Assembly (NCBI GenBank): GCA_910588545.1
Contig: CAJUOU010000001.1
Coordinates: forward strand, 547,975 to 611,974
DNA length: 64,000 nt
DNA from: an uncultured Christensenellaceae bacterium
GTDB taxonomy: Bacteria > Bacillota > Clostridia > Christensenellales > UBA3700
Direction of reading: 5' to 3'
Part shown: positions 1 through 64,000 of the stretch, piece after piece
Numbering within the stretch: position 1 is the first letter of the stretch
Layout of the letters: the number at the start of each line of letters is the position of its first letter
The notes under the pieces: generated by a model
Database searches by the model: none
Told to the model about the DNA's origin: nothing
The model's input: the letters and a program-made list of their open reading frames with translations, nothing else
Program-made: the position numbers and the translations under genes

Positions 1-400
1 TACTAAATTTATCAGGATACCCCTCATCAAATACAACTCGAGTTATCCCTGAATTGATAATCATTTTTGCGCATATCGAGCAAGGTTGATGAGTGCAATA
101 CAAAGTTGCACCTTGTACACTTACTCCAAGTTTTGCTGCTTGAATAATAGCGTTTTGCTCCGCATGTACAGCATAGCAAATTTCGTGTCTTGTACCGCTT
201 GGAATATTCATTTGTTCCCTCAAGCAAAAACCTCTGTCCACACAGCTGGAAATTCCGCTGCCTGCACCATTATAACCTGTAGTTAAAATTCTTTTGTCTT
301 TTACGATAACGGCTCCGACTTTCCTATTAACCTTATAACAACTTGACCAAGTTGAAACAAGTTTTGCCATCCCCATCATTCTTTCATCCCATTTGTTCAT
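1..400 (-). CDS. comEB: dCMP deaminase (ComEB-type); C-terminus runs off the window edge
   Basis: Manual minus-strand translation from ATG at 400-398 gives [24 protein letters not shown]...HAEQNAI...PCSICAKMI. These are the HAE and PCxxC zinc-ligand motifs of cytidine/dCMP deaminases. GGGGG SD upstream. Absent from the ORF track because no stop lies in the window. Confidence 0.8.
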
Positions 401-676
401 AACAACCCCCAAAAAATCAGATATTAATTACTCTTACATTTTACACCATAACCCAAAAAATATCAATCATTTTCAATTTTTTTTGTTATTAATTTTATTG
501 CGGACAAATATATAAATATATAATATCAATTTTTATTTTTAATTTTATAAATATATATTTCCTCTTAATTTTGTCGATAATAAGTAAAATATGTAAAAAA
601 TAATTTTGATTTTTACACACCAGCCCCCTTAAATTACCAAAATTTGTAATTTCTTTGAAAAATTGTCATTTTCTAC

Positions 677-705
677 TTAACAAATCGATATTGTTGTGCT
701 ATAAT
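677..705 (+). promoter_or_regulatory. sigma-A type promoter of groESL (TTAACA-17-TGcTATAAT)
   Basis: -35 ttaaca at 677-682, 17-nt spacer, extended -10 tgcTATAAT at 697-705, just upstream of the CIRCE element and groES. Confidence 0.6.
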
Positions 706-713
706 AAACAATG

Positions 714-740
714 TTAGCAGTCGAAGTGTTAGATTGCTAA
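714..740 (+). promoter_or_regulatory. CIRCE operator (HrcA binding site)
   Basis: TTAGCAgTC-N9-GAtTGCTAA matches the CIRCE consensus TTAGCACTC-N9-GAGTGCTAA. It sits between the promoter and groES. Confidence 0.85.
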
Positions 741-770
741 TTTACATAGTAATATTTTGGAGGTATATAT

Positions 771-2704
<1,934 letters not shown>

Positions 2705-2774
2705 TAAGAAATAAATATTAAACAGCTGCTAAATTTATAAATATAATATAAGTATTAAAAAACTGACATTAAAC

Positions 2775-2810
2775 AAAAAATCGGGACTAATTTAGTCCCG
2801 ATTTTTGTTA
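2775..2810 (+). terminator. rho-independent terminator after groEL
   Basis: Stem tcgggacta/tagtcccga followed by a T-run. Confidence 0.8.
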
Positions 2811-2868
2811 GGTTTTTTTAAAGTTTTAACATATTTTGGTGTTCGCAACAAAATATGTTAAACAAAAA

Positions 2869-2896
2869 AATGACTTTAAACTAAATTTAAAGTCAT
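2869..2896 (-). terminator. rho-independent terminator of the 2904..3608 gene
   Basis: aatgactttaaa/tttaaagtcatt hairpin; the minus-strand reading is followed by a T-run. Confidence 0.7.
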
Positions 2897-2903
2897 TTTT
2901 AAA

Positions 2904-3608
2904 TTATGCATTATCTATGTTGCTATCTTTCGGCTTACCATTACTTTCCTGCTCATTGTCTAAATTAGTATCTTCACAATCTGTTATATCAAAATCACTA
3001 AACACATCCTCTTTCGGATTCTCTTCTCCATTGTACATTATGTCATCGGGAGTTGTAGTTTTTGTGGTCTTTTTTATTATTTTATTTATTACCATAGTGA
3101 AATTTTTAAATACAAGATGCATCATCAAATCATATAGCAAAAACAATGGAATGCCTGCTAAACTTACAATTAAATAAGTCATTTCTATAGTGTTGCCAAA
3201 AATTATAAATGCAGGTATAAGCTTGTTAAACAAAAACCAAAAAATTGCTATAACTGCTTCAAAATATCCTATCTTGATTACATAAGCAACCGAATATTTG
3301 AGTATCTTGTTTTTGATAAGCGGAGACAATTTTTCTTCTATCAGCCACTGAACGAGCACATACGCACCAAAAAACAATATAAACGGCAAAGCATTGATAT
3401 TGCCAATCAAAAATGCAAAAATACTTGTTGAAACATAGGACAAAATTCCACCAAGCAAATATTTTTGAGTAAGCGGCATTTGAATACATATTGCCGATAA
3501 TACAGCTAATGACAATGTCATAAATTCTACATAAATAGAGCCGACAACACAAATAAGTGCCAATGCACAGGATATACCCGACAAAGCAATTATATGACTT
3601 CTTTTCAT
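2904..3608 (-). CDS. polytopic membrane protein with acidic C-terminal tail, function unknown
   Basis: 234 aa, about 5-6 hydrophobic helices, then a D/E/N-rich tail. No family motif recognised. Confidence 0.6.
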   Translation of the reverse strand: MKRSHIIALSGISCALALICVVGSIYVEFMTLSLAVLSAICIQMPLTQKYLLGGILSYVSTSIFAFLIGNINALPFILFFGAYVLVQWLIEEKLSPLIKNKILKYSVAYVIKIGYFEAVIAIFWFLFNKLIPAFIIFGNTIEMTYLIVSLAGIPLFLLYDLMMHLVFKNFTMVINKIIKKTTKTTTPDDIMYNGEENPKEDVFSDFDITDCEDTNLDNEQESNGKPKDSNIDNA

Positions 3609-3617
3609 TTACTCACC

Positions 3618-4322
3618 TTAGCAACAACTAATCAAATCGGCTCCGCAGCACTCACAACAGGTGTCACAGCAGTACAAAGTACAGCAAGTGTTGCAACATG
3701 CATCGGCATTTCTTTGAGAATTGCTCATTTGCGGCTCGGTATACCCACCTCTGTTTTGTTGTTGCGCACCGCTATATTGCTGACCTTGTTGATTTTGATT
3801 TGCAAACGGGTCAGATTGTGCCATATCTGCATTTAATTTGCGAAGAGCCTCGGCATACTTGTAATTTTTAGGGTCCATACTTACGCAAATTTCAAGCTGT
3901 GTCTTGCTATCGTTAAACCATTTTTTCTTGTAATAAACAATAGATTGGTAATAGTGCCACTCTGCATCCCTGCTATCAATACCATCAAGCTTGGACTGTG
4001 CCTCTACCAATTTATCTTCCTTGATAAGACGGCTTACATCCTCGTAAACTTTGTTTGAATCTGCAACAGTAGCTTTATCGTGTAAAATGTTTTGACATTC
4101 ATTGTATGCCCATTCTAACTCTTCAAGCTTTCTTATTGCTTCCGCACCTGCCTCTCCTTCAAGAAATCTATCTGCCTTATATTTGTTTTGCAAATTTGTA
4201 TAAGCGTCCTGCAATTCTGCAAAAGTCGCATCCTCACTGACACCTAATATTAAATACGGATTTTTTTGCAATTTTCTTTCCTCCCCAAAATATCTTGCGT
4301 TCTCATTAAAATGCCATACCAT
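3618..4322 (-). CDS. J-domain-like protein (HPD replaced by KAD) with Q-rich linker and poly-cysteine C-terminus
   Basis: NPYLILGVSEDATFAELQDAYTNLQNKYKADRF resembles a DnaJ J-domain but lacks HPD. The C-terminus is CCNTCCTLYCCDTCCECCGADLISCC. The start may instead be TTG at 4271, preceded by GGGGAGGAAAG. Confidence 0.7.
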   Translation of the reverse strand: MVWHFNENARYFGEERKLQKNPYLILGVSEDATFAELQDAYTNLQNKYKADRFLEGEAGAEAIRKLEELEWAYNECQNILHDKATVADSNKVYEDVSRLIKEDKLVEAQSKLDGIDSRDAEWHYYQSIVYYKKKWFNDSKTQLEICVSMDPKNYKYAEALRKLNADMAQSDPFANQNQQGQQYSGAQQQNRGGYTEPQMSNSQRNADACCNTCCTLYCCDTCCECCGADLISCC

Positions 4323-5137
4323 AAAATATTTGTAATAGCACCCTCATTAAATTTTAACTCTATATTTTTATATGCACTTTTTATTGCATTATAACATGTC
4401 ATAAGCAAAAATTCGATTTCTGCACCCTTATCTTCATAAAACTTGTCTTTATCTTGATAAGTATACCCCACAAAAAAAGGATTAAACTCGCCCTTCTTAT
4501 GGTCTTTATCCACATCGTCAATTCCGTCAATTATATAAACCCATTTACCCAAAAAGTAAAATAAATTTTCGATATTCTCAGTACACTTGCTGTCAAGCAC
4601 TATTTTTACGGCAACTTTCAACATATTTGCAAACGGGTCTGCAAGCATATCTATACTAGCCGTTCCTTGCTTTTCAAGCTCTCGCAATCTTGCATATTCA
4701 TCACAAAACAACTTGTCTAGCTCAGGGAAATGTTTTTTTGCTTTTTTATATTTACCGCTTACTACCAAGCTTTTTAGCATACTTTTAGCCAAGCTTTTTG
4801 CTAAATCGGATTTTTTACTGTCAAGCTTATCGTCAAGCAATTTATAATAGATTAAGAGTGTATTGATATCTACCACTTTATCAGTAAGCTCATCGCCTTT
4901 TACTACCGATTTCTTTTTAGGAGATAAAATACACGGCTCGCTATTATAATTTGGTTTTATTTCCATCACTGCGTGGCAAAACATATCAAAAAACACCATA
5001 TCGTAATTGGTTGTCAATCTCATAAACTGCCCGCAATCTTTGCCGATACGCTTACAAAGACCACAATAATAAGCTTTGTAATTATAGTAATCTTTCATAA
5101 ACATATTCATTTTATCGGGAATAACATAACCAAACAT
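4250..5137 (-). CDS. conserved Firmicutes protein of unknown function (resembles DUF5685)
   Basis: 295 aa, N-terminus MFGYVIPDK...YYCGLCKRIGKDCGQFMRLTTNYD recalled as typical of DUF5685. Overlaps the downstream J-like gene. Confidence 0.6.
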   Translation of the reverse strand: MFGYVIPDKMNMFMKDYYNYKAYYCGLCKRIGKDCGQFMRLTTNYDMVFFDMFCHAVMEIKPNYNSEPCILSPKKKSVVKGDELTDKVVDINTLLIYYKLLDDKLDSKKSDLAKSLAKSMLKSLVVSGKYKKAKKHFPELDKLFCDEYARLRELEKQGTASIDMLADPFANMLKVAVKIVLDSKCTENIENLFYFLGKWVYIIDGIDDVDKDHKKGEFNPFFVGYTYQDKDKFYEDKGAEIEFLLMTCYNAIKSAYKNIELKFNEGAITNILWYGILMRTQDILGRKENCKKIRI

Positions 5138-6135
5138 TATAGCTGCACCAATCCGACTTTTTTATAAACTTTGCGCAATGTCTTACGGGCTATGCTTGAC
5201 GCTTGCTCTTGTCCTGCTTTTGCTATAGCCAAAAGACCATCTTTGTCTTTTATCAGTTCGTCATACCTTGCTTTTATAGGGGAAAGTAAATCCACAACAC
5301 TTACACCAACTGCTTCCTTCAATGCAGCGTAGCTCAAACCTTGCAACTCTTTTACTGCATGCTCAACACTTATGCCTTTGCTACAAGCGTAAATGGTAAT
5401 TAAGTTTGTAATACCCGGTTTGTCCTCTCCGATTCTTATCTCATTATCACTATCCGTAACCGCTCTTTTAAATTTACGCATTATATCGTCCTGGCTGTCC
5501 AAAATAGAAATAGTTGCATTTAAATTGCTATCGCTTTTGCTCATTTTGGCAAGCGGATTTTGCAAACTCATTATTTTTGCTCCTACCTTTGAAATATAAG
5601 GTTCAGGTACGGTAAATGTTGGGCTGTAAGCATTGTTGAACCTTGCCGCTAAATCGCGTGCAATCTCCAAATGTTGTTTTTGGTCAACTCCCACAGGTAC
5701 AAGTGATGTATTGTAAAGCAAAATATCTGCTGCCATTAAAACAGGATAATCCATCAATCCCATATTAATGTTGTCAGGATGTTTTTGTGATTTTTCCTTA
5801 AATTGAGTCATACGGCTTGCTTCGCCTATATAAGTTATACAATTTAAAATCCATGTAAGCTCTGCATGTTCATGTACATGTGATTGGAAATACATAATGT
5901 TTTTTTGCGGGTCCAAGCCGCAAGCCAAATACTGTGCAAAAAATGACAATGCACGATTTCTAAATTCGCTTGGAACTTGCCTTACCGTTAAAGAGTGCAA
6001 ATCTGCAATACTGAATATACACTGATACTCGTCGTTATCTTGCAATTTTAGCCAATTTGAAAGTGCTCCTATATAATTACCCAAAGTAACTAAGCCCGTT
6101 GGTTGAATACCGCTGTAAATGATTTTTTTGTCCAT
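5137..6135 (-). CDS. trpS: tryptophan--tRNA ligase
   Basis: 332 aa, class I signatures (GIQPTG...LGNY; KMSKS). Confidence 0.95.
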   Translation of the reverse strand: MDKKIIYSGIQPTGLVTLGNYIGALSNWLKLQDNDEYQCIFSIADLHSLTVRQVPSEFRNRALSFFAQYLACGLDPQKNIMYFQSHVHEHAELTWILNCITYIGEASRMTQFKEKSQKHPDNINMGLMDYPVLMAADILLYNTSLVPVGVDQKQHLEIARDLAARFNNAYSPTFTVPEPYISKVGAKIMSLQNPLAKMSKSDSNLNATISILDSQDDIMRKFKRAVTDSDNEIRIGEDKPGITNLITIYACSKGISVEHAVKELQGLSYAALKEAVGVSVVDLLSPIKARYDELIKDKDGLLAIAKAGQEQASSIARKTLRKVYKKVGLVQL

Positions 6136-6445
6136 AAAGCACCTCCATTAAATAAATTCTAGTAAATTATACCATATATTTTAATAAAAGTAAATAGTTT
6201 TTAATCTTATTTTAATTATAAAGGTCTCAAATCAAGCATTGAATGTGTAAAATAAATAATACATTCTCTAGTATTTTTAACTATAAACACAGTAATGATG
6301 TTTTTTTTAATTATCTCAGTTAAAAAATCAATTCCAACAAAAAAAACATTCAAAAATCGACATTATTTTTAATTTCTTCATATTTTTATTGAAGTTTAAC
6401 CTTTTGATTTTAGATGTCTCTCAGTATGTGTAATGCAATATCAAT

Positions 6446-6474
6446 TTGACATTATACATTAATTATGATATAAT
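6446..6474 (+). promoter_or_regulatory. consensus sigma-A promoter (TTGACA-17-TATAAT with TG extension)
   Basis: ttgaca at 6446-6451, 17-nt spacer, tgaTATAAT with TATAAT at 6469-6474. It lies 36 nt upstream of a micro-ORF. Confidence 0.7.
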
Positions 6475-6509
6475 ATTGTTATCAATATAAATCACAAGGA
6501 AAAAGAGAA

Positions 6510-6632
6510 ATGGATTTTAACAATATTAACGATAGTATAAATCAATTTATTACTTATACTTTTATTAACGAAAAAATTTTGGATGACGATTCAAATAATA
6601 ACAATTCAGACGATGACAAATCCGACGATTAA
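6510..6632 (+). CDS. 40-aa acidic micro-protein (MDFNNINDSINQFITYTFINEKILDDDSNNNNSDDDKSDD)
   Basis: ORF below the track cutoff. It has an AAGGAAAAAGAG SD-like purine run, a perfect promoter upstream and a strong hairpin terminator right after the stop. Confidence 0.5.
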   Translation: MDFNNINDSINQFITYTFINEKILDDDSNNNNSDDDKSDD

Positions 6633-6645
6633 ATATTTTAACGAT

Positions 6646-6678
6646 AAAAAATTGTGTGATATTATCACACAATTTTTT
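6646..6678. terminator. bidirectional rho-independent terminator shared by two convergent micro-genes
   Basis: aattgtgtgat/atcacacaatt stem flanked by an A-run and a T-run. Confidence 0.75.
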
Positions 6679-6680
6679 AT

Positions 6681-6818
6681 TTAGTCCATCATTTCTTTAT
6701 ATTTGCTTTTCATTTTTCTAGCAATTTTTTTCATTGTTTTTTCTATTTTATTTTCTGACATACACGCATAAGTTGCAACTGCGCCTGCCGTGATACCAAG
6801 CAGAATTCCAACTTTCAT
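6681..6818 (-). CDS. 45-aa small membrane/amphipathic protein (MKVGILLGITAGAVATYACMSENKIEKTMKKIARKMKSKYKEMMD)
   Basis: GGGGAGGTG SD 6 nt upstream of the ATG at 6818. One N-terminal hydrophobic helix plus a basic tail. Ends at the shared terminator. Confidence 0.55.
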   Translation of the reverse strand: MKVGILLGITAGAVATYACMSENKIEKTMKKIARKMKSKYKEMMD

Positions 6819-7027
6819 AATTCACCTCCCCACTATAGTTTGTATAATTAAAGGCAAATTATTAAATAATAATTATATTTTACAATATGATTAAATATCT
6901 ATTTATCCAAACAATTTTACACATAAATTAATTAGTATAAAACAGCAAAAAAAATAAATATTATCTTTTTATCACTACCCTAAAAATTAAAATGCCACCT
7001 TATATCGGTAGCATTTTAATTATTATA

Positions 7028-7399
7028 TTAGTTATTCTTTTTGTCACGGTAATCTTCTACCGCTTTTTTTATTGCTTCTTCGGCTAAAACAGAACAGTGA
7101 ATTTTTTGTGGTGGCAAACCTTGAAGAGTTTCAACTACATCTTTATTTTTAATTTCCAATGCTTCGTCTAAAGTTTTACCAATAACCATTTGAGTTGCAA
7201 CAGAACTACTAGCAATAGCTGCTGCACAACCGAATGTCCTAAACTTAGCATCTGTTATGATATCATTGTCTATCTTCAAACTGATTTCCATAATATCGCC
7301 GCAAGATGCATTACCTACTTTTCCTACGCCGTCTGCATTTTCAATAAAACCTACATTTTTAGGCTCAGCAAATTCTTTCATTACTCTTTCGTTATACAT
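7028..7399 (-). CDS. nifU: Fe-S cluster assembly scaffold NifU/IscU
   Basis: 123 aa, GNASCGD...FGCAAAIASSS...HCSVLA (the three conserved Cys). Confidence 0.93.
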   Translation of the reverse strand: MYNERVMKEFAEPKNVGFIENADGVGKVGNASCGDIMEISLKIDNDIITDAKFRTFGCAAAIASSSVATQMVIGKTLDEALEIKNKDVVETLQGLPPQKIHCSVLAEEAIKKAVEDYRDKKNN

Positions 7400-8582
7400 A
7401 CTTGTTTTCTCCTTTTTTAATCAAAAATAATGGCGACAACTCTCTTAAATCTTGTACTATCTTAACCAAATTTTGTACGCAATAGTCAATTTCTTGCTTT
7501 GTATTGTTTTTGCCAAAGCTAAATCTCAATGAGCCGTGTGCAAGTTCGATAGCTCTGCCTGTTGCAAGCAATACATAAGATGGCTCTAAGCTGCCTGACG
7601 AGCAAGCTGACCCGCTTGAAACGGAAATTCCTGCCAAATCAAGCCTTAACAAAAGCGATTCGCCCTCTATAAATTCAAAACTGAAATTAGCATTTGAAGC
7701 CAATCTTTTATCGGATTTTGTTCCGTTATAATAAACATTATCAATCTTACTTTCTACCTGTGCTACAAAATAGTCCCTTAGCTCGGATACATATTTGTTG
7801 TTTTTTTCTATATCTCTGGTAGCAATTTCAATAGCCTTGCCCATTCCAACAATACCGGGGGTATTTAATGTACCTGCTCTCATATTTCGCTCTTGCTCGC
7901 CGCCCGTCATGTAACTACCGAGTTTAATGCCGTTACGTCTATACAAAACACCTATGCCTTTTGGACCGTAAAATTTGTGAGCAGACATTGAAAGTAAATC
8001 GATATTCATTTCCTTTACATCTATTTTAACATTACCTATTGCTTGCACTGCATCAGTATGAAAAATAATGTTGTTTGCTTTTGCAATAGCGCCTATTTCC
8101 TTTATGTCCTGAATTGTTCCTATTTCGTTATTTGCAGTCATTACGGATATCAAAACGGTATCCGGTCTAATTGCATTTTTTAATTCCTCCAAGCAAATAA
8201 AACCCTCGCTGTCAACGCCCAAAAATGTTACTTCAGCCAAGCCATTTTTTTGCAAACTTTCCAAGGTTTTAATCATTGCAGGGTGCTCAATACAAGTGGT
8301 TATAATATGTTTTCCCTTTGCCTTATAGCCTGACAAAACTCCACGTATCGTCCAATTATCCGATTCGGTACCGCCGCTTGTAAAATAAATTTCACCGGGC
8401 TTTGCACCTATTGCATCCGCAACCTGACGTCTTGCTATATCTATATATTTTCCCGCTTCTCTGCCATGGGAATGTTGAGAACTGCCATTGCCATATATAT
8501 CCGTAAAAAACGGTAACATTTCTTTAACAACTTCCTCACTTGTAGGTGTTGTTGCCGAATGGTCAAAATAAATTCTATTCAT
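7392..8582 (-). CDS. nifS: cysteine desulfurase NifS/IscS
   Basis: 396 aa, class V aminotransferase, SAHKFYGPKG (PLP Lys), SSGSACSS active-site loop. Confidence 0.93.
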   Translation of the reverse strand: MNRIYFDHSATTPTSEEVVKEMLPFFTDIYGNGSSQHSHGREAGKYIDIARRQVADAIGAKPGEIYFTSGGTESDNWTIRGVLSGYKAKGKHIITTCIEHPAMIKTLESLQKNGLAEVTFLGVDSEGFICLEELKNAIRPDTVLISVMTANNEIGTIQDIKEIGAIAKANNIIFHTDAVQAIGNVKIDVKEMNIDLLSMSAHKFYGPKGIGVLYRRNGIKLGSYMTGGEQERNMRAGTLNTPGIVGMGKAIEIATRDIEKNNKYVSELRDYFVAQVESKIDNVYYNGTKSDKRLASNANFSFEFIEGESLLLRLDLAGISVSSGSACSSGSLEPSYVLLATGRAIELAHGSLRFSFGKNNTKQEIDYCVQNLVKIVQDLRELSPLFLIKKGENKYV

Positions 8583-8973
8583 TTTCTTCTCCTTCGCAAA
8601 TCTCTATTAGTTTCATATTATCTAAGGAATTATTTATCGTATCATAAAGCTTTTGCCAAACAGTGTAACATTTGCACTTTTTTTCACATTCTCCGCTTAT
8701 ACATTCTACAAACTTCAAATCGTCTTCCAATGCTCGCAAAATTTCGCCCACGCTGATATCGTAAGGACTTCTTGCAAGTTTGTATCCACCGCCCGCACCG
8801 CGAATGGAAACAATAAGCCCGGCACGTTTAAGTATTGCCATAAGTTGTTCTAGATAAGCTTCGGATGTACTTGTGCTTTCCGCAATTTGCAAAGTGCTTA
8901 CCACTTCGTCGTATTTTACGGCAAGTTCACACATTGCTTTTAAGCCATATCTTGATTTGGATGATAACTTCAT
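8575..8973 (-). CDS. iscR: Rrf2-family regulator (IscR-like)
   Basis: 132 aa, MKLSSKSRYGL... wHTH, C-terminal Cys cluster. First gene of the nifS-nifU operon. Confidence 0.85.
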   Translation of the reverse strand: MKLSSKSRYGLKAMCELAVKYDEVVSTLQIAESTSTSEAYLEQLMAILKRAGLIVSIRGAGGGYKLARSPYDISVGEILRALEDDLKFVECISGECEKKCKCYTVWQKLYDTINNSLDNMKLIEICEGEENE

Positions 8974-9099
8974 AATTTTAATTCCTACTATTTTACTAGG
9001 ATTTATTTTATCACAACTTTTTTATATTGTCAACAACTTTCATACTACCCTTAAAATAATTATTATGTAAAATTTGCTATATTTAAAAAAATGAAACAA

Positions 9100-9801
9100 T
9101 TACTTTATTATAAGATTATTTTCAATCAAATAGTCTTTCATTTTTTGCAATGCTTTTTTTTCTATCCTGCTTACATACGAGCGTGAAATTTGCATTTTTG
9201 TTGCTATTTCTATTTGAGTGTAAACTGCTGAATTTTGCAGTCCGTATCTAAGTTGGATTATCTCATATTCTCTGTCTGTTAGTATTTTTTTCATTATATC
9301 CAATAGTTTTTCCGCCATTATTTCATTTTCTACTTGCCCATAAACGCTTTCCTCGTCTGTCGCAATAATATCAATAAATGATATTTCATTACCATCTTTA
9401 TCAAAACTTAGCGGCTCATATAATGAACGGTCTTGTATTCTTTTTTTAGACGCCCTCAAAGTCATCAGTATCTCGTTTTCAATACACCTTGCGGCATAAG
9501 TTGCAAGTCCTGTTCCTTTGCCTTTTGAATAGGTTTTTACCGCTTTTATAAGTCCCAGAGAGCCAACGGATATCAACTCGTCGGTATCATAATAATTATT
9601 GTATTTTTTTACTACATGTATAACAAGTCTCATATTGTGCTTAATAAGTTTATCCCTTGCATCAATGTCTCCCTCCGCTATTTTATCAAGCAGTTCCGAC
9701 TCTGTTTGTTTATCAAGTGGCTTAGGAAAATTTCCGTCAGACCCAACGTAACAAGTTTGAAAAATAACATTGGATAAAAAATCAAATACTCCTGAAATCA
9801 T
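9100..9801 (-). CDS. sigK: sporulation sigma factor pro-sigma-K, uninterrupted
   Basis: 233 aa. N-terminal pro-sequence then FPKPL...HNMRLVIHVVKKY...KGTGLATYAARCIENEILM closely parallels B. subtilis SigK. Confidence 0.85.
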   Translation of the reverse strand: MISGVFDFLSNVIFQTCYVGSDGNFPKPLDKQTESELLDKIAEGDIDARDKLIKHNMRLVIHVVKKYNNYYDTDELISVGSLGLIKAVKTYSKGKGTGLATYAARCIENEILMTLRASKKRIQDRSLYEPLSFDKDGNEISFIDIIATDEESVYGQVENEIMAEKLLDIMKKILTDREYEIIQLRYGLQNSAVYTQIEIATKMQISRSYVSRIEKKALQKMKDYLIENNLIIK

Positions 9802-9999
9802 AAATTCACCTCATATTTACTTTATTTCACAAAAAAAATATAATTACATAAACCAAGCTTACTGCTTGTTTCTTTTTTACACTTGATTGCGATTTTGTAT
9901 AAAATGAGACAAATTTAATTTAAAATTTAACAACAAATCACGTTTTTAATAGCGTTAATTTTTCATTTATACGTTTAATAACAGTAATACTACGCAATT

Positions 10000-10030
10000 A
10001 AAAAAGGCGAACAAAAGTTCGCCTTTTTTT
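10000..10030. terminator. bidirectional terminator downstream of hup
   Basis: ggcgaac-aaaa-gttcgcc flanked by A6 and T7. Confidence 0.8.
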
Positions 10031-10088
10031 CACACAGTAACAGAAAAACAACACCCTTTAAGAGTGCTGTTTTTGTTAGTAATCAAAA

Positions 10089-10364
10089 TTAAGCATTTAA
10101 GAAGTCTTTTAGAGACTTAGTTGCCTTGAAAGCAACAGAATTGCTAGCTGCAATATTGATTGTCTCGCCGGTGTGTGGGTTGCGACCTGTTCTAGCAGGT
10201 TTTGCTTTTAGCTCAAAGCTACCTAAACCTTGAACAACAACTTTGTCTTTCTTTGCCACATTTTCAGCAATAGCTTTTGTAAAAGCATCCATAACTTTTG
10301 CTACATCAACTTGAGTCATACCGGACTCGCTTGCAATACTTGCGATAAGTTCTTTATTAGTCAT
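10089..10364 (-). CDS. hup: DNA-binding protein HU
   Basis: 91 aa, MTNKELIA...GFGSFE-like...RTGRNPHTGE arm. Confidence 0.95.
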   Translation of the reverse strand: MTNKELIASIASESGMTQVDVAKVMDAFTKAIAENVAKKDKVVVQGLGSFELKAKPARTGRNPHTGETINIAASNSVAFKATKSLKDFLNA

Positions 10365-10718
10365 TTTATTCCTCCTAATTGTACATTCATAAATGATAAT
10401 ATTTTTTATGAACTTTTAATCTTATTTAAATTATACCATATTATGGACAAGTAATCAATAGTTTATGAAATTTTATACATATTTTTGACATATATTTTGC
10501 CTAATCTTTAGATAATGTCAATAATTTTATATAAAAATTAAATTTTAGTACCGATTTTTAGGGGATTATTTTTTATTTAATAATTTTTTTATTGAACAAT
10601 TTATGCAAAATTATTAGCATTTACAAGCATTTTGCGATTGTAAATGCATTTAAATCCAAATAGATTACCTTAACTTTACAATCTATATACCTATATAATA
10701 CATATTTGTCGTACAAAA

Positions 10719-12434
10719 TTATTTTTTCTTTTTAGTAGTCTGCTTATTACTTTTGCTTATGTTTTTATTTGAATTAGTGTTTTTTTTGCTACTTGTTTTT
10801 TTACTAGATGAAGTGCCTTTTGAAAAATTCTTGCCGGATTTGGACGAACTTTTAGCTTTACTCCCTGCGACTTCTACATTAATTTTTCTGCCGTTAAAAC
10901 GCAAATCTTTCATTGCAAGAATATTTTCTTCCAAGCCTTTTTTTACTTCAACAAAGCTAAACTTTTCCAATATCTTAACATCAACAATGTCGTCAGCTGA
11001 AATATTTGCCTTTGAAGTTACAAAGTTAAGTACATCTTTTTCGTTTGCACCGTCCATTTCGCCAAATGTAATAAAAAATCTGGTGGAATCGACTTTTTGT
11101 TCTTCTTTTACTTCTTTTTTCTTTTGACCTTTGCTTTCGGTCATTTGCATATAGCTGTTGCCGTCAATTACAACTGCAAGCAAATCAAGCGGAGTATAGT
11201 TTGTATCATTTTCCTTATTAAATTTATCCAATTCTCGCAATAAAAAATCTTTTGTATTTTCTCTGTTTTTATCAACTATTTTAAATATATTAGATAGTTT
11301 TTTACTACCAAAATCCCTACTTGCCTGCATATTATCCATTTTTGTCATATTTGTTTTTGTTATCCTTTCAAAATTTTCTATTAGGTGCTTTTGTCCTTTT
11401 GTATAAAAAGTATACGCCACACCTGTTTTTTTGGCTCTTGCTGTTCTGCCTATCCTGTGCACATAAAATTCTTCGTCAATCGGTGGGTCAAAGTTAAAAA
11501 TTGCATCTATATCGCTAACGTCAATACCTCTTGCAACAACATCCGTTGCAACCAAAATATTGATTTCTCCCGCTCTGTAACGTTTCATAATTTTATCACG
11601 CTGACTTTGTTTTAAATCTCCGTGCAAACCTGCTGCTACATATCCAAATCCACAAAGGATTTCGGTAAGCTCGTCCACACGTTTTTTTGTATTGCAAAAA
11701 CAAATACACCGTTTATAGTCATTTATATCCAAAATATCTGTTATAAATGGTATTTTATCTGCCTCTTTACACTTTATTGCTATCTGTTCGATTTTCGGTT
11801 TCTCCGCGTTTGCAGTTGCTTGTATACGCACAGGGTCAACCGAGTATGTATCAATCATTTCCAAAATCGGTTTAGGCATTGTAGCACTAAACATAGCAAG
11901 TTGCTTATATTTTGGACAGGCATTCAAAATCTTATCGATATCAGGTTTGAAGCCCATATCCAACATTTCGTCTGCCTCGTCTAGAGTCACACATTCGATA
12001 TTGTGCAATTTTATAGTACGTCTTTCTATATGGTCAAGTGCTCTTCCCGGAGTTGCAATGATAATTTGAGGTTTTTTCCTTAAATTTGCAAGCTGTCTTT
12101 CTATATTTTGTCCGCCGTATACTGCACAAACGCGAACATTTTCGGTATACTTTAAAAACTTTTTAAATTCATTTGCTATTTGAATAACAAGTTCTCTTGT
12201 AGGGCAAAGTATCAATGTTTTTACATCTTTACTGTCTTTTGGCGTATTTGTTATAATTGGCAAAGCAAAAGCACAAGTCTTGCCTGTTCCCGTAGGTGCT
12301 TGCGCCACTATATCTCGTCCGTCCAACATTGCGGGGATAACTTGCGACTGAATTTGTGTGGGCTCGCTAAACCCCATATCACGAACAGCCTTTTTCAGTT
12401 CTTCCGCAATTTCAAAATTATTAAAATCTGTCAT
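10719..12434 (-). CDS. DEAD-box ATP-dependent RNA helicase with DbpA-like RNA-binding domain and K/S-rich tail
   Basis: 571 aa; AQAPTGTGKT, DEAD, SAT, HRIGRTAR motifs. Confidence 0.93.
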   Translation of the reverse strand: MTDFNNFEIAEELKKAVRDMGFSEPTQIQSQVIPAMLDGRDIVAQAPTGTGKTCAFALPIITNTPKDSKDVKTLILCPTRELVIQIANEFKKFLKYTENVRVCAVYGGQNIERQLANLRKKPQIIIATPGRALDHIERRTIKLHNIECVTLDEADEMLDMGFKPDIDKILNACPKYKQLAMFSATMPKPILEMIDTYSVDPVRIQATANAEKPKIEQIAIKCKEADKIPFITDILDINDYKRCICFCNTKKRVDELTEILCGFGYVAAGLHGDLKQSQRDKIMKRYRAGEINILVATDVVARGIDVSDIDAIFNFDPPIDEEFYVHRIGRTARAKKTGVAYTFYTKGQKHLIENFERITKTNMTKMDNMQASRDFGSKKLSNIFKIVDKNRENTKDFLLRELDKFNKENDTNYTPLDLLAVVIDGNSYMQMTESKGQKKKEVKEEQKVDSTRFFITFGEMDGANEKDVLNFVTSKANISADDIVDVKILEKFSFVEVKKGLEENILAMKDLRFNGRKINVEVAGSKAKSSSKSGKNFSKGTSSSKKTSSKKNTNSNKNISKSNKQTTKKKK

Positions 12435-12655
12435 TTTTTCCTTTTATCAACTGTTTTTATCAGTTAATTTTAAATTAAATTTCTTAGCTAAAATTTTAGC
12501 ATCATTACTGTTATACATCATATTTATTCATATCTGTGATTACCTTTAAAATTTTACTTTTAAAACTTATTTAACAACTACAAAAAATTTTCAACAAGCA
12601 ATTTTTCGCTAATATTAATTAAGAGATTGCCAATTTGCAATCTCTTAATAAGTTA

Positions 12656-15289
12656 TTACTTTCTTGGATTTTTGATATTAGCTTGAGCTGCTGCTAGGCG
12701 TGCGATAGGAACTCTGAATGGAGAGCAAGAAACATAATTCAAACCTACATTGTGGCAGAATTCGATAGTTGATGGGTCTCCACCATGCTCGCCGCAAATA
12801 CCCAACTTGATATTTGGTCTTGTCTTTTTACCATTTTGAATAGCAAGTTCAACAAGTTTGCCTACACCTGTTTGGTCAAGTTTTGCAAACGGGTCAGATT
12901 CAAAAATCTTTCTGCTGTAGTACTCTTCCAAGAATTTACCTGCATCGTCACGAGAGAAACCGAAAGTCATTTGAGTCAAATCGTTTGTACCGAATGAGAA
13001 GAATTCAGCCTCTTGAGCAATTTCGTCAGCAGTAATTGCTGCTCTTGGAATTTCTATCATAGTACCTACCATAAAGTCAACTTTAACACCGTGAGATGCC
13101 ATAACTTTTTCGGCAGTTTTTGTTACAACATTTTTAACATACTTAAGCTCTTTAACATCGCCGACAAGTGGAATCATAATTTCTGGCACAATGTTTCCGC
13201 CCTTCTTTGTGTTAATTTCAATAGCAGCCTCGATAACAGCTTGAGTTTGCATTTCTGCAATTTCAGGATAAGTAATACTCAAACGGCAACCACGGTGACC
13301 TAGCATTGGATTCATCTCGTGCAACTCGTCGATTGTCTTTTTCAAATCTTCGAATTTCAAGCCCATTTCTTTTGCAAGAGCTTGAATTTCACTATCCTTA
13401 TGAGGTACGAACTCGTGTAAAGGTGGGTCTAAGAATCTAATAGTAACAGGTCTGTCGCCCATTGCCTCGTACAAACCGATAAAGTCAGCTCTTTGCATTG
13501 GCAACAATTTGTTTAATGCTCTGCGTCTTTCGTCCTCGTTTTTAGAAACAATCATTTCACGCATTGCAGGGATTCTATCTTCAGCAAAGAACATGTGCTC
13601 TGTACGGCAAAGGCCAATACCCTCCGCGCCGAACTCAACAGCTTGTTTTGCATCGTTTGGAGTATCTGCATTTGTTCTGATTTTTAAAGCTCTGCGGTGG
13701 TCAGCCCATTTCATAATTGTAGCAAACTCTCCGCTTACAGTTGCGTTTACAGTTGCAATCTTTTCGCCATATATGTTACCTGTGCTACCATCGATAGAAA
13801 TAAAATCGTTTTGAGTATAAGTTTTGCCGCCGATAATTAATTTCTTTTCAGCCTCATTTACCACCAACTCTTGGCAACCTGCCACACAGCAAGCACCCAT
13901 ACCACGAGCTACAACGGCTGCGTGAGAAGTCATACCTCCGCGTGCGGTCAAAATACCCTCTGCTGCGTACATACCCTCGATATCTTCAGGAGAAGTTTCA
14001 AGTCTTACCAAAACAACTTTTTCGCCTTTATTTGCTCTTTCCACTGCCTCTTCTGCAGAGAAAGCGATTTTACCGCAAGCAGCTCCAGGAGATGCAGGCA
14101 AACCTTTTGCAACAGGTTTTGCTTTTTTGATAACTTTTTCGTCAAAAGTAGGATGTAGTAAAGCATCTAATTGTTTTGGCTCTATCTTCAAAAGTGCCTC
14201 ATCTGTTGAAATCATACCCTCTTCAACCAAATCACAAGCAATCTTTAGTGCAGCACGAGCTGTTCTCTTTCCGTTACGAGTTTGCAACATATACAATTTT
14301 CCTCTTTCGATAGTAAACTCCATATCTTGCATATCTTTGTAATGGTCTTCAAGTCTTCTTGCTATTTCAACAAATTGCTCATATACCTCTTTGTTTGTCT
14401 CGGCTAATTGGTCGATTGACATTGGAGTACGGATACCTGCAACAACGTCCTCGCCTTGAGCATTCATAAGATATTCGCCGTAAAGTTTCTTTTCGCCGGT
14501 AGAAGGGTTACGTGTAAATGCAACACCTGTTCCGGATGTGTTACCCATGTTGCCGAATACCATTGATTGTACGTTTACTGCTGTACCCCAATCGCTAGGG
14601 ATATCGTTCATTCTTCTGTAAACAATAGCACGTGGGTTATTCCAAGACCTGAAAACTGCCTTTACAGCGCCGATTAATTGGTCTTTAGGGTCTTGTGGGA
14701 AATCTATACCTTGGTCAGCCTTGAAATAAGCTTTGAATTTAGCAATCAACTCTTTCAAATCGTCTGCAGTAAGCTCTGTATCAAGGATTACGCCTTTTTC
14801 TGCTTTCAACTCATCAATCATTTTACCGAATGCTTCCTTACCTACACCGATAACAACGTCACTGTACATTTGAATAAATCTTCTGTAGCAGTCATACGCA
14901 AAACGTGGGTCTTGTGTAAGCTCAGCCAATCCCTCAACGCTGACATCGTTCAAACCTAGGTTAAGTATTGTATCCATCATACCCGGCATACTTGCTCTTG
15001 AGCCTGAACGAACAGATACAAGGAACGGATTCTTTTTATCTCCAAACTTTTTACCGGCCATTTTTTCTACTTCAGCCAATTTTTGAAAAATTTCGGCAAT
15101 TATATCATCATTGATTATCTCGCCGTCATTATAATATTGTGTACATGCTTCGGTTGTAATAGTAAAACCTTGCGGTACAGGCATACCAAGTCTAGTCATT
15201 TCTGCCAAATTTGCACCTTTACCACCAAACAAAGCACGGTTGTTACCGTCTGCTTCCATAAATAAATAAACAAACTTCTTATTAGCCAT
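12656..15289 (-). CDS. ppdK: pyruvate, phosphate dikinase
   Basis: About 877 aa, GGMTSHAAVVARG phospho-His motif, PEP-utilising C-terminal domain. ATG at 15289 follows GGAGG; the track start at 15301 is a TTG inside the SD. Confidence 0.95.
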   Translation of the reverse strand: MANKKFVYLFMEADGNNRALFGGKGANLAEMTRLGMPVPQGFTITTEACTQYYNDGEIINDDIIAEIFQKLAEVEKMAGKKFGDKKNPFLVSVRSGSRASMPGMMDTILNLGLNDVSVEGLAELTQDPRFAYDCYRRFIQMYSDVVIGVGKEAFGKMIDELKAEKGVILDTELTADDLKELIAKFKAYFKADQGIDFPQDPKDQLIGAVKAVFRSWNNPRAIVYRRMNDIPSDWGTAVNVQSMVFGNMGNTSGTGVAFTRNPSTGEKKLYGEYLMNAQGEDVVAGIRTPMSIDQLAETNKEVYEQFVEIARRLEDHYKDMQDMEFTIERGKLYMLQTRNGKRTARAALKIACDLVEEGMISTDEALLKIEPKQLDALLHPTFDEKVIKKAKPVAKGLPASPGAACGKIAFSAEEAVERANKGEKVVLVRLETSPEDIEGMYAAEGILTARGGMTSHAAVVARGMGACCVAGCQELVVNEAEKKLIIGGKTYTQNDFISIDGSTGNIYGEKIATVNATVSGEFATIMKWADHRRALKIRTNADTPNDAKQAVEFGAEGIGLCRTEHMFFAEDRIPAMREMIVSKNEDERRRALNKLLPMQRADFIGLYEAMGDRPVTIRFLDPPLHEFVPHKDSEIQALAKEMGLKFEDLKKTIDELHEMNPMLGHRGCRLSITYPEIAEMQTQAVIEAAIEINTKKGGNIVPEIMIPLVGDVKELKYVKNVVTKTAEKVMASHGVKVDFMVGTMIEIPRAAITADEIAQEAEFFSFGTNDLTQMTFGFSRDDAGKFLEEYYSRKIFESDPFAKLDQTGVGKLVELAIQNGKKTRPNIKLGICGEHGGDPSTIEFCHNVGLNYVSCSPFRVPIARLAAAQANIKNPRK

Positions 15290-15362
15290 TATGTCCTCCA
15301 AACAAATTAATCACTTATATATACTATCGTACACTATTTTACCATTTATTTCAAGTGTTTTT

Positions 15363-16109
15363 CTAATAAATATTAACTTTATTATAAAATAAAATATATT
15401 CTTCGAATGTTTTGAACTTTTTAGCCAAATTTTTACCTATTATATCAAAATAAATTTGTATAACGGCAATTATATCGTCCGTATCAAATGTTGCCTGAAT
15501 ATTTTTGTTTTCTTCAAAGCATTTAAGCAGAGTTAAACTACCCATAAGTAGCTTTTTAGCAGTACTATCGTAGCAATTACCGCACAAAAGCCCGCCTTTT
15601 AAATAACTATAGTAAAAATTATCATTATTGATTTCTCCGCAATTAAGGCATTTTAATGGCAATTTATATCCCAATAAATTTACTACATTATTCAAATATT
15701 TTGCAAAACTTATAAAATTATCTTTCGACTTATAACATATTTCATTTAAAAATTCAAGAGTCAAAACAGCCAATTTATCTCCAATTTCTCTATCATCTGC
15801 AACTTTATCCAAAATTTCCACACTGCACAATGCAGGATAGTACTTATCAATATCCGTCCATATACCATAAAAGCTATCTATCAAATCGCAACCTATAACA
15901 TTGTTATAACCGTTTTTACCTGTTAAATAGTATTTACCAAAACAAAGCAAAGCCCCGGCATACTTGAGCTTTGCTTTAGATTTTTTTACTCCTCTTAATA
16001 AACAAGTAATTTTACCCTCGCCAAAGGCATAAAGGGTAACCAACTTATCATTATCTTTATAGTCAATGCTTTTTATACAAAGGCAATCAAGGGTTTTCTC
16101 CTTTTCCAT
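15363..16109 (-). CDS. recO: DNA repair protein RecO
   Basis: OB-fold N-terminus and a CxxC...CxxC zinc motif. Conserved position after era-yqzL. ATG at 16109 preferred over the longer track ORF. Confidence 0.85.
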   Translation of the reverse strand: MEKEKTLDCLCIKSIDYKDNDKLVTLYAFGEGKITCLLRGVKKSKAKLKYAGALLCFGKYYLTGKNGYNNVIGCDLIDSFYGIWTDIDKYYPALCSVEILDKVADDREIGDKLAVLTLEFLNEICYKSKDNFISFAKYLNNVVNLLGYKLPLKCLNCGEINNDNFYYSYLKGGLLCGNCYDSTAKKLLMGSLTLLKCFEENKNIQATFDTDDIIAVIQIYFDIIGKNLAKKFKTFEEYILFYNKVNIY

Positions 16110-16209
16110 GGTCTTTGTCCTGCTCCTCACCCAAAGCCTTGTACAACATATAAAGTCCCGGGTCGCCTGTTTTTGTAAATTGCTGCCAAATTCTTTCTTT
16201 GATATCCAT
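16087..16209 (-). CDS. YqzL-like small protein (40 aa)
   Basis: MDIKERIWQQFTKTGDPGLYMLYKALGEEQDKDHGKGENP with GGAGGG SD. B. subtilis has the small yqzL gene in this same era/recO position. Overlaps the recO start. Confidence 0.6.
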   Translation of the reverse strand: MDIKERIWQQFTKTGDPGLYMLYKALGEEQDKDHGKGENP

Positions 16210-16271
16210 AAGTCCCTCCGATAAAAGTATTGACTGATATGGATAAATTAATACAAAAAATTCAACTTTTA

Positions 16272-16304
16272 AAATGCAATTTTTTACTCATAAAAATTGC
16301 ATTT
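16272..16304 (-). terminator. 13-bp hairpin between era and yqzL/recO (terminator or attenuator-like)
   Basis: aaatgcaattttt/aaaaattgcattt perfect stem with a 7-nt loop. The U-tract on the minus strand is weak. Confidence 0.4.
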
Positions 16305-16390
16305 ATTATATAACCTTAATTGACAAATTTAATAAATTAATGCCGATTTTCGCAAGGTTTTAATACATACATTTAAAATATTATATATAA

Positions 16391-17284
16391 TTAAATATCT
16401 TTAATATTGTATCCCAATTCGTTAAGTAGTTGTTCGCTGTCCCTCCAATCATCCTTAACCCTTACCCAAAGATTTAAAAATACTTTGCTGTCAAGCAACT
16501 TTTCGATATCTTGCCTTGCGGTAGTTCCTATTTTTTTGAGCATAGCACCGCCCTTGCCTATAATTATAGGTTTATGTGCTTTTTTCTCACACACTATATC
16601 CGCATCGATATCAATCAAATTATCATCGCGTTCCTTGAACAAATTTATATTTACGGCAACACCGTAAGGAACTTCTTCTCCCAAAAACTTCATCGCTTTT
16701 TCGCGAATAATTTCCGCAACCATAAATCTGACCGATTTATCGGTTATCATATCTTCGGGATAAAACTGCACGCCTTCTTTCAAATTTTCTTGTATTCTTT
16801 CCTTTAAAATATCAAGTTTTTTGCCTTTCACTGCGGATATAGGTATAATACTATCAATACCCTCGATATCTTTTAAAGTATCTATCATTCCAAGTACTTT
16901 TTCCTTATCGGCAACATCCATCTTATTGATTACTACAATAAAAGGTGTTGCAGCCGCAGCATATTGTTTAATTAGCTTTAGGTCATTTTCGTCTATATTT
17001 TTTTCGCCGTTTATAACGTAAATAACGATATCCACGCCATCCAAAGCGGACTCGACATTTTTCATCATAAACTTGGAAAGCTCATTTTTGGCTTTATGTA
17101 TACCCGGAGTATCAATAAATACCGCTTGATAGTTATCCCCGTTCATAATACCTATAATTTTATCTCGCGTAGTTTGAGGACGCCAAGATACTATAGCAAC
17201 CTGCTCCCCAACCAAAGCATTTAACAATGTAGATTTACCTACATTTGCCTTACCTATAATCGTAACAAAACCCGATTTAAACAT
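16391..17284 (-). CDS. era: GTPase Era
   Basis: 297 aa, GKANVGKST G1, DTPG G3, NKMD G4, C-terminal KH domain. Confidence 0.96.
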   Translation of the reverse strand: MFKSGFVTIIGKANVGKSTLLNALVGEQVAIVSWRPQTTRDKIIGIMNGDNYQAVFIDTPGIHKAKNELSKFMMKNVESALDGVDIVIYVINGEKNIDENDLKLIKQYAAAATPFIVVINKMDVADKEKVLGMIDTLKDIEGIDSIIPISAVKGKKLDILKERIQENLKEGVQFYPEDMITDKSVRFMVAEIIREKAMKFLGEEVPYGVAVNINLFKERDDNLIDIDADIVCEKKAHKPIIIGKGGAMLKKIGTTARQDIEKLLDSKVFLNLWVRVKDDWRDSEQLLNELGYNIKDI

Positions 17285-17311
17285 ATTATATTCCTTTTTA
17301 TTTTTATTAAT

Positions 17312-17788
17312 TTAGTCTCTGAAAAACTTTGCGATTTGCAAAATTTCATCTTCTTTAGCTCGCATAACTTTTCGCATATCTTCTTCTATATGGTCATACC
17401 CTAACAAATGTAGCAAGCCATGTGTAATTAAAAATGCAAGTTCTCTTTGCTCCGAATGTCCGTATTCAACTGCTTGTTCAGCCATAATCTCACGACAAAC
17501 TATAATCTCGCCTATGTACAATGTATTATTTTCGGGAGATAGCATATCAATATAATTTTTTTTGTCAAACGGAAAAATTATATTATCAAGTGCAGGATAA
17601 CTAAGCACATCGGTAGGCTTGTCCACTTGTCTTGTGGTCAAATTAAGTTGATGTATTTCCCTCATATCAACCATTGAAATTTCAACACTGACAGCGTTGG
17701 TTTTTATTCCGTGTAACTTGCAAACAGTCCTAAAAACTTTTTTTGCGACCTTTTGCTCCTCTTTTGTAAATTCGTAAAGCTCTAACAT
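17312..17788 (-). CDS. ybeY: rRNA maturation endoribonuclease YbeY
   Basis: 158 aa, HGLLHLLGYDH zinc motif. Confidence 0.95.
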   Translation of the reverse strand: MLELYEFTKEEQKVAKKVFRTVCKLHGIKTNAVSVEISMVDMREIHQLNLTTRQVDKPTDVLSYPALDNIIFPFDKKNYIDMLSPENNTLYIGEIIVCREIMAEQAVEYGHSEQRELAFLITHGLLHLLGYDHIEEDMRKVMRAKEDEILQIAKFFRD

Positions 17789-17818
17789 ATAACCTCTCTT
17801 AAGTGTACTAAAAAATGC

Positions 17819-19303
17819 CTATTTTTTTTTATTGTAATCAATACGTTTGTGATATACACCCGGTACAACTTTACAAATAGCAGCTGCAATCTTTTTCAAA
17901 TCGGAAAAAGTAATTTCAGAATTTTCAAATTGATGGTCAGCAATTTTTTCTTTTATAACATTTTCCACAATCGATTTAAGTTCATCCATATTTGCCGTAT
18001 TTCTTGAACGAGTTATAGCCTCTACAACGTCGGAAATCATAACTATTGCCGCAATCTTGGATGTCGGTCTAGGTCCCTCATACATATATAGCTTATCATT
18101 TACAGTACCCTCTGTAAGCAATTTAGCTTTATTATGGAAGTACTTAACAGTTGTCGTACCATGATGCTCTAATGCAACATTTGCAATTTCGTCAGGTAAA
18201 TGTGCTTTTTTAAGCATATCATATCCTATTTTTGTATGCGACATAATCATTTTAGCACTGTGCATAGGTATCAAATCGTCGTGCGGGTTGTAGCCTTGTT
18301 GATTTTCGGTAAAAAACTCCGGAGCACTCAATTTGCCTATATCGTGATAAATACCGCACGCTTTTGCTAGATAAGGATTTTCTCCTACTGCTATAGCACA
18401 TGCCTCCGCCAAGTTAGAAACAATAATGCAATGGTTAAATGTGCCAGGCGCTTCATTTGACAATCTTTGCAACAAAGGTCTTGCTAAACTACATATTTCC
18501 GCAAGTTTGAAGTTTGTCCATATATTAAAAATTTGCTCGTATAATGGAATTAAGGAAGTAAATATAATTATCGCAATAAATCCGCCTAAAATCGAATAGG
18601 TGTAAGATAATAACAAGTACTGTAAATCCGTTGAAACTATCATAGCAAGCAATACTATTGGTAGCGATGCAACTAAGTTAATCGCAGCGGCGCCCCACAT
18701 CAGTTTGAAACGAGAATAATTCCTACGAATCAAAAACATAATCAACAATACTCTTATCATAGATACAATAAGCGAAACAGTTATCTCATAGAAAGTGTTT
18801 GATAGCTCGCCTACCATACCATAATCCATTACAGAATATGATAAAAGCAATGTAGAAATAGTAACTACAAGTCCCATAAATCCTGTCCTACCGCCTATCA
18901 TAATGCTAAGTATAATAGGTAAAACCGCAAGCGGCGAGCAATAAGGACTAATCAAATGGCTGAACAGTTGACAACTAACCACGGTAATTACAAGTGTTAC
19001 GCCAATCATTATAAGCTTTTTGTAAGATTTGTCTTTGGACATATAAGTATAATACTCATAAAACATAATCATTGCAATGAAATACACCGCAACAATAATA
19101 AGTACATCTACCCATTTTGTATAGAGCACACTAATACTCCATGTATATGTCGTAGCTGCGGAAATAGCAAGCAAACAGCTTATTATAATAATACTACCTA
19201 TTACAATAAGTTGCTGAACCCATTCCTTATGCAAAATTTCCATAGTGTTCTCATTTTTATTTTTTTTCTTTTTTATCGGATATCCCGCCCTTGTTCTTTC
19301 CAT
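17819..19303 (-). CDS. 7TM-HD membrane phosphohydrolase (PgpH/YqfF-like)
   Basis: 494 aa, multiple TM helices then an HD domain (HCIIVSNLAE...YHDIGK). Conserved position between phoH and ybeY. Confidence 0.85.
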   Translation of the reverse strand: MERTRAGYPIKKKKNKNENTMEILHKEWVQQLIVIGSIIIISCLLAISAATTYTWSISVLYTKWVDVLIIVAVYFIAMIMFYEYYTYMSKDKSYKKLIMIGVTLVITVVSCQLFSHLISPYCSPLAVLPIILSIMIGGRTGFMGLVVTISTLLLSYSVMDYGMVGELSNTFYEITVSLIVSMIRVLLIMFLIRRNYSRFKLMWGAAAINLVASLPIVLLAMIVSTDLQYLLLSYTYSILGGFIAIIIFTSLIPLYEQIFNIWTNFKLAEICSLARPLLQRLSNEAPGTFNHCIIVSNLAEACAIAVGENPYLAKACGIYHDIGKLSAPEFFTENQQGYNPHDDLIPMHSAKMIMSHTKIGYDMLKKAHLPDEIANVALEHHGTTTVKYFHNKAKLLTEGTVNDKLYMYEGPRPTSKIAAIVMISDVVEAITRSRNTANMDELKSIVENVIKEKIADHQFENSEITFSDLKKIAAAICKVVPGVYHKRIDYNKKK

Positions 19304-19341
19304 CGTTTTCTCCTAATTTTAATATCGGAAATTGTTGTTTA

Positions 19342-20364
19342 TTATTTATCGGTCTCAATTTCTTTTTTGTAAAAATCGTCATAAGCTTTAACAATTTTCA
19401 TTACAAGCTCATGTCTTACGACGTCTTTTTCATTAAAATAATTGATTGAAATATCTTCTATCCCATTTAATATGTGACTCACTTCAATAAGTCCGCTTTT
19501 TTTACCGTAAGGCAAATCGATTTGCGTAATGTCGCCTGTTACCACAACCTTGCTACCCTCGCCGATTCGAGTCAAAAACATTTTCATTTGCTCGCGTGTG
19601 GTGTTTTGGGCTTCGTCCAAAATGATAAAGGAATTGGAAATTGTCCTACCTCTCATATACGCAAGCGGTGCAACTTCTATCACTCCCTTTTCTATTAGCC
19701 TGTTATAAACTTCAAGCCCCAACATTTCACTTAAAGCATCAAATAACGGTTTCAAATACGGGTCAACTTTTTGTCCTAAATCGCCGGGTAAAAACCCAAG
19801 CTTCTCGCCCGCTTCAACGGCAGGTCTCGTCAAAACGATTTTTTCCACCTGCTTTGCTTTATAAAAGCTAACTGCCATAGCAACCGCAAGATAGGTTTTT
19901 CCCGTACCCGCAGGACCAATTCCAAAAGTCAACGAGTTTTTCTTTATAGCCTGCAAATATTTTGCTTGATTAATACTTTTAGGTTTTATAGGTTTACCTT
20001 TATTGGTATATGCAACGGCATCTGTCATACTCTCTATATTTTCGAATTCACCGTTTAACACCAAATCGGTTACCAAACGCAAAGTGGTTTTGTTTATACT
20101 TTCTCCTTTTTCCACCTTATCTAACAAAGCGGCAATAATCTCTTCCAATTTGTTTCTGTTTGTTTCCTCTCCTATAACTTTCAAGCCGTTTGTATCACGC
20201 ACAACACTTATTCCAAGTCGTTTGGAAAGATATTTTATATTGCTGTCATATTCTCCGAACACTTCCCTTAGCTGTTCTGTTGTATAATCATTAAAATTAA
20301 TAATAATGTCCTCCGTTATCCAATCTTTGTTCTGTCTCGTAAAAGATATCCAAATATTTAACAC
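19342..20364 (-). CDS. phoH: PhoH-like ATPase
   Basis: GPAGTGKTYLA Walker A, ILDEAQN Walker B. Start uncertain: the track start is a GTG overlapping yqfD by 68 nt. Confidence 0.9.
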   Translation of the reverse strand: MLNIWISFTRQNKDWITEDIIINFNDYTTEQLREVFGEYDSNIKYLSKRLGISVVRDTNGLKVIGEETNRNKLEEIIAALLDKVEKGESINKTTLRLVTDLVLNGEFENIESMTDAVAYTNKGKPIKPKSINQAKYLQAIKKNSLTFGIGPAGTGKTYLAVAMAVSFYKAKQVEKIVLTRPAVEAGEKLGFLPGDLGQKVDPYLKPLFDALSEMLGLEVYNRLIEKGVIEVAPLAYMRGRTISNSFIILDEAQNTTREQMKMFLTRIGEGSKVVVTGDITQIDLPYGKKSGLIEVSHILNGIEDISINYFNEKDVVRHELVMKIVKAYDDFYKKEIETDK

Positions 20365-21442
20365 CTTCTACTTCTTTTATTTCATAGTTTTTGGAAAGCA
20401 ATCTGCAATCATTTTGCATTGCAGCCATAAACTCGCTGTCAAATTTGCTTTTTAAACTTTCTATGTATGCGTTTTGCTCGATTTCCACCCTTTGCATTTC
20501 AAAATATTCATAAGTGACAACCCTTATAGGCAACACCCCGAACAATTTAATTTCCGTAGTACGCAAATCGTAAAATTCGTAAGGCGGTTTACCTGCTTTT
20601 AATATGTCAAGAGTATTAAATCCCAAGCATCTTTTTACCACAGACTTACCTGTCTTTATAAAGGTATAATTTTGTTTAGGTACTAAAAAGCGTTTATGAG
20701 TATAAACTTTCCCGTACACTTCGCCATCTGCTGCAACTTCTATCCTATCGCCGTTTTCCTCTCCATCGGACGGAGTGTTATCCGCAATATGATATCCGCC
20801 AATCAAAATGTCTCCTGCTTTTACCCTTTCACCCACTTTAACTTCACTTGTACCCGAGCGGACAATAACTCGTGTAACAACACCATCGTAGTCAGAAATT
20901 AAGTCTTTTTGGTTTTCGGTCACTTTTGGTGGCTCGCTGGCAACGATTTTTACCATTAAGGAAAATCCCTCTATATAACAAGTTGCAAAACTGACCTCTT
21001 CTACATTTGTCAAAATCAAATTTTCGATTGCTTTTAAATCTATTTTGTTTTTTGCAACAATTCCGCCATAATTATTTTCTTTTAAAAAAGTATGCACTTT
21101 ATTGGCGTAAATATCATTTTGAGCATCTACTTGTATATTGTAAACAAAAGCGGTCGATGCAAATAAAAATATAAGACAAATCGTCGCTGCAATCATATAC
21201 GGCAAATGCTTGTTAGTGTTGTGCAAAATTTTTAAAAAGCCGCCATTGTCTTTAATTTCAAGTTGAATGCTGTATACGTCAGCAAATTTTTTCACAACTT
21301 TAAAATCGTTATGTTTTATCCAAAAGACGCTCTTATCTTCCGACACCAAGTCATAAATGGCAATGTTTTCGTCTTTTAGCTTATTGATAAACCTTGTGCG
21401 GTTACTACCTGCTGCAACTACTTTTATTTTGGATAAAATCAT
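20297..21442 (-). CDS. yqfD: sporulation protein YqfD (stage IV)
   Basis: 381 aa, one central TM, conserved order yqfC-yqfD-phoH. Confidence 0.8.
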   Translation of the reverse strand: MILSKIKVVAAGSNRTRFINKLKDENIAIYDLVSEDKSVFWIKHNDFKVVKKFADVYSIQLEIKDNGGFLKILHNTNKHLPYMIAATICLIFLFASTAFVYNIQVDAQNDIYANKVHTFLKENNYGGIVAKNKIDLKAIENLILTNVEEVSFATCYIEGFSLMVKIVASEPPKVTENQKDLISDYDGVVTRVIVRSGTSEVKVGERVKAGDILIGGYHIADNTPSDGEENGDRIEVAADGEVYGKVYTHKRFLVPKQNYTFIKTGKSVVKRCLGFNTLDILKAGKPPYEFYDLRTTEIKLFGVLPIRVVTYEYFEMQRVEIEQNAYIESLKSKFDSEFMAAMQNDCRLLSKNYEIKEVEGVKYLDIFYETEQRLDNGGHYY

Positions 21443-21693
21443 AGCTCCACCGCCTTAAAATTATCCAATTTGCCTGTCACAATCAACAGTCCGTTTTGCA
21501 ACTCTTTTATTACAAAATCACTACCGTCAAATTCAAGTTTTGTCTTGCCTGTACGCACCTCTATATGTTCTTTACTCTGATAAATAATATTTTTAAAATC
21601 TTCGACAATAAAGCCACTGTTGACAATAGTAATTTTGTAGCTTAACTTTTCTTTTACTGTTTTACAAATATCATCAAAATACGCCATAAACAC
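21439..21693 (-). CDS. yqfC: sporulation protein YqfC
   Basis: 84 aa, 4-nt overlap with yqfD, conserved synteny. Confidence 0.75.
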   Translation of the reverse strand: MFMAYFDDICKTVKEKLSYKITIVNSGFIVEDFKNIIYQSKEHIEVRTGKTKLEFDGSDFVIKELQNGLLIVTGKLDNFKAVEL

Positions 21694-21772
21694 CTCGCTT
21701 TTTATATTCTATGTTTTGGTATATTCGATTATACGTTTTACAGTATGATTATATATTATATTATTAAAATTA

Positions 21773-23416
21773 TTATTCTTCGTCGTTCGGCGGAATTTTG
21801 ATATTTGTTGCGGACACAGCATCTGAATATTCGGCAGCCCAATCCGGTTCTGTCATGCCGTCGCCGTTAAATGTTACAGTGGTTTCCCCAAGCGGAGGAG
21901 GTGGCACTAAATCTTCCACTTGTACCTTATAGTCTTGAGTTTCATCCTCTGTACTAACAGGAGCATTCTTATCCGTATCCGATTGCTCAGCGTTTGCTTT
22001 ACCTGCTTCTATAGCTTCGTTCACTGTCGCCTTTTGCTGTTTTAAATTACGAGTTTCCTCAATGGAAAGCGGCGTAAATTTAACCATATTACCTTGCCAT
22101 TTAAAGCTTATAGTACCACACGCACCGCTACGGTGTTTAACAATATGTAAATTGATAATATCTTCCACACTGCCTTCGCCAAGCTTTTGTTTAACAAGAA
22201 AGTATACTTGGTCGGCATCTTGCTCGATAGCTCCAGACTCTCTAAGGTCGGACATTTTAGGGTCGCCGTCATCACGTTTTTCCAAATCACGCGAGGTTTG
22301 AGATAGTGCAAATACAGGCACGTCAAGCTCTTTTGCCATAATCTTCAAGCTACGCGAAATTTCGGTAACCTCTTGTTGTATACTTTGCCTAGATGTATGT
22401 GCCTTAAGCAGTTGCAAATAGTCGATTACAACAAAATCAAGCCTTTTTTTCATTTGTTTAAGCCTACGGCATTTACTCATAATTTGCTCGGGGGTTGTAC
22501 TTGCCGTATCGTCAATGTAAACATTGGATTGTTCAAGAATTTTCTTTGCTTGCCACAATCTTTTAAACTCATCAGCAGATGCGCCTGACACTACACTTTC
22601 GTGAGGCACACTTGCCATTGTAAGCAAAATTCTTTGAGTAAGTTCACTCATACTCATTTCCAAGTTGAATACAGCAACAACTTTCTCCGGCTCATTTTTT
22701 GCGATATTACAAACAATGTTCATTGCAAAAGATGTTTTACCGCAACCGGGACGTGCCGCCAAGACAATCATTTGACCGCCTTTATATCCGTTTGTAATCT
22801 TATCCAAATTTTTAAAGTGCGACAACTGACCTTTATTGCAATCGGGATTGATTAGCACGTCTTCATAGCCTTTCAAAACTTGATTGATAGTACTGTTTAC
22901 ATGCATCAAATCTTTGTTTTCTTGATTATCGGATATATCGAAAATCGTTTTTTCCGCAAAAGCTAGTGCCATTTCCGCATCGTCGCTTTTGTATGTATTT
23001 TCGGAAATTTTATTGGACGCATTTATAATTGTCCTCAACATTCCGTTTTTCTTTACAATGTTAAAATAATACCTATAGTTAGCCGAGGACGGAATTGCAT
23101 CCGTAAGCTCGGTAAGGTATGACATACCACCGACTTTTTGCAAATTGTCGGTAGTGCTTATATTGCCATACTTATCTTTTTCGGTTGATTTTGAAAGTTT
23201 GTCCGATAAAGTTATGATATCTACAGGTTTACCCTCACGTTGCAAATCATACATAGCGTTAAAAATCAACCTATGAGAATTCATATAAAAATCTTTTTCG
23301 TTAAGTTCACTTAAAATTTCGGTTGTGACTTCGTCATCAATCATCATGCTGCCCAAAAGCGATTGCTCTGCTTCCAAATTGTTAGGCATTATTTTAGGAT
23401 TTTTTATTTCACTCAT
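21773..23416 (-). CDS. dnaB: replicative DNA helicase DnaB with a ~100-aa acidic/Pro-rich C-terminal extension
   Basis: NLEAEQSLLGSMM N-terminus, ARPGCGKTSFA Walker A. The ATG at 23416 overlaps the pepF stop (ATGA). Confidence 0.93.
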   Translation of the reverse strand: MSEIKNPKIMPNNLEAEQSLLGSMMIDDEVTTEILSELNEKDFYMNSHRLIFNAMYDLQREGKPVDIITLSDKLSKSTEKDKYGNISTTDNLQKVGGMSYLTELTDAIPSSANYRYYFNIVKKNGMLRTIINASNKISENTYKSDDAEMALAFAEKTIFDISDNQENKDLMHVNSTINQVLKGYEDVLINPDCNKGQLSHFKNLDKITNGYKGGQMIVLAARPGCGKTSFAMNIVCNIAKNEPEKVVAVFNLEMSMSELTQRILLTMASVPHESVVSGASADEFKRLWQAKKILEQSNVYIDDTASTTPEQIMSKCRRLKQMKKRLDFVVIDYLQLLKAHTSRQSIQQEVTEISRSLKIMAKELDVPVFALSQTSRDLEKRDDGDPKMSDLRESGAIEQDADQVYFLVKQKLGEGSVEDIINLHIVKHRSGACGTISFKWQGNMVKFTPLSIEETRNLKQQKATVNEAIEAGKANAEQSDTDKNAPVSTEDETQDYKVQVEDLVPPPPLGETTVTFNGDGMTEPDWAAEYSDAVSATNIKIPPNDEE

Positions 23417-25191
23417 TTTTCTCCCCTTGCACACTCTTTTAATTGTTCCAAAGTATCTTTAAATTCTTTCATTGCTATATCAAAAGTCTTTTTGTCCTCC
23501 AAATTTACGCCCGCAACTTTTAGTATTTCAGACGGAGGCATACTGCCGCCCAAACTCAAAAACTTTTTATAGCTTTCCACATTTTTATCGTCATTTAATA
23601 TACCGTTTGCAATAACTACAGCAGAAGTAATTCCCGTAGCGTATTTATAAACGTAAAAGCTGTTATAAAAATGTGGTATTCTTGCCCACTCGTAAGCAAT
23701 CAAGCCGTCATCCAATGTGGACGATTTGTAATACTTATCATTCAACTTTTTATATTCATTACACAAAAATTCCGCCGTCAAAGCTTCGCCTTGCTCGTAA
23801 GCATTGTGGCAAATCATTTCAAACTCTGCAAATTGAGTTTGTCTGAACAAAGTTGTTCTGAACATATCCAAATAATAGGATAACAAATATTTTTTTTCAT
23901 TACCTTCCGCTTTTGCAATCATATATTTTAAAAGCAATATTTCATTTACCGTACTTGCAACTTCGGCTACGAAAATTTCATACCCCGCTTTTTCATAAGG
24001 CAGGCTTGAATTTGAATAATAGCTGTGCATAGCGTGACCCAACTCATGCGCGATAGTAAATACATCATGTGTTACACCACTAAAATTAAGTAACACATAA
24101 GGATGTACCCCATAGCATCCCCACGAATAAGCTCCGCTACGTTTACCTGTATTTTCGTAAACATCTATCCATTTATCGGCAAAAGCACTGTCTAGTAACT
24201 TCGCATAATCTTTACCAAGCGGCTCGAGTGCTTTTTTAACAATTTCCACTGCATCTTCATATTTATACAAGTGCTCTACTTCGTCCACGATAGGAGTATG
24301 CATATCCCACATAGCAAGTTTTGTATAGCCCAACTCTTTTTTACGCAACGCCAAATAATTATGCAACAATTTTATGTTTTTATCAACGCTATCGGTCAAA
24401 TTTTTATAGATTATCGCAGGCACGTTTTCGTTAAACATTGCTTTATCTATGCTACTTTTATATCCGCGTACTTTAGCAAAAAAACAATTCTTTTTTACAT
24501 TTCCCGCATAAATACTTGCGATTGTATTTATCATTTTTTTATAAGCACCAAACATATTGTTGTAAGCAGTTCTTCTAACCTTTCTGTCATTTGACTGCAA
24601 AAGCATACTGTATGTGCCGTGTGTTAACTTGATTTTTTCTCCCTCAAACTTTACTTCTCCAAAATCGACATCTACATTGTCAAACATATTGAATGCCGCC
24701 TTAAAGTTATCGGTAAACGAGGACATATTGCTAAGTAATTTTTCCTCCGTTTCGCTTAAAATATGCTTTTTCTCGCGAATTACGCTTTCAAAATAACAAG
24801 AATGATTTACAAAATCTTTATCCGCTATAAAGCTATTAAGTTGCTCGTCACTCAATTTTGTAATTTCAGGTGTTATAAAACTCGAACTTACCGAATAGTC
24901 AACCAAAATCCTCTCCGCCTTGTCGGTAAGAGCTTGATACTTGGCAACAGCAGAGTCCTCGTCCATTTTCATTTTTGAGTAAACGTAAATTTTCTCCAAT
25001 TTTTGAGACACTGACGAATTTAATTGCAAACATTGCAAAATATCAGCTTTGTTATCAAGTTTGCCCGCAAAATTAGCAATTTCCTTTACCCCAATTTGTA
25101 TTTCGTTATATAGTTTATCCCACTCTTCTCCGTCCGCTACAATATCGGAAAGCTTCCATTTGTATTTGTCGTCAATTTCATTTCTTAGCAT
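23413..25191 (-). CDS. pepF: oligoendopeptidase F (M3B)
   Basis: HELGHAMH zinc motif. ATG at 25191 preceded by GGGAGAGAGG; the track start at 25218 is a GTG. Confidence 0.92.
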   Translation of the reverse strand: MLRNEIDDKYKWKLSDIVADGEEWDKLYNEIQIGVKEIANFAGKLDNKADILQCLQLNSSVSQKLEKIYVYSKMKMDEDSAVAKYQALTDKAERILVDYSVSSSFITPEITKLSDEQLNSFIADKDFVNHSCYFESVIREKKHILSETEEKLLSNMSSFTDNFKAAFNMFDNVDVDFGEVKFEGEKIKLTHGTYSMLLQSNDRKVRRTAYNNMFGAYKKMINTIASIYAGNVKKNCFFAKVRGYKSSIDKAMFNENVPAIIYKNLTDSVDKNIKLLHNYLALRKKELGYTKLAMWDMHTPIVDEVEHLYKYEDAVEIVKKALEPLGKDYAKLLDSAFADKWIDVYENTGKRSGAYSWGCYGVHPYVLLNFSGVTHDVFTIAHELGHAMHSYYSNSSLPYEKAGYEIFVAEVASTVNEILLLKYMIAKAEGNEKKYLLSYYLDMFRTTLFRQTQFAEFEMICHNAYEQGEALTAEFLCNEYKKLNDKYYKSSTLDDGLIAYEWARIPHFYNSFYVYKYATGITSAVVIANGILNDDKNVESYKKFLSLGGSMPPSEILKVAGVNLEDKKTFDIAMKEFKDTLEQLKECARGEK

Positions 25192-25220
25192 ACCTCTCTC
25201 CCGAAAAAATATATTCACAA

Positions 25221-26378
25221 TTAATTATGCCTAAAATAATTATCAATAGTCATAATTATTTTGATTTCCTTAAACATTTTACTGCCCGTATCAACGGATA
25301 ATTTGTAAATGTTATCTTTAACCAATCCGATAAACTCGTCGAAATAGTAAATTTTAAGTCTGTCAACGCCTTCCAAATAAGCTATTTTTTCGTACAAACT
25401 CAAAATACTTTCCGCAAAATTTTTGCCTTTTAATTTTAGTTCTTTGTTTATAACCTCGGTCAGTTGAGGCAAGCCTGCATAAATTTCGCCAAAAATATGT
25501 GCAAGCTCTACATACAAATCGTCGTTTAAGTCACAAAGTCCGTACCCGAAAGGCGATTTGTTTGACACATCGATAAAATAATTTTGTCCCACATATCCTC
25601 TTAGTAGCTTTAAACCGTCAAGGTAACCGATTTGTATTGCTCGCTCTGTTGACTGCGAAGTAAAATTCATAACTCTGCCCGGTTTTTCGCTGGGTTTGAT
25701 ATAAAAAACTTGGCTATTTTTATCTTTTGGATATTTTTTTGGTATTGAGCTTTTTGTTTCGATTGCAACAATATCCTTATAGCCTTTATCGAGCAACATA
25801 TTTATAGGCATATTGTCATAAACACCGCCGTCAATAAATTCCTGCCCATCCACAACAGTCTTTTTAAACCCGGGGAAAGATGCCGATGCCATAACATAGT
25901 CAGCAACTTTATCTTTTGCCATATCCTCCACAAAAATTGACAATGGTTGTTTTTCTGTTACGGAATATGTCATAATTCCAAAGTCAATGCCCGAATCCCT
26001 AAGCAAATCCTCATCAATATTGGCCTTAATCAAATTTTTAATTTTTGTAGTATCCAAACCGCCTTGACCGATAATCTTTTTGACATAGTTGTAAAAATAT
26101 CTTATGGTCTCCTGGTCGAAATTTTTGTTTACCACATTTTCGCCATAGTTGTTGTTTATGTCAAGTACATTAGCAAAGTCGATTTCACGCCAAATTTTCA
26201 TACTGTCTTCAAACCTGTTTTGTGCTACCATAACGCCGTTAAGGGCGCCAACGGAAGTCCCTGCAACGCCATCAAATTTATAACCTGCCTCAAAAAGTGC
26301 TTTTAATACTCCTGCTTGATAAGCACCTCTTGCGCCGCCGCCCTCCAAAACAAGTCCCAATCTCTTTTGATTTTCCAC
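25221..26378 (-). CDS. patatin-like phospholipase
   Basis: 385 aa, GGGARG oxyanion motif, GTSVGA nucleophile elbow, DGG(V) catalytic Asp. Confidence 0.88.
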   Translation of the reverse strand: MENQKRLGLVLEGGGARGAYQAGVLKALFEAGYKFDGVAGTSVGALNGVMVAQNRFEDSMKIWREIDFANVLDINNNYGENVVNKNFDQETIRYFYNYVKKIIGQGGLDTTKIKNLIKANIDEDLLRDSGIDFGIMTYSVTEKQPLSIFVEDMAKDKVADYVMASASFPGFKKTVVDGQEFIDGGVYDNMPINMLLDKGYKDIVAIETKSSIPKKYPKDKNSQVFYIKPSEKPGRVMNFTSQSTERAIQIGYLDGLKLLRGYVGQNYFIDVSNKSPFGYGLCDLNDDLYVELAHIFGEIYAGLPQLTEVINKELKLKGKNFAESILSLYEKIAYLEGVDRLKIYYFDEFIGLVKDNIYKLSVDTGSKMFKEIKIIMTIDNYFRHN

Positions 26379-26661
26379 TAACGCTTTCTCCTAACGTAAA
26401 ATTTTGACTTTGCAAACAAATCTGCAATTTATACTCCTACATTTTAACATTATTTTTAAATTTTGTAAAGTATTATTTTTAAATATAATATTATTAAAGA
26501 AAAACGATTGCGTGGTACAGATATAATTTATTACTAAAAATCACTAACAAAGACATATTTATTTTTTTAAAAATGTTCGACAAATAACAAATAGTATCGA
26601 TTTTCATAAGGTTTTATATGTTTTCTATTTATTCTCATATAAGTAGAAATATATTTCAAAC

Positions 26662-26699
26662 AAAAAAATGACCTTTTATAAATAAAAAGTCATTTTTTT
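26662..26699. terminator. bidirectional terminator
   Basis: aaatgacctttt/aaaagtcattt stem flanked by A- and T-runs. Confidence 0.7.
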
Positions 26700-26704
26700 A
26701 ATTG

Positions 26705-27178
26705 TTATTGTTTTTTGTTGTACATATTTTGAAATTCGTCTAAAATAGTGTTTTTACTATCTCTTACACAATTTATAATATCTATCATTTTATTTTCGGA
26801 ATCTTTTAAAAGTTCCATAAGCGAATCCATTGTTTCGTATATCATTCTGTCACTTTGCTCTTTTGCATCGTCGATAATTTGATTTGCTTCGTATTTAGCT
26901 TGTTTGGTTAGCTCCGATTCGTCCAAAATTTTATTTGCTTTTGCTTTGGCATCGCTAATCAAATGACTAGCATAGTCCTCCGCCTCCCTCATTATATTTT
27001 CCTTTTCGGTCAATATTATTTGAGCTTCCTTTATCTCTTGTGGCAAAAGAGACTTTAATGTCAAAATATAATCCATACATTTTCCCTCGTCAATATATCT
27101 GTTACCTCCGAGCATAGAACGTCTGGAATCTTTTATTTCACTTTCAAGTTCATTCAAAATTTTTACAAAATCATTCAT
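26705..27178 (-). CDS. coiled-coil protein of unknown function, co-transcribed with coaD
   Basis: 157 aa, heptad-rich E/K sequence, 8-nt overlap with coaD. Confidence 0.55.
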   Translation of the reverse strand: MNDFVKILNELESEIKDSRRSMLGGNRYIDEGKCMDYILTLKSLLPQEIKEAQIILTEKENIMREAEDYASHLISDAKAKANKILDESELTKQAKYEANQIIDDAKEQSDRMIYETMDSLMELLKDSENKMIDIINCVRDSKNTILDEFQNMYNKKQ

Positions 27179-27674
27179 ATTTTATCCTCCTTATCTCTTC
27201 TGTCACGTCATCTGTCAAAAAGTTTTTTATATTAGTAAAAACATTATCTGATTCATTTTTTTTGTTACTTTTTATTATATCTCTAACTTTTGTACTGCTT
27301 ATATTTAAATATTCACTACTGCTTGCAATAAAATGAGTGTTGATACCGCAGTGCTTATAATTATATACTGCCATCTCTGTTTCAAAAGCATAGTCCATAT
27401 TATTTCGAAATCCGCGAATAATAACGTCGATATTATTACTTATGCAAAAATCGCTAACCATACCATTACTGCCAATTACTTGCACATTTTCAAGTCCTTG
27501 AATTGCAATTTTACACAGCTTAACGCGTGTTTGTAAATCAAAAAAATGCGCTTTTTCCTCATTATTAAAAACACCGACAATTACGCTGTATCCCATATCC
27601 AATGCTTTTTTTATAATATCTATATGCCCTATTGTAATTGGGTCAAACGAGCCGCTAATCAAACACCTTTTCAT
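27171..27674 (-). CDS. coaD: phosphopantetheine adenylyltransferase
   Basis: GSFDPITIGHIDII (T/HxGH) motif, ISSTKVRD. Confidence 0.95.
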   Translation of the reverse strand: MKRCLISGSFDPITIGHIDIIKKALDMGYSVIVGVFNNEEKAHFFDLQTRVKLCKIAIQGLENVQVIGSNGMVSDFCISNNIDVIIRGFRNNMDYAFETEMAVYNYKHCGINTHFIASSSEYLNISSTKVRDIIKSNKKNESDNVFTNIKNFLTDDVTEEIRRIKYE

Positions 27675-28213
27675 TATTCCGCCTCGTAAATATCTATTGC
27701 TGTAATGCCATATTTTTTGGATTTTATTATCTTATAGCCGTCTACATTTTTATCAAAATCTTTTTCATACAAACTCTCAAAAATTACTATCCCACTAGGT
27801 GCTAAAACATTGTTTGCCTTAATTGTATCTAGAATTTTTTTAATATCTTTAAAATTGTATGGTGGGTCTAAAAATATTATATCGAAATCGCTGTTTTTAA
27901 GCCTAGTCAAAGCGTACTCAAAGTCTCCAAAGATTACTTGAGCCTCTTCCTTTAACATTTGCAAATTTTGCTTTATCAAACTTATGCTTTCTTTACTATT
28001 GTCAACAAAAACAACTTTTTCCGCACCGCGACTGATTGCCTCAATACCTATGGCACCGCTACCCGCAAATAAATCAAGGAATTTAGAGCCGATAACATCG
28101 TTTTGTATTATATTAAATATTGATTCTTTAACCATATCGGTCGTAGGCCTGACATCGCTGTTTTTAGGCGAATATAAAGGTCTGCTCCTATGTTTTCCCG
28201 CTACTACTCTCAT
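27674..28213 (-). CDS. rsmD: 16S rRNA (guanine966-N2)-methyltransferase RsmD
   Basis: 179 aa, DLFAGSGAIGIEA SAM motif, DPPY. Confidence 0.92.
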   Translation of the reverse strand: MRVVAGKHRSRPLYSPKNSDVRPTTDMVKESIFNIIQNDVIGSKFLDLFAGSGAIGIEAISRGAEKVVFVDNSKESISLIKQNLQMLKEEAQVIFGDFEYALTRLKNSDFDIIFLDPPYNFKDIKKILDTIKANNVLAPSGIVIFESLYEKDFDKNVDGYKIIKSKKYGITAIDIYEAE

Positions 28214-28214
28214 T

Positions 28215-28751
28215 TTACCTCACAAAAATTTTATCCATTTTAATATCGTGACTTTCCGTTACTATCTCATCCAAAACTTGTTCTTTAAATGCCACGGCAA
28301 CTTTTTTGCAATTAGGAAACTTAGCAAAAAATCTATCGTAATATCCTTTACCTTTCCCCAATCTATTACCATGCTTGTCCACTGCAAGCACAGGAACAAA
28401 ACAAAGGTCAATGTTGGTTTGAACACTCTCTCCAATCGGCTCTAAAATACCAAAAGTTCCTTTTTGCAACGGACAAGGGAACTTAACAAGTTCTATTTCA
28501 TCCCCGCAAACTCTAGGCAAATAGCATTGTTTGCCAAACGAAGAGGTAAATTCAAACAGCCAATCTATATTTACCTCCGTTATCATAGCCTTATACAACA
28601 AAATATGGCTATGCTCGTTAATTATCCTGCTGTTTATAATATCGCTTACTATCATTTGACTTTTAAAACTGCGGTCAAAATAGCTCATATTATTCAATTT
28701 TTCTCGTACTATAGCCCGTTGTTCCGCTTTAGTCAATGTACACATATTCAA
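28215..28751 (-). CDS. 5-formyltetrahydrofolate cyclo-ligase
   Basis: 178 aa; LVPVLAVDKHGNRLGKGKGYYDRF is the family signature (GxGxGYYDR). Confidence 0.88.
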   Translation of the reverse strand: MNMCTLTKAEQRAIVREKLNNMSYFDRSFKSQMIVSDIINSRIINEHSHILLYKAMITEVNIDWLFEFTSSFGKQCYLPRVCGDEIELVKFPCPLQKGTFGILEPIGESVQTNIDLCFVPVLAVDKHGNRLGKGKGYYDRFFAKFPNCKKVAVAFKEQVLDEIVTESHDIKMDKIFVR

Positions 28752-29637
28752 ATCTTCCTTTTAATGCTGTCATTAGCTCGTATTTAGAGATATTCATGAT
28801 TTGTGCTCTGTTATCAAAGGACAAATTTTCAGTATCATAAACTACTATTTTATCCCCTACTTTTGCCGAAATATCAGAGATATCTATAATGAACGAATCC
28901 ATACTTATTTTACCGATAACCTTACAAAAATCGGCATTAAATGCCATTTTTTGTCCGCAAAACCGCCTTATTATCCCGTCAAAATATCCACCATCGCAAA
29001 CAGCGATTTTAAGTGGTTTATCGGCAACAAATTCCCCATCATATCCAATACATTCGCCACGTTTTATATCTTTTATTTGCAATATTTCGGATGTAACACC
29101 TATTGCATTGTCATATAATCCAATACCAAGTCTTACCATATTGCTATCAATAATATGACTGCAATTTTTGTAGTTCGTCGCAAAAATATGTGTCAATATT
29201 TCCCTATTAAACTTTTTTACGATATCTACGCTTTGATTAAATTTTTCCAGCTGACTGTCCGTCAATATTCTATTTGCAGAATAGATATGCGAGTATACTC
29301 CTTCAATATCTTTTGCATCCATTATTTTAAGCAGCTCTAACAAATTATCTTTGCCTTTTACACCGCACCTATTCATACCACTGTCAACTGCAATGTGATA
29401 TTTTAAACCTTTAACATAGTTGTCGGGTATACTTATTGATGATGTTATATTATATTTTTTGCAAACCGAATACTCATTTTTATTAAACGACAATGACAAA
29501 ATAGGCTTGTTTATACCCATACTTCTAAGCTTTACTCCTTCCAAAACATTTGCAACTGCAAAACCGCAAACATAGTCTTGGATATAGGATGCAATAAGCA
29601 TACCATTGTTATAACAGTTAGCTTTTACAACTGCCAT
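28729..29637 (-). CDS. alr: alanine racemase-like PLP enzyme (short form); the true start probably lies upstream at a non-canonical codon
   Basis: MAVVKANCYNNG (PLP-Lys motif VVKANAYGHG), GYDG..., CDGGYFDG, GKISMD. The reading frame stays open and Alr-like up to 29730. Confidence 0.75.
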   Translation of the reverse strand: MAVVKANCYNNGMLIASYIQDYVCGFAVANVLEGVKLRSMGINKPILSLSFNKNEYSVCKKYNITSSISIPDNYVKGLKYHIAVDSGMNRCGVKGKDNLLELLKIMDAKDIEGVYSHIYSANRILTDSQLEKFNQSVDIVKKFNREILTHIFATNYKNCSHIIDSNMVRLGIGLYDNAIGVTSEILQIKDIKRGECIGYDGEFVADKPLKIAVCDGGYFDGIIRRFCGQKMAFNADFCKVIGKISMDSFIIDISDISAKVGDKIVVYDTENLSFDNRAQIMNISKYELMTALKGRFEYVYID

Positions 29638-29790
29638 AACCTCTGCCCCGCAATGTAATTTTGCTTGTTCTATATTATTTTTAATTTGATTTATATCAAT
29701 ATACTTTGTTAAAATAATTACACCCCTAAATTATTAGCTTTCGGATATACATATTTTATTCACAAAGCAATATTTTTGTTATTATATAAA

Positions 29791-30213
29791 TTAAATTATC
29801 GAATTTTCAAGCACTTTTATATTATTTTTTTCTATCACTGCCATAGCTTTTTGTATGTCGGATACTTTAAGCATTATTATTGCCTTTTTCGCCTCTGTTC
29901 TTGCATAGGAATATAAGTATTCGATTTCAACGCCGCCTATATACAAAAGTTCTAACACTTCGGATAATCCGCCTGCTCTATCTTCTACCTCTATACCAAT
30001 CAAATCGGAACTAGTAACTGTAAAACCTGCCTCACGCAAAACTTTGACTGCTTTGGAATTATCACGTGTAATTGCACGTAAAATACCAAACTCCTTAGTA
30101 TCCGCAATGCTCATAGATACCAAATCGATTTTGTTATCTGCTAAAACTTTTGCAAAATCGCCTACTCTGCCTTTACGGTTTTCCAAAAAAACTGCAATTT
30201 GATTAACTAACAT
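29791..30213 (-). CDS. ACT domain protein
   Basis: 140 aa, two ACT-like halves. Typical partner of PaaK-type ligases. Confidence 0.75.
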   Translation of the reverse strand: MLVNQIAVFLENRKGRVGDFAKVLADNKIDLVSMSIADTKEFGILRAITRDNSKAVKVLREAGFTVTSSDLIGIEVEDRAGGLSEVLELLYIGGVEIEYLYSYARTEAKKAIIMLKVSDIQKAMAVIEKNNIKVLENSII

Positions 30214-30231
30214 ATTTATCTCCCCTTATAC

Positions 30232-31539
30232 TTAATTAGTTTTTTTACGATTATCGATTATACGCTTTGCTTTACCTTCGCTTCTACTCAAACTGTTAGG
30301 ACTTACCAAAGTAATTTTTGCACTTATTCCAAGGTTAGAAGTCATTTCATGCTCGATTTCTTTCTTTAAAGCTTGAAGTTTACCTACTTCGTCGCTAAAA
30401 TATGATTCGCTAATTTCTATTTGAATTTCAAAAGTATCCAAAGCACCAACTCTGTCAACAATAATTTGATAATGCGGAGAAATCCTATCTCCTATATTAA
30501 ATAATACGCTTTCTATTTGAGACGGGAACACATTTACGCCACGTATGATAAGCATATCGTCTGTTCTGCCTGTTACTCTGTTCATACGAACAAGTGTTCT
30601 TCCACATTTACATTCGCCCAATTTAAAGCTGGTAATATCTCTTGTTCTATACCTTATAAGAGGAATACCCTCTTTCGTAAGCGTAGTAATAACAAGCTCA
30701 CCCTTTTCGCCAAAAGGTACAGGCTCCAATGTATCAGGGTCAACAATTTCAGGGAAGAAATGGTCCTCATTGATATGAAGTCCGTCTTGCTCCTCACACT
30801 CCATAGCAACACCCGGCCCCATAATTTCGCTTAAACCATAAATATCGTAAGCTTTGATTTGCAATCTTTTTTCAATATCGCGACGCATTTCGTCAGACCA
30901 AGGCTCCGCACCGAATATGCCGCGTTTTAACTTAAATTGACTTCTATCCGTAAAGCCCTCTTTAGCCATAGCCTCGCTTAAATAAATTGCATAAGATGGT
31001 GTACAGCATAGTGTATCCGCACCGAAATCTCTCATCAACTGTAACTGTCTTAAAGTATTACCGCTTGAGGTAGGCACTGTAAGTGCACCCAATCTTTGGC
31101 TACCGTCATGTAATCCCAAACCGCCTGTAAACAACCCGTATCCGAATGACACTTGTACAACGGAATTATTATCTGCACCTGTCATACTCAAACATCTTGC
31201 AGCCATATCCGCCCAAACATCCAAATCGTTTTGTGTGTATCCCACAACTGTCAATTTACCCGTAGTACCGCTTGAGGCATGCACCCTTACGATTTCGCTT
31301 TGAGGAGCACTGAAAAAATTAAACGGATAGCTCTCCCTTAAATCGTGCTTTACAGTAAACGGCAATTTAGTAATATCGTCAATAGATTTTATATCTTCAG
31401 GCTTAACACCTGCAGCATCCATCTTTTTACGGTAAATTTCCACATTGTCATACACTTTTTTTACAACTTTTACAAGCCTTTCGCTTTGAACTTTTTTAAG
31501 TTCTTCTCTACTCAAATATTGCATATTGTCGCTATACAT
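30232..31539 (-). CDS. paaK: phenylacetate-CoA ligase family (aryl-acetate/CoA ligase)
   Basis: 435 aa, SSGTTGK AMP-binding motif. Confidence 0.9.
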   Translation of the reverse strand: MYSDNMQYLSREELKKVQSERLVKVVKKVYDNVEIYRKKMDAAGVKPEDIKSIDDITKLPFTVKHDLRESYPFNFFSAPQSEIVRVHASSGTTGKLTVVGYTQNDLDVWADMAARCLSMTGADNNSVVQVSFGYGLFTGGLGLHDGSQRLGALTVPTSSGNTLRQLQLMRDFGADTLCCTPSYAIYLSEAMAKEGFTDRSQFKLKRGIFGAEPWSDEMRRDIEKRLQIKAYDIYGLSEIMGPGVAMECEEQDGLHINEDHFFPEIVDPDTLEPVPFGEKGELVITTLTKEGIPLIRYRTRDITSFKLGECKCGRTLVRMNRVTGRTDDMLIIRGVNVFPSQIESVLFNIGDRISPHYQIIVDRVGALDTFEIQIEISESYFSDEVGKLQALKKEIEHEMTSNLGISAKITLVSPNSLSRSEGKAKRIIDNRKKTN

Positions 31540-31580
31540 AATCTTGTCCTCCGAGTTGTTTAGCTATTGATTAAATTTTA

Positions 31581-32150
31581 TTATTTGGCATTAAAACCTT
31601 TTTCTATTGCCATTAAGTTGATATCCAAAAATCTTGCGGGAACAGTCATCTTAACTGCCTCGATAATATCTTCGTATTTAAAGCCCAAATTTTTTGCAAG
31701 TGCACCAAGCATAATCACATTGGCAACTTTAACATTACCGCATTCGTGTGCCAATTCCGCAGCATTTATAAACAATGTGTTTTTGCAAATTTCTTGCAAC
31801 TTTTGTTTTATATCACTAGGATATTCCATAGCTCCCGTAATAACAGGCATTGGCATAATTTCTTGCTCGTTTACAACCATCATACCGTCCTTTTTAAGGT
31901 AATGCCGCCACCTTAACGCTTCCAATTTTTCAAAAGCGATAATGATATCCGCATCGCCTACGGCAACTATAGGACTAAGTATATTGTTTCCTACTCTTAC
32001 ATGAGTAACAACACTGCCGCCTCTTTGGCTCATACCATGAACTTCCGACAATTTACAGTCTTGACCTGTAAGTACAGCATAATTACCCAAAACTCTTGAT
32101 GCCAAAAGCGTACCTTGTCCACCAACTCCAACTATCAAAATATTAGCCAT
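31581..32150 (-). CDS. iorB: indolepyruvate:ferredoxin oxidoreductase subunit beta
   Basis: 189 aa, GVGGQGTLLAS N-terminus. Its start codon overlaps the iorA stop. Confidence 0.88.
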   Translation of the reverse strand: MANILIVGVGGQGTLLASRVLGNYAVLTGQDCKLSEVHGMSQRGGSVVTHVRVGNNILSPIVAVGDADIIIAFEKLEALRWRHYLKKDGMMVVNEQEIMPMPVITGAMEYPSDIKQKLQEICKNTLFINAAELAHECGNVKVANVIMLGALAKNLGFKYEDIIEAVKMTVPARFLDINLMAIEKGFNAK

Positions 32151-33880
32151 TAGTTTTTACCTCCCAACTTTATAGCATCAAACTTGCACATTTGCAAGCA
32201 TACTCCGCACCCAACACATTGGTCGGCTTTAATGCTGAAAACTTTGTCCTTGGTCATCATTATAGCAGGACAACCTATTTTCATACACATACCGCATTTT
32301 TTGCATTTGTCATTGTCTATGTAATAAGGTGTTTTTACTTCCTTAGTCAAAAGTACACAAGGTTTTCTTGCAATAATTACGCTTACTTCGTCCTTTGCAA
32401 GTTCTTCTTTTATCGCTTTTTCAACGGCAACCATATCATAGGCGTCTACAGTTTGAACGCTGTTTACACCACAAGCCCTTACAACTTTTTCCAAATCAAG
32501 TTGATGTGTAACTTGGTCGCGAATCGTTCTGCCTGTAGCAGGATTAGGTTGATGTCCCGTCATACCCGTAGTTGAATTATCAAGTATAATAATTGTACTG
32601 CTACCTTGATTGTAAACAGCATCCACAACACCTGTTATACCGCTATGAACAAAAGTGGAGTCACCTATAACTGCAACTGTTTTTTTGGATTGCTCTCTGC
32701 CAAGTGCCTTATCCACACCATGACACATACCAATACTTGCACCCATACATACAACTGTATCTACTGCATTTAATGGTTGACCTGCCCCCAAAGTGTAGCA
32801 ACCTATATCGGCAGTAACCATCAATTTTAATTTTTTCAAAACGTAAAACACGCTTCTGTGAGGGCAACCCGGACACATAACAGGCGGTCTTACAGGCAAA
32901 GTTGTATCCGCAACAGGGATAGGCTCGCCAAGCATTTTGTTTTTGATTAACGCAACAGAAAACTCCCCTTGGATAGAAAAAATTTCTTTTCCTATACACT
33001 CGATTCCTTGAGCTTTTATTTGAGTTTCAAAAATAGGCTCCAATTCCTCTATTACATACAATTTTTCCACTTTACCAGCGAACTCTTTTATCATTTCCAT
33101 AGGCAAAGGATTTACCATCCCAAGCTTTAAAATACTTGCATCAGGCAAAGCCTCCTCAGCATATTTTGCAACAACGCCGCTACAAATAATACCGATTTTC
33201 GTAGACTTATATGTAATTTGATTGATAGACATACTGTTTGCATCCACAGCAAGTTTTTTAATTCTCTCTTCCACAACCTTGTGTCTGCCTACTGCCATTG
33301 CAGGCATCATTGCATACTTGGTAATATCTTTTACATAAGGTTTAACTCCAACCTCGTTTCGCTCCTCAAGCTCAACAAACGATTGAGAGTGCGAAACTCT
33401 TGTAGTGCTTCTTAACATAACAGGAGTATCATATTTTTCGCTCATTTCAAAAGCAAGTTTTGTAAACTCCTTTGCCTCGCTCGAGTCACTCGGCTCAAGC
33501 ATAGGTATACTGTTTGCTATTGCATAATATCTGCTGTCTTGCTCATTTTGTGAGCTGTGCATACCGGGGTCATCCGCAACTACAAGCACCAAACCTCCGT
33601 TAACACCTGTATATGCAAGTGTAAACAATGGGTCCGCAGCCACATTTACACCAACATGTTTCATACAAACTATACTTCTTGCTCCTGCAACGCTTGCACC
33701 TATTGCAACTTCAAGTGCAACTTTTTCGTTCGGCGACCACTCCGCATAAATTTCTTTATACTTTGCTATTGCCTCAGTTATTTCCGTACTCGGTGTACCC
33801 GGATATGCAGTACTTACCTTTACGCCTGCCTCATAAGCACCGCGTGCGATAGCCTCATTACCTAGTAAAATTTTTTTCAT
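32150..33880 (-). CDS. iorA: indolepyruvate:ferredoxin oxidoreductase subunit alpha
   Basis: 576 aa, TPP-binding GDSTF motif, two C-terminal 4Fe-4S CxxCxxCxxxC motifs. Confidence 0.9.
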   Translation of the reverse strand: MKKILLGNEAIARGAYEAGVKVSTAYPGTPSTEITEAIAKYKEIYAEWSPNEKVALEVAIGASVAGARSIVCMKHVGVNVAADPLFTLAYTGVNGGLVLVVADDPGMHSSQNEQDSRYYAIANSIPMLEPSDSSEAKEFTKLAFEMSEKYDTPVMLRSTTRVSHSQSFVELEERNEVGVKPYVKDITKYAMMPAMAVGRHKVVEERIKKLAVDANSMSINQITYKSTKIGIICSGVVAKYAEEALPDASILKLGMVNPLPMEMIKEFAGKVEKLYVIEELEPIFETQIKAQGIECIGKEIFSIQGEFSVALIKNKMLGEPIPVADTTLPVRPPVMCPGCPHRSVFYVLKKLKLMVTADIGCYTLGAGQPLNAVDTVVCMGASIGMCHGVDKALGREQSKKTVAVIGDSTFVHSGITGVVDAVYNQGSSTIIILDNSTTGMTGHQPNPATGRTIRDQVTHQLDLEKVVRACGVNSVQTVDAYDMVAVEKAIKEELAKDEVSVIIARKPCVLLTKEVKTPYYIDNDKCKKCGMCMKIGCPAIMMTKDKVFSIKADQCVGCGVCLQMCKFDAIKLGGKN

Positions 33881-34011
33881 AATTACCTCATTTATTTATT
33901 TCATATCGATTTTTGACGGGTTTTGGACATTAATTGCACTTGAAATAAACCATGTACAAATCAACTGCAAATATTAATCACTATATACTTTATCACGTCA
34001 AAAGATAAATT

Positions 34012-35310
34012 TTATATTTTTCTTAGGTCAGTTACTCTTTTTGCTTTACCCTCGAACCTTTTTAAAGATTGAGGCTCAACAAGCTTGACAACTGCATCGA
34101 TTTGCAAAACCACTTTAAGCTTTTGCCTTACTTTCTTCACCAAATCTTCCAATTTAGAGTAGTTATCCAAAAGTGCAACTTCCTTAACTTCTACATTTAT
34201 TGTAAGTTTATCCAAATGTCCTATTCTTTCCACAACAATTTCGTAGTTACCGCCAATCTCAGGTATACTCATAAGCACTCCTTCGATTTGAGATGGAAAT
34301 ACATTTACCCCACGAATAATAAGCATATCGTCCGAACGGCCTTGTATCTTATCCATTCTGGTAGTTGTTCTGCCACACTTACACTTGTCGGTTATAAGCC
34401 TTGTAATGTCTTTAGTGCGATATCTTAGCATTGGCAATCCCTCTTTTGTAAGGGTCGTAATTACAAGCTCTCCCCACTCTCCGTCTGCAACAGGCATCAA
34501 AGTCTCCCTGTCGATAATTTCGGGATAAAAATGGTCTTCGTTAATGTGCATACCGCATTTATACTCACATTCTCCGCTTACGCCCGGTCCGATTATTTCG
34601 CTCAAGCCATAGTTATCGGTAGGAAAAACTCCAAGTTTGTCTTGCAACTCTTTGTGCATTTCGGGACTTGAGGCCTCGCTGCCAAAAAGACCTATACGAA
34701 GTTTCAAGTCTTCCTTTTTTATACCCATTTTTTCCATAACTTCGCTGATATACAAACCGTAAGACGGGGTTGCAACAAGTGCCGTAGCCCCCAAGTCTTT
34801 CATAAGCATTACTTGTCTTTCTGTATTTCCCGAAGATGCAGGTATAACAGATGCACCTACCTTTTCCCAACCTTGGTGCAAGCCCAATGCGCCTGTAAAC
34901 AAACCATAGCCAAAGGAAATTTGAACAACATCCGACTTTTTACCGCCTGCAGCAACAATAAGTCTTGCTACGCAATCCGACCACATATCCAAATCATTTT
35001 TTGTATATGCCACAACTGTTGGTTTGCCCGAAGTTCCGCTTGAGGCATGCACTCTTACAATTTCATCCATCGGCACTGCAAGCAATCCATAAGGATAGTT
35101 ATCACGCAAATCGGTTTTTGTTGTATAAGGTATTTTGCTAATATCTTCGAGTGTTTTAATATCTTCGGGTTTCAAACCGATTTCGTCAAATTTCTTTTTA
35201 TAGAAAGGCACTCTTTCATAAGCATATTTTACGATTTTCTTTAGTCTATCTAATTGAAGAGCACGCATTTCATCTCTTCCCATTTGCTCTATTTTGCTGT
35301 CAAAAAACAT
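34012..35310 (-). CDS. paaK: phenylacetate-CoA ligase family, second paralogue
   Basis: 432 aa, SSGTSGK, collinear with the 30232..31539 product. Confidence 0.9.
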   Translation of the reverse strand: MFFDSKIEQMGRDEMRALQLDRLKKIVKYAYERVPFYKKKFDEIGLKPEDIKTLEDISKIPYTTKTDLRDNYPYGLLAVPMDEIVRVHASSGTSGKPTVVAYTKNDLDMWSDCVARLIVAAGGKKSDVVQISFGYGLFTGALGLHQGWEKVGASVIPASSGNTERQVMLMKDLGATALVATPSYGLYISEVMEKMGIKKEDLKLRIGLFGSEASSPEMHKELQDKLGVFPTDNYGLSEIIGPGVSGECEYKCGMHINEDHFYPEIIDRETLMPVADGEWGELVITTLTKEGLPMLRYRTKDITRLITDKCKCGRTTTRMDKIQGRSDDMLIIRGVNVFPSQIEGVLMSIPEIGGNYEIVVERIGHLDKLTINVEVKEVALLDNYSKLEDLVKKVRQKLKVVLQIDAVVKLVEPQSLKRFEGKAKRVTDLRKI

Positions 35311-35320
35311 TTCAATCCCC

Positions 35321-37582
35321 TTATTTTCTATCCCTGTAATAATTCATTAAGCAACCGGATACAATAATTTCTTTCTCGGTATCTGTCAAACTATCCAACT
35401 TAAGTGTTATTTCTCGAACATTTTTGCCGTTAATAACCACTGCTTTAAACTCCGTAGCACCGCTTTCGATGCCCGCTTTTACATTAGGTATAAACAAAAT
35501 ATCATCTACTTGGAAATTGTCGTTTTCACTGATAAACGGAATCATACCCCAATTTATTAGATTTGAACGATATCTTTTTGTTGCATATTCTCTTGCAATA
35601 TTGCCTGCACCGCCAAGCACTCTTTGACAGCTTGCAGCTTGCTCTCTAGCACTTCCGTCACCCGGTTTTGTTGCATATATAACGCTTGCTATGCTTATGC
35701 TACCTTGAGGTTTAATACTTGCAACTTTTAAAGCGTCTTCATACTCTTTTGGCAAAATGTTGTTTTCCCTTCTTGCAAGTTCTTCGCTGTAAACAGCTTT
35801 TGCTCTAGGAACATAGTCAGGCACTTTCCTTGACAAAGCGAACTCGGCAAGTTTTAACGGATTTGAACGATAGCTTGAGGTCTCTCCCGACGGAATAAGC
35901 TCGTCCGTTGTAGTAACAGGGTCATTGATTACCGCTGTCATTTTCAGCAAAATATTATCCGTTAAATGTATAACTTCCGGCCAATCTTTAATGTTTGGGC
36001 CATATATCAACTCTTGATTAATAGGCTTTTTAACACCATTGTAGCATCTGTTTTCGTAAATACTGCTGTCATAACTAAATTTAGGTATTGTGTTATCATA
36101 ATCCAAATCCATTGCACTTGTAAGAATACCACCGTTCATAGCAGTTGCTGCAATACTTCTTGCATCCATCAATGCAACTGAAGAAATTTGACCATTAGCA
36201 GGCTTACTGCCCTCACGGCTTTCAAAGTTTCTTGTAGTATGTCTTATGCTTAATGCGTTGTTTGCAGGGACATCTCCCGCGCCAAAGCATGGTCCGCAGA
36301 AAGAGGTTTTAATATTTGCACCCGCTTTTACAAGCTTGGAAATCGCACCTTTATTCATCAAGTCGTAATAAATAGGTTGGCTTGACGGATAAACGCTTAA
36401 AGTAAATTCGTTTTTACCTATGTATTTGCCGTCGATAATGCTGCTTGCCTCAAAAATATTGTCATAAGTACCGCCCGCACAACCTGCGATAATACCTTGT
36501 TGTACTTGTACTTTTCCGTCTTTAGTAATCTTATCCAAAAGATTGAATTTAACTTTATTTGCCGATAAAAGTTTGTTACCCTCAGCTTCGACTTTAGCAA
36601 ATATATCTTTTGGATTTGAGATAACATCTTTTAAATTGTAAACATTGCTTGGATGGAATGGAAGAGCGATTTGCGGCTCGATTTTACCCAAATCGACTTC
36701 TACAACTCCGTCATACATTGCTATTTCTGCCGGATTTAACTCCTTATAGTCCTCAGGTCTGCCATGCTCGATATAATAATTTTTAACTATTTCGTCAGTC
36801 TTCCAAATAGAGCTTAAACAAGTAGTCTCTGTTGTCATTACATCTATTCCGTTACGATATTCAATAGGAAGATTAGCAATGCCATCGCCTATGAATTCCA
36901 TAATTTTATTTTTTACAAAACCTTGTTTAAATACCGCACCTATTATGCTAAGAGCAACGTCTTGAGGTCCTACGCCACGTCTTGGCTTTCCTGTAAGATT
37001 AATTGCGATAACATCGGGATAGTTTATATCATAAGTTCTGCACAATAATTGTTTAACAAGCTCCGGTCCACCCTCGCCAACAGCAATAGTACCAAGTGCA
37101 CCATATCTTGTGTGAGAGTCACTGCCCAAAATCATTTTGCCACAACCGGACATATTCTCACGCATAAAAGTATGAATAACCGCTTGATGAGGAGGTACAA
37201 ATATACCACCGTATTTTTTAGCTGCCGAAAGACCGAAAACGTGGTCATCTTCGTTTATTGTACCGCCAACCGCACAAAGTGAGTTATGACAGTTAGTCAA
37301 AACATACGGAATAGGAAATTTTTCAAGTCCGCTTGCTTTTGCAGTTTGAATAATACCTACATAAGTAATATCATGTGATGCCATTGCATCAAATTTGATT
37401 TGTAATCCTCTACCTTTTTCGGTAATGCCACTGATATTGTGTTTTTCAAGTATTCCGTAAGCGATTGTACCTTTATAAGCATTGTCAATTATTTTGCTGT
37501 CAACACCTTGACTAGCAAGATAATCTCCGTCCACAAACTTACCCTTGTACAAATATTTTTTACCGCTAATTAGATTAATCAT
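35321..37582 (-). CDS. aconitate hydratase (aconitase family)
   Basis: 753 aa; GSDSHT, CGPCFG, NFESREG and [10 protein letters not shown] motifs of aconitase-family dehydratases. Confidence 0.85.
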
Positions 37583-37905
37583 ATTGTCTCCTTATTTACA
37601 AAAGTTACTTTTTATCATTTAAATATTTCTAAAATCACAATTTGCATTATAATTTTATTTATATATACGCTATTTTATAATACAATATTTTTTTGATTTT
37701 TGCAAGGGTTATTTTAAAAAAAATACATATTTCTACATATATTGAATAAAATGTAGCACAATTTAACAATTAAGTTATATTCTGTTATGAAATTGTATTC
37801 CACGATACGTAGATATATAATTAATTAAAATCTCTTTATTGCGGATTATTGATAAATTTATAAAAAAAGATAGTAATTTCATTTTAAATTTGCTATAATA
37901 AATAT

Positions 37906-38391
37906 ATGGACAAAAAATACAAATTCAAATTAAATAAAAAAATTAATTTCACTTTAGTTACAATAGTATTAATTTGCATAATAGGCATAATTTGCGATGC
38001 AGTATTTATGTCTTTTGCTATAAAAGATGAACTATCTGTTACTGCATATATTATCAGCTTGGCACTTTTAATTGCTTTATTGGCATTTATACCGATTTTT
38101 ATTTTCGGCAGCTCATACACTTTAGGTAAGGACAAATTTACTCTTTCTATGTGTTTTATCAAAAAGACAATAGCTTATAGTGACTTGCTTAACATAAGAC
38201 ACGACGCCAATATCAATCAAACAATTATGTACTACTATACTTACAATAAAAGCGGCGAACAGCTTGTCAGTATGCTATATCTTAACATAGACAACAAAAA
38301 TTTAGATAGCTTTGTGCAAGATTTGAAAGACAAAAACAATATGATAATTTACGACATATTTAATAAAGAGGAAGATAATGAAAAAAATTAA
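37906..38391 (+). CDS. two-TM membrane protein with C-terminal soluble domain, unknown function
   Basis: 161 aa; two hydrophobic helices. Overlaps the rdgB start. Confidence 0.55.
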   Translation: MDKKYKFKLNKKINFTLVTIVLICIIGIICDAVFMSFAIKDELSVTAYIISLALLIALLAFIPIFIFGSSYTLGKDKFTLSMCFIKKTIAYSDLLNIRHDANINQTIMYYYTYNKSGEQLVSMLYLNIDNKNLDSFVQDLKDKNNMIIYDIFNKEEDNEKN

Positions 38392-38974
38392 TGAGCTTAT
38401 AATTGCAAGCAATAATAAACACAAGATAATTGAAATTAAAGACATTTTGGGAGAATTTTTTAAAAATATTTATAGCCTTAGCGAAAAAAATATAAATGTA
38501 GAAATTGAAGAAACAGGCAAAACTTTTGAAGAAAATGCAATAATAAAGGCAAAATACATTTCGGAACTTACAGGTTTACCTGCCCTAAGCGATGACAGCG
38601 GACTTGAGGTAGAAGCTTTAAATGGAGCTCCGGGTGTTTATTCTGCAAGATATGCAGGAGAGCCCAGCAACAGCGACATTAACAATAAAAAATTACTTAA
38701 AGAAATGCAAGGTAAATCTAATAGAAACGCTAATTTTACAAGCGTAATTGCTATCTGCTATCCAAATGGTAAAATTATAACCGCAAACGGCAAGACTTAT
38801 GGTAAAATTTTAACCGAATTACAAGGCGAAAACGGTTTTGGCTATGACCCGCTGTTTTATTCAAACGATTTGAAAAAAAGTTTTGGACTAGCTACTTCGG
38901 AAGAAAAAAATGCAGTCAGCCATCGCGGACGTGCTTTACAAAATTTAAAAGAAATTTTAAGTAAAAGAAAGTAA
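38378..38974 (+). CDS. rdgB: non-canonical purine NTP pyrophosphatase RdgB/HAM1
   Basis: SNNKHKIIEIK, DDSGLEV, GENGFGYDPLF motifs. Confidence 0.93.
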   Translation: MKKINELIIASNNKHKIIEIKDILGEFFKNIYSLSEKNINVEIEETGKTFEENAIIKAKYISELTGLPALSDDSGLEVEALNGAPGVYSARYAGEPSNSDINNKKLLKEMQGKSNRNANFTSVIAICYPNGKIITANGKTYGKILTELQGENGFGYDPLFYSNDLKKSFGLATSEEKNAVSHRGRALQNLKEILSKRK

Positions 38975-39055
38975 TATTTTATTAAAGATTTGATATATAC
39001 TATTTGTTTTACAAATTTACTAAAAATCAATATTTAAAGAATATTCATCAAGCCA

Positions 39056-39712
39056 TTAATAATTTTTTATGATTTCCTTCGCCCAAGCAAATATGTCTTT
39101 ACACATTAGTTCAAAATCTACTTGTCCATTTATTTTTATATTAATATAATTTTGCAAAATAATTTTTTCAGACATTTCCACAACTTCAAGTAGTTGTAAG
39201 GTATCTTTCACATATTTCCCTGTTTGATAAAAATATATCGCTTGAATAACAAACTTGGCAGATTTATAGATATTTTTTAATATTTCCTCGCTTTTTTCGT
39301 GAACAAAATTGTGAACTACAGTATGATAAATATTGCATGCCCCGCTTTTAATTGCATTTTTTATATCACTTTTAGTAATTTTATTCAACAATACATCAAG
39401 TGAGCCGATAATAGGCAATGTATCGTAATAAAATTGAAACAAGTCGGCAGCAGACCAATTCATGAGTTCTTGTTTGCCCGATACAAATCCGCATATTAAA
39501 TCTCGGTTGGGCAATTTATCCAACATTCCCCTATAAATTATCAAATCTTGTATATCAACTTTATCCAAAATCACAACAATATCTATATCACTATTTTCAT
39601 TTGCTTCATTTCTTGCATAACTGCCTTGCAACCCCACAAACCAAATACGTTTTTTAAATGTTTCTTCCAACCTATTTACAAATATTTCTATCCAATTTTT
39701 TATATTTATCAC
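39056..39712 (-). CDS. nucleotidyltransferase-domain protein (MNT/KNTase-like) with helical C-terminal domain
   Basis: 218 aa; GLQGSYARNEANENSDIDIVVIL fits the GSx(n)SDxD minimal NTase motif. Confidence 0.7.
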   Translation of the reverse strand: MINIKNWIEIFVNRLEETFKKRIWFVGLQGSYARNEANENSDIDIVVILDKVDIQDLIIYRGMLDKLPNRDLICGFVSGKQELMNWSAADLFQFYYDTLPIIGSLDVLLNKITKSDIKNAIKSGACNIYHTVVHNFVHEKSEEILKNIYKSAKFVIQAIYFYQTGKYVKDTLQLLEVVEMSEKIILQNYINIKINGQVDFELMCKDIFAWAKEIIKNY

Positions 39713-39758
39713 ATCGCACCTATATCGTTAATCCTGCTTTATAAAAGTTAAATTATCA

Positions 39759-40202
39759 TTATAATTTTATTAATTTTTTTATTTTTTCTATAATTTTTTC
39801 AAAAAAAGATTTATCTTCTTTTTTAAACTCATCATTTTCTTTTGCCACATTATTCTTGATTGAATTAGAATTCTCACGTTTGATTTTATAAAAAAGTGCT
39901 AATGGATCTTTATAATTAAATAAATCACAATAAAATTCATCTATCCAATTAACGTCCGACTGCTCACATAATTCAGAATAAATTGGAACATCATGCGCAA
40001 GTTGATTCCGCATCCATCTTGAATGTTTTAAATTTTTATATGTTTCGTCCCAATTATTAATTTTATTTACGGCATAATCATAATTAAATTTTTCCATATC
40101 TAAAATATAATCATTAACACCTCTAGCTGATGAATACATTTCATTAAGCAACTTTTCAAGTTTTTTATATTTTTCTAAAAATTCTATATTTAAATCATAC
40201 AT
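39759..40202 (-). CDS. HEPN-like small protein (RNxxxH motif)
   Basis: 147 aa; WMRNQLAHD fits the Rx4-6H HEPN signature (RNxLxH as in DUF86/HepT). Lies 46 nt upstream of the NTase gene on the same strand. Confidence 0.45.
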   Translation of the reverse strand: MYDLNIEFLEKYKKLEKLLNEMYSSARGVNDYILDMEKFNYDYAVNKINNWDETYKNLKHSRWMRNQLAHDVPIYSELCEQSDVNWIDEFYCDLFNYKDPLALFYKIKRENSNSIKNNVAKENDEFKKEDKSFFEKIIEKIKKLIKL

Positions 40203-40351
40203 TTTCTATCATTTCATCCTTTATTTTAAATTATACAACATATGCAGGAATATGTAAAGTTAATTATTTAGAAATATTAACCTTGCAATATTTGATTTTT
40301 TCTTTTTATAATGGTATACTATTTTTGCAAATAATATAATTAGGAGTTTGT

Positions 40352-40813
40352 ATGCTTAAAATCACATTTGTATGCCTTGGAAATATCTGCCGTTCGCCAA
40401 TGGCAGAACTTATTTTTAAAAATATGCTTGAAAAACAAGGTTTATCGGATAAATTTGAAATAACATCTTCTGCTACTTCTAATTACGAGACAGGAAATCC
40501 AATTTACTATTTAGCACAACAAATTCTATCAAAACACAATATTAATGGTAGCCATACAGCAAAAAGAATAAGCAAGCAAGAGCTTGCTAGTAGCGATTTT
40601 ATTCTTGTTATGGATAGCGAAAACTATCAAGATATCATGCGAATAAATGGGGTAGATAAAAATAAGGTTTTCAAACTATGTGATTTTACCTCCAATCCAC
40701 GCGATGTCGCAGACCCTTGGTACACCCGCGACTTCGAAACAACCTACAACGACATCCTAGACGGCTGCACCTCATTTTTGGAGTATTTGAAATCTAATAA
40801 TTTTTTAAAATAA
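40352..40813 (+). CDS. low-molecular-weight protein-tyrosine phosphatase
   Basis: CLGNICRSP P-loop at residues 8-16, DPWY. Confidence 0.92.
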   Translation: MLKITFVCLGNICRSPMAELIFKNMLEKQGLSDKFEITSSATSNYETGNPIYYLAQQILSKHNINGSHTAKRISKQELASSDFILVMDSENYQDIMRINGVDKNKVFKLCDFTSNPRDVADPWYTRDFETTYNDILDGCTSFLEYLKSNNFLK

Positions 40814-40828
40814 TTAAATACCATTAAT

Positions 40829-41389
40829 TTATACTATATCAAAATCTACTGTGCCAATATCGCTGTGATAAACGGCACCTATAACTTTTAAATGCGAATT
40901 TTGAATACATAATGCTGTTTTTATTTCATTAACACCAAAAATAACATTTTTACAAGTAGCAAGGTAATCATACTTGATTTCGCCGATTATTTTATATATT
41001 TTGTCTATTGTAGTTTTTATCATACCACTAGCATTACCATTGATTGCACTGTTTATAGCACCGCAACCTGTATGACCCAAAACTACAACAAGCGGTGCTT
41101 TTAAATGAGAAACCGCATAATCAACACTCGAAAGCACTATTTCGTCCACAACATTCCCCACAACGCGAATTACAAACAACTCCCCAATACCCGCATTAAA
41201 TATGCTTTCCGGTATTACGCGAGAATCCGAACATGAAACAATAACTGCATACGGTTTTTGACCATTATCAAAAGTCTTTTTCCTTATTGCCTGCGATATA
41301 TCTCCGCCACTTGTTTTCGCTGTTAAATATTTACCATTTCTATCTTTTAAAGTTTGCAAAACTTCTTCCCATCTCTCAATATTACTCAT
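40829..41389 (-). CDS. beta-class carbonic anhydrase
   Basis: CSDSRV and GHTGCGA zinc-ligand motifs. Confidence 0.88.
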   Translation of the reverse strand: MSNIERWEEVLQTLKDRNGKYLTAKTSGGDISQAIRKKTFDNGQKPYAVIVSCSDSRVIPESIFNAGIGELFVIRVVGNVVDEIVLSSVDYAVSHLKAPLVVVLGHTGCGAINSAINGNASGMIKTTIDKIYKIIGEIKYDYLATCKNVIFGVNEIKTALCIQNSHLKVIGAVYHSDIGTVDFDIV

Positions 41390-41488
41390 ATAAACACATA
41401 AATAAATATTTTTTTATTATAATATGAATGTTAAATATTAAAAAATTTATAACATAATATCAAATTATTTTCAATAATCCTTATAAAA

Positions 41489-41824
41489 CTACATTTCGAT
41501 TTCACTAACAAAATATTTTTCTTGAAAACTTATTTGCTCCATAATTTCTTGTTTTGAAAATGTCACGTTATCGGGAACAACAATAAGTTTATCTTCTATA
41601 TCATTTATTCTTCGTACAATAGCAATAACTTTACCTGTAAATCGCCTAACAGGCATATTTACTCCTAAAATATATGCATCCTGTTCTTCTCCGTCAGGTG
41701 CGAATATCCCCTTAATGTATCCATAATTAACCTTGTAAACAATTTCAGGATAATTCGGATGACACGTTTTAAGCGGTCTATCCACAATAACCGTCACAGT
41801 TTTACCTATTATGTTTTTATCCAT
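41489..41824 (-). CDS. small inorganic-pyrophosphatase-like protein (uncertain)
   Basis: 111 aa; DGEEQDAYILG resembles the family I PPase DGDPxD core, but the protein is much shorter. Confidence 0.4.
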   Translation of the reverse strand: MDKNIIGKTVTVIVDRPLKTCHPNYPEIVYKVNYGYIKGIFAPDGEEQDAYILGVNMPVRRFTGKVIAIVRRINDIEDKLIVVPDNVTFSKQEIMEQISFQEKYFVSEIEM

Positions 41825-41943
41825 TTTACTCCTTTATTTTTATTGTGCCTACTTTTATTTTGTTTTGCAAATAACACATTGTAGATTTTGCTATTTTTGA
41901 ACTGTTTTATTATCCATATTCTACTTTTATTAATTAAGGAAAA

Positions 41944-42369
41944 TTACTTTTTATTAGGTTTTCTTTTAATGCTCAACAGTCTAACAAAATCATTAAACAA
42001 TGAAGTGTCCGTTGGCTCAAACATTATCCATTTCCCATCGTGGTAAGTGTGGGTATTGTCATATATTTCTTGAACTTCTTTTGAATAATTAGTTCTACTT
42101 TCTTCAAATTTTGCACGTTCGTCTTTCCCTAAAATAACCATAAAACCTAAGCAATTTTCTTTTGCATAAAGTGCACAAAGCGTTTTACCGCCTCGACGAT
42201 ATTTATACTCATAATCCCAAGCCTTACCGCCTTTATTCCATACACACTCCATATCGTAGTTTTCATTGATTAAAGCACATAACTTATTCCAAATATCGTA
42301 TAGATTCTCCCCAATCAAGGCAAACATTTCTTCTCTCGTAGGTTTAATATCAATCATAATTAACTCCAA
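41944..42369 (-). CDS. DUF3788-like protein
   Basis: 141 aa; WNKGGKAWDYEYKYRRGGKTLCALY recalled as typical of DUF3788. Confidence 0.55.
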   Translation of the reverse strand: MELIMIDIKPTREEMFALIGENLYDIWNKLCALINENYDMECVWNKGGKAWDYEYKYRRGGKTLCALYAKENCLGFMVILGKDERAKFEESRTNYSKEVQEIYDNTHTYHDGKWIMFEPTDTSLFNDFVRLLSIKRKPNKK

Positions 42370-42396
42370 TTTATATCAACATTTATTTTAATTTTG

Positions 42397-42927
42397 CTAA
42401 TTTTGTATACTTTTGCACAAACTCTGTTTTAGCGTTAGTATAAGCATCTCTGTCAATTCATATTTTTTCCATAGCTTTATTTTCAATTCTTCATACTCTT
42501 TTGCAATGTCGGGATTATCGATTAAATAATTTTTAAAATAAACCTCGTCAATATCACCCTTTAATCGTAAATGAATATGGTATACTTTTTCAGCAAAGCC
42601 ACTTTCTGTATATCCTTTGTTCAGTGCCATCCGATTATCTTTTTCGGACATAATTATATACCCATTCTCTTTCAAAATATTTGTAACCTGGCTCATTTGA
42701 TTGCAAGTGTCAACTGCCACTATAATATCGATTATTGGTTTAGCCATAATACCGCTTATGGCAGTACTGCCGATATGATAAAAATCAATAGCTTGTGGCA
42801 AAATATTTTTTAAATTTTTCACTTCCTCATTGTACCAATCAACCCAATATGTTTTATGGTTTTCTAAAAAAATGGGGAATAATTGCCATAGCTCTTCAAG
42901 CGACATTTCCGATAATTTTTTACTCAT
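42397..42927 (-). CDS. GrpB-family protein, C-terminal frameshift
   Basis: HIGSTAI...AKPIIDI motifs. After ...KLWKKYE the expected DRDAYTNAKTEFVQKYTKLAKLK continues in another frame, ending at 42383. Confidence 0.75.
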   Translation of the reverse strand: MSKKLSEMSLEELWQLFPIFLENHKTYWVDWYNEEVKNLKNILPQAIDFYHIGSTAISGIMAKPIIDIIVAVDTCNQMSQVTNILKENGYIIMSEKDNRMALNKGYTESGFAEKVYHIHLRLKGDIDEVYFKNYLIDNPDIAKEYEELKIKLWKKYELTEMLILTLKQSLCKSIQN

Positions 42928-43094
42928 TTTAATTTTGCTCCGCTTTTTATATTATACCATACAAAAACCTTAAATGCAATATATAAAATCTTTGACATAC
43001 ACACTTTTCACATGTAAATGACAAAAAATAAAAAGTACAAACTTTTAGCCCATACTTTTTAAAATTATGTATCCAAGATATTACAAAACAACTA

Positions 43095-43682
43095 CTAATC
43101 AAATACTATACTATAAATATTTTTATTAGCTATTTTTTCAAAATACTCTTTTAATTCTATATTTTTATCCCATTTATCATGTGGATAATAACCATATCGA
43201 TTTTTCACGTCTTGCATACGTAATTCTATCTCAACCACTCCGTCAGCAGTCCCCAAAGCATCACAAAGTTGAATCAGCTTGTCATAATCGTCATACTCCA
43301 ACGTCAAAAGTTCATTTTCAAGTTCTTTTTGTTCATCTAAAGAAATATCGAAATTTCCTATATATGAGTGCATATCCTTAATGCCGAACGAATGTGTCAA
43401 GCATATTCTTGCGACTTGAAAATATCCTAATTTCAACATATATTTATACCCGTCATAAACATGCCCCAAATGGCGCGTCCCAAACTTTCTACCTATATCA
43501 TGCAATAATCCCAATACATACGCTTTTTCGCTATCCATACCACATGCATCGGCAATTTTTTGAGCGCAAATAGCAACATAACGACTATGGTTGCTCCATA
43601 GCCCTATATTGTGTGTTTCAGCTTCTTTTAACAACTCTTCCGCTGCTTTACGTGAAGGTAATCCTGTATCAAATTCATTCAT
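43095..43682 (-). CDS. HD-domain phosphohydrolase
   Basis: 195 aa; H...LLHDIGR motif. Confidence 0.8.
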   Translation of the reverse strand: MNEFDTGLPSRKAAEELLKEAETHNIGLWSNHSRYVAICAQKIADACGMDSEKAYVLGLLHDIGRKFGTRHLGHVYDGYKYMLKLGYFQVARICLTHSFGIKDMHSYIGNFDISLDEQKELENELLTLEYDDYDKLIQLCDALGTADGVVEIELRMQDVKNRYGYYPHDKWDKNIELKEYFEKIANKNIYSIVFD

Positions 43683-43836
43683 ATAAATATTTTAACACAG
43701 TTAAACAAAAAAATCAAATTAACTAAACAAAGCATGCAGATGTTTTTTTTGCTATACCAAAATTCGAAGCAAAATGCTGGTTTTCAATGGCATTTCTACG
43801 GCTTATCACGACACAATTACAAATCAAAAATGGCAT

Positions 43837-43866
43837 AAAAAAACCACTAGACTACTTGCCTAGTGA
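43837..43866 (-). terminator. tRNA-operon terminator (copy in attL)
   Basis: cactag/ctagtg hairpin followed by T7 on the minus strand, just 3' of tRNA-Tyr. Confidence 0.7.
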
Positions 43867-43868
43867 TT

Positions 43869-43953
43869 TGGTGGGCAGGGGTGGATTCGAACCACCGAAA
43901 GCGCTGCTGACGGATTTACAGTCCGTTCCCTTTGGCCACTCGGGAACCTGCCC
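43869..43953 (-). tRNA. tRNA-Tyr (GTA), 85 nt with long variable arm and encoded CCA; left copy
   Basis: Reverse complement GGGCAGGTTCCCGAGTGGCCAAAGGGAACGGACTGTAAATCCGTC...GGTTCGAATCCACCCCTGCCCACCA folds as a class II tRNA with anticodon GUA. Confidence 0.9.
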
Positions 43954-43960
43954 ATATAAA

Positions 43961-44008
43961 TGGAGCTGGTGATCGGAATCGAACCAACAACCTGCTGATT
44001 ACAAATCA
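43961..44008 (-). pseudogene. 3' fragment of tRNA-Thr (TGT), from the anticodon loop to CCA, displaced by integration
   Basis: Identical to the 3' 48 nt of the intact tRNA-Thr at 54229-54304. The 5' half is missing. Confidence 0.9.
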
Positions 44009-44085
44009 AGCAAATAAAATGTGTAACCAATAACGCAAAGCGACCATACTATTTCTTTATTAGGAATAAAAAACTTTTCTCGTGA

Positions 44086-44222
44086 CACAAATTCCCCGCC
44101 CCTTGGGGCTTTATACAGGTGGAATTTGTGCAAATGCTCATAGGCGGTAGGACCAGCAAGGACCTACAAATCAACCCGATAGCCGAGCCCAAAGGAAGTC
44201 GCAGCGCGACGACTGCGGGAGT
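44086..44222 (+). other. GC-rich, hairpin-dense non-coding segment (candidate single-strand origin or structured RNA)
   Basis: 10-bp stem cacaaattcc/ggaatttgtg enclosing gcccc/ggggc, then gtagg/cctac and cgcag/ctgcg or gtcgc/gcgac stems. No plausible ORF. GC far above the local background. Confidence 0.4.
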
Positions 44223-44248
44223 AAAAAAGGGACTAATTCACTAGCCCC
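44223..44248 (-). terminator. terminator of the xre-lipoprotein operon
   Basis: Minus strand ggggctagtgaattagtccc followed by T6. Confidence 0.65.
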
Positions 44249-44257
44249 TTTGTTTTA

Positions 44258-44878
44258 TTAATTTGACGAAACATAAAAACCACAATCAGTGCAAACTTTA
44301 ACATTTGTAAAATTTATTTCTTTATATTCCTCATAAAAAAATCTAAAATCGCCATAAGCAGAAGTTGAACTAAAATAAATAGTTATATAGTCATTTTTGC
44401 TATTTGTTTTATGTGAAGTAATTTTTGCAGAAATTAAATTATTATGTTTACAATTACGCATCTCATTAGTTTTTTTTGCTTTTAATTTTACAAAATTTTC
44501 TGGGTTTTCATCAGACCATCCTGTACAAATTACTTTTGCGTGGTCATATTCTTTTGTTGTTTGTAAAGGTATATATTTTGAGTATAAACCATTCATAGGT
44601 ACTTCATTTTCAAATGTTTCAATTATTTTTCCGTCTAAATATAAATCACATTTATATTTTATAGCATTTAATTTTATATCAGAGTCGTGACAAATATCAA
44701 TCATATAATATTCGATTTTTCCTGTATCAGTATTTGTAGAAATGCCTGTTAAATTTGCTGTAGCAATAATATAATTATCTTCAACAAAGTATTTACCTTT
44801 AGGCAATGTACAGCTTGTTAATAAACATAGGCAAATAGACATTATTAAAAGTATAAATATATTTAAAATTTTTTTCAT
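44258..44878 (-). CDS. lipoprotein, unknown function (element-encoded, co-transcribed with the repressor)
   Basis: 206 aa; signal peptide with lipobox LLTSC. Its start is 1 nt after the xre stop. Confidence 0.7.
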   Translation of the reverse strand: MKKILNIFILLIMSICLCLLTSCTLPKGKYFVEDNYIIATANLTGISTNTDTGKIEYYMIDICHDSDIKLNAIKYKCDLYLDGKIIETFENEVPMNGLYSKYIPLQTTKEYDHAKVICTGWSDENPENFVKLKAKKTNEMRNCKHNNLISAKITSHKTNSKNDYITIYFSSTSAYGDFRFFYEEYKEINFTNVKVCTDCGFYVSSN

Positions 44879-44879
44879 A

Positions 44880-45164
44880 TCATTTACCTACCTTTATGTT
44901 AGAATTAGAAACGTTATTAAAGCTATTTGATATATGTACTGCTCTATTGTTGTAATCATTTAAACAAAGAATTTCGTTAGCGTCTAAGTCTAAAATAGCG
45001 CATAAGTTTGCTAGCGTGTCTAAAGCAGGCATTTTTTTTCCATGTACATAACAAGATATTTGTGTTTGATTAATTCCTAATGCTTGAGATATTTGTTGTT
45101 GAGTTAAACCACTTTGTTTTATTGCTTCTGCAATTTTTTTTTGTATTTGAATTAAACTTATCAT
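44880..45164 (-). CDS. XRE-family HTH repressor
   Basis: 94 aa from ATG 45164 (GAGGAG SD); LTQQQISQALGINQTQISCYVHGKKMP HTH_3 pattern. The longer track ORF (to 45347) crosses the promoter region. Confidence 0.85.
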   Translation of the reverse strand: MISLIQIQKKIAEAIKQSGLTQQQISQALGINQTQISCYVHGKKMPALDTLANLCAILDLDANEILCLNDYNNRAVHISNSFNNVSNSNIKVGK

Positions 45165-45188
45165 ATTGCTCCTCTTTTGTAAAAATTT

Positions 45189-45264
45189 TACCCGATAGGT
45201 ATAAAAAAAATCTTGACTTATACCTATTGGGTATGTTACTATTATAGTATACCTAATAGGTATA
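45189..45264. promoter_or_regulatory. divergent promoter region with three related operator palindromes
   Basis: tacccgataggtata (45189-45203), tatacctattgggta (45219-45233) and tatacctaataggtata (45248-45264) share TATACCTA/TAGGTATA half-sites. TTGACT at 45213-45218. Confidence 0.65.
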
Positions 45265-45297
45265 AATATTTTTAAACAAAAAGGAGCAAACAAACAA

Positions 45298-45663
45298 ATG
45301 GAATTTAATTGGAAAGACAAAGAAATAGAACTGCAAGAGCAAATCAAAAAATGCGTTAAGGAATATAACGATTATATCAAGACAGATTTTGCTCAATGTT
45401 TAGCAAATGGTAATAAAGATTATGGCAAAGACTTTACTGCCGTATTATGGTGGAATGGCAAGAATATTGAGGTTTATGAATGTGGTCCATTAAAAGATTT
45501 TAAACACGGTCCAAAATCTATTATAGATTTTTATCATTTTTCAAAAGCACGAACAAAAGTAATTATTTGTAGTACTGGTGAGGATATAACTGACAAAGTA
45601 GAAATTAACCCACTTTATCGAGATATTTTTGACGATAAACTTTTAAAGTCGCTTAACATTTAA
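45298..45663 (+). CDS. hypothetical protein (element early gene)
   Basis: 121 aa, AAAGGAG SD, no motif recognised. Confidence 0.6.
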   Translation: MEFNWKDKEIELQEQIKKCVKEYNDYIKTDFAQCLANGNKDYGKDFTAVLWWNGKNIEVYECGPLKDFKHGPKSIIDFYHFSKARTKVIICSTGEDITDKVEINPLYRDIFDDKLLKSLNI

Positions 45664-45675
45664 GGAGCAATAAAA

Positions 45676-46008
45676 ATGGAAACAGTTTTAAATATTGTTG
45701 TGAAAGAACCAGGCAAAGCCCCCGAAGTTAAATTAATTAAACATGATATTGAGGAATTTCAAAAAATTGTTGGTGGATTATTTGATATGGTCCGTGTACC
45801 ACTTATGGAAGATATGATTTATATGGTATGTAATGATACCGGCAAATTGGATAACTTACCTTTTAATTTTTACGAGCCTGCAAGATACGACGTTATAGTT
45901 GGTAATGTATTTTTTGTTGCAGGAGATTATGAAGGCAATACATTAAGTTTAAATAAAAATCAAATTGAAAAAATCAAAAGTTATCTGAGTTATCAGACAC
46001 TTTGGTAA
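45676..46008 (+). CDS. DUF3846-like protein
   Basis: 110 aa; VVKEPGKAPEVKLI...QKIVGG...VCNDTGKLDNLP...VGNVFFVAG matches the remembered DUF3846 pattern, common on mobile elements. Confidence 0.55.
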   Translation: METVLNIVVKEPGKAPEVKLIKHDIEEFQKIVGGLFDMVRVPLMEDMIYMVCNDTGKLDNLPFNFYEPARYDVIVGNVFFVAGDYEGNTLSLNKNQIEKIKSYLSYQTLW

Positions 46009-46037
46009 TAAAAATTAATTTTTAGGAGGAATGAGCA

Positions 46038-46334
46038 ATGTTTTCATTCAAAACAAAAAACGGTAAAGAAGTAACAATTTATGACCCATCAGAACGTGGT
46101 GCAATGTATGCAAATGATTTAAAGAATGGCACAAATATTAATGGCCAAGAATTATCAAAAAATCAAAAAGCATATCGAGCGGGATATTTAAAGGCACAAA
46201 ACGATAATGCAAAAGCATATAATGCCCGTAAATTTAAAGAAGAAAATCCTGACTATAAAAATAAGTTAAAACATTCTGTAGCAGAGATTAAAAAGCAACG
46301 AAAAAAAGAGTCTAAAAAAGGTGATAAAAAATGA
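46038..46334 (+). CDS. small basic protein, unknown function
   Basis: 98 aa, K/R-rich C-terminus, GGAGG SD. Confidence 0.6.
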   Translation: MFSFKTKNGKEVTIYDPSERGAMYANDLKNGTNINGQELSKNQKAYRAGYLKAQNDNAKAYNARKFKEENPDYKNKLKHSVAEIKKQRKKESKKGDKK

Positions 46335-47119
46335 GCAAGGCAAAAATAATAGCAATAAAAATAGTAGTTTTTTTGTTGATTATAGCAGTAGTTTTAACAA
46401 TTAGTTATTTTTTTCATGGTTTAATGTACGATTTAATTCATAAACCTACAGCAGACGTTCCTCTACAAGATATAGTCGAGCCTGAAAAGCCAAACAATGA
46501 AGATAATTCAAATGTTGTTGCAAAAGAACTTGTAAGCAAAACTATTGTTAGTGAAAAATATGGAACTTTTGAAATACCTGTCAATAGTATGCTTTTGTCA
46601 AATACGACCAATAATCTAATTTTTGCTGATACTACTGATTTTAATTATATTTTTGATAAAGAAATTGAAAAATTAAAAGACAATAAAGACATTACTGCTG
46701 AATCTACTTTTGTATTTAAATGTAAAAGAGATAACCTTCTTTCAGATATATTAAATGGTACTAATGTTAATGTTCCGAGCGGAAATTGCTATTTTGTTAT
46801 TGAAAATCAAAAAATTCAGTATTCATTTTCAGATAATTTATATGAAAAGATTTATCCATTTTTGATATATGATTCTATGACATTAGCAATATCATTGCCT
46901 AATGATGAAATTACCCCTTTTCAAGAAATTGATGTGAATTTTTATTGTAAGTCATTATATTTAAATGAAACTATTGAAGATTATGCAGGAGAATTAACTT
47001 TAGAATTATATTTTTCAGATGTAATAATTTCTGACACCGGCTGTCCTCTTACTGACTATATATTTGAAGAGATTATGTCAGACGAAACAACAAAAATTAT
47101 TTATAATTATGCAGAGTAA
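46331..47119 (+). CDS. N-terminally membrane-anchored protein, unknown function
   Basis: 262 aa; a single TM (IIAIKIVVFLLIIAVVLTISYFF). ATGA overlap with the upstream gene. Confidence 0.65.
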   Translation: MSKAKIIAIKIVVFLLIIAVVLTISYFFHGLMYDLIHKPTADVPLQDIVEPEKPNNEDNSNVVAKELVSKTIVSEKYGTFEIPVNSMLLSNTTNNLIFADTTDFNYIFDKEIEKLKDNKDITAESTFVFKCKRDNLLSDILNGTNVNVPSGNCYFVIENQKIQYSFSDNLYEKIYPFLIYDSMTLAISLPNDEITPFQEIDVNFYCKSLYLNETIEDYAGELTLELYFSDVIISDTGCPLTDYIFEEIMSDETTKIIYNYAE

Positions 47120-47131
47120 GGAGTAACAGAT

Positions 47132-48454
47132 ATGAGTAACAAAAAAATTAAAATCATAGCGATAATACTTGTTTTAATCTTAATTTTATCTACAGGTTTT
47201 GGTCTTGTAGCCCATTATTCTAATTGGTTTACAAATTGGGATAAGTTTAATCCGTTTAATTGGGGTAAAAATGACCAAGACAATAAACAAGATAAATTTT
47301 TCGCTGGTGCTTATGTAAACCCAAGTATCAACAAAGGCATTTCTGTTGTAAGTTCAGCTATAGCAGCTGAAGATTTCGAAAGTAATAATATTTCGGCTGA
47401 AGCTGATGCAGGATATACATTAACTGCTACACTTCAATCAAACCAAACACGTAATATGCAAATAGATTGGTTTGTATCATGGCAAAAAGAATCTGATTGG
47501 AGTAATGGTAAAAATGTTTCCGATTATTTAACTTTAAATACTACAACTACTCAGAGTGGCGAAGCTGTAATTTTAACATGTCATAAAGACTTTGCCGAGA
47601 AAATTAATATTGTAGCAACATCTAATTTAGATAAAACTAAAAAAGCTTTTTGTGTAGTTGATTATATTAAAAAAGTTAAATTTATTAATTATAGAATTGG
47701 CGAAACTGAATTTAGTAATATAAGTTTACATAGTATAAATTTTATTCATGCTAATGTACCATGCTATGTTTATTATGAACCGGTATATTCTGAAAATTAC
47801 ACTTTAAATGTTGATTATGAATGTGAAGTTGTAGGTAAATTTACAGATACTTTTGGATATGGTCAAGACCAAATATATGGTAATGTTAATAGCGAAAATA
47901 AATTTGCTTTTTCTAATGGTGCATCAATTTATGATTTATTACCATTGACAGAAGAAATTAAGTCTTTTGTATTAAAGCTTATAGAAGCTCGTTCATATAC
48001 AGAAGATGGATATATAAATGGAGTTTTTTACATTGATTATATTGACGAAGTAATTGCAGAATATGATTTAGTTTATCAGAATATTTCATCTGAAGATAAA
48101 AAAAATAGATATGTAGAAGCTGCTTGTTTTTTATATTATACTCTTAAAGGACTGAGAGAAAATGGCAAAATAAACTTACATTATTTTAAATCTTATGTGG
48201 ATACTCATGCTCCTCTTGAGGATTTTTTAACAGTAATAACTTTTAATTTTATGAATTTAAATTTGTCGAATGTAGAAGAATTTGTTGAAAGACTTAAACA
48301 ATGTGCTCAAAACGGAGTTGGTGTAATGGAATATACGTTAACATATACCGCCGCTGATATTGTTTATACTACAAGTATTCAATTTGGATATAATGAGTCT
48401 TCTTTAAATGTATTCAATGTAAATGTAGATTTACCACCAAATATAGTAATTTAA
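47132..48454 (+). CDS. N-terminally membrane-anchored large protein, unknown function (candidate structural)
   Basis: 440 aa; a single TM (IKIIAIILVLILILSTGFGLVA); AAGGAG SD. Confidence 0.65.
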   Translation: MSNKKIKIIAIILVLILILSTGFGLVAHYSNWFTNWDKFNPFNWGKNDQDNKQDKFFAGAYVNPSINKGISVVSSAIAAEDFESNNISAEADAGYTLTATLQSNQTRNMQIDWFVSWQKESDWSNGKNVSDYLTLNTTTTQSGEAVILTCHKDFAEKINIVATSNLDKTKKAFCVVDYIKKVKFINYRIGETEFSNISLHSINFIHANVPCYVYYEPVYSENYTLNVDYECEVVGKFTDTFGYGQDQIYGNVNSENKFAFSNGASIYDLLPLTEEIKSFVLKLIEARSYTEDGYINGVFYIDYIDEVIAEYDLVYQNISSEDKKNRYVEAACFLYYTLKGLRENGKINLHYFKSYVDTHAPLEDFLTVITFNFMNLNLSNVEEFVERLKQCAQNGVGVMEYTLTYTAADIVYTTSIQFGYNESSLNVFNVNVDLPPNIVI

Positions 48455-48511
48455 TATTTCTTCCCCATAAAAGGCGTTGGCAGTCCTTGTAAAAAACAAT
48501 CTGCTACAATT

Positions 48512-48582
48512 AGGACGTATAATTATGTATTTTCATTTTGTTTGTTTCCTTAATACATTGATTTAAAGTTATTATACGTCCT
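48512..48582 (+). other. 12-bp perfect inverted repeat with nested 7-bp stem, in the only intergenic gap of the structural block
   Basis: aggacgtataat (48512-48523) pairs with attatacgtcct (48571-48582). Inner stem atgtatt (48525-48531) pairs with aatacat (48552-48558). Followed by ttaatttttt. Confidence 0.5.
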
Positions 48583-48602
48583 TTAATTTTTTAGGAGTAA
48601 TT

Positions 48603-49070
48603 ATGAAAAAATTATTTTTTATATTGATTTTAATAGTATTTGTTTTTATTTTTTGTGTTTCTTGTACTGAAGATTCTTCAGACGTAAATATTGACGTTGA
48701 TTATACCTCTAATTTGAGTATTGATAACATATCGAATAACAATATTGAAATTCAATATACTTTGATACCAAGTGAAGCATATAAAGCAAATAATATTCCT
48801 AATGATACAATTTGTGCTTATATCTTTTCTGCATCGATATTGAGTGATAATTTAGAAGATAAAAGTTTATATTGGGATATATTTTGGTGTGACCCAACGA
48901 TAACAAATGATACAAATAATTATATTATTGTTGAACGTACAAGTGAGACAACTGCAAAAGTTATATGTAAAAAAGGCTTTAGAGTACCTTTAACTTTGAA
49001 AATTACAAGTAATACTAATCCAGATATAAATGCGAGCTGTAATATTAATTATGTATTAAAGGAGTTGTAA
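48603..49070 (+). CDS. secreted lipoprotein, unknown function
   Basis: 155 aa; signal peptide with lipobox FCVSC; GGAG SD. Confidence 0.65.
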   Translation: MKKLFFILILIVFVFIFCVSCTEDSSDVNIDVDYTSNLSIDNISNNNIEIQYTLIPSEAYKANNIPNDTICAYIFSASILSDNLEDKSLYWDIFWCDPTITNDTNNYIIVERTSETTAKVICKKGFRVPLTLKITSNTNPDINASCNINYVLKEL

Positions 49071-49071
49071 A

Positions 49072-50493
49072 ATGCAAAATAAAATGAAATATAAAAATTA
49101 TACTATTGCATTAATTATCGTTTTGATATTAGCAATAGCGTTTAATGTTTTTAGCTTAATATTATCTAAAGTTTATGCAGAAACTTCCAATAGCACAAAC
49201 GTTTTAACTGATTTACAAAAAGACCCTAATTTTAAAGTGTCAGACTATCTAGACAAGTCGGATGACTACTCAATTCAAATTATTCAAATTGCAGAAAGTA
49301 CTGCTAAAGAATTACTTATATATACATTTCAGCCTTGCCAGCGAACTCATTATTTAGTAGCAACTTGTGTGAATATGTCATTGTCTAAAAATGTTGCTGG
49401 CACAAATTTATATAATTTGGAATTGTTAAGTCAAGAAGGCGTTTTTTGCAAGTATAAAGTCATGGACGTTGTAGTTACTGATACAGACTATAGATACTAT
49501 AACATAACTTCAATTTATCGTGCTTGGAATGAAGATTTAGACGACCCAAGTGGCAATGACAATACAATTAATGGTATTGCTTATGCTGTTGGAAAATTAT
49601 ATAAAGCTTCTACTGTTGACGGAAAAGTTACATATACTCATGAATTTGTGGAAACTATAGAAATAGTAAATCCTTATGTAGGTTTTTTAACTTATAGCAA
49701 TGGTTTTTACTTATGGGCAGAATCTTGCAACTCACATTTTATTGCTTTTGATACTGATAAACAGATTGATTTTTTAATGGAAGCAGATGTTTATTACACT
49801 TTTCAAGATTTTAGAAAAGACACAGGCACTATTAATGACGGCGAAAAGCCTTTAAGCAAACCCGAAGAAACGAAAAAAACTGTTACTTATATTGAAAAAG
49901 GCGAAACATTAGATTATGGAGTTTTTGCTGAAAAATTTACATGGAATCGTATTTCAAAAAGCGAAGATTTTATCAATGATAAAGACAATAATTTAACGCA
50001 AAATGCTAAAGACCAAGTGGGCAAAACAAAATGGGTATTGCGATTTGTTGAAACAAAATATAATTTTGTTAATAGTGGAATGGCTGGTTGTTCTGAAACT
50101 TATACCAAAATTGAGAATGTCTCTATTTTAAGGTTGAAATTTGTTACAAACGGACGTCTTTATGATTTAGGAGCTGTTTCAAATAAAATAACCAGCGATA
50201 ATGTTCCAGATGGTGGTCAATCAAATAAGTGGGATGTTTTCGGTTGGCTTGTCGATAAGAGTGGTATACCTGTTTGGGCATTTATATTAATTATTGTGTT
50301 GATATTTTTAGCAATTTTATTGCCTGTATTAGGGCTTATATTCCCTGTTGTTGGACAAGCCCTTAAAGTAGTATTTAAAGCAATAGGAAAACTAATTAAA
50401 TGGTTATTTAATGCTTTAGTTTGGATAATTTCTTTGCCAATAAAAGGTATTGTTTGGATAGTAAATAAATGTAAAGGTGGTGGCACTGCGTGA
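49072..50493 (+). CDS. secreted protein with C-terminal membrane anchor (pIII-like topology; candidate adsorption/minor coat protein)
   Basis: 473 aa. N-terminal signal (…SKVYA/ETS) and a hydrophobic C-terminal 90 aa. Placed immediately upstream of the Zot-like gene, as gIII/gVI are in inoviruses. Confidence 0.55.
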   Translation: MQNKMKYKNYTIALIIVLILAIAFNVFSLILSKVYAETSNSTNVLTDLQKDPNFKVSDYLDKSDDYSIQIIQIAESTAKELLIYTFQPCQRTHYLVATCVNMSLSKNVAGTNLYNLELLSQEGVFCKYKVMDVVVTDTDYRYYNITSIYRAWNEDLDDPSGNDNTINGIAYAVGKLYKASTVDGKVTYTHEFVETIEIVNPYVGFLTYSNGFYLWAESCNSHFIAFDTDKQIDFLMEADVYYTFQDFRKDTGTINDGEKPLSKPEETKKTVTYIEKGETLDYGVFAEKFTWNRISKSEDFINDKDNNLTQNAKDQVGKTKWVLRFVETKYNFVNSGMAGCSETYTKIENVSILRLKFVTNGRLYDLGAVSNKITSDNVPDGGQSNKWDVFGWLVDKSGIPVWAFILIIVLIFLAILLPVLGLIFPVVGQALKVVFKAIGKLIKWLFNALVWIISLPIKGIVWIVNKCKGGGTA

Positions 50494-51311
50494 TTTGTAT
50501 AATCTTTGCTCCACCAAGGACCGGTAAAACGTGTTTTTTAACTCACGTGTTAAATACTTATATGTTTGATAATGCTCGTAATTACAAAATGCAACAAGAG
50601 ATAAGACAAAAGCAAGTCAACGGCTTTGAATTTATTAAAACAATACCGCAACATTGTGTATCTAGTAATTACGGAGTTACCGGGTATAAGTTCAGATACT
50701 CTACTCGTCATAGCCGAATAATAAACCCGTACAAGTTAGGTTTTAAAAATAAATGGGTTGAAACTCATTTTAACTTGCCTTATGAAGTGATAGGTATTAC
50801 AGAAGCACAAAAGTACTTAAATAGCAGAATGTCGCAGTACTTCCCTGATTGGCAAAGCCGTTGGTATGAACAGCACGGCCACAATTATTTAGATATATTT
50901 CTTGATACTCAACGTCCGGGTTTAATAGACGTTAATATTCGAGAATTATCTCACTTTATAGAAATTATTAATCTTAAGAAAAAGTACGATAAAAATGGTA
51001 ATATTACAGCTCTGACTTGGACCATTAGGCATATTGATAATAATGCATTATATGAGCGATATATTTCGAGTGGTAAAAAAGACAGTGCGTGTTATGAACA
51101 ATTAATTGTAACAGCAAATTATAACGTTTTTGAGTGTTACGAAAGTACATGCTGCAAGCCTAAATTTTATCAAGGACATTTTGAGGAAGATATAGACTAT
51201 TTGTTTTCTTCTCAAACGGAAGAAACTTTGGACGGATATATTGAGTATTTGAAAAACAATGACGACGAATTGCCGGACAATTTTTATCAAAAAAGGAGTT
51301 TAAATAAATGA
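50490..51311 (+). CDS. Zot/pI-family assembly ATPase (N-terminal ATPase domain only, no TM segment)
   Basis: 273 aa. N-terminal Walker A APPRTGKT, VIGITEAQKYLNSR (compare LDECG/IDEC Walker B) and QHGHNYLDIFLDTQRPGLIDVNIRE (compare HRHxGWDIxxxTQ...R of Zot/M13 pI). GTGA overlap with the upstream gene. Confidence 0.7.
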   Translation: MICIIFAPPRTGKTCFLTHVLNTYMFDNARNYKMQQEIRQKQVNGFEFIKTIPQHCVSSNYGVTGYKFRYSTRHSRIINPYKLGFKNKWVETHFNLPYEVIGITEAQKYLNSRMSQYFPDWQSRWYEQHGHNYLDIFLDTQRPGLIDVNIRELSHFIEIINLKKKYDKNGNITALTWTIRHIDNNALYERYISSGKKDSACYEQLIVTANYNVFECYESTCCKPKFYQGHFEEDIDYLFSSQTEETLDGYIEYLKNNDDELPDNFYQKRSLNK

Positions 51312-51637
51312 TTTTTCATAAAAACGATTTAATTAATGAAACGTTGGACAAGCATTTTGCGACATGGATGCACACTTTGAATACCGCAGATTTTGTACCA
51401 AAAAAGTATTTAAACTATGTGGACCGAATTATTTTTGAAAATCTTAAGAAAAAGTTAAAAGAGGTAGATATTTATAACCTACTTTACTTGGAATTACAAG
51501 GCTATAAATTAGGTTTTTTTGACAAACTTAAGATAAGTTTTTCCGGTATTAGACCATTGTTTGAAAATGAACTTCAAGCAATACTTAAGGCTCAAGAGAA
51601 ATCTGCAGAACAACAAAATAAAATCGAAAACAAATAA
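51308..51637 (+). CDS. hypothetical protein
   Basis: 109 aa, ATGA overlap with the Zot-like gene; no motif recognised. Confidence 0.55.
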   Translation: MIFHKNDLINETLDKHFATWMHTLNTADFVPKKYLNYVDRIIFENLKKKLKEVDIYNLLYLELQGYKLGFFDKLKISFSGIRPLFENELQAILKAQEKSAEQQNKIENK

Positions 51638-51678
51638 AATGCTCGCCCCCATTGAGCAAAAGGGGAAAGGAAATATAT

Positions 51679-52074
51679 ATGAACAAAATTGAAATCATTG
51701 GCAGATTAACTGCCGACCCGCAACTTAAGGTCATTAATGGCGACGTGCAAGTTTGCACTTTCACTGTAGCAGTAAATCGAAGATTTAACCGAGAAGAAAC
51801 TGATTTTTTTCCTGTGACAGTTTGGAGAGAAACTGCAATAAATTGCAATAAATTTTTAGCAAAAGGAAATCTTGTCGGAATATGCGGCTCATTGCAAATA
51901 CGAAAATATGACGATAAAGATGGTATCAAACGTATCGCTGTAGATTTGCAGGCAGACGAAGTTGATTTTTTGACTCCTAAAAGTGAAAATGATTCTACTG
52001 ATAAATCAACAGAAAATAAAACTCCAAGTGTTAGCGAACTTAAAGAAGTTGAAGACGACGATATGCCATTTTAA
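51679..52074 (+). CDS. ssb: single-stranded DNA-binding protein
   Basis: 131 aa from ATG 51679 (GGGGAAAGGAAA SD). MNKIEIIGRLTADPQL OB-fold N-terminus and a DDDMPF acidic tip. Confidence 0.92.
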   Translation: MNKIEIIGRLTADPQLKVINGDVQVCTFTVAVNRRFNREETDFFPVTVWRETAINCNKFLAKGNLVGICGSLQIRKYDDKDGIKRIAVDLQADEVDFLTPKSENDSTDKSTENKTPSVSELKEVEDDDMPF

Positions 52075-52085
52075 GAGGTGTATCA

Positions 52086-52892
52086 ATGAACAACCAAATT
52101 TTATTTAAAGAGTGGTTGAAAGATTTTTACGAGTACAAAAGTAAGAGAGTTAAGCCTAGTACTCTAAGAAATATAGGCATAGTGATTAGGTGTCACGTGC
52201 CTATATTTTTATACAACACTCCCCTTGTAAAAATAACAGACCAAGACTTGGAAAAAATGATATATGACGTTAAAGCAATGCGTATGCGACAATACACTTA
52301 TCAAGTCATTAATGAGGCTTTAGATAGGGCTGTAAAACGTAATATAATTGATTTTAACCCCATAACTAATTTGGATAGCATAAAACATAGACAACGTAAA
52401 GGACGTGCTTTAAACGCCGTAGAACGGGCTAAATTGCTTGAAAAGGTACAGCAACCTACTTTAAGGTTATTGTTCGAATTTTACATTTATAGCGGTTGTA
52501 GACGTTCAGAGGCATTATCTTTGACTTGGGACGATATAGATTTTGCAGGCAAAAAAATTATTATTCCCGGTACAAAAACTGAAGCAAGCGAAAGAGTGTT
52601 GCCAATGTCAAAACCTTTGCTTGAGATAATGAAAAAGTTGTCGCACAGTGCGACAACAAATAAGGTTTTTAACTACTCTCCAGATTATGTTTCTAAACAA
52701 TTTAAAAAGTATTGTCCTAAGCATAAACTACATGATTTAAGACATACTTTTGCGACAATATGTCTTGAAAGTGGTGTCAGTATTCGCGTTGTACAAAAGT
52801 GGTTGGGACATACCAGCATTGATACTACAGCAAGAATATATACACATGTAATTGACGAATTTCAACGTCGAGAAGCAGACAAAATATGTTAA
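52086..52892 (+). CDS. tyrosine site-specific integrase
   Basis: 268 aa; R...HDLRHTFAT...LGHTSIDTTARIYTH (R-H-R-Y catalytic pattern). Confidence 0.92.
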   Translation: MNNQILFKEWLKDFYEYKSKRVKPSTLRNIGIVIRCHVPIFLYNTPLVKITDQDLEKMIYDVKAMRMRQYTYQVINEALDRAVKRNIIDFNPITNLDSIKHRQRKGRALNAVERAKLLEKVQQPTLRLLFEFYIYSGCRRSEALSLTWDDIDFAGKKIIIPGTKTEASERVLPMSKPLLEIMKKLSHSATTNKVFNYSPDYVSKQFKKYCPKHKLHDLRHTFATICLESGVSIRVVQKWLGHTSIDTTARIYTHVIDEFQRREADKIC

Positions 52893-53794
52893 AGTATGAA
52901 GATTTAAAAAAGCGCATATATTATAATGAAAAATACATAGTGCCTAAGTTAAAGGCTGTTGAACAGGATAAACTTGCATTTAATATTGAGAATTGTTCGA
53001 AAACAAGTTGCATTGCGACTTGTTCCGGTTGTGGCGCTAAATATTATGCTGGCTCAAGTTATTGTAAATCAAGATATTGTGCTGTTTGCGCTAAACTTAG
53101 GGCATTGGCATGGCTTTGCAAGTTGGTCCCGTTGCTTGAGCAATATTCTAGCAATGGATATAAACTTTTTATGTTAAATTTTACAATAAAAGACCATAAG
53201 GACCTTGACTACATACTTAATAAGTTAATGAAAAGTTGGCGAATAATGACACATGACGATAAACGTTCTAAGAAAGAGTTTCGTCGCCTTAATGACGGGG
53301 GTATAAAATCTCTTGAGATTAAAATAGGCGAAAACTCTGGAATATGGCATCCTCATATACATAGTATAGTGCTTTTAAAGACTGAAGAAAAAGTCTACCA
53401 ATACAATGATTATAGAAAACTTTGGGAATATTGCTCTGCTCTTGCTTATGGTACAACTGACAAAGTCGGGAGTGTTGATATACGAGGACTTAAGGGGTAT
53501 AAGGGAGATATTGTATCCGCTGTAGTTGAAACATTTAAGTACATGACTAAACTAGATTGGTTAAATATCCCGGATGAACAATTACGTGAATTGTTTAAAG
53601 TTACAAATAATAGACGTTTTATATCTTCTTGGGGTGTACTTTATCGAGTTAATCAGCAAGTAGAGGCATTATTAAACGAAACTAGCGAAGATAAATTAAA
53701 AAATATGGCTTGTAAAGTCTGCGGTTGTACTGAGTTTGAACTTGAAAACCATTTAACTAAAATGTTGTCAGCAGACATACTTGATTTAAAATAG
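52886..53794 (+). CDS. rolling-circle replication initiator, pC194/pUB110 (Rep_1) type HUH endonuclease
   Basis: 302 aa; CKSRYCAVCAKLRALAW (compare CxxRFCPxCxWRR), FMLNFTIKD (motif 1), WHPHIHSIVLL (HUH), ETFKYMTK (Ex3Y catalytic pair). Confidence 0.85.
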   Translation: MLKYEDLKKRIYYNEKYIVPKLKAVEQDKLAFNIENCSKTSCIATCSGCGAKYYAGSSYCKSRYCAVCAKLRALAWLCKLVPLLEQYSSNGYKLFMLNFTIKDHKDLDYILNKLMKSWRIMTHDDKRSKKEFRRLNDGGIKSLEIKIGENSGIWHPHIHSIVLLKTEEKVYQYNDYRKLWEYCSALAYGTTDKVGSVDIRGLKGYKGDIVSAVVETFKYMTKLDWLNIPDEQLRELFKVTNNRRFISSWGVLYRVNQQVEALLNETSEDKLKNMACKVCGCTEFELENHLTKMLSADILDLK

Positions 53795-53805
53795 TAAGCA
53801 AAAAA

Positions 53806-53830
53806 AACGGGAGGTTTACCCCCGTTTTTT
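53806..53830 (+). terminator. terminator after rep
   Basis: aacgggagg-ttta-cccccgtt followed by T6. Confidence 0.75.
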
Positions 53831-53882
53831 GCTTGCTATTTTGAATTTTTACAAAAGCCAGATTTAAAATTTTGCTAAAATA

Positions 53883-53967
53883 ATGTGCATGTACGCGCGC
53901 ATATACACACGCACACCCGTAATTAATACACGTACGCGCACTTGCCAGCGCGCACGCACGCACGCAT
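53883..53967. repeat. three perfectly alternating purine-pyrimidine (CG/CA) tracts: 34, 16 and 20 nt
   Basis: 53883-53916, 53926-53941 and 53948-53967 alternate R/Y without exception. GC-rich island in about 30% GC DNA. Confidence 0.9.
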
Positions 53968-53982
53968 TTTTTGTTTTTCTGT

Positions 53983-53989
53983 CTTGATA
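53983..53989 (+). promoter_or_regulatory. candidate double-strand-origin nick site CTTGATA
   Basis: tttttctgtCTTGATAatat resembles the conserved pC194/pUB110 dso nick region. It lies about 190 nt downstream of rep on the rep coding strand. Confidence 0.6.
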
Positions 53990-54093
53990 ATATAGAAATA
54001 AGTGGGGTAAATGTTACACTTTGTTACCATAATTAAATAAGTGGTATTTTAGGCTAAAATTTAGGTAAAAAATAGGACTTTAAGACTAAGGCT

Positions 54094-54276
54094 AAAAATG
54101 GCATAAAAAAACCACTAGACTACTCGCCTAGTGATTTGGTGGGCAGGGGTGGATTCGAACCACCGAAAGCGCTGCTGACGGATTTACAGTCCGTTCCCTT
54201 TGGCCACTCGGGAACCTGCCCATATAAATGGAGCTGGTGATCGGAATCGAACCAACAACCTGCTGATTACAAATCA
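54094..54276. repeat. 183-bp direct repeat, right copy (attR)
   Basis: See the left copy. It ends inside the anticodon loop of the intact tRNA-Thr. Confidence 0.95.
54137..54221 (-). tRNA. tRNA-Tyr (GTA), right copy
   Basis: Identical to 43869-43953. Confidence 0.9.
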
Positions 54277-54304
54277 GCTGCTCTGCCAATTGAGCTACAC
54301 CAGC
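54229..54304 (-). tRNA. tRNA-Thr (TGT), intact; integration target
   Basis: Reverse complement GCTGGTGTAGCTCAATTGGCAGAGCAGCTGATTTGTAATCAGCAGGTTGTTGGTTCGATTCCGATCACCAGCTCCA; anticodon loop tTTGTAa. Confidence 0.92.
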
Positions 54305-54369
54305 ACATTTTCATGTGTTTTTGCCAATTTTAATTAATAAAATCAACAACTTATTTCCAATCTATTGAT

Positions 54370-54445
54370 TGGTGCCTCGGGACGGAATCGAACCATCGAC
54401 ACAGGGATTTTCAGTCCCTTGCTCTACCGACTGAGCTACCGAGGC
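54370..54445 (-). tRNA. tRNA-Phe (GAA)
   Basis: GCCTCGGTAGCTCAGTCGGTAGAGCAAGGGACTGAAAATCCCT...CACCA. Confidence 0.92.
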
Positions 54446-54454
54446 TTAAAAAAA

Positions 54455-54531
54455 TGGCGATCCGGAAGAGACTCGAACTCTCGACCTCTAGCGTGACAGG
54501 CTAGCGTTCTAACCAACTGAACTACCGGACC
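54455..54531 (-). tRNA. tRNA-Asp (GTC)
   Basis: GGTCCGGTAGTTCAGTTGGTTAGAACGCTAGCCTGTCACGCTAGAGGTCGAGAGTTCGAGTCTCTTCCGGATCGCCA. Confidence 0.92.
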
Positions 54532-54553
54532 ACATAAAATGGTTTAAATATAT

Positions 54554-54630
54554 TGGTGGGCCATCAAGGACTCGAACCTTGGACCGATCGGTTATGAGCC
54601 GATTGCTCTAACCAACTGAGCTAATGGCCC
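54554..54630 (-). tRNA. tRNA with CAT anticodon (elongator Met, or Ile2 if lysidinylated)
   Basis: GGGCCATTAGCTCAGTTGGTTAGAGCAATCGGCTCATAACCGATC...CCCACCA. The 1:72 pair is G:C, so it is not an initiator. Confidence 0.85.
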
Positions 54631-54642
54631 ACGAGCAATATT

Positions 54643-54719
54643 TGGTCGGGGTGAAGAGACTCGAACTCCCGGCCCCATGGTCCCAAACCACGTGCGCTAC
54701 CAAACTGCGCTACACCCCG
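54643..54719 (-). tRNA. tRNA-Pro (TGG)
   Basis: CGGGGTGTAGCGCAGTTTGGTAGCGCACGTGGTTTGGGACCATG...CCCCGACCA. Confidence 0.92.
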
Positions 54720-54760
54720 TCGCCATCGTGTCATTTGGCTTTTAGCCTTACGACTTATTT

Positions 54761-54789
54761 ATAATACAATATAATTTTATATTTGTCAA
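54761..54789 (-). promoter_or_regulatory. promoter of the tRNA operon (TTGACA-17-TATTAT)
   Basis: Minus strand cTTGACAaatataaaattatattgTATTATaaat, about 40 nt upstream of tRNA-Pro. Confidence 0.6.
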
Positions 54790-55125
54790 GAGTTTTTTCA
54801 AAATTTTTTTAAAATTATTTTTTTAGTTATAAATTTCCTAAAAACACAAGCAAATCAAGCTTTTTACCACACTATTTATTAACTTTTTTATTGATATAAT
54901 ACCATTTGGAAAAATAAAAATACTTAATTAATACAAACATTATGCTAATGTATAGTAAATAACAGGATTTATAAAACATTGATAACTAATTAAAGCTAAA
55001 ATAACTCTTGTAAAATACTATATAATAAAGATAATCTTGTTTATAAATATTTTTATACTACCACTACCCTATACACAAAACAACAAAATAATAATTATTA
55101 GATTATATTAATTTACTTTAAAGTA

Positions 55126-55154
55126 TTGACATTTGCGAGCAAAATATGTATAAT
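55126..55154 (+). promoter_or_regulatory. consensus promoter (TTGACA-17-TGTATAAT)
   Basis: ttgaca at 55126-55131, 17-nt spacer ending in tg, tataat at 55149-55154. Confidence 0.7.
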
Positions 55155-55197
55155 TATAGTATTAATTTATCCCTATGGGGGAAAGGAGATTTTATAT

Positions 55198-55812
55198 ATG
55201 AATACACAAGAGCAAAATATTGCAGAAAAAAAATTAATTAATTTAACAATTTTCAGCCCTGTAAATGTATCTGTATATTACAATACAAAATCAACATTAC
55301 TTATGTCAATCGACTTAAATACAGGTATTAACAACGATACTAAAGAAATTATGAGCGAAGACAATTTTAAATTGATTTTTGTCACTCACGGATTTGAAAA
55401 AAGTATCAACTTTATTGCAAAGCCAGCTGATTTCCAAGCTAGATACGAATTCAATTTGGCAGATATGTTAACTCAAGAAGAAATCGTTTCTTCTTACGAC
55501 AGAGAGGCTGCTATTTACTTTATCAATATCGAGCCAAATGGTTATGCTTTTGAACAAATGCAATCTGTTGCTGAAGAAGGAGATATCGAATTACTTCACA
55601 ACAAATTGATTGAATTATCTGCTATTGAAGAAAGCGATGCTCATAACGATTACCTAATTGCTTGCTGTGCAATGGCACTTGGTAAAAATGCAGAAAAATA
55701 CAATAAACCTGAAGAAGTTGATGTAATTCGCTCTGTTTATGAAAATTATAATTCTAAAGAAACTTATGGTTATATTTTTGAGAAATTCATAAACGAAAAT
55801 AACGAGCAATAA
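55198..55812 (+). CDS. hypothetical cytoplasmic protein (204 aa)
   Basis: ATG 55198 after a GGGGGAAAGGAG SD. The longer track ORF starts at the TTG of the -35 box. No motif recognised. Confidence 0.65.
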   Translation: MNTQEQNIAEKKLINLTIFSPVNVSVYYNTKSTLLMSIDLNTGINNDTKEIMSEDNFKLIFVTHGFEKSINFIAKPADFQARYEFNLADMLTQEEIVSSYDREAAIYFINIEPNGYAFEQMQSVAEEGDIELLHNKLIELSAIEESDAHNDYLIACCAMALGKNAEKYNKPEEVDVIRSVYENYNSKETYGYIFEKFINENNEQ

Positions 55813-55826
55813 TTTAACATATAATT

Positions 55827-55857
55827 AAAGTGCTATTTAAAAATAGCACTTTTTTAT
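55827..55857 (+). terminator. rho-independent terminator
   Basis: aaagtgctattt/aaatagcacttt followed by a T-run. Confidence 0.8.
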
Positions 55858-55964
55858 TTTGCAAACAATAGAAATTTTTTATTATATATCTCAAATAGTT
55901 ATAAATAAAATTGACATAAATACCCACTTTTGTTATAATAAATTGAAAATATTTAAAAGAGGTT

Positions 55965-56834
55965 TTGCTTGTGAAAAAAACTCAATCCAACAACTCAGAT
56001 TTAGGGGCAAAATTTAAAAGAAAATGCAAATCTTTACTCATTTTATTTTGGACTATGTTTAAAATAGGACTTTTTACATTTGGCGGCGGATATGCTATGA
56101 TTCATTTGCTAGAGAACGAGTTTGTTGCCAAAAAAAAATGGCTTGACAATGACGAATTTTTCGACTTAGTTACCATTGCAGAATCTACCCCCGGTCCCGT
56201 TGCGATAAACTGCTCTACTTATATCGGATACAAAACTGAAAAAATTCTTGGTTCATTTGTTGCAACAACTGCGATGTGCTTGCCGTCCTTTATAATTATT
56301 TTTGTAATATCATTATTTTTCAATGCTTTTTTGGAAAACACTTATGTAGCCGCAGCATTCAAAGGTATACAAGTATGCGCAGTGTTTTTGATACTTTGTG
56401 CAGGCATAAAAATGGCAAAAAAACTTAAAAAATCGATATTTAATTTGTTATTATTTATTGCTACTTTCGCGGCAATGATTTTAGTAAGTATATTTAATGC
56501 CAAATTTTCCTCGATATTTTATATTTTAATTAGCGGTGCTATCGGTTTGTTCATCTACTCTGTCGGATACTTTAAAGATAAAATGAAATTGAAAAAAGCT
56601 TCTGCAAATAACAGTGAAATCGCTTTAGATGAAAACTCAAATTCAACTTGCATAAATACAGATGAACAAGCAAATGCTAGTGCAAATATTGAAACAACTG
56701 AAATAAATGCTGAGCAAGTTTGTGATAATAACGAAATTAAAAATGAAAATAGTGTATCCCCTGAAAATGTTACTTTAAATGAAAGCGATTGTTCCGACCT
56801 TTCGGATAACGATAATAAAGGAGGTGCAAAATGA
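55965..56834 (+). CDS. chrA: chromate transporter family protein (CHR half-size) with a low-complexity C-terminal tail
   Basis: FGGGYAMIHLLENEFV and ESTPGPVAIN CHR motifs. Residues from about 215 to 289 are N/E/S-rich. The start may be GTG at 55971. Confidence 0.8.
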   Translation: MLVKKTQSNNSDLGAKFKRKCKSLLILFWTMFKIGLFTFGGGYAMIHLLENEFVAKKKWLDNDEFFDLVTIAESTPGPVAINCSTYIGYKTEKILGSFVATTAMCLPSFIIIFVISLFFNAFLENTYVAAAFKGIQVCAVFLILCAGIKMAKKLKKSIFNLLLFIATFAAMILVSIFNAKFSSIFYILISGAIGLFIYSVGYFKDKMKLKKASANNSEIALDENSNSTCINTDEQANASANIETTEINAEQVCDNNEIKNENSVSPENVTLNESDCSDLSDNDNKGGAK

Positions 56835-57409
56835 TTTACTTAGAATTATTTTTAAACTTCCTTAAAATAGGTGTTGTATCTTTTGGTGGCGGATACGGAA
56901 TGATTCCGCTAATTCAGGAAACAGTTGTAACTAAAGGCTGGCTTTCACAGGAACAAATATTGAACTTTATTGCAGTGTCGGAATCTACACCGGGACCAAT
57001 CGCAATAAATATGGCAACCTTTATAGGCTCGTCACAAGGAGGTATTTTAGGCTCGTTTATTGCAACGCTTGGAATAGTTCTTCCGTCATTTGTTATAATA
57101 TTGATTATTGCTTCCCTTGCCAAAAATTTAATGAAATTTGCAGGCGTAAAAGCAACTTTAAATGGTATTCGCCCAACTATAGTTGGAATGATATTTGCAA
57201 CTTTTGTTACAATGTTTATCAGCACAGTATTTGGTATTAAGACTATTGAAAGCGTATTTTCTTTTGATTGGAAAGGCTTAGTGATTTTTACAGTTGTTGT
57301 AATTATTGCCGTTGCATATAAGCTAATTAGGAAGAAATCTCTTTCTCCGATAATCTTGATTATCTTCTCAGGCGGGCTTGGAATGCTAATGTATTGCGGA
57401 TTATTTTAA
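56831..57409 (+). CDS. chrA: chromate transporter family protein (second CHR half)
   Basis: FGGGYGMIPLIQE, ESTPGPIAIN; ATGA overlap with the first half. Confidence 0.85.
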   Translation: MIYLELFLNFLKIGVVSFGGGYGMIPLIQETVVTKGWLSQEQILNFIAVSESTPGPIAINMATFIGSSQGGILGSFIATLGIVLPSFVIILIIASLAKNLMKFAGVKATLNGIRPTIVGMIFATFVTMFISTVFGIKTIESVFSFDWKGLVIFTVVVIIAVAYKLIRKKSLSPIILIIFSGGLGMLMYCGLF

Positions 57410-57426
57410 TAACTTTGAAAAGGCAA

Positions 57427-57451
57427 ATCGGGGCAAATAGCCCCGATTTTT
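57427..57451 (+). terminator. rho-independent terminator
   Basis: atcgggg-caaatag-ccccgat followed by T5. Confidence 0.8.
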
Positions 57452-57511
57452 GATTAGTTTTTTCACTTTCGTTACAATAAAAGATAAACTTTTTTAATAT
57501 CACGTTTATAG

Positions 57512-57889
57512 TCAAACAAATTTATATTCAATTTCATACCCTGCACTTTCAAGTACGCTTAAAGCCAAATTAAATTTTTCGCATTTAACCAAAATGTAAT
57601 CGGTATTAAAAGTAGACACTGCAAAAATACTAATATCATTTTGAGCAAGCAAAGCAGATATTTCGGCAATAATTCCTATTAATGAAAAATCCAATTCCCC
57701 ACTAATCCTAAAAGCTTTCCAACCACTGTTTACTGTATCGATGTTATTGGGGATTGCATCAATAGGACAAACTAATGATATTTCCTCATCGGTCTTTCCA
57801 ATAAAGCAAAATTTGTTATTTAATAAATTTGTTGTAATTGATTTGATTTTACAAATTGCAAAATCATATTTTAAAGCTTGTATTTTCAT
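57512..57889 (-). CDS. ACT-domain protein
   Basis: 125 aa; C-terminal GIIAEISALLAQNDISIFAVSTFNTDYILV, ACT-like. Confidence 0.65.
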   Translation of the reverse strand: MKIQALKYDFAICKIKSITTNLLNNKFCFIGKTDEEISLVCPIDAIPNNIDTVNSGWKAFRISGELDFSLIGIIAEISALLAQNDISIFAVSTFNTDYILVKCEKFNLALSVLESAGYEIEYKFV

Positions 57890-57957
57890 AGTTTTATTAT
57901 ATCAATATTGCTAACATTAGTCAATAACAAATTAAATAATTAATTTTGATATATTAG

Positions 57958-57986
57958 TTGGCAATATTTTATATGTATTATATAAT
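57958..57986 (+). promoter_or_regulatory. promoter (TTGGCA-17-TATAAT)
   Basis: ttggca at 57958-57963, 17-nt spacer, tataat at 57981-57986. Confidence 0.65.
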
Positions 57987-57994
57987 GTGCTTGT

Positions 57995-58110
57995 AAAATT
58001 AAAAATGGTCATCGGAGAACTGATGCCGCAGCAGTCGGACGAAAATCGTCCTTTGTTGAAAAGATGTCGAGTGCGCTCGGTTATTGTAAAAAATAACTGA
58101 GGCATTTTTT
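57995..58110 (+). ncRNA. structured leader with mutually exclusive hairpins and a U-tract (candidate attenuator or riboswitch, class not recognised)
   Basis: ggtcatc/gatgcc hairpin (58007-58027) competes with the long-range stem atgccgcag (58023-58031)/ctgaggcat (58098-58106), which is followed by T6. Internal hairpins ggacg/cgtcc, cgag/ctcg and gttatt/aataac. Confidence 0.4.
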
Positions 58111-58194
58111 ATTTACATACCATTTATTTTATTATAAAATTTGTTTGTTTTAATAACAATTAAAATAATTGTGAATATAAAAACGGCGTTAAAT

Positions 58195-58776
58195 ATGAAA
58201 ATTAAAATTTCCGAACATTTTACAACTAAAAAATTGATTGTATTTGTACTGCCTTCTATATTTATGATGATTATCACTTCTATTTATGGAGTGATAGTCG
58301 AAATTGGATATACTATTGGATGTGCTCCGATAATAGCATATAATTATGGCTCTGAAAACCACTTAGAATTAAAAAGCTTATTCAAAAAAAGTGTTATAAC
58401 TATGAGCATTGTCGGTATTATCTTATCAGGGTTAGCTCAAGCACTTGCAATTCCACTTGCTAAATTATTTGTTGGATATAATGAAGAATTATATACATTA
58501 ACAGTATATGCTTTTAGACTATTTTCTTTCTCATTTATTTTTTCAGGAATAAATATTTTTTCATCTGGATTTTTTACAGCACTTAATAATGGAATTATTT
58601 CTGCTATAATTTCTTTTTTACATGGTTTAATATTTCAAGTGGCATTTGTATTTATACTTCCATTAATTTTTGGGGTAGATGGAATTTGGTGGGCTATGTT
58701 TGCTACAGAGATTTGCGCTTGTATAGTTTCCGTTTCTTTCTTTATTGCTAAAAGAAAAAAATATCATTACGCATAA
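58195..58776 (+). pseudogene. MATE-family efflux transporter remnant with a large internal in-frame deletion
   Basis: The first ~34 residues are a MATE-type N-terminus (through the first TM helix). They run straight into ...EIGYTIGCAPIIAYNYGSENHLE..., the mid-protein region preceding TM7 to TM12. About 193 aa against roughly 450 expected. Confidence 0.6.
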
Positions 58777-58895
58777 TAAAAATTATTCGACACTTTTTTT
58801 ACTAAATAATTTTTTCGCTATTGATTTTTTATTTATTTTGTGTTATATTAATATATGAAAGTACTATTAAAAAATATCGATAGTAGGAGTAAACT

Positions 58896-59519
58896 ATGAA
58901 AAAAAATCTTGTTGCAATAGAAACCGCTGCAATCCTTGTTTTAATCGGTTTAATTATTGCGGGTATAATATTAAAAATCTTCACACTTATTATAATACCT
59001 ATTTGTTTGTTGATTATAGGCATTTTAGGTATTGCAATTTATAAAATTATTGAACTTAAAAGAAATGGCGATGCCAAAGGCAATACTAACACTGACAATG
59101 ATAAAGACGGAAAGGCAGCAAATTTTTCAAATCCGAAAAATGCTTGGGAGTTTTCCACAATAGGCGAAAAGACAAAAAGCATAGCTTTTATTTTTACCTT
59201 TACAGTTTGCTGTATAGCCTTTTTGATACTGTGTATGTACGGCCATATTAAAGCAGGCATAATCACAATAATTGTTGGCATTGTTTTAATAGTTTTAGCC
59301 ATTATTACAATGGCAGTTATCGAAAAATATTTGATAAAAAAACATAAGGAAAATAAAAATAATTACAGTTCAAATTCGGAGCTTGTTGAAACAACAGAAG
59401 AAAGCAATCAGCCTTTAAACATAGTCTCCACTACCCCAATTTCACAAGAACAAAACAAAGATTTCGCATTGCAAATCGAGGATAACGCTGACCAACAGCC
59501 TTCCGACACAGACATTTAA
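58896..59519 (+). CDS. membrane protein, unknown function
   Basis: 207 aa; about four TM helices; polar C-terminal tail; AGGAG SD. Confidence 0.6.
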   Translation: MKKNLVAIETAAILVLIGLIIAGIILKIFTLIIIPICLLIIGILGIAIYKIIELKRNGDAKGNTNTDNDKDGKAANFSNPKNAWEFSTIGEKTKSIAFIFTFTVCCIAFLILCMYGHIKAGIITIIVGIVLIVLAIITMAVIEKYLIKKHKENKNNYSSNSELVETTEESNQPLNIVSTTPISQEQNKDFALQIEDNADQQPSDTDI

Positions 59520-59572
59520 ATTAAATTTGTTGATATAAAAAAACAGCCGTAAATTTACGGCTATTTTTTTAT

Positions 59573-60442
59573 TTAAAACATTGTGAGTTGTTCGCAAAGT
59601 ACTTTTTCCTCAAAAGTCCTGCAATACTCAAACAGCTTATCTATATTAGTCTCTATACCATACTTTTTGCACTCGGAATAAAAATATTTCATAATTTCAT
59701 CATTATTTTTACTGCCTACTACATAACTATCGCCGTAAATTTTTTTATATTTTGCAGACAAATTAGGAAAATGTTTGTCGAGCTGCTTATAAAAATATTC
59801 CCTGTTTCCGTTACGCAATGTAAGCCCCATACCAAAACAAATAATACCATAAACTTTTGCTTGTATGCAATAATTTAAAATGCCCTCTATATTTTGTTTG
59901 GTATCGTTGATAAACGGAAGTATTGGCGACAACCATACAACTGTTGGAATATCGTTATCTCGCAATATATTTAAAACTTCCGCACGTCTTTTTGTAGTAC
60001 AAACATTAGGCTCGATTTTTTTGCACAAATCTTCGTCAAAAGTCGTCAAAGTTATTTGAACAACGCATTTTGCTTTCTCATTTATGCTTTTTAGCAAGTC
60101 CAAATCCCGCAAAATCAAGTCCGACTTAGTTATAATGCTAACTCCAAAACCATATCTGTCAATTAGTTCCAACGCTTTTCGCATATTACAAAGTTTGCTT
60201 TCCAATGGTATATACGGGTCGGTCATACTGCCGGTACCTATCATACATTTTTTACGCTTTTTTCTGAGTGTATTTTCCAGCAATTCAATCGCATTACCTT
60301 TTACTTCAATATCTTCAAAATCATGATACATTTGATAACAATCACTACGTGAGTCACAATAAATGCAACCATGTACGCAACCACGATATAAATTCATTCC
60401 ATTTTTAGCAGATAAAATCCCCTTTGACTTAACAATATGCAC
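59573..60442 (-). CDS. radical SAM protein (SplB/COG1533-like)
   Basis: CVHGCIYC (CxxxCxxC) near the N-terminus. GTG 60442 preceded by AGGAGA. Confidence 0.8.
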   Translation of the reverse strand: MHIVKSKGILSAKNGMNLYRGCVHGCIYCDSRSDCYQMYHDFEDIEVKGNAIELLENTLRKKRKKCMIGTGSMTDPYIPLESKLCNMRKALELIDRYGFGVSIITKSDLILRDLDLLKSINEKAKCVVQITLTTFDEDLCKKIEPNVCTTKRRAEVLNILRDNDIPTVVWLSPILPFINDTKQNIEGILNYCIQAKVYGIICFGMGLTLRNGNREYFYKQLDKHFPNLSAKYKKIYGDSYVVGSKNNDEIMKYFYSECKKYGIETNIDKLFEYCRTFEEKVLCEQLTMF

Positions 60443-60650
60443 TATAATTTCTCCTATTTTTATTATAACATAAATTATACATTTTTTCAATAATAATTGC
60501 GTATTACAACATTTAAAAATAAATATGCATACCTAATAACTAGGTGTGCATATTTAATAATTTTTATTATTAGTAGTACATGAAATTAACTTGTAAAATT
60601 ACTTTTTTTGCAGTTATCATTTGACAAATCTTATTTTGAACGCATAAAAA

Positions 60651-61106
60651 TTATAATGATGCTGAATAAAATGACATATCAGCTTTTTGTAAAGAATCCA
60701 AATCATCTTGCATAAGGTCCTTTATAGTAATACTATCAAAATATTCATTAATCAAATTATGCAGGTCTTTCCACATCTTTATTGTACGACATTGTCCCAC
60801 ATTTTCACATGGTTTAGCACCACATTCTAAACAGGCAACAGGTGCAAGGTCTCCTTCAACAAGCCGCAAAATTTCTCCTACTGTATACTCTTTTGGATTT
60901 CGTGTTAGCTTGTAGCCACCACCCTTACCATGAAGTCCTTCAACTATATTATTTTGTTTAAGTATGGTCAAAATATGCTCCAAATATTTTAAAGAAAGAC
61001 TTTGTCTTTGTGCTACTTGTTTCATAGGGATATATGTCCCATTGCCATTTTCAGCAAGGTCTATTATTATTCTTAATGCATATCTTCCTTTTGTAGAGAT
61101 TGTCAT
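60651..61106 (-). CDS. Rrf2-family regulator (CymR/IscR-like, three-Cys type)
   Basis: MTISTKGRYALRIIIDL..., C-x-x-C-x5-C cluster. Last gene of the metY-cysK operon. Confidence 0.85.
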   Translation of the reverse strand: MTISTKGRYALRIIIDLAENGNGTYIPMKQVAQRQSLSLKYLEHILTILKQNNIVEGLHGKGGGYKLTRNPKEYTVGEILRLVEGDLAPVACLECGAKPCENVGQCRTIKMWKDLHNLINEYFDSITIKDLMQDDLDSLQKADMSFYSASL

Positions 61107-61190
61107 TTTATACTTCCTTTATAATTTATTTAATAAACACTTATTTTTAGCAAACAAAAAATTTATATTATTACTTATATTTATTTTAAC

Positions 61191-62123
61191 TTAATCATTG
61201 AATAAAGTAGTTGATAAATACCTGTCTCCTGTGTCTGGCAAAAGAACTACTATTGTTTTTCCTTCATTATCAGGATTTTTTGCTAGTTGAATTGCAGCGT
61301 AAACTGCCGCTCCAGAAGATATACCAACCAGTATACCTTCGCTCTTACCTATCAACTTACTGGTAGCAAATGCATTATCATCAGATACTGAAATTATCTC
61401 GTCATAAATCTTTGTATTAAGCACATCTGGAACAAAGCCTGCTCCAATACCTTGTATCTTATGCACTCCTGCTACACCAGTGGACAAAACAGCAGAAGTA
61501 GCTGGCTCAACTGCCACAACTTTAACTGCTGGATTTTTGGATTTAAGATATTCGCCTACTCCAGTTATTGTACCACCTGTGCCTACGCCTGCAACAAAAA
61601 TATCAATTTTTCCATCAGTATCTTCATATATTTCTGGACCTGTCGCAACATAGTGTGCCATAGGATTAGCAGGATTTATAAACTGACCTGGTATAAAACT
61701 ATTAGGTATTTCACTTGCAAGTTCTTTAGCCTTAGCTATTGCACCTTTCATCCCTTTTGCACCCTCTGTAAGTACAAGTTGAGCGCCATACGCTTTCATT
61801 ATTTGTCTACGTTCAATGGACATTGTCTCAGGCATAACAATGATTATTTTATATCCTCTTGCAGCAGCAACGGATGCAAGTCCTATGCCAGTGTTACCTG
61901 AAGTAGGTTCAATAATCACTGTATCAGCATTTAATTTTCCTGACTTTTCTGCTTCATCAATCATTGCCTTAGCAATTCTATCTTTGACTGAGCCTGCTGG
62001 ATTAAATAGTTCTAATTTTGCAATTATCTTTGCCTTAAGGTCATATAGTTTTTCAATATGTGTCAACTCTAAAAGTGGAGTTCTACCAATTAATTGGTCT
62101 GCTTGTGTATAAATCTTTGACAT
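61191..62123 (-). CDS. cysK: cysteine synthase A (O-acetylserine sulfhydrylase)
   Basis: 310 aa; NPAGSVKDR PLP-Lys motif, GVGTGGTITG. Confidence 0.95.
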   Translation of the reverse strand: MSKIYTQADQLIGRTPLLELTHIEKLYDLKAKIIAKLELFNPAGSVKDRIAKAMIDEAEKSGKLNADTVIIEPTSGNTGIGLASVAAARGYKIIIVMPETMSIERRQIMKAYGAQLVLTEGAKGMKGAIAKAKELASEIPNSFIPGQFINPANPMAHYVATGPEIYEDTDGKIDIFVAGVGTGGTITGVGEYLKSKNPAVKVVAVEPATSAVLSTGVAGVHKIQGIGAGFVPDVLNTKIYDEIISVSDDNAFATSKLIGKSEGILVGISSGAAVYAAIQLAKNPDNEGKTIVVLLPDTGDRYLSTTLFND

Positions 62124-62139
62124 ATTTTAGTCCTCCAAA

Positions 62140-63426
62140 TTATTTTACTGCCTGAAAACCCTTTTCAAGGTCAGCTATAATATCGTCAATATGCTCTGTA
62201 CCAATGGAAAGCCTAATGGTATTTTGCTTGATACCTTGGTCTTTAAGTTCTTGGTCTGTAAGTTGACTATGAGTTGTTGTTGCAGGATGAATTACAAGAC
62301 TTTTTACATCTGCAACATTAGCAAGCAATGAAAATATCTCCAAATTATCAATAAACTTGTGTGCTTCAGAAACTCCACCTTTTATCTCAAAAGTAAAGAT
62401 AGAACCGCCACCATTTGGAAAATACTTTTTATAAAGTGCGTTATCTGGGTGATTCTTAAGTGATGGATGATTAACTTTTTCAACTTTTGGGTGTTTTGAT
62501 AGATATTCAATTACTCTCTTAGTATTCTCTGCATGACGCTCTAGCCTTAAAGACAGTGTTTCTGTACCTTGTAAAAGCAAAAATGCTGCAAATGGCGAAA
62601 TAGTTGCACCTGTATCACGAAGAAGTACTGCTCTTATATATGTAACAAATGCAGCAGGTCCAACCGCTTTTACAAAAGAAATATTGTGATAAGACGGATT
62701 AGGTTCTGCTATTGCTGGATACTTGCCAGAAACAGTCCAATCAAATTTACCACTATCTACAATAACGCCTCCAAGAGTTGTTCCATGACCACCTATAAAT
62801 TTTGTTGCTGAATGCACAACTATGTCTGCCCCATGTTCAATAGGTCGTATAAGATATGGTGTGCCAAACGTATTGTCAACAACTAGTGGCAATCCGTACT
62901 TGTGTGCAAGTTCTGCAAGAGCATCAATATCAGGTATATCGCTGTTGGGATTTCCTAGTGTCTCAATATATATGGCTCTTGTGTCATCTTGAATTGCATT
63001 TTCAACCTCTTTAAGATTGTGTATATCTACAAAAGTAGTTTTAATACCAAAATTTGTAAGTGTATGAGCAAGAAGATTGTAGCTTCCACCATATATAGTC
63101 TTTTGTGAAACAAAATGACCGCCATTTTGTCCAAGAGCTTGTAGCGTATATGTAATAGCTGCAGCACCTGAAGCTAAAGCCAATGCTGACACACCACCTT
63201 CTAGTGCAGCAATCCTTTTTTCAAACACATCTTGAGTTGAATTAGTCAAACGACCATAAATATTACCTGCATCCTCAAGCCCAAAGCGAGCTGCAGCGTG
63301 AGCAGAATTCTTAAAAACATAAGATGTAGTTGCATAAATAGGCACAGCACGAGCGTCCGTTGCAGAGTCTGGTTGCTCCTGTCCTACATGAAGTTGAAGT
63401 GTTTCAAATTTATATTTATTAGACAT
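62140..63426 (-). CDS. metY: O-acetylhomoserine sulfhydrylase
   Basis: 428 aa; Cys/Met-metabolism PLP family, HSATKFIGGHG PLP-Lys motif. Confidence 0.9.
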   Translation of the reverse strand: MSNKYKFETLQLHVGQEQPDSATDARAVPIYATTSYVFKNSAHAAARFGLEDAGNIYGRLTNSTQDVFEKRIAALEGGVSALALASGAAAITYTLQALGQNGGHFVSQKTIYGGSYNLLAHTLTNFGIKTTFVDIHNLKEVENAIQDDTRAIYIETLGNPNSDIPDIDALAELAHKYGLPLVVDNTFGTPYLIRPIEHGADIVVHSATKFIGGHGTTLGGVIVDSGKFDWTVSGKYPAIAEPNPSYHNISFVKAVGPAAFVTYIRAVLLRDTGATISPFAAFLLLQGTETLSLRLERHAENTKRVIEYLSKHPKVEKVNHPSLKNHPDNALYKKYFPNGGGSIFTFEIKGGVSEAHKFIDNLEIFSLLANVADVKSLVIHPATTTHSQLTDQELKDQGIKQNTIRLSIGTEHIDDIIADLEKGFQAVK

Positions 63427-63659
63427 TGTTTTTTCTCCTTTTAATTATTAATTTTATATATTGTAATATTTTTAATTTAATTTCTTAATTTGATTTTTGT
63501 TGTTTATTATTTACTTCATTGTTTTTTACACATTCGTCCAAAACGATAATTTGCTCTGACAAGCTTTTCAAAATAATTTTGCATGCTCATACCTTCCTAT
63601 ATACTTTTAAATTGTTTTATATCCAAATTGAATTATTCAACCTACTAAGTTACTATGAT

Positions 63660-63705
63660 TATAAACCTATTTACCTACTATGTCAATAGGTTTATAGTAT
63701 TTTTT
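63660..63705 (+). other. 11-bp perfect palindrome plus T-run, about 230 nt upstream of metY (operator or orphan plus-strand terminator)
   Basis: tataaacctat (63660-63670) pairs with ataggtttata (63686-63696), followed by gtattttttt. Confidence 0.4.
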
Positions 63706-63866
63706 TAAATTTTTTTTCTTAAAGTTATATTTTGATATTATTACTTTATGTAGCAATATAGAAATTACTATGCTTCTAATAGAATTTCAAATGAAGATAA
63801 ATATAAAATTTATTTTGATAACTTTATTAAAAATTCATTTAAATTAATATACTCCAATTATAAAAC

Positions 63867-63891
63867 AAAAAAAAGCTGCATTATTTGCAGC
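63867..63891 (-). terminator. terminator of a minus-strand gene lying beyond the window end
   Basis: Minus strand gctgca-aataa-tgcagc followed by T8. Confidence 0.6.
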
Positions 63892-64000
63892 ATATTTAAT
63901 TTAAAATAGTTTTAAAAAGAAAAATTAATTAATTAGCCAATAGTTCCTAAATTTATTTTATAATAAAAGACGCAGATAAGATACTTTCATTGTATCAACT

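Follow-up and report, generated by a model that had tools for sequence, protein, structure and literature searches.

Closest described systems

Among cultured filamentous phages, Propionibacterium phage B5 (Bifilivirus B5, Paulinoviridae) is one that infects a Gram-positive host. Of the inovirus protein families listed by Roux et al. (2019), one with 206 members bears the label RCR / B5 Rep / Rep_1; the same study describes tRNA-integrated inovirus prophages with a tyrosine recombinase in monoderm hosts, and reports that inoviruses swap their RCR and recombinase modules. Bajarodino virus 12 (PQ006185), a circular genome of 9,828 nt from rodent faeces, is deposited as Inoviridae; no paper was found for it, and it is taken here from the sequence record alone. 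The locus described here lies in a window of 64 kb (the whole stretch of DNA analysed) and holds an insert of about 10 kb that is integrated and has been mobile recently. This insert is probably a temperate, inovirus-like (Tubulavirales-type) rolling-circle element of an uncultured low-GC gut Clostridia bacterium; its lineage is large, hardly annotated so far and common among gut Christensenellales.

Boundaries and mobility of the element

As an earlier note on this DNA had stated, the insert is bounded by 183-nt direct repeats (spacing 10,268), the copies of which differ at one position (T43857 versus C54125). An empty tRNA-Thr/Tyr site was sought in relatives and was found in a strain of the same species: this locus, L010, has exactly one 183-nt copy and is 100% identical to window positions 42000-44008 and 99.97% identical to 54094-57000, so that the insert measures precisely 10,085 bp. 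Because C54125 is unlike attB, at least positions 1-32 of the attR copy come from attP. The repeats and the empty site thus record a recombination, by the element's tyrosine integrase, between a 183-bp attP and the end of the Pro-Met-Asp-Phe-Thr-Tyr tRNA operon. Each repeat spans the 3'-terminal 48 nt of tRNA-Thr(UGU), all of tRNA-Tyr and a further 43 nt downstream, in which the operon terminator lies, and the block of identity begins within the anticodon stem-loop of tRNA-Thr(UGU). Since the element brings its own 3' half of tRNA-Thr, tRNA-Tyr and terminator, the operon is intact at attR; the earlier note was right to place the insert in the tRNA operon, but not in calling the operon interrupted. 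In another species, too, this tRNA-Thr/Tyr site is occupied by a related element, and the boundary there is the same.

A circular junction was also sought, and neither a junction nor a terminally redundant contig was found in the collections scanned; no excisionase was identified. The lack of a detected circular form would suit a prophage remnant in decay that has lost its mobility, but this reading is extremely unlikely: all 14 ORFs (13 had been claimed) are intact, the repeats are one base apart, an isogenic empty site exists, and the exact element proteins occur on 17-18 contigs, as against 145 for the exact flanking HD protein.

Gene content and replication module

The features of the element are collected in Table 1.

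Table 1. Features of the integrated element and its attachment sites (window positions)
Feature	Position	Strand	Evidence or remark
attL	43826..44008	.	183-nt direct repeat; identical to attB of empty site L010
Operon terminator hairpin in attL	43841-43869		
Displaced tRNA-Tyr in attL	43869-43953	-	inside 183-nt repeat
3' 48 nt of tRNA-Thr in attL	43961-44008		
Hairpin-rich, relatively GC-rich non-coding region at left end	44030..44257	+	candidate single-strand (minus-strand) origin
Predicted lipoprotein, 206 aa	44258..44878	-	signal peptide end LLTSC; cargo slot
XRE-family repressor, 94 aa from internal Met	44880..45164	-	HTH_19/HTH_3 ~8e-10; PHROG transcriptional regulators
Three palindromic operator-like sites TACCNNNNNGGTAT	45189..45263	.	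at 45189, 45221 and 45250
121-aa protein	45298..45663	+	first gene of rightward operon; ORF translation
DUF3846 protein, 110 aa	45676..46008	+	PF12957 2.6e-23; PHROG 3777 5e-17
Hydrophilic protein, 98 aa	46038..46334	+	Lys-rich tail; motif AYRAGYL.AQ.D.AKA; families F22 and F8
262-aa protein	46331..47119	+	one N-terminal TM helix; putative envelope or virion protein
440-aa protein	47132..48454	+	N-terminal TM helix; family F23
Conserved intergenic hairpins	48455..48602	+	TGGCAG-17 nt-CTGCTA; AGGACGTATAAT...ATTATACGTCCT; fold z = -1.96
155-aa protein	48603..49070	+	lipoprotein-like signal peptide; family F23
473-aa membrane protein	49072..50493	+	N-terminal signal/TM helix, C-terminal anchor; stop overlaps ATPase start
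Zot/pI-type P-loop ATPase, 273 aa	50490..51311	+	no TM segment; PHROG, profile, fold matches
109-aa partner protein	51308..51637	+	start overlaps ATPase stop; family F1
Bacterial-type SSB	51652..52074	+	tail DDDMPF; PF00436 2.4e-27; PHROG 44 6e-41
Tyrosine integrase, 268 aa	52086..52892	+	PF00589 6.4e-27; PHROG 1 1.4e-65
Rep_1 (pC194-type) rolling-circle initiator	52886..53794	+	PF01446 4.4e-21
Terminator-like hairpin 3' of rep	53784..53846	+	inverted repeat I19, 22 nt, 91% complementary
GC-rich alternating purine-pyrimidine tract adjoining origin	53884..53966	.	similar tract in L002-L004
Double-strand origin block TTTTCTGTCTTGATAATATAGAAATAAGTGGGGTAAATGTTACA	53975..54018	+	Rep_1 nick motif CTTGATA 53983-53989, + strand
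attR	54094..54276	.	183-nt repeat; element-derived part completes tRNA-Thr, supplies tRNA-Tyr and terminator
tRNA-Tyr in attR	54137-54221		
Completed tRNA-Thr in attR	54229-54304		

HMM searches supported the earlier assignments of Rep_1, Phage_integrase, SSB and DUF3846, and the following motifs can be read in the translations: the catalytic R, HxxR, H and Y of the integrase (R...HDLRH...H...Y), HUH (HPHIH) and E-x3-Y (ETFKY) in Rep, and the DDDMPF tail of the SSB. Rep also has an N-terminal Cys cluster. The closest plasmid relative of Rep is that of a 1.9-kb Thermoanaerobacterium plasmid (31% identity). The origin block carries CTTGATA, the conserved nick site of the double-strand origin (dso) of Rep_1 proteins (PMC10378824), and is kept in the related loci L002, L003 and L004, the elements being only about 79% identical overall; one substitution follows the nick motif and, in L002, one more lies near the 3' end. 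At the left end, the non-coding region folds as ssDNA with -35.3 kcal/mol (z = -3.35), and its long hairpin CACAAATTCCCCGCCCC...GGTGGAATTTGTG is kept in L002 and L003. The XRE repressor sits beside operators, as described earlier: the operator-like sequence has exactly three exact matches within the window, and these sites overlap a rightward promoter-like site (TTGACT-18-TACTAT, 45213-45242) given by a promoter scan. The cargo slot is filled in L003 by a ParE/RelB toxin-antitoxin pair. No Pfam or PHROG family was matched by the 206-aa lipoprotein, the 121-aa protein or the 262-aa protein; the two families of the 98-aa protein occur jointly in 33 of 85 related loci.

From what is known of these protein families, the XRE repressor, bound to the three palindromic operators over the rightward promoter, would keep the long + strand operon silent. 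Upon derepression, the integrase would excise a circle of 10,268 bp, Rep_1 would nick the + strand at CTTGATA, and rolling-circle replication would yield + strand ssDNA coated by the element's SSB, the complementary strand being primed, presumably, by the hairpin-rich region just past attP.

The Zot/pI-type ATPase and the lineage

The ATPase has a Walker A (APPRTGKT) and a Walker B-like motif (IGITEAQ). The Zot profile PF05707, on which the earlier assignment was to be checked, gives this protein alone a score (E = 0.015, 15.2 bits) below the Pfam gathering cut-off of 20.3 bits. The Zot/pI assignment holds despite this, since PHROG 197 'Zot-like toxin' (4.9e-6), the match of the ATPase family profile to PDB 2r2a (Neisseria Zot N-domain; 2.1e-7) and Foldseek (top match 2r2a, 1.4e-8) agree. 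All 23 of the 23 family members match PF05707 (best 3e-6), the QHGHNxLDIFLDTQRP segment in the 2r2a profile alignment pairs with THRHQGIDIFVLTQGP, and the best BFVD matches by Foldseek include Inoviridae 'Zonular occludens toxin' entries. An hhalign comparison with the single sequences of M13 pI or B5 Orf8 was not significant.

In the 109-aa partner, the N-terminal domain is conserved and the basic tail varies; the protein has no TM segment and no Pfam or PHROG family match. Its gene, recognized by tblastn in 80 of 88 loci, is the sole other near-universal gene of the lineage, whose conserved core consists of just the ATPase and this partner. The lineage was found in 172 species genomes, most of them from Christensenellales. 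Loci with ATPases 61-81% identical freely exchange their replication and integration modules; some have a Pfam REP_ORF2-G2P Rep and some a serine recombinase. The novelty is moderate, and concerns this core and the small TM coat gene missing in the element's subgroup.

Several of these features would also fit an integrative rolling-circle plasmid, or a mobilisable element, that is not viral, in which the ATPase and membrane proteins serve cell-to-cell DNA transfer or surface roles and no particle is made. Rep_1 and the dso are plasmid-type; plasmids and ICEs commonly carry a bacterial SSB, DUF3846 and cargo of the toxin-antitoxin or lipoprotein kind; a coat gene was not found in the element; and an invariant-peptide scan of IMG/VR found no member of the ATPase subfamily. 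We nevertheless regard this reading as unlikely: Pfam and PHROG profile searches detected no relaxase, coupling protein, VirB4 or other transfer gene, the ATPase matches consistently only Zot, in sequence and in fold, relatives carry an Ff-like structural module, and a circular genome among the relatives has been deposited as a virus.

Membrane proteins and the question of the coat

The 473-aa protein is the protein of pIII-like topology that had been noted just before the Zot-like gene. This topology is the same as that of B5 Orf6 and M13 pIII, and the likeness to pIII is one of topology only. Its AlphaFold model (pLDDT 84.9) has an all-beta ectodomain and a helical membrane anchor (residues ~390-467), with no meaningful fold match in the PDB (TM-score ~0.1) and none to a known phage protein or a solved fusion or spike protein. 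It has more than 1,000 homologues, and shares 34% identity (E 4e-79) with the 541-aa protein of bajarodino virus 12. The 440-aa and 155-aa proteins cluster in one family, the former being weakly similar (tblastn E 0.007) to a 352-aa 'major tail protein' of the same virus; the hairpins between their genes are kept in L003, L002 and L016, and the second stem shows compensatory changes.

Outside the larger ORFs, no 30-90 aa single-TM coat ORF was found in the element, and about 10 relatives within its subgroup also lack a small TM coat gene. The element thus misses a feature by which inoviruses are defined, and a filamentous virion is not established; of the lysogenic inovirus proposed earlier, what stands is the integrated element with Rep, SSB and pI-like ATPase. 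In relatives, the gene order is OB-fold-like protein, 65-aa TM, 52-aa TM and ~430-aa TM proteins, large proteins, ATPase and Rep, which resembles the Ff order gV-gVII/IX/VIII-gIII-gVI-gI.

The missing coat gene, in bajarodino virus 12 as in the element and its subgroup, is also what a virus other than a classical filament would show, with pleomorphic or membrane-derived particles, studded with the 473-, 440- and 262-aa proteins and loaded with DNA by the Zot-type ATPase, or with a coat protein that is larger or was not recognised. That neither the ATPase nor its partner has a TM segment fits as well, as does the likeness in layout to pleolipoviruses, in which Rep is followed by a C-terminally anchored spike protein with a signal peptide and then by a soluble NTPase. 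Budding archaeal viruses, too, have pI-like ATPases and small TM proteins, as a 2026 preprint on Dehalococcoides IME1 notes. Such a virus is unlikely here, however: with the cell wall of the host lineage, budding is difficult to envisage, sister elements with ATPases 64-71% identical do carry small TM proteins in an Ff-like position, and the 473-aa model resembles none of the solved fusion or spike proteins.

The same mixture, within one lineage, of elements with and without small TM genes could mean that the element is a satellite with its own ATPase, anchor proteins, Rep and Int, which obtains small coat proteins from a co-resident relative, and some genomes do have two elements close together (L016 and L017, on one contig). 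But the small TM genes are missing from both of these, the 64-kb window shows no second element, and bajarodino virus 12 was found as a stand-alone circle; a satellite is very unlikely.

For the inovirus-like element that we prefer, the ssDNA may be passed to a membrane export or assembly complex powered by the soluble ATPase, for which the 109-aa partner, the cytoplasmic C-terminus of the 473-aa anchor protein, or both, could serve as a tether. The DNA might then exit without lysis, together with the membrane-anchored 262-, 440-, 155- and 473-aa proteins; the element has no small pVIII-type gene for a protein to coat it.

Comparison with known systems

Plasmids of the pC194/pUB110 family share with the element a Rep_1 with HUH and catalytic E...Y and CTTGATA in a conserved origin block, but they are non-integrating, 2-5 kb in size, and without an ATPase or membrane-protein module. 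In the pI/Zot proteins of M13 and CTXphi, Walker A, DEAQ-like and HRHxGxDIxxxTQ-like motifs stand in the same order as in the element's ATPase, and in Ff phages the ATPase likewise follows large adsorption or anchor proteins and the + strand is replicated by rolling circle. However, M13 pI has a TM helix, a periplasmic domain and a secretin partner, whereas the element has neither TM segment in its ATPase nor secretin; the Ff Rep and SSB are gII- and gV-type, those of the element pC194- and bacterial-type; and equivalents of pVII, pIX and pVIII are lacking. The prophages of Roux et al. (2019) likewise have a pI-like ATPase as the sole conserved marker, tRNA att sites and toxin-antitoxin cargo, but are defined in part by 30-90 aa single-TM proteins, of which the element has none.

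In bajarodino virus 12, homologues of Rep_1, SSB, DUF3846 and the 109-aa protein were not detected, and there is, as in the element, no obvious small TM coat ORF; it does have a repressor, a tyrosine integrase (26% identity) and a TM-less homologue of the ATPase (266 aa, 32% identity). Unlike the element, B5 is 5.8 kb in size and without integrase, repressor or SSB, has small structural genes for three TM proteins of 27, 32 and 57 aa and one for a 90-aa protein with two TM segments, and shows no similarity in its ATPase detectable by hhalign against the single sequence. The host here is likewise monoderm; for its earlier description as a spore former, the support is one sub-threshold YqfD match. 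The combination of Rep_1, a TM-less Zot and a tRNA integrase, which the earlier note took to be uncommon and perhaps undescribed, has precedents: Roux et al. (2019) list both the Rep_1 family and the tRNA-integrated prophages, bajarodino virus 12 shares the ATPase and the 473-aa protein, and B5 already pairs a Rep_1-like Rep (Orf9, aligned with that of the element over the HUH region, E 2e-7) with a P-loop pI-like ATPase free of TM segments (Orf8, 308 aa), in the same order of a large protein with signal and C-terminal anchor (Orf6, 485 aa), then ATPase, then Rep.

Insertion site and mobility

A repeat search recovered two direct copies of 183 nt at the ends of the element, as the earlier note had described; they differ at one position and are spaced 10,268 nt apart. 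A tRNA-Tyr lies in each copy, and the right side bears the full Pro-Met-Asp-Phe-Thr-Tyr tRNA operon on the minus strand (ARAGORN and Rfam); the Rfam scan returned nothing other than tRNAs. The repeat consists of nucleotides 29-76 of tRNA-Thr(UGU), the whole tRNA-Tyr and 43 nt downstream with a terminator-like hairpin; that is, the att identity block starts at nucleotide 29 of tRNA-Thr and runs from its anticodon stem-loop through the 3' end. The positions of the features discussed here are listed in the table.

Positions of features of the element and its surroundings in the window
Feature	Position	Strand	Remark
YqfD homologue	20297-21442		adjoins phoH
Patatin-like phospholipase	25221-26378		385 aa
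attL	43826-44008		183 nt
Hairpin-rich conserved region	44030-44257		ssDNA fold z = -3.35
Two hairpins	48455-48602		gap within structural module
Anchor protein	49072-50493	+	473 aa
ATPase	50490-51311	+	273 aa
Acidic C-terminal motif of ATPase	51240-51300		residues ~255-270
Partner protein	51308-51637	+	109 aa
Purine-pyrimidine tract	53884-53966		80 nt, GC-rich
CTTGATA	53983-53989		within 44-nt block
attR	54094-54276		183 nt

Same-species contigs were retrieved via the flanking HD-domain protein, and one of them, L010, bears the empty site: it is 100% identical to 42000-44008 and 99.97% identical to 54094-57000, with exactly one repeat copy and no insert, in agreement with the integrated state proposed in the earlier note. 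The insert thus measures exactly 10,085 bp. In L010, attB is identical to attL, whereas attR differs from both at C54125; position 32 of attR is therefore derived from the element, and the crossover lies to its right, towards the anticodon loop of tRNA-Thr. The exact flanking protein occurs in 145 contigs but the exact element proteins in only 17-18, so the presence of the element varies among strains. The element has integrated here and is mobile. The related element of L016 occupies the same tRNA-Thr/Tyr site with the same boundary, CTGCTGATTACAAATCA.

Two element-only contigs (L002 and L003) break inside the repeat, a pattern to be expected of a circle as well as of an assembly break. The circular junction (right end-att-left end pattern) had no match in IMG/VR or the JGI metagenomes, and no element-sized contig in the collections scanned had terminal overlaps.

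Other insertions were observed in related contigs. Two different elements of the lineage (L016 and L017) lie no more than ~15 kb apart on contig CAJTYW010000001.1 of Christensenella sp. MGBC121002. In other strains of the same species (L009 and L012), homology to window 43000-43883 ends at 43883, within tRNA-Tyr and 15 nt from its 3' end. The sequence beyond belongs to another element, which encodes a 515-aa serine recombinase and a TetR regulator, so that this end of the tRNA operon is an integration hotspot.

Replication, integration and regulatory genes

Among the families named in the earlier note, Pfam confirmed Rep_1 (PF01446; E-value = 4.4e-21, 75.9 bits against a cut-off of 33.2 bits), the phage integrase (PF00589; 6.4e-27), SSB (PF00436; 2.4e-27) and DUF3846 (2.6e-23), together with an XRE-type HTH (~8e-10). 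The catalytic motifs are likewise readable in the translations. Rep contains HPHIH and ETFKY, corresponding to the HUH and the catalytic Glu/Tyr motif of Rep_1 initiators; the integrase has the tyrosine-recombinase residues R-K-HxxR-H-Y; and the SSB has the bacterial-type OB-fold domain and acidic tip, ending in DDDMPF. The window contains exactly three copies of TACCNNNNNGGTAT, all of them in the gap that separates the repressor gene from the first rightward gene, where they overlap a promoter-like site. From such strong family matches we infer the probable replication chemistry and lysogeny switch. Twelve of the 14 genes are on one strand of the 10.1-kb element, and 7 of the 14 have no family match in Pfam or PHROG. 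No relaxase, coupling protein or type IV secretion ATPase was matched by Pfam or PHROG among all 14 proteins.

In L003, whose ATPase is 97% identical to that of the window element, a ParE/RelB toxin-antitoxin pair (271-890 of that contig) occupies the slot of the 206-aa lipoprotein of the window element, indicating a cargo slot adjoining the repressor.

Origin and non-coding regions

On the 3' side of rep, a terminator hairpin is followed by a GC-rich alternating purine-pyrimidine tract and then by a 44-nt block with CTTGATA (candidate origin sequence TTTTCTGTCTTGATAATATAG), described in PMC10378824 as the conserved nick site of Rep_1 proteins. In three related contigs, ~79% identical elsewhere, the block differs by only one or two substitutions. 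Because the 7-mer by itself is not rare in the window, it is the position and the conservation of the block that make the case for a predicted double-strand origin near rep, with CTTGATA as its putative nick site. The strand that would be nicked also codes for 12 of the 14 genes, an arrangement shared with filamentous phages. After excision, the circle would read rep, origin, attP and then a hairpin-rich conserved region, a candidate minus-strand origin. A blastn search of the origin block against plasmids gave only 30-nt weak matches to small staphylococcal plasmids (E-value >= 0.2), which were not usable.

The 80-nt tract directly upstream of the origin block (ACGCGCGCATATACACACGCAC...GCGCGCACGCACGCACGC) stands out in a 30% GC genome, and the same kind of tract is found in L002-L004. 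Two further hairpins, in a gap within the structural module, are kept in L003, L002 and L016; the stem of the second shows compensatory changes (AGGACGTATA/TATACGTCC versus GAGCATATA/TATATGCTC). Either packaging, termination or initiation of replication may be their role, as a signal, a terminator or an origin, respectively.

The ATPase and its partner

The earlier note had likened the P-loop ATPase to Zot. In Pfam, the Zot match of the window protein alone is under the gathering cut-off (E-value = 0.015), but the assignment is supported by four independent routes. The protein matches PHROG 197, "Zot-like toxin" (4.9e-6); all 23 of the 23 aligned relatives match PF05707, the only family matched consistently; the family profile matches the Neisseria Zot N-domain structure 2r2a (2.1e-7), and the aligned part includes the segment singled out in the earlier note; and the AlphaFold model (pLDDT 73) matches 2r2a in Foldseek (1.4e-8), with Zonular occludens toxin proteins of uncultured Inoviridae among its best viral structure matches. 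Alignments of the family by hhalign to single M13 pI and single Orf8 of phage B5 were not significant, the M13 alignment being in register.

The ATPase does not have the C-terminal TM helix and extracytoplasmic domain of strict Ff Zot/pI (its top 19-residue hydropathy is 0.87, versus 1.31 for the TM of M13 pI), and all relatives are ~260-290 aa long. Nor does the partner, encoded directly downstream, have a TM segment. The partner is the only other near-universal gene product (80-125 aa across the lineage, in 80 of 88 related loci); it combines a conserved N-terminal domain (HKNxLIN..YYETF..TLDTADFVPEKY) with a variable, very basic tail, and matches no family. A reasonable hypothesis is that DNA is exported by the Zot-type ATPase.

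A conserved acidic motif, NDDELP(D/E)NFYQKR, was also recognized at the C-terminus of the ATPase family. It is similar to the DDDMPF tip of the element's own SSB and may be a docking motif.

Membrane proteins and nature of the element

By the inovirus features of Roux et al. 2019, the element has a pI/Zot-like ATPase, a small genome, mostly uncharacterised or inovirus-like short genes and one main strand. It does not have the short (30-90 aa) single-TM structural proteins that define inoviruses there. In an element-wide scan by a crude hydropathy method, ORFs of 25-130 aa that contain a hydrophobic 19-mer were all inside larger ORFs, and no small TM gene was found in the non-overlapping gene set of the element and the ~10 relatives with the 473-aa protein. 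The best-supported reading is that of a temperate inovirus-like rolling-circle element integrating at tRNA-Thr(UGU); because one defining feature is lacking, it is a variant and not a plain member.

A "pIII-like" protein had also been proposed. The model of the 473-aa anchor protein (pLDDT 84.9) indeed has the two-ended topology, an N-terminal helix and a C-terminal helical anchor flanking an all-beta ectodomain, but Foldseek and a profile search against the PDB gave only generic beta-sandwich noise, with no meaningful fold match, so "pIII-like" refers to topology only.

Many relatives do have small TM genes, with 52-aa and ~65-aa families in 17/85 and 15/85 loci, respectively. The by-eye idea that the C-terminal membrane region of the 473-aa protein is a fused 52-aa TM protein was rejected, the 52-aa and 65-aa HMMs having no match to it at E <= 10. 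It seems unlikely that the subgroup formed by the element, ~10 relatives (some of them residing in cultured Pumilibacter strains) and the GenBank record bajarodino virus 12 spreads as a virus without a pVIII-type small coat protein. Were it so, the large membrane-anchored proteins might build or wrap the particle, there might be a new kind of coat, or the element might be a satellite borrowing the coat proteins of sister elements; under each of these options, the soluble Zot-type ATPase and the basic-tailed partner of 80-125 aa would be a universal DNA-export core.

The lineage

Inovirus-like elements are known to be pervasive, and one more prophage would be no surprise, but this element represents a very large lineage. 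Relatives of the ATPase form >769 clusters at 90% identity, nearly all of 270-275 aa, and 363 clusters of similar length at 50% identity with E <= 0.001. In the GTDB contigs (one genome per species), 172 stretches encode a relative, most of them from the gut bacterial order Christensenellales. The best 80 of the 172 come almost entirely from this order or from gut Clostridia MAGs that are unnamed. These 80 include the cultured Pumilibacter muris, P. intestinalis and Anaerocaecibacter muris. As these mouse-gut isolates carry relatives, they give experimental access, and DNA export through a Gram-positive envelope by a Zot-type ATPase without its own membrane anchor, and here without a small coat protein, is testable in them.

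When the 14 element proteins were compared with the 88 loci by tblastn, two genes alone were common throughout: that of the ATPase, with 61-81% identity in species-representative genomes, and its small downstream neighbour (~45-50%). The rest is mosaic. Rep_1 was found in five of the 88 loci; the Rep of L005 has the Pfam domain REP_ORF2-G2P, the position behind the ATPase is filled in most loci by two other replication-position families, and tyrosine or serine recombinases come and go. The gene order of many relatives (basic, OB-fold-like, ~65-aa TM, 52-aa TM, ~430-aa TM, large proteins, ATPase, partner, Rep) parallels that of M13 (gV-gVII/gIX/gVIII-gIII-gVI-gI).

Nearly all ATPase relatives are listed in the protein database without a precomputed Pfam domain, and none was found in IMG/VR in two scans (single protein and alignment); virus catalogues may therefore be missing this lineage. 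In megablast, the whole element matched no GenBank phage, and no paper linking inoviruses with Christensenellales was found.

Host and chromosomal surroundings

The host has a GC content of ~30% and is represented only by MAGs such as GCA_949066975.1. It had been called a spore former, which is plausible from the sequence: a homologue of the sporulation protein YqfD is encoded next to phoH, but its score of 146 bits is under the 257-bit cut-off, and it is the sole sporulation hint among 20 chromosomal proteins scanned (NCBIfam). The neighbouring chromosome also encodes a patatin-like phospholipase with weak matches to a CBASS cGAMP-activated phospholipase (3e-10) and an anti-phage phospholipase (1e-4), both far under the cut-offs.

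Comparison with known systems

The suggestion of the earlier note that its gene combination may be undescribed does not stand up to comparison with phage B5, the inoviruses of Roux et al. 2019 and bajarodino virus 12. Phage B5, a cultured filamentous phage of a Gram-positive host, encodes a protein of 485 aa whose two-ended topology is that of the 473-aa protein, its pI-like ATPase (Orf8) likewise has no TM segment, and its Rep aligns with that of the element (E-value = 2e-7). The ATPase (32%), the anchor protein (34%, E-value = 4e-79) and the integrase are common to the element and bajarodino virus 12, a circular record of 9,828 nt from rodent faeces assigned to Inoviridae by its depositors, which has, like the element, no obvious small TM ORF. 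In Roux et al. 2019, a 206-member inovirus replication family is labelled B5 Rep and Rep_1 (supplementary table), and inovirus prophages with att sites in tRNA genes are counted. In the inoviruses of that study, pI is the sole marker, and the replication and integration genes are exchangeable; the lineage of the element follows the same pattern.

What the first reader, a model, noticed from the sequence alone, without database searches (positions are those of the whole stretch)
43816..44008. Unusually long att duplication carrying a whole tRNA-Tyr, plus a third copy of the 11-bp core at the outer edge
The att repeats are 183 bp (43826-44008 and 54094-54276). They contain the operon terminator, a complete tRNA-Tyr and the 3' 48 nt of tRNA-Thr. 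The lysogen therefore has two identical tRNA-Tyr genes, and the element must carry about 170 bp of tRNA-operon sequence in its attP. The single mismatch (T43857 versus C54125) lies in the terminator loop. The repeat ends in attacaaatca, the tRNA-Thr anticodon-loop region. That same 11-mer occurs again at 43816-43826, overlapping the outer boundary of the left repeat by one base. In about 30% GC DNA I roughly estimate on the order of 1e-6 per position for this 11-mer, so its presence at the boundary is unlikely to be chance. It could be a secondary core site, a scar of an earlier integration, or a sign that the tRNA-Tyr segment itself was brought in by this element family.
Basis: seen in the sequence. 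Interest (0 to 1): 0.6.

Follow-up and report, generated by a model that had tools for sequence, protein, structure and literature searches.

The report
Prophage att repeat spanning tRNA-Tyr
A 10-kb virus-like element sits in a tRNA-Thr gene of a mouse-gut Christensenella-like bacterium and carries its own copy of the rest of the tRNA operon (half of tRNA-Thr, all of tRNA-Tyr, the terminator), which is a known way of integrating harmlessly; the extra 11-base copy at the edge is ordinary host DNA that is already there in a strain without the element.

Summary
There are 183-nt direct repeats (43826-44008, 54094-54276) with one mismatch. Each holds the 3' 48 nt of tRNA-Thr(UGU), a complete tRNA-Tyr and the operon terminator, and ATTACAAATCA occurs a third time at 43816-43826. 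The repeats are attL and attR of a 10.1-kb prophage (tyrosine integrase, Rep_1, SSB, Zot-like ATPase) inserted in the tRNA-Thr anticodon loop. An element-free strain of the same species (L047) matches the in-silico excised site 1833/1833. That empty site already has the third 11-mer directly after the terminator, so it is host sequence that predates this integration. The same element also sits in hosts that lack the 11-mer, and none of about 70 contigs read shows a junction that uses it. Thr-Tyr adjacency is native across the family and order, and tRNA-Tyr is the host's only Tyr gene, which explains why attP must carry it. Relatives of the element (G001, G094) also carry Thr 3' plus a whole Tyr but have different terminators. 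Identity blocks up to about 250 bp are described in the literature. The boundary coincidence has p of roughly 1e-3. It is chance or an inert pseudo-core next to an old capture breakpoint. Overall this is ordinary, with a modest curiosity.

The parts
54229..54304 (-). tRNA-Thr(UGU), intact. The 5' 28 nt (54277-54304) are host. From TGATTTGTAAT onward (54276 down) the sequence is supplied by the element.
   Evidence: ARAGORN. It is the only tRNA-Thr(UGU) in the genome.
54094..54276 (-). Proximal att repeat (attL in tRNA orientation), element-borne. It holds the core, the Thr 3' 48 nt, the 7-nt spacer, tRNA-Tyr and terminator B.
   Evidence: It carries the 'g' allele (C54125 on the + strand), as do the proximal copies in other lysogens L066, L067 and L084-86.
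54137..54221 (-). tRNA-Tyr(GUA), the element-borne copy that stays linked to the operon promoter
54056..54094 (-). Element arm directly after the repeat: TAGCCTTAG...CCTATTTTTTaccTAAATTTT. I read it as a decayed second terminator plus a remnant of the 3' end of another integrase gene, as found after tRNA-Tyr in G003, G002 and G008.
   Evidence: An exact 9-mer is in register with G003/G008, and the 21-nt local alignment was reached by 14 of 2000 shuffles. Inference.
44009..54093 (.). Body of the 10.1-kb integrated element: HTH repressor 44880-45347(-), DUF3846 45676-46008, Zot-like ATPase 50490-51311, SSB 51652-52074, tyrosine integrase 52086-52892, Rep_1 52886-53794
   Evidence: Pfam and PHROGs. 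It is absent from the empty site L047.
52086..52892 (+). Tyrosine integrase, 268 aa
   Evidence: PF00589 at 6.4e-27 and PF14659. Relatives at 88% (G001), 57% (G094) and 53% (G013) also lie next to tRNA-Thr.
43826..44008 (-). Distal att repeat (attR), the displaced host copy: Thr 3' 48-nt fragment (43961-44008), tRNA-Tyr (43869-43953) and terminator B (43841-43869)
   Evidence: The 'a' allele (T43857) equals the empty-site allele. Joining the flanks through this copy reproduces L047 with 0 mismatches in 1833 nt.
43816..43826 (-). Third copy of the 11-mer (TGATTTGTAAT in tRNA orientation). It is native host sequence immediately after the terminator.
   Evidence: Present at the same place in the empty site L047 and in all same-species contigs L046-L051 and L070. 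Absent from other hosts of the same element.
43095..43682 (-). Host HD-domain gene, used as the flank marker to find empty and occupied sites in other strains
   Evidence: Pfam; the look-up of encoding contigs

Best explanation
**Integration.** The 183-bp repeats are the attL and attR junctions left by site-specific integration of a 10.1-kb prophage. The prophage is integrase-, Rep_1- and Zot-encoding, and it sits in the anticodon loop of the single-copy tRNA-Thr(UGU) gene. That gene is the fifth in a Pro-Met-Asp-Phe-Thr-Tyr operon.

**Why attP is long.** Integration cuts the operon in the middle of tRNA-Thr. The element's attP therefore carries a replacement for everything downstream of the crossover: the Thr 3' half, the spacer, the whole tRNA-Tyr and a terminator. 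tRNA-Tyr is the host's only Tyr gene. After integration the element-borne copy sits next to the Thr 5' half and stays under the operon promoter. The host's original copy is displaced 10 kb away.

**Why 183 bp here.** The repeat reaches 183 bp only in this host species, whose Thr-Tyr-terminator sequence is identical to the element's copy. In other hosts of the same or related elements the identity is 49 to about 147 bp.

**The third 11-mer.** It is ordinary host DNA that follows the terminator in the uninterrupted site. It was not made by this integration and is not needed for it. It touches the repeat boundary because the element's host-identical block ends with the terminator.

**How the block was acquired (inferred).** The element acquired this terminator block by an aberrant, lambda-gal/bio-like excision from a host of this type. 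This placed terminator B in front of an older, now decayed terminator in its arm.

**Chance or cause.** I put roughly even-to-favourable odds on the breakpoint lying next to a core-like 11-mer by chance (p of roughly 1e-3), rather than because a weak pseudo-core promoted the break.

**Status of the steps.** Shown: the junctions, the empty site, the element-borne versus host-borne copies, and the native status of the 11-mer. Inferred: the crossover position in the loop, and the capture route.
For: 1. **Empty site.** L047 comes from a metagenome assembly whose HD protein is 100% identical. It has Pro-Met-Asp-Phe-Thr-Tyr, terminator B, TGATTTGTAAT, then the flank and the HD gene. The window's two flanks joined through the distal repeat match it 1833/1833. 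Joined through the proximal repeat there is 1 mismatch.
2. **Element genes.** Integrase, Rep_1, SSB, a Zot-like protein and an HTH repressor.
3. **Which copy is element-borne.** G001 has an 82-88% related element at the same site. Its proximal copy has terminator B and the same arm, while its distal host copy has a different terminator and no third 11-mer.
4. **Related element in G094** (integrase 57% identical). attL and attR share 141 nt: core, Thr 3' and the whole Tyr. The terminators differ.
5. **Same element in other hosts.** With a 100% identical p206 protein, the element sits in hosts with a 70-nt Thr-Tyr spacer and terminator A (L073, L074) and next to other elements (L066, L072, L075). 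None of these has the 11-mer after its terminator.
6. **tRNA copy numbers.** tRNA-Tyr occurs only at this locus, and tRNA-Thr(UGU) once.
7. **Native order.** Thr-Tyr adjacency is found in about 45 genomes of the order.
8. **Literature.** Islands regenerate the split tDNA and leave a displaced fragment, and the anticodon-centred class is the commonest (PMC4383910). Identity blocks extend up to about 250 bp when attP carries a replacement for the target gene (PMC10111431).
9. **Layered arm.** TAGCCTTAG and CCTATTTTTTnnnTAAATTTT after the repeat match the post-Tyr sequence of G003, G002 and G008.
Against: - Activity and the exact crossover are therefore not shown.
- The 11-mer is rare (5 background copies in 1.64 Mb), so its position exactly at the boundary is improbable by chance (p of roughly 1e-3).
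- The only other species with terminator B (G006) has TTTGTAATC 15 nt after it. This hints that a core-like motif has been associated with this terminator for some time.
- The distal copy carries the 'element' allele g in some lysogens (L050, L070). The allele argument for the crossover position is therefore not clean.
- MAFFT can also align terminator B with terminator A as diverged orthologues. This weakens the two-layer reading of the arm.
Confidence: 0.8

Rival explanations
1. The 11-mer is a pseudo-core (half-site) that caused the boundary. Integrase bound or nicked it in an ancestral lysogen. That break promoted the aberrant excision which joined the host's Thr3'-Tyr-terminator block to the element arm. 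On this reading the host-identical block of attP ends exactly at the 11-mer for a mechanistic reason.
For: - The identity block ends at or one base into the 11-mer.
- The 7-nt loop TTTGTAA (the presumed overlap) plus 3 nt on the left and 1 nt on the right are identical to the true core.
- The element arm shows terminator B directly in front of a decayed terminator-A-like remnant, as expected after an illegitimate join at that point.
- The coincidence has p of roughly 1e-3.
Against: - The join lies 2-3 nt to the left of where a cut at the loop border would fall.
- There is no core remnant at the repeat/arm junction in the G000, G001 or L067 elements.
- The right arm of the site matches only 1/5.
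- No present-day junction uses it among about 70 contigs.
- Similar T-run plus TTGATTTGTAATT sequences follow unrelated terminators at G000 C2:126088 and G007 C5:69018. Such sequence is therefore not unusual in AT-rich post-terminator DNA.
Confidence: 0.15
2. The 11-mer is a scar of an earlier integration or tandem array at the same tRNA-Thr. It would be the core of a former attR whose following Thr 3' half and the earlier element were deleted.
For: - The locus is an integration hot spot. It holds this element, a large-serine-recombinase element at the 3' end of tRNA-Tyr (L046, L049, L066), and a 462-aa integrase element whose remnant flanks tRNA-Tyr in G003.
- The sister species G003 has 1.6 kb of different DNA where this species has the 11-mer plus about 100 nt.
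Against: - Tyrosine-recombinase excision is conservative and leaves no scar.
- Producing 'terminator-core-unrelated DNA' needs two separate deletions, each ending exactly at the core.
- The 40 nt after the 11-mer show no trace of the Thr 3' half (sequence).
Confidence: 0.08
3. The host's own Thr3'-Tyr-terminator block was donated by the element family, so the 'host' copy is an old element-borne copy fixed after loss of a prophage.
For: - Terminator B travels with the element into hosts that have other terminators (G001, L067, L073/L074 lysogens).
- In G003 the Thr3'-Tyr-terminator A block adjoins an integrase remnant, so such fixation appears to happen in the genus.
- The Tyr SNP is shared between the element and host copies within G001, which suggests exchange between copies.
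Against: - Thr-Tyr adjacency is native across the order.
- G006-type genomes have terminator B behind a different, 165-nt Thr-Tyr spacer and no element.
- Homologous exchange within the repeat gives the host the element's 5' part, not its terminator.
- Removing a prophage while keeping the element-borne block needs a deletion ending exactly at the end of the block.
Confidence: 0.07

Closest known systems
Anticodon-loop-class tDNA integration by tyrosine integrases (Williams 2002 classes; Islander 'A' sites)
   Same: - The element is flanked by the regenerated tRNA gene and a displaced 3' fragment in direct orientation.
- The integrase gene lies inside the element.
- The identity block starts in the anticodon stem-loop and runs 3'-ward.
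- An uninterrupted site exists in a relative (PMC4383910).
   Different: The identity block runs on through a second, complete tRNA gene and the operon terminator. The carrier is a 10-kb Rep_1/Zot element rather than a tailed prophage or genomic island.
Haemophilus influenzae phage HP1 att sites (Waldman, Hauser, Scocca; recalled from memory, not verified here beyond its tRNA-Leu target)
   Same: As I recall, attP and attB share about 182 bp. That stretch starts in the anticodon region of a tRNA gene and includes a further downstream tRNA gene of the operon, so the lysogen keeps an intact operon. The target tRNA-Leu and the 18-bp minimal attB are cited.
   Different: HP1 is a P2-like myovirus of a proteobacterium with a heterobivalent integrase, arm sites and Cox. 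Here the integrase is only 268 aa, and the host is a Christensenella-like Firmicute.
Extended att identity blocks at icd and tRNA genes (TIGER/Islander work)
   Same: [quoted passage not shown] P2/186-like prophages have 'long common core sequences' whose length outside the tRNA gene differs widely (PMC3448106).
   Different: Nothing essential. 183 bp is within the described range.
Aberrant excision of lambda (gal/bio transducing phages), as an analogue for how attP gained the terminator block
   Same: Host DNA adjacent to attR ends up in the excised genome through an illegitimate join.
   Different: Here this is inferred only from the layered arm (terminator B in front of a decayed terminator-A-like remnant). 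No intermediate was observed.

Membership tests
tDNA-integrated element with tyrosine integrase (anticodon-loop class) | Intact tRNA gene at one end and a 3' fragment of the same gene at the other, in direct orientation | tested here: met
   tRNA-Thr at 54229-54304 and its 3' 48 nt at 43961-44008
tDNA-integrated element with tyrosine integrase (anticodon-loop class) | Tyrosine integrase gene within the bounded segment | tested here: met
   52086-52892, PF00589 at 6.4e-27
tDNA-integrated element with tyrosine integrase (anticodon-loop class) | Uninterrupted attB in a related genome that equals the two flanks joined through one repeat | tested here: met
   L047 matches 1833/1833
tDNA-integrated element with tyrosine integrase (anticodon-loop class) | Identity block begins at the anticodon stem-loop | tested here: met
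   It begins at TGA of the 5' stem arm here and in G001, and at the first T of the loop in G094
tDNA-integrated element with tyrosine integrase (anticodon-loop class) | Strand exchange within a 6-8 bp overlap at that position; excision to a circle with attP | not testable with these tools
Secondary (pseudo) attachment site | Overlap sequence identical to the primary core | tested here: met
   TTTGTAA is present within 43816-43826
Secondary (pseudo) attachment site | Inverted core-type binding arms flanking the overlap | tested here: not met
   TTTGA/TTGTG versus GCTGA/TCAGC gives 3/5 and 1/5 (sequence)
Secondary (pseudo) attachment site | Recombinant junctions that use the site in some genomes | tested here: not met
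   None among 25 + 22 + 23 contigs read around the flank gene, the element end gene and Rep, nor in 5 metagenome loci
Filamentous-phage-like (Zot/pI ATPase, rolling-circle Rep) prophage | Rolling-circle Rep, SSB and a Zot/pI-type assembly ATPase in a genome of about 5-12 kb | tested here: met
   Rep_1 at 4.4e-21, SSB at 2.4e-27, phrog_197 Zot-like at 4.9e-06. The Zot-like match is weak.
Filamentous-phage-like (Zot/pI ATPase, rolling-circle Rep) prophage | Major coat protein gene; filamentous virion | not tested
Outside this finding.

The most novel reading that the evidence does not exclude
The 11-mer is a weak integrase half-site, and the locus preserves the footprint of how an attP identity block grows. 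Integrase action at a pseudo-core just beyond the operon terminator would have triggered an aberrant excision. That event loaded the host's whole Thr3'-Tyr-terminator block into the element in front of an older, now decaying captured terminator. If so, this is a layered attP recording successive host captures.
Probability: 0.15. Interest if true: 0.5.

Novelty: new member of a known kind. Interest (0 to 1): 0.25.

Why it matters
The finding gives a clean, well-bounded example, with an empty site, of an attP that restores a whole operon tail rather than one tRNA gene. Here integration would otherwise cut the cell's only tRNA-Tyr gene off from its promoter. Comparison of hosts shows three things. 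The length of an att repeat depends on the host-element pair: 49, about 141-147 or 183 bp for one element lineage. The tRNA part of attP matches each host. The terminator part travels with the element. This is useful for att-site prediction and for choosing integrase/attB pairs, but it does not change how such systems are understood. The third 11-mer, the point of the finding, turns out to be host sequence with no sign of use.

Tried and rejected
2. **Free or circular form.** I searched for the terminator-B pattern in IMG/VR and found 0 hits. Contigs encoding the terminal element genes were all integrated forms. One 10,371-nt contig (L076) ends inside the repeat and is uninformative.
3. **Is the host flank after the 11-mer a decayed Thr 3' half or related to the element arm?** There is no similarity (host_post versus elem_post was reached by 1184 of 2000 shuffles).
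4. **Is the G006 flank orthologous to this flank?** This would date the 11-mer. The local alignment is not significant on its own (reached by 278 of 2000 shuffles), although it is collinear. G006 has TTTGTAATC 15 nt after the terminator. I leave this undecided.
5. **The distal copy in G013** (element in tRNA-Thr CGU) is not in the assembly.
6. **A promoter reading of the 11-mer** (TTGATT as a -35 box). The scan places the HD promoter at 43717-43689, not at the 11-mer.
7. **Standalone tRNA-Tyr locus.** I first took the tRNA-Tyr of G006, G007 C15 and G008 for a separate standalone locus. L069 and L045 show it is the same operon with a 165-nt Thr-Tyr spacer.
8. **Conservative recombination routes** (core 1 x core 3, core 2 x core 3, integration at core 3, a two-core circle). 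None yields the observed order repeat-element-repeat-core without extra deletions.

Full report
**1. Observation**

All tRNA genes in the region lie on the minus strand, in the order Pro, Met, Asp, Phe, Thr(UGU) 54229-54304, Tyr 54137-54221. A second tRNA-Tyr lies at 43869-43953. The repeat finder returns one 183-nt family, 43826-44008 and 54094-54276, with 99% identity and 10268-nt spacing.

Read in tRNA orientation, each copy starts with TGATTTGTAAT. That is the last three bases of the 5' anticodon-stem arm, the seven-base loop TTTGTAA, and one base of the 3' arm. The copy then continues through:
- the remaining Thr 3' half (48 nt of the gene in all);
- a 7-nt spacer;
- the complete 85-nt tRNA-Tyr;
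- a hairpin terminator followed by T7-ATGCCATTTTT.

The one mismatch (T43857 versus C54125) is at the first loop position of that hairpin. The same 11-mer stands again at 43816-43826 and shares one base with the end of the left repeat. So the description is accurate.

**2. Rarity of the 11-mer**

The assembly (1.64 Mb, 19 contigs) has 8 copies on both strands. Three are at this locus and five are elsewhere, none of those in a tRNA gene. An 11-mer recurring on the same strand 160-204 nt away happens at 1.9e-4 per position in this genome.

**3. What lies between the repeats**

The 10.1 kb at 44009-54093 encodes the following:
- an HTH repressor with a downstream 206-aa protein (minus strand);
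- DUF3846;
- several proteins without family matches;
- a Zot-like ATPase (phrog_197, 4.9e-06);
- SSB;
- a 268-aa tyrosine integrase (PF00589, 6.4e-27);
- a Rep_1 rolling-circle initiator.

This agrees with earlier notes of the scan on the same element. The genus-level relatives carry titles 'uncultured Christensenella sp.' from a mouse-gut MAG catalogue.

**4. The empty site**

The flanking HD-domain protein (43095-43682) is encoded with 100% identity on many public contigs. One of them, L047, has no element. It reads Pro-Met-Asp-Phe-Thr-Tyr, terminator, TGATTTGTAAT, tgtgtcg..., HD gene.

Joining the window's two flanks in a script through the distal repeat reproduces L047 with 0 mismatches in 1833 nt. 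Joining through the proximal repeat gives 1 mismatch. This shows three things:
- The repeats are attL and attR of a real insertion.
- The left (distal) copy is the host's and the right (proximal) copy is the element's.
- The third 11-mer belongs to the uninterrupted host site.

All other same-species contigs that reach this point (L046, L048-L051, L070) have it too.

**5. Which copy the element carries, and how far**

- **G001** (same genus) holds a related element (integrase 88%, Rep 84%, Zot-like 81% identical) at the same site. Its proximal copy has the same terminator ('terminator B') and the same arm as here. Its distal, host copy has a 9-nt spacer, a different terminator and no extra 11-mer.
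- **G094** (another genus, integrase 57% identical) has attL and attR sharing 141 nt: loop, Thr 3' half, spacer and the complete tRNA-Tyr. The tRNA sequences are that host's own, and the terminators differ.
- **G013** has a relative next to tRNA-Thr(CGU) with a terminator of its own.
- **This very element** (terminal 206-aa protein 100% identical) also sits in hosts whose Thr-Tyr spacer is 70 nt and whose terminator is of another type ('terminator A'; L073, L074). It also sits next to other elements (L066, L072, L075). In those hosts the uninterrupted identity is only the core plus the Thr 3' half.

Carrying Thr 3' + Tyr + a terminator is therefore a trait of the lineage. The 183-bp length is special to the pairing with this host species. 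The 11-mer after the terminator is not required for integration.

**6. Why the whole tRNA-Tyr**

ARAGORN on the whole assembly finds tRNA-Tyr only at this locus. The two copies are the duplication, so there is one copy per element-free genome. tRNA-Thr(UGU) occurs once. Thr followed by Tyr is the native order in about 45 of 61 related genomes from about 30 genera.

An insertion in the Thr anticodon loop would separate the only tRNA-Tyr gene from the operon promoter. An attP that replaces the whole operon tail avoids this. This is the known logic of tDNA integration (PMC4383910). Identity blocks up to about 250 bp, sometimes reaching into the terminator, are described (PMC10111431; PMC3448106). 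From memory, phage HP1 of Haemophilus has a 182-bp block with a downstream tRNA gene. I could only verify its tRNA-Leu target.

**7.

*Secondary core site.*
- The 11-mer keeps the loop but only 3/5 and 1/5 of the flanking stem arms.
- No contig among the 25, 22 and 23 read around the flank gene, the element-end gene and Rep shows a junction at it. Neither do the five metagenome loci.
- The element integrates without it.

*Scar of an earlier integration.*
- The locus is a hot spot. A large-serine-recombinase element inserts at CCACCA|A at the 3' end of tRNA-Tyr (L046, L049, L066, L072).
- A 462-aa integrase element follows tRNA-Tyr in G002, G007 and G008, and only its last 68 codons remain in G003.
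- However, conservative recombination leaves no scar. I found no route to 'terminator-core-unrelated DNA' without two deletions that each end exactly at the core. The sequence after the 11-mer has no trace of the Thr 3' half.

*tRNA-Tyr brought in by the element.* This is refuted for the gene order. For the terminator block it is unlikely, because G006-type genomes have terminator B behind a different, 165-nt spacer without any element.

**8. Why the identity ends there**

Directly after the repeat the element arm reads TAGCCTTAG-tcttaaagt-CCTATTTTTTaccTAAATTTT.
- In G003 and G008, TAGCCTTAG is the first nine bases after tRNA-Tyr and forms the 5' arm of terminator A.
- CCTATTTTTTtggTAAATTTT there is the end of the 462-aa integrase gene. 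The local alignment was reached by 14 of 2000 shuffles, and the 9-mer is exact and in register.
- The G000 and G001 elements also have about 50 nt more between the terminator and the conserved arm motif TTTACCsCACTTATTTCTATAT than the G094 and G013 elements have.

I read this as a layered arm: an older captured tail (terminator A type, now decayed) with a newer capture (terminator B, intact) in front of it.

Homologous exchange inside the repeat can refresh only the tRNA part. The shared Tyr SNP within G001 fits this. Such exchange cannot move a terminator. Terminator B therefore must have entered by an illegitimate join whose host-side breakpoint lies just before the 11-mer. Whether the 11-mer helped cause that break cannot be decided.

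Two points argue for coincidence:
- The join is 2-3 nt away from where a cut at the loop border would fall.
- T-run plus TTGATTTGTAATT also follows unrelated terminators at G000 C2:126088 and G007 C5:69018.

MAFFT offers an alternative alignment in which terminators A and B are diverged orthologues. The layered reading is therefore an inference.

**9. Verdict**

The att structure is real and well explained, and it is a new member of a known kind. The third 11-mer is host DNA that predates the insertion, is dispensable, and shows no sign of use. Chance or an inert pseudo-core are the remaining readings. Interest is low to moderate.

Noticed in passing
L046 5800-5830, L049, L066 (oriented 10640-10660), L072, L075: A second mobile element with a 515-aa large serine recombinase (Resolvase + Recombinase + Zn_ribbon_recom) inserts at CCACCA|A, the 3' end of tRNA-Tyr. 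It occurs in many strains of this species, sometimes in tandem with the 10-kb element. It keeps terminator B and the 11-mer on its far side.
   Followed up: partly
L041 8341-8550 (G003); L044 939-2327 (G007 C41): A 462-aa tyrosine integrase gene reads toward tRNA-Tyr/terminator A in G002, G007 and G008. In G003 only its last 68 codons remain (90% identical), followed by a P-loop kinase-like gene and a TfoX_C gene before the HD gene. The tRNA tail in G003 therefore probably derives from a decayed element.
   Followed up: partly
L043 8684-8969 and L044 662-892 (G007): G007 has a full operon with a 70-nt Thr-Tyr spacer on one contig. On another contig it has a Thr 3' fragment, a 165-nt spacer and tRNA-Tyr with a different terminator. 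This looks like attL and attR of a further element in the same tRNA-Thr.
   Followed up: no
G000 C2:126088-126100; L081 318-330 (G007 C5:69018): The 13-mer TTGATTTGTAATT follows a hairpin plus T-run terminator by 8-10 nt at two unrelated loci. The G007 site matches 26 of 29 nt of the window's T7-ATGCCATTTTTGATTTGTAATT. This may be only AT-rich post-terminator sequence.
   Followed up: partly
L075 3778-4689: In one metagenome contig the distal tRNA-Tyr of the lysogen is followed by a different insert encoding a Viral_Rep (PF02407) protein.
   Followed up: no
window 43857 / 54125; L050, L070: The terminator-loop SNP is 'g' in element-borne copies of most lysogens and 'a' in the empty site. Some lysogens have 'g' in the displaced host copy too, and the G001 element has 'a'. 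This suggests exchange between the two repeat copies, or host polymorphism.
   Followed up: partly
L069 (oriented 246-540), L045: The Thr-Tyr spacer is 7, 9, 70 or about 165 nt in different species of one genus. The long forms are bracketed by TTTATA repeats. The tail of this operon is remarkably mosaic.
   Followed up: no

Follow-up and report, generated by a model that had tools for sequence, protein, structure and literature searches.

Near one border of an integrated element, three runs of alternating purines and pyrimidines lie just upstream of a CTTGATA heptamer. The locus raises the question of whether this is a rolling-circle replication origin and, if so, what the alternating runs contribute to it. 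Features of the element within the window (the whole 64-kb stretch of DNA analysed) are listed in Table 1. The best overall explanation, at just short of an even chance, is that an ordinary Rep_1 origin has been joined by an accessory alternating module that would act via Z-DNA.

Table 1. Features of the integrated element and its origin region, by position in the window.
Feature	Position	Strand	Basis or remark
Element between two att repeat copies	10,268 bp		integrated beside tRNA genes
attL copy of 183-nt direct repeat	43826..44008	-	tRNA calls and repeat search
G+C-rich structured non-coding region just inside attL	44009..44270	+	ssDNA fold -36 kcal/mol, z=-2.5
Tyrosine integrase, 268 aa	52086..52892	+	Pfam Phage_integrase (E=6e-27) and SAM-like N-terminal domain
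rep, Rep_1 (pC194/pUB110-type) HUH rolling-circle initiator, 302 aa	52886..53794	+	Pfam PF01446 (E=4.4e-21)
Hairpin terminator 3' of rep	53784..53846	.	inverted repeat I17, 91% complementary
Alternating Pu/Py tract T1, 34 bp	53883..53916	.	perfect alternation
AT-rich spacer between T1 and T2, ccGTAATTA	53917..53925	.	read directly
Alternating Pu/Py tract T2, 16 bp	53926..53941	.	perfect alternation
Alternating Pu/Py tract T3, 20 bp, GCG(CGCA)4T, nearest to nick	53948..53967	.	perfect alternation
T-rich, pyrimidine-rich run TTTTTGTTTTTCTGT, directly 5' of nick motif	53968..53982	+	matching runs in pUB110 and pC194
CTTGATA nick motif	53983..53989	+	same heptamer at pUB110 and pC194 origins
Conserved block 3' of nick, GATAATATAGAAATAAGTGGGGTAAA	53986..54011	+	kept in all relatives, even those without adjacent tracts
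attR copy of 183-nt direct repeat	54094..54276	-	repeat D1, 99% identical; tRNA and terminator calls

The element is an inovirus-like rolling-circle element integrated in a Christensenella-like gut Clostridia genome. Its gene set comprises a Zot-like protein, an SSB, the integrase and Rep, with several membrane ORFs; no coat protein was identified among its ORFs. The att repeats were confirmed, attR containing the tRNA-operon terminator, tRNA-Tyr and the 3' 48 nt of tRNA-Thr(TGT), and in an Rfam scan of the whole element the tRNAs alone reached significant scores. The integrase gene overlaps rep by 7 nt, and the adjacency of the two is kept in all integrated relatives (given L numbers below). 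The element resembles integrated Gram-positive inoviruses (Roux et al., 2019; Enterocloster inoviruses) in its small size, genes mostly on one strand, Zot/pI-like ATPase, RCR Rep, integrase, and direct repeats in tRNA. It differs in that Rep found no match by tblastn in 50,697 phage records, and the Zot-like matches are weak, both for positions 50490-51311 (phrog_197, E=5e-6) and for Pfam Zot in the relatives. The best plasmid match to Rep is 31% identical. No description of the origin structure of integrated Gram-positive inoviruses was found in the literature searched, and the origin motif had only chance matches, resembling ribosome-binding sites, in IMG/VR (free phage genomes). The int-rep-origin modules make up a family without earlier annotation, found in inovirus-like prophages, minimal integrative elements and one plasmid (human-gut Clostridia).

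A reading made from the sequence alone had placed the Rep motifs in the pC194/pUB110 family, and the Rep_1 match and aligned catalytic residues bear this out. The HUH motif, metal-binding Glu and Glu-x3-Tyr catalytic motif are all present. Residues E144, H155/H157/H159, E215 and Y219 are invariant across 23 homologues and align with E163, HMH and E237/Y241 of pUB110 RepU, whose roles have been described (PMC5703833). The hairpin terminator 3' of rep has 22-nt arms around a GC stem-loop, with T-runs on both sides and a terminator-like match on the minus strand; its stem is kept in relatives despite changed bases.

The nick motif lies beside attP, where the element has its one large non-coding region. 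It starts 188 nt past the rep stop codon on the rep-coding strand, close to the roughly 190 nt first estimated. The description of CTTGATA as a conserved nick core holds for the pUB110 and pC194 origins but not throughout the family: relatives have CTAGATA, CTTGAGA, GTTCATA, TTTAATA or ATTTATA at the nick position, so change is tolerated there. The heptamer alone is not special in any case, since it occurs 20 times in the 64-kb window, both strands together. The extended block GATAATATAGAAATAAGTGGGGTAAA occurs just once in the window (chance expectation none) and, judging from its conservation, is probably the Rep recognition sequence. The block 3' of the nick matches ATATAGAAATAA in pUB110 and GGTAAC in pC194/SAP087A, and the pyrimidine-rich run on the 5' side, in which TTCTGT is kept among relatives, corresponds to ttgttctttcttat in pUB110 and ccttttctttcttat in pC194. 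Overall the nick region resembles CTTGATAcATATAGAAATAA of pUB110 and CTTGATAATAAGGGTAAC of pC194. The window sequence CTTGATA-ATATAGAAATAA matches pUB110 CTTGATACATATAGAAATAA apart from a 1-nt gap, because of which a search of the window with a pUB110 22-mer, allowing up to three mismatches, found no match. The exact 20-mer CTTGATACATATAGAAATAA is common to pUB110 and the relatives L120 and L131. With the Rep family, the nick-region alignment and this 20-mer all in agreement, identification of the region as a plus-strand (double-strand) origin of ordinary pUB110/pC194 type is well supported.

In pUB110, a Staphylococcus/Bacillus RCR plasmid, the double-strand origin shares with this one the initiator family (Rep_1/RepU) and catalytic residues, the nick region (ttctttcttatCTTGATAcATATAGAAATAA against tttttctgtCTTGATA-ATATAGAAATAA), a 5' pyrimidine run and the lack of a hairpin at the nick. 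The Reps are however only 23% identical, no alternating tract is found near the pUB110 origin, and that origin is upstream of rep and overlaps the rep promoter, while here it is downstream of rep and beside attP. The small Rep_1 plasmids SAP087A and pRGI00731 likewise have the same motif upstream of their rep genes. A promoter search near the origin found only weak consensus matches, and there is no downstream plus-strand gene. The pC194 (RepA) origin shares CTTG/ATA, nicked after the G (PMC5037232), between a pyrimidine run on the 5' side and a GGTAA(C/A) element on the 3' side. It differs in the inverted repeat (11-nt arms) that directly follows the nick, and the whole plasmid is free of alternating runs of 12 nt or more. 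By analogy, after excision the Rep_1 protein would in all likelihood recognise the conserved block ATAATATAGAAATAAGTGGGGTAAA and then cut the plus strand at CTTG/ATA (53986/53987), like pUB110 RepU and pC194 RepA. The predicted cleavage, between G53986 and A53987, is taken from the pC194 position (TATTAT/CAAGATAAGAAAGA on the complementary strand, quoted in PMC5037232) because the heptamer itself varies among relatives.

The alternating tracts are a separate matter. A run scan confirmed that tracts of 34, 16 and 20 nt alternate without exception, and the next-longest alternating run in the window is 15 nt. If successive steps alternate with probability 0.489, 64 kb should contain 0.72 runs of 16 nt or longer, 0.04 of 20 nt or longer and 2e-6 of 34 nt or longer. 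The module as a whole covers 85 bp (53883-53967) and is, as first described, a GC-rich island in AT-rich DNA, with 56.5% G+C compared to 19-26% in its flanks and 30% in the element; its CpG observed/expected ratio is 2.05, against 1.04 for the window. The 32 Py-Pu steps are mostly CG (12) and CA (12), together 24/32, with three TG and five TA. The spacer at 53917-53925 belongs to a palindromic centre resembling GTAAT-N-ATTAC, which is also found between the tracts of relatives, as GTAATAATTAC in L038, GCGTAATTATTACGC in L118 and L120, and CGTAATAATTACG in L126, and the sequence CACGCACGCA in the nick-proximal tract T3 is common to the window, L003, L038 and L119.

Comparison of homologous elements, which the initial reading had proposed, found that most relatives have alternating tracts; their Reps are 47-87% identical, and their hosts range over 31-55% G+C. 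In the window, L003, L038/L039, L118, L119, L120 and L126, and likewise in L007/L040, L005 and L006/L041/L042/L121, tracts of 18-39 nt are located 11-58 nt upstream of the nick, at distances (11, 13, 14, 16-19, 22 and 50-58 nt) that are not in helical phase. The tracts of the L006 clade are in the opposite strand sense, and those of L004 and L151 are just inside attL, on the far side of attP and about 290 nt away. The nick-proximal tract is dominated by (CGCA)n in most clades, while L007, L120 and L127 have mostly (CG)n. In the L131 clade, no tracts were seen in the DNA available. The remark that such tracts were not known from described pC194-type origins was also borne out, in that no alternating run of at least 12 nt is found near the pUB110 or pC194 origins, and a literature search on Z-DNA or alternating Pu/Py tracts at rolling-circle origins found nothing relevant. 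From these comparisons, the tracts are not required by the Rep_1 origin family in general. Neither is this type of tract diagnostic of the element family, since 48 IMG/VR contigs matched the 18-mer ACGCACGCACACGCACGC, none with a related Rep. Integrase arm sites were considered and are unlikely, with distances to the crossover ranging from about 20 to about 390 nt and an alternating element beside the origin of L127, which has no integrase.

Total tract length was also compared by eye with element size, using tract lengths and contig gene content. A link between the two is what a supercoil sink might predict; no clear trend was seen. L126 looks small, yet has 75 nt of tracts.

What is conserved in the module is best seen between closely related elements. 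Those of the window and L038 (Rep 87% identical) align without gaps, and module length is identical in the window, L003 and L038. The 70 tract columns of the window/L038 alignment are 29% diverged, with 17 transitions and three transversions, compared to 11 and 27 at fourfold sites of rep (Fisher p=7e-5) and 15 and 35 at those of rep and int together (p=4e-5). At similar base identity, Pu/Py class is kept in 67/70 tract columns but only 127/162 fourfold sites (p=8e-4). The L003 comparison shows the same transition excess in the tracts, further pairs have transition:transversion ratios of 7:2 (L151/L004) and 3:0 (L006/L041), and the register of CG and CA steps shifts between the window and L038. 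Divergence of 29% with an excess of transitions implies that it is the alternation that is conserved, not the base sequence. From this pattern, the 85-bp block is very probably a separate, lineage-specific accessory module in which selection keeps the alternation and the CG/CA-rich make-up.

The same counts bear on whether the module has any function at all. It could be a decaying simple repeat whose transition excess reflects mutation bias, for example CpG deamination, and most mutations at G/C positions are indeed transitions: with a baseline that omits A-T transversions, the test weakens to p=0.08 for L038, although for L003 it still gives p=0.003. Absence of the module from pUB110, pC194 and the available L131 DNA would also fit. 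On the other hand, the tracts have one A-T transversion where about five would be expected (an estimate from the counts), the module persists down to 47% Rep identity across the whole range of host G+C, it stays G+C-rich against an AT-biased background, and its length is held exactly in three elements, which a slipping repeat would not do. Lack of function is accordingly judged highly improbable.

Alternating sequences are self-complementary at the Pu/Py level, and the tracts could be seen as imperfect palindromes that fold out as a cruciform while double-stranded or, in the displaced strand, as a hairpin. Such a structure might present or mark the origin, like IR-II of pT181 or IR-I of pMV158, or serve as a lagging-strand origin or packaging signal; single-strand origins are usually just upstream of the double-strand origin (PMC5037232). 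Single-stranded folding of the module (both strands) and of 11 relatives was compared with dinucleotide shuffles. In L127 a perfect palindrome (arms of 14 nt, z=-4.0) stands 9 nt away from the TCTGTCTTGATA motif, and L005 has GCACGTATACGTGC (z=-1.9). The window module, however, folds with z=+1.09 and +1.25 on the plus strand and +0.29 on the minus strand, L003 folds worse than all 200 shuffles (z=+2.67), and L038, L118, L119, L126 and L151 have z from +0.2 to +1.4. The C/A-rich strand cannot self-pair, the nick is not in a hairpin, and origins of the pC194 family are typically without one there (PMC5037232). With folding no better than shuffles in 10/12 cases, and a strong palindrome in L127 only (L005 being a weak exception), a hairpin or cruciform was rejected as the general explanation; it too is very improbable.

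Protein binding is the main rival to a Z-DNA role. The tandem CGCA/ACGC repeats and GTAAT-N-ATTAC spacer could form an array recognised by Rep, by an XRE repressor or other shared protein, or by a host factor, the alternation being a by-product of the repeat unit. Two HUH proteins bind tetranucleotide arrays beside their nick sites, (GAGC)n in the case of AAV Rep and (ACCA)n in that of MVM NS1; the period of these arrays resembles that of (CGCA)n. Rep_1 initiators coat origins cooperatively, with about six RepU monomers on that of pUB110 (PMC5703833), and direct repeats in pMV158 make up a distinct "bind" locus at a distance of 84 bp from the nick. The dominance of (CGCA)n in the nick-proximal tract of most clades, the sharing of CACGCACGCA by four elements and the operator-like palindrome recurring between tracts all fit an array. 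So do two features for which a pure Z-DNA constraint does not account, the strand asymmetry of CA over TG steps (90 to 20) and the period-4 order in which CG is followed by CA (56% vs 33% expected). The arrays of pMV158 and the parvoviruses are similarly accessory repeats near an HUH nick, but they are conserved in sequence and specifically bound. Here the tracts do not behave as iterons: they are 29% diverged between closely related initiators, compared to 4.5% in the block 3' of the nick, and their CG/CA register shifts. Transitions are nearly neutral in them, which is unexpected for base-specific contacts. The distances to the nick out of helical phase, the reversed orientation in one clade, the location across attP in another and the mostly (CG)n tracts of L007, L120 and L127 also argue against binding, and an array of this kind is considered unlikely.

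A Z-DNA role for the module is plausible. The tracts exceed the minimum alternation of about 8-12 bp for Z-formation (a minimum Z-run of 8 bp is given in PMC3024258), and their steps are suitable, rich in CG and CA/TG with few (5/32) of the poorly Z-forming TA. Using published dinucleotide and junction values (PMC3024258), the B-Z transition would cost 0.49-0.71 kcal/mol per bp; for T1 this is 22 kcal/mol, plus 10 for two junctions. Single tracts in a 10,268-bp circle have calculated critical superhelical densities of -0.039 to -0.048, about the same as (CA)16, and predictions for each tract are -0.042 to -0.05 (T1), about -0.048 to -0.06 (T2) and about -0.04 (T3). A three-state model was also used, which is approximate in having whole-tract flips and a single melted run, and in its melting energetics; in it the competition between B-Z transition and melting behaves as in PMC3343103. 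In 0.15 M salt the first transitions in the circle are those of T3 at about -0.04, T1 at about -0.05 and T2 at about -0.06, but at 0.01 M no tract flips before -0.06, up to which AT-rich melting around 48610-48620 wins. The predicted range is inside total plasmid supercoiling but more negative than the unconstrained part is commonly estimated to be in living bacteria, about -0.025 to -0.03. As that level falls short of the predicted threshold, Z-DNA in cells would need transient stress.

On these energetics, the three tracts would switch from B-DNA to left-handed Z-DNA once the closed circle reached about -0.04 to -0.06, together absorbing about 12 of the circle's 50-60 superhelical turns. The module could thus be a local supercoil sink or torque clamp, setting the torsional state for Rep nicking and integrase recombination and shielding a very AT-rich circle from melting elsewhere. 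This is the most likely reason for the kept alternation, though a tentative one, somewhat further below an even chance than the combined explanation given at the outset. The sequence-only reading had supposed that the tracts might help to unwind or expose the nick, and here it was not sustained: in the crude model they absorb stress and suppress melting, and opening at the nick is never predicted, leaving the benefit to replication unexplained by the model.

Alternation might also be kept for some other property of the duplex, as a gyrase or topoisomerase site for quick supercoiling of the new replicative form, as a deformable loop between origin and attP, or to enhance recombination by the integrase. 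Type II topoisomerases have a preference for alternating Pu/Py DNA, and flexible positioning within the origin-attP region fits action in cis at a distance. The need of Rep-type initiators for a supercoiled substrate (PMC5703833) would also agree. But TA, the step that deforms most easily, is scarcer than so AT-rich a background would lead one to expect, and L127 keeps its alternating element beside the origin without an integrase; this group of explanations appears quite improbable.

The closest parallels to a B-Z switch in the module are engineered (CG)n/(CA)n plasmid inserts and the associated SIBZ and BDZtrans theory, which involve the same sequence class and, for (CA)16, the same predicted onset. 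Those inserts are artificial or eukaryotic promoter elements, whereas here the module occurs naturally, in a bacterial mobile element, and comparative data indicate selection on alternation. To our knowledge, the role of Z-DNA in bacteria is still debated, with evidence almost all from artificial inserts or counts of Z-prone sequences, and we know of no Z-DNA element of a prokaryotic mobile element with evolutionary evidence beyond sequence propensity. The module has such a signature, with transitions free and length and Pu/Py alternation held, and it adjoins two topology-dependent reactions, rolling-circle nicking and site-specific recombination. It is possible, if on the unlikely side, that it represents a natural B-Z switch under selection, a cis-acting torsional buffer shared by related integrative rolling-circle elements in gut Clostridia. 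The system is small and tractable for asking whether such a switch regulates a replication origin; if protein binding is the true explanation instead, the module would be a new accessory part of Rep_1 origins, whose regulatory mechanism has been described as unclear (PMC5037232).

One other non-coding region may be relevant to replication. The G+C-rich structured sequence at 44009-44270 adjoins the origin and attP in the circular form of the element, and from its predicted fold it is a candidate single-strand origin. No ssoA or ssoU features could be recognised in it, and Rfam gave no match. A similar TTCCCCG...CGGGG hairpin is found in the same position in L004 and L151.

The alternating purine/pyrimidine tracts T1, T2 and T3 (table below) run without a single exception, as the sequence-only reading had it, and the block that they form (53883-53967) is the GC-rich island it described, at 56.5% G+C against 19–26% in the flanks and 30% in the element, with CpG at twice the expected level. 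Only one other alternating run of at least 15 nt occurs in the 64-kb window, a 15-mer within the integrase gene; for runs of at least 34 nt the expectation is about 2e-6, at a step-alternation probability of 0.489 taken from the window. The module is genuine and statistically extreme, and it is conserved as a property.

The 302-aa rep ORF encodes a Rep_1 protein of the pC194/pUB110 family (PF01446, E=4e-21). Upstream are an overlapping tyrosine integrase and an SSB, and farther upstream a Zot-like P-loop protein (phrog_197) and several membrane ORFs. Every integrated relative keeps the same int-rep junction, in which integrase stop and rep start overlap; this hints at translational coupling. 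From this gene content and the bracketing direct repeat, the tracts and origin lie in the right-hand non-coding arm, between the rep terminator and attR, of an integrated inovirus-like rolling-circle element. The repeat is unusually long, comprising a tRNA-operon terminator, all of tRNA-Tyr and the 3'-terminal 48 nt of tRNA-Thr(TGT), so that a lysogen has two tRNA-Tyr genes, a whole one in each att copy. The copies differ at a single base, which is T in attL (43857) and C in attR (54125).

Positions of features of the element
Feature	Position	Remark
attL	43826-44008	direct repeat, 183 nt, 1 mismatch to attR; pair encloses 10,268 bp
Structured region	44009-44270 (+)	just inside attL, non-coding
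206-aa ORF	44258-44878 (-)	strand opposite to rest of element
XRE-type repressor gene	44880-45170 (-)	divergent
Three palindromes	about 45195-45270	TACCCGATAGGTA, TATACCTATTGGGTAT, TATACCTAATAGGTATA
First + ORF	45298 (start)	
Integrase stop/rep start overlap	52886-52892	7 nt
rep terminator	53784-53846	
T1	53883-53916	0 breaks in alternation
T2	53926-53941	0 breaks in alternation
T3	53948-53967	0 breaks in alternation
CTTGATA	53983 (start)	188 nt past rep stop codon
Rep cleavage site	53986/53987	predicted
attR	54094-54276	direct repeat, 183 nt, 1 mismatch to attL

The double-strand origin proposed at CTTGATA, some 190 nt downstream of a pC194/pUB110-type rep, is well supported in both type and position. 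The origins of pUB110 (ttgttctttcttatCTTGATAcATATAGAAATAAcg) and pC194 (ccttttctttcttatCTTGATAATAAGGGTAAC) share with the window (tttttgtttttctgtCTTGATA-ATATAGAAATAAGTGGGGTAAA) the heptamer, the GGTAA element and the pyrimidine run 5' of the motif; the window also has the same 12-mer as the pUB110 origin, after a 1-nt gap. An exact 20-mer, CTTGATACATATAGAAATAA, is common to pUB110 and two related elements (L120 and L131), and TCTTGATAATATAG and TCTTGATACTATAGAAATAA precede the rep genes of two small Rep_1 plasmids found by blastn. All residues catalytic in RepA (pC194) and RepU (pUB110) are kept in the window Rep. Because of the nick-region match and these residues, the predicted cleavage site, corresponding to the pC194 nick after the G of CTTG (PMC5037232), is accepted, and the origin is, judged by its sequence, an ordinary Rep_1 origin.

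The heptamer as a conserved nick core held only in part: it is shared with both plasmids, but among the window's relatives it varies (CTAGATA, CTTGAGA, GTTCATA, TTTAATA, ATTTATA), whereas the adjoining 3' sequence, ATA(C)ATATA-G/T-AAA-T/C-AAGTG-N-GGTAA, is kept in every family member. This suggests that Rep recognition lies 3' of the nick, where it also lies in phiX174. Two otherwise near-identical elements differ here (CTTGATA at L131:4336-4342, CTTGAGA at L132:3384-3390). The four bases before ATA are CTTG, CTAG, GTTC, TTTA or ATTT across the family. IS91-family transposases also target two of these tetranucleotides, CTTG and GTTC.

Relatives come from metagenome-assembled genomes of Christensenella and other Clostridia and from gut metagenomes; 50,697 annotated phage records contained none, and the closest Rep on a plasmid has 31% identity. 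Most related clades have tracts. They are 18-39 nt long. In the window clade, L118, L119, L120, L126 and L007/L040 the predicted nick lies 11-22 nt downstream of them; in L005 and the L006 clade the distance is 50-58 nt, with a small hairpin in between, and the L006-clade tracts are G/T-rich on the rep strand, opposite in sense to all others. L127, a 3.1-kb plasmid-like contig with ParE/Phd and no integrase, carries in their place an alternating palindrome with perfectly matched 14-nt arms, at a distance of 9 nt from the motif TCTGTCTTGATA. The L004/L128 clade (L128 is also L151) has no tract before the origin; its tracts, of 13-21 nt, lie within attL's inner flank at 20-70 nt from it, which in the circular form puts them ~290 nt downstream of the nick. 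None is present in the available DNA of L131, nor in pUB110 or pC194, and a literature search turned up no account of such a module at Rep_1 origins; as suspected, it is unusual for pC194-type origins and apparently undescribed, though the origin itself is ordinary. From its spread, shifts in position and inversion, the module is lineage-specific, widespread there, movable and invertible, and not obligatory for a Rep_1 origin.

Within the window clade the module aligns gap-free (window, L003, L038, L039). Between window and L038, the 70 tract columns comprise 50 identities, 17 transitions and 3 transversions, compared with 126, 0 and 6 in the nick block and downstream, and 45, 11 and 27 at fourfold sites of rep. 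Tracts thus have a significant excess of transitions (p=7e-5 vs rep, 4e-5 vs rep plus int, 2e-5 for L003), but the neutral set is dominated by A-T transversions; with these excluded the tests weaken to p=0.08 (L038) and p=0.003 (L003). Purine/pyrimidine class is kept in 96% of tract columns and 78% of fourfold sites (p=8e-4), at near-equal base identity (71% and 69%). Two further pairs agree: tracts of L151/L004 have 7 transitions and 2 transversions beside a transversion-rich flank, and those of L006/L041 3 and 0. Length, alternation and G+C-rich composition are held while individual bases change, which argues against both base-specific iterons and neutral decay of a repeat.

Single-strand folding offers no shared explanation. 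Module ssDNA folds are generally no better than dinucleotide shuffles (window z=+1.1, +1.25, +0.3; most others +0.2 to +1.4), and that of L003 (z=+2.7) is poorer than 200/200 shuffles; only L127 (z=-4.0) and L005 (z=-1.9) are outliers, so a common cruciform or hairpin was rejected. With Z-DNA energies of 0.7 (CG), 1.3 (CA/TG) and 2.5 (TA) kcal/mol per dinucleotide and 5 per junction (PMC3024258), or in the critical-density run the near-identical 0.66 (CG) and 1.4 (CA/TG), the critical superhelical density per tract is -0.039 to -0.048 in the 10,268-bp circle, equal to that of (CA)16. In a crude three-state model of the circle (whole-tract flips, one melted run, approximate melting energetics), T3, T1 and T2 flip at about -0.04, -0.05 and -0.06 in 0.15 M salt, after which nothing melts up to -0.07; without tracts, melting begins at about 48610-48620 from -0.06, and in 0.01 M salt melting there prevails until -0.06. 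This agrees with the competition between transitions described in PMC3343103. The nick site is never the predicted melting position. The module therefore behaves in the modeled circle as the earliest and least costly sink for superhelical stress, not as a nick-opening device; the sequence-only idea that it might help expose the nick is supported neither by the model nor by the module's variable position.

A putative Z-DNA role is the best-supported reading. It does not by itself account for three features: CA steps outnumber TG on one strand (90 vs 20), CG is followed by CA in 56% of cases (33% expected), and an operator-like GTAAT-N-ATTAC center recurs between tracts. These would fit either a need to keep the displaced strand from pairing with itself or a protein reading the (CGCA)n array by shape; the latter is the main rival to a Z-DNA role and a rather unlikely one.

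Similar sequences occur elsewhere. Exact copies of the 18-mer ACGCACGCACACGCACGC were found in 48 IMG/VR contigs, and none of these encodes a related Rep. Among them are a microvirus with F capsid and RCR Rep, in which the tract is intergenic (L160:3729-3746), and a tailed-phage contig (L153) with 60-72-nt tracts at both ends (1-60, 11947-12018). At the usual tract position L131 has two copies of a homopyrimidine mirror repeat, TTTTCTTTCTTTT (4295-4335), a different, triplex class of non-B-prone sequence in its clade. The int-rep-origin module is also found in ~4-5 kb elements without Zot-like or coat genes (L123, L151, L131), possible satellites or integrative rolling-circle plasmids, and in the integrase-less contig L127.

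At the left end, the structured region is G+C-rich (ssDNA fold -36 kcal/mol, z=-2.5) and may be a single-strand origin or else a packaging signal; a similar TTCCCCG...CGGGG hairpin comes after attL in L004 (about 2690-2720) and L151 (about 1243-1258). The related palindromes between the repressor gene and the first + ORF are probably operators for the repressor. The 206-aa ORF, between structured region and repressor gene, has a lipoprotein-like signal (LLTSC) and may be a host-benefit accessory gene (moron) or a superinfection-exclusion gene.
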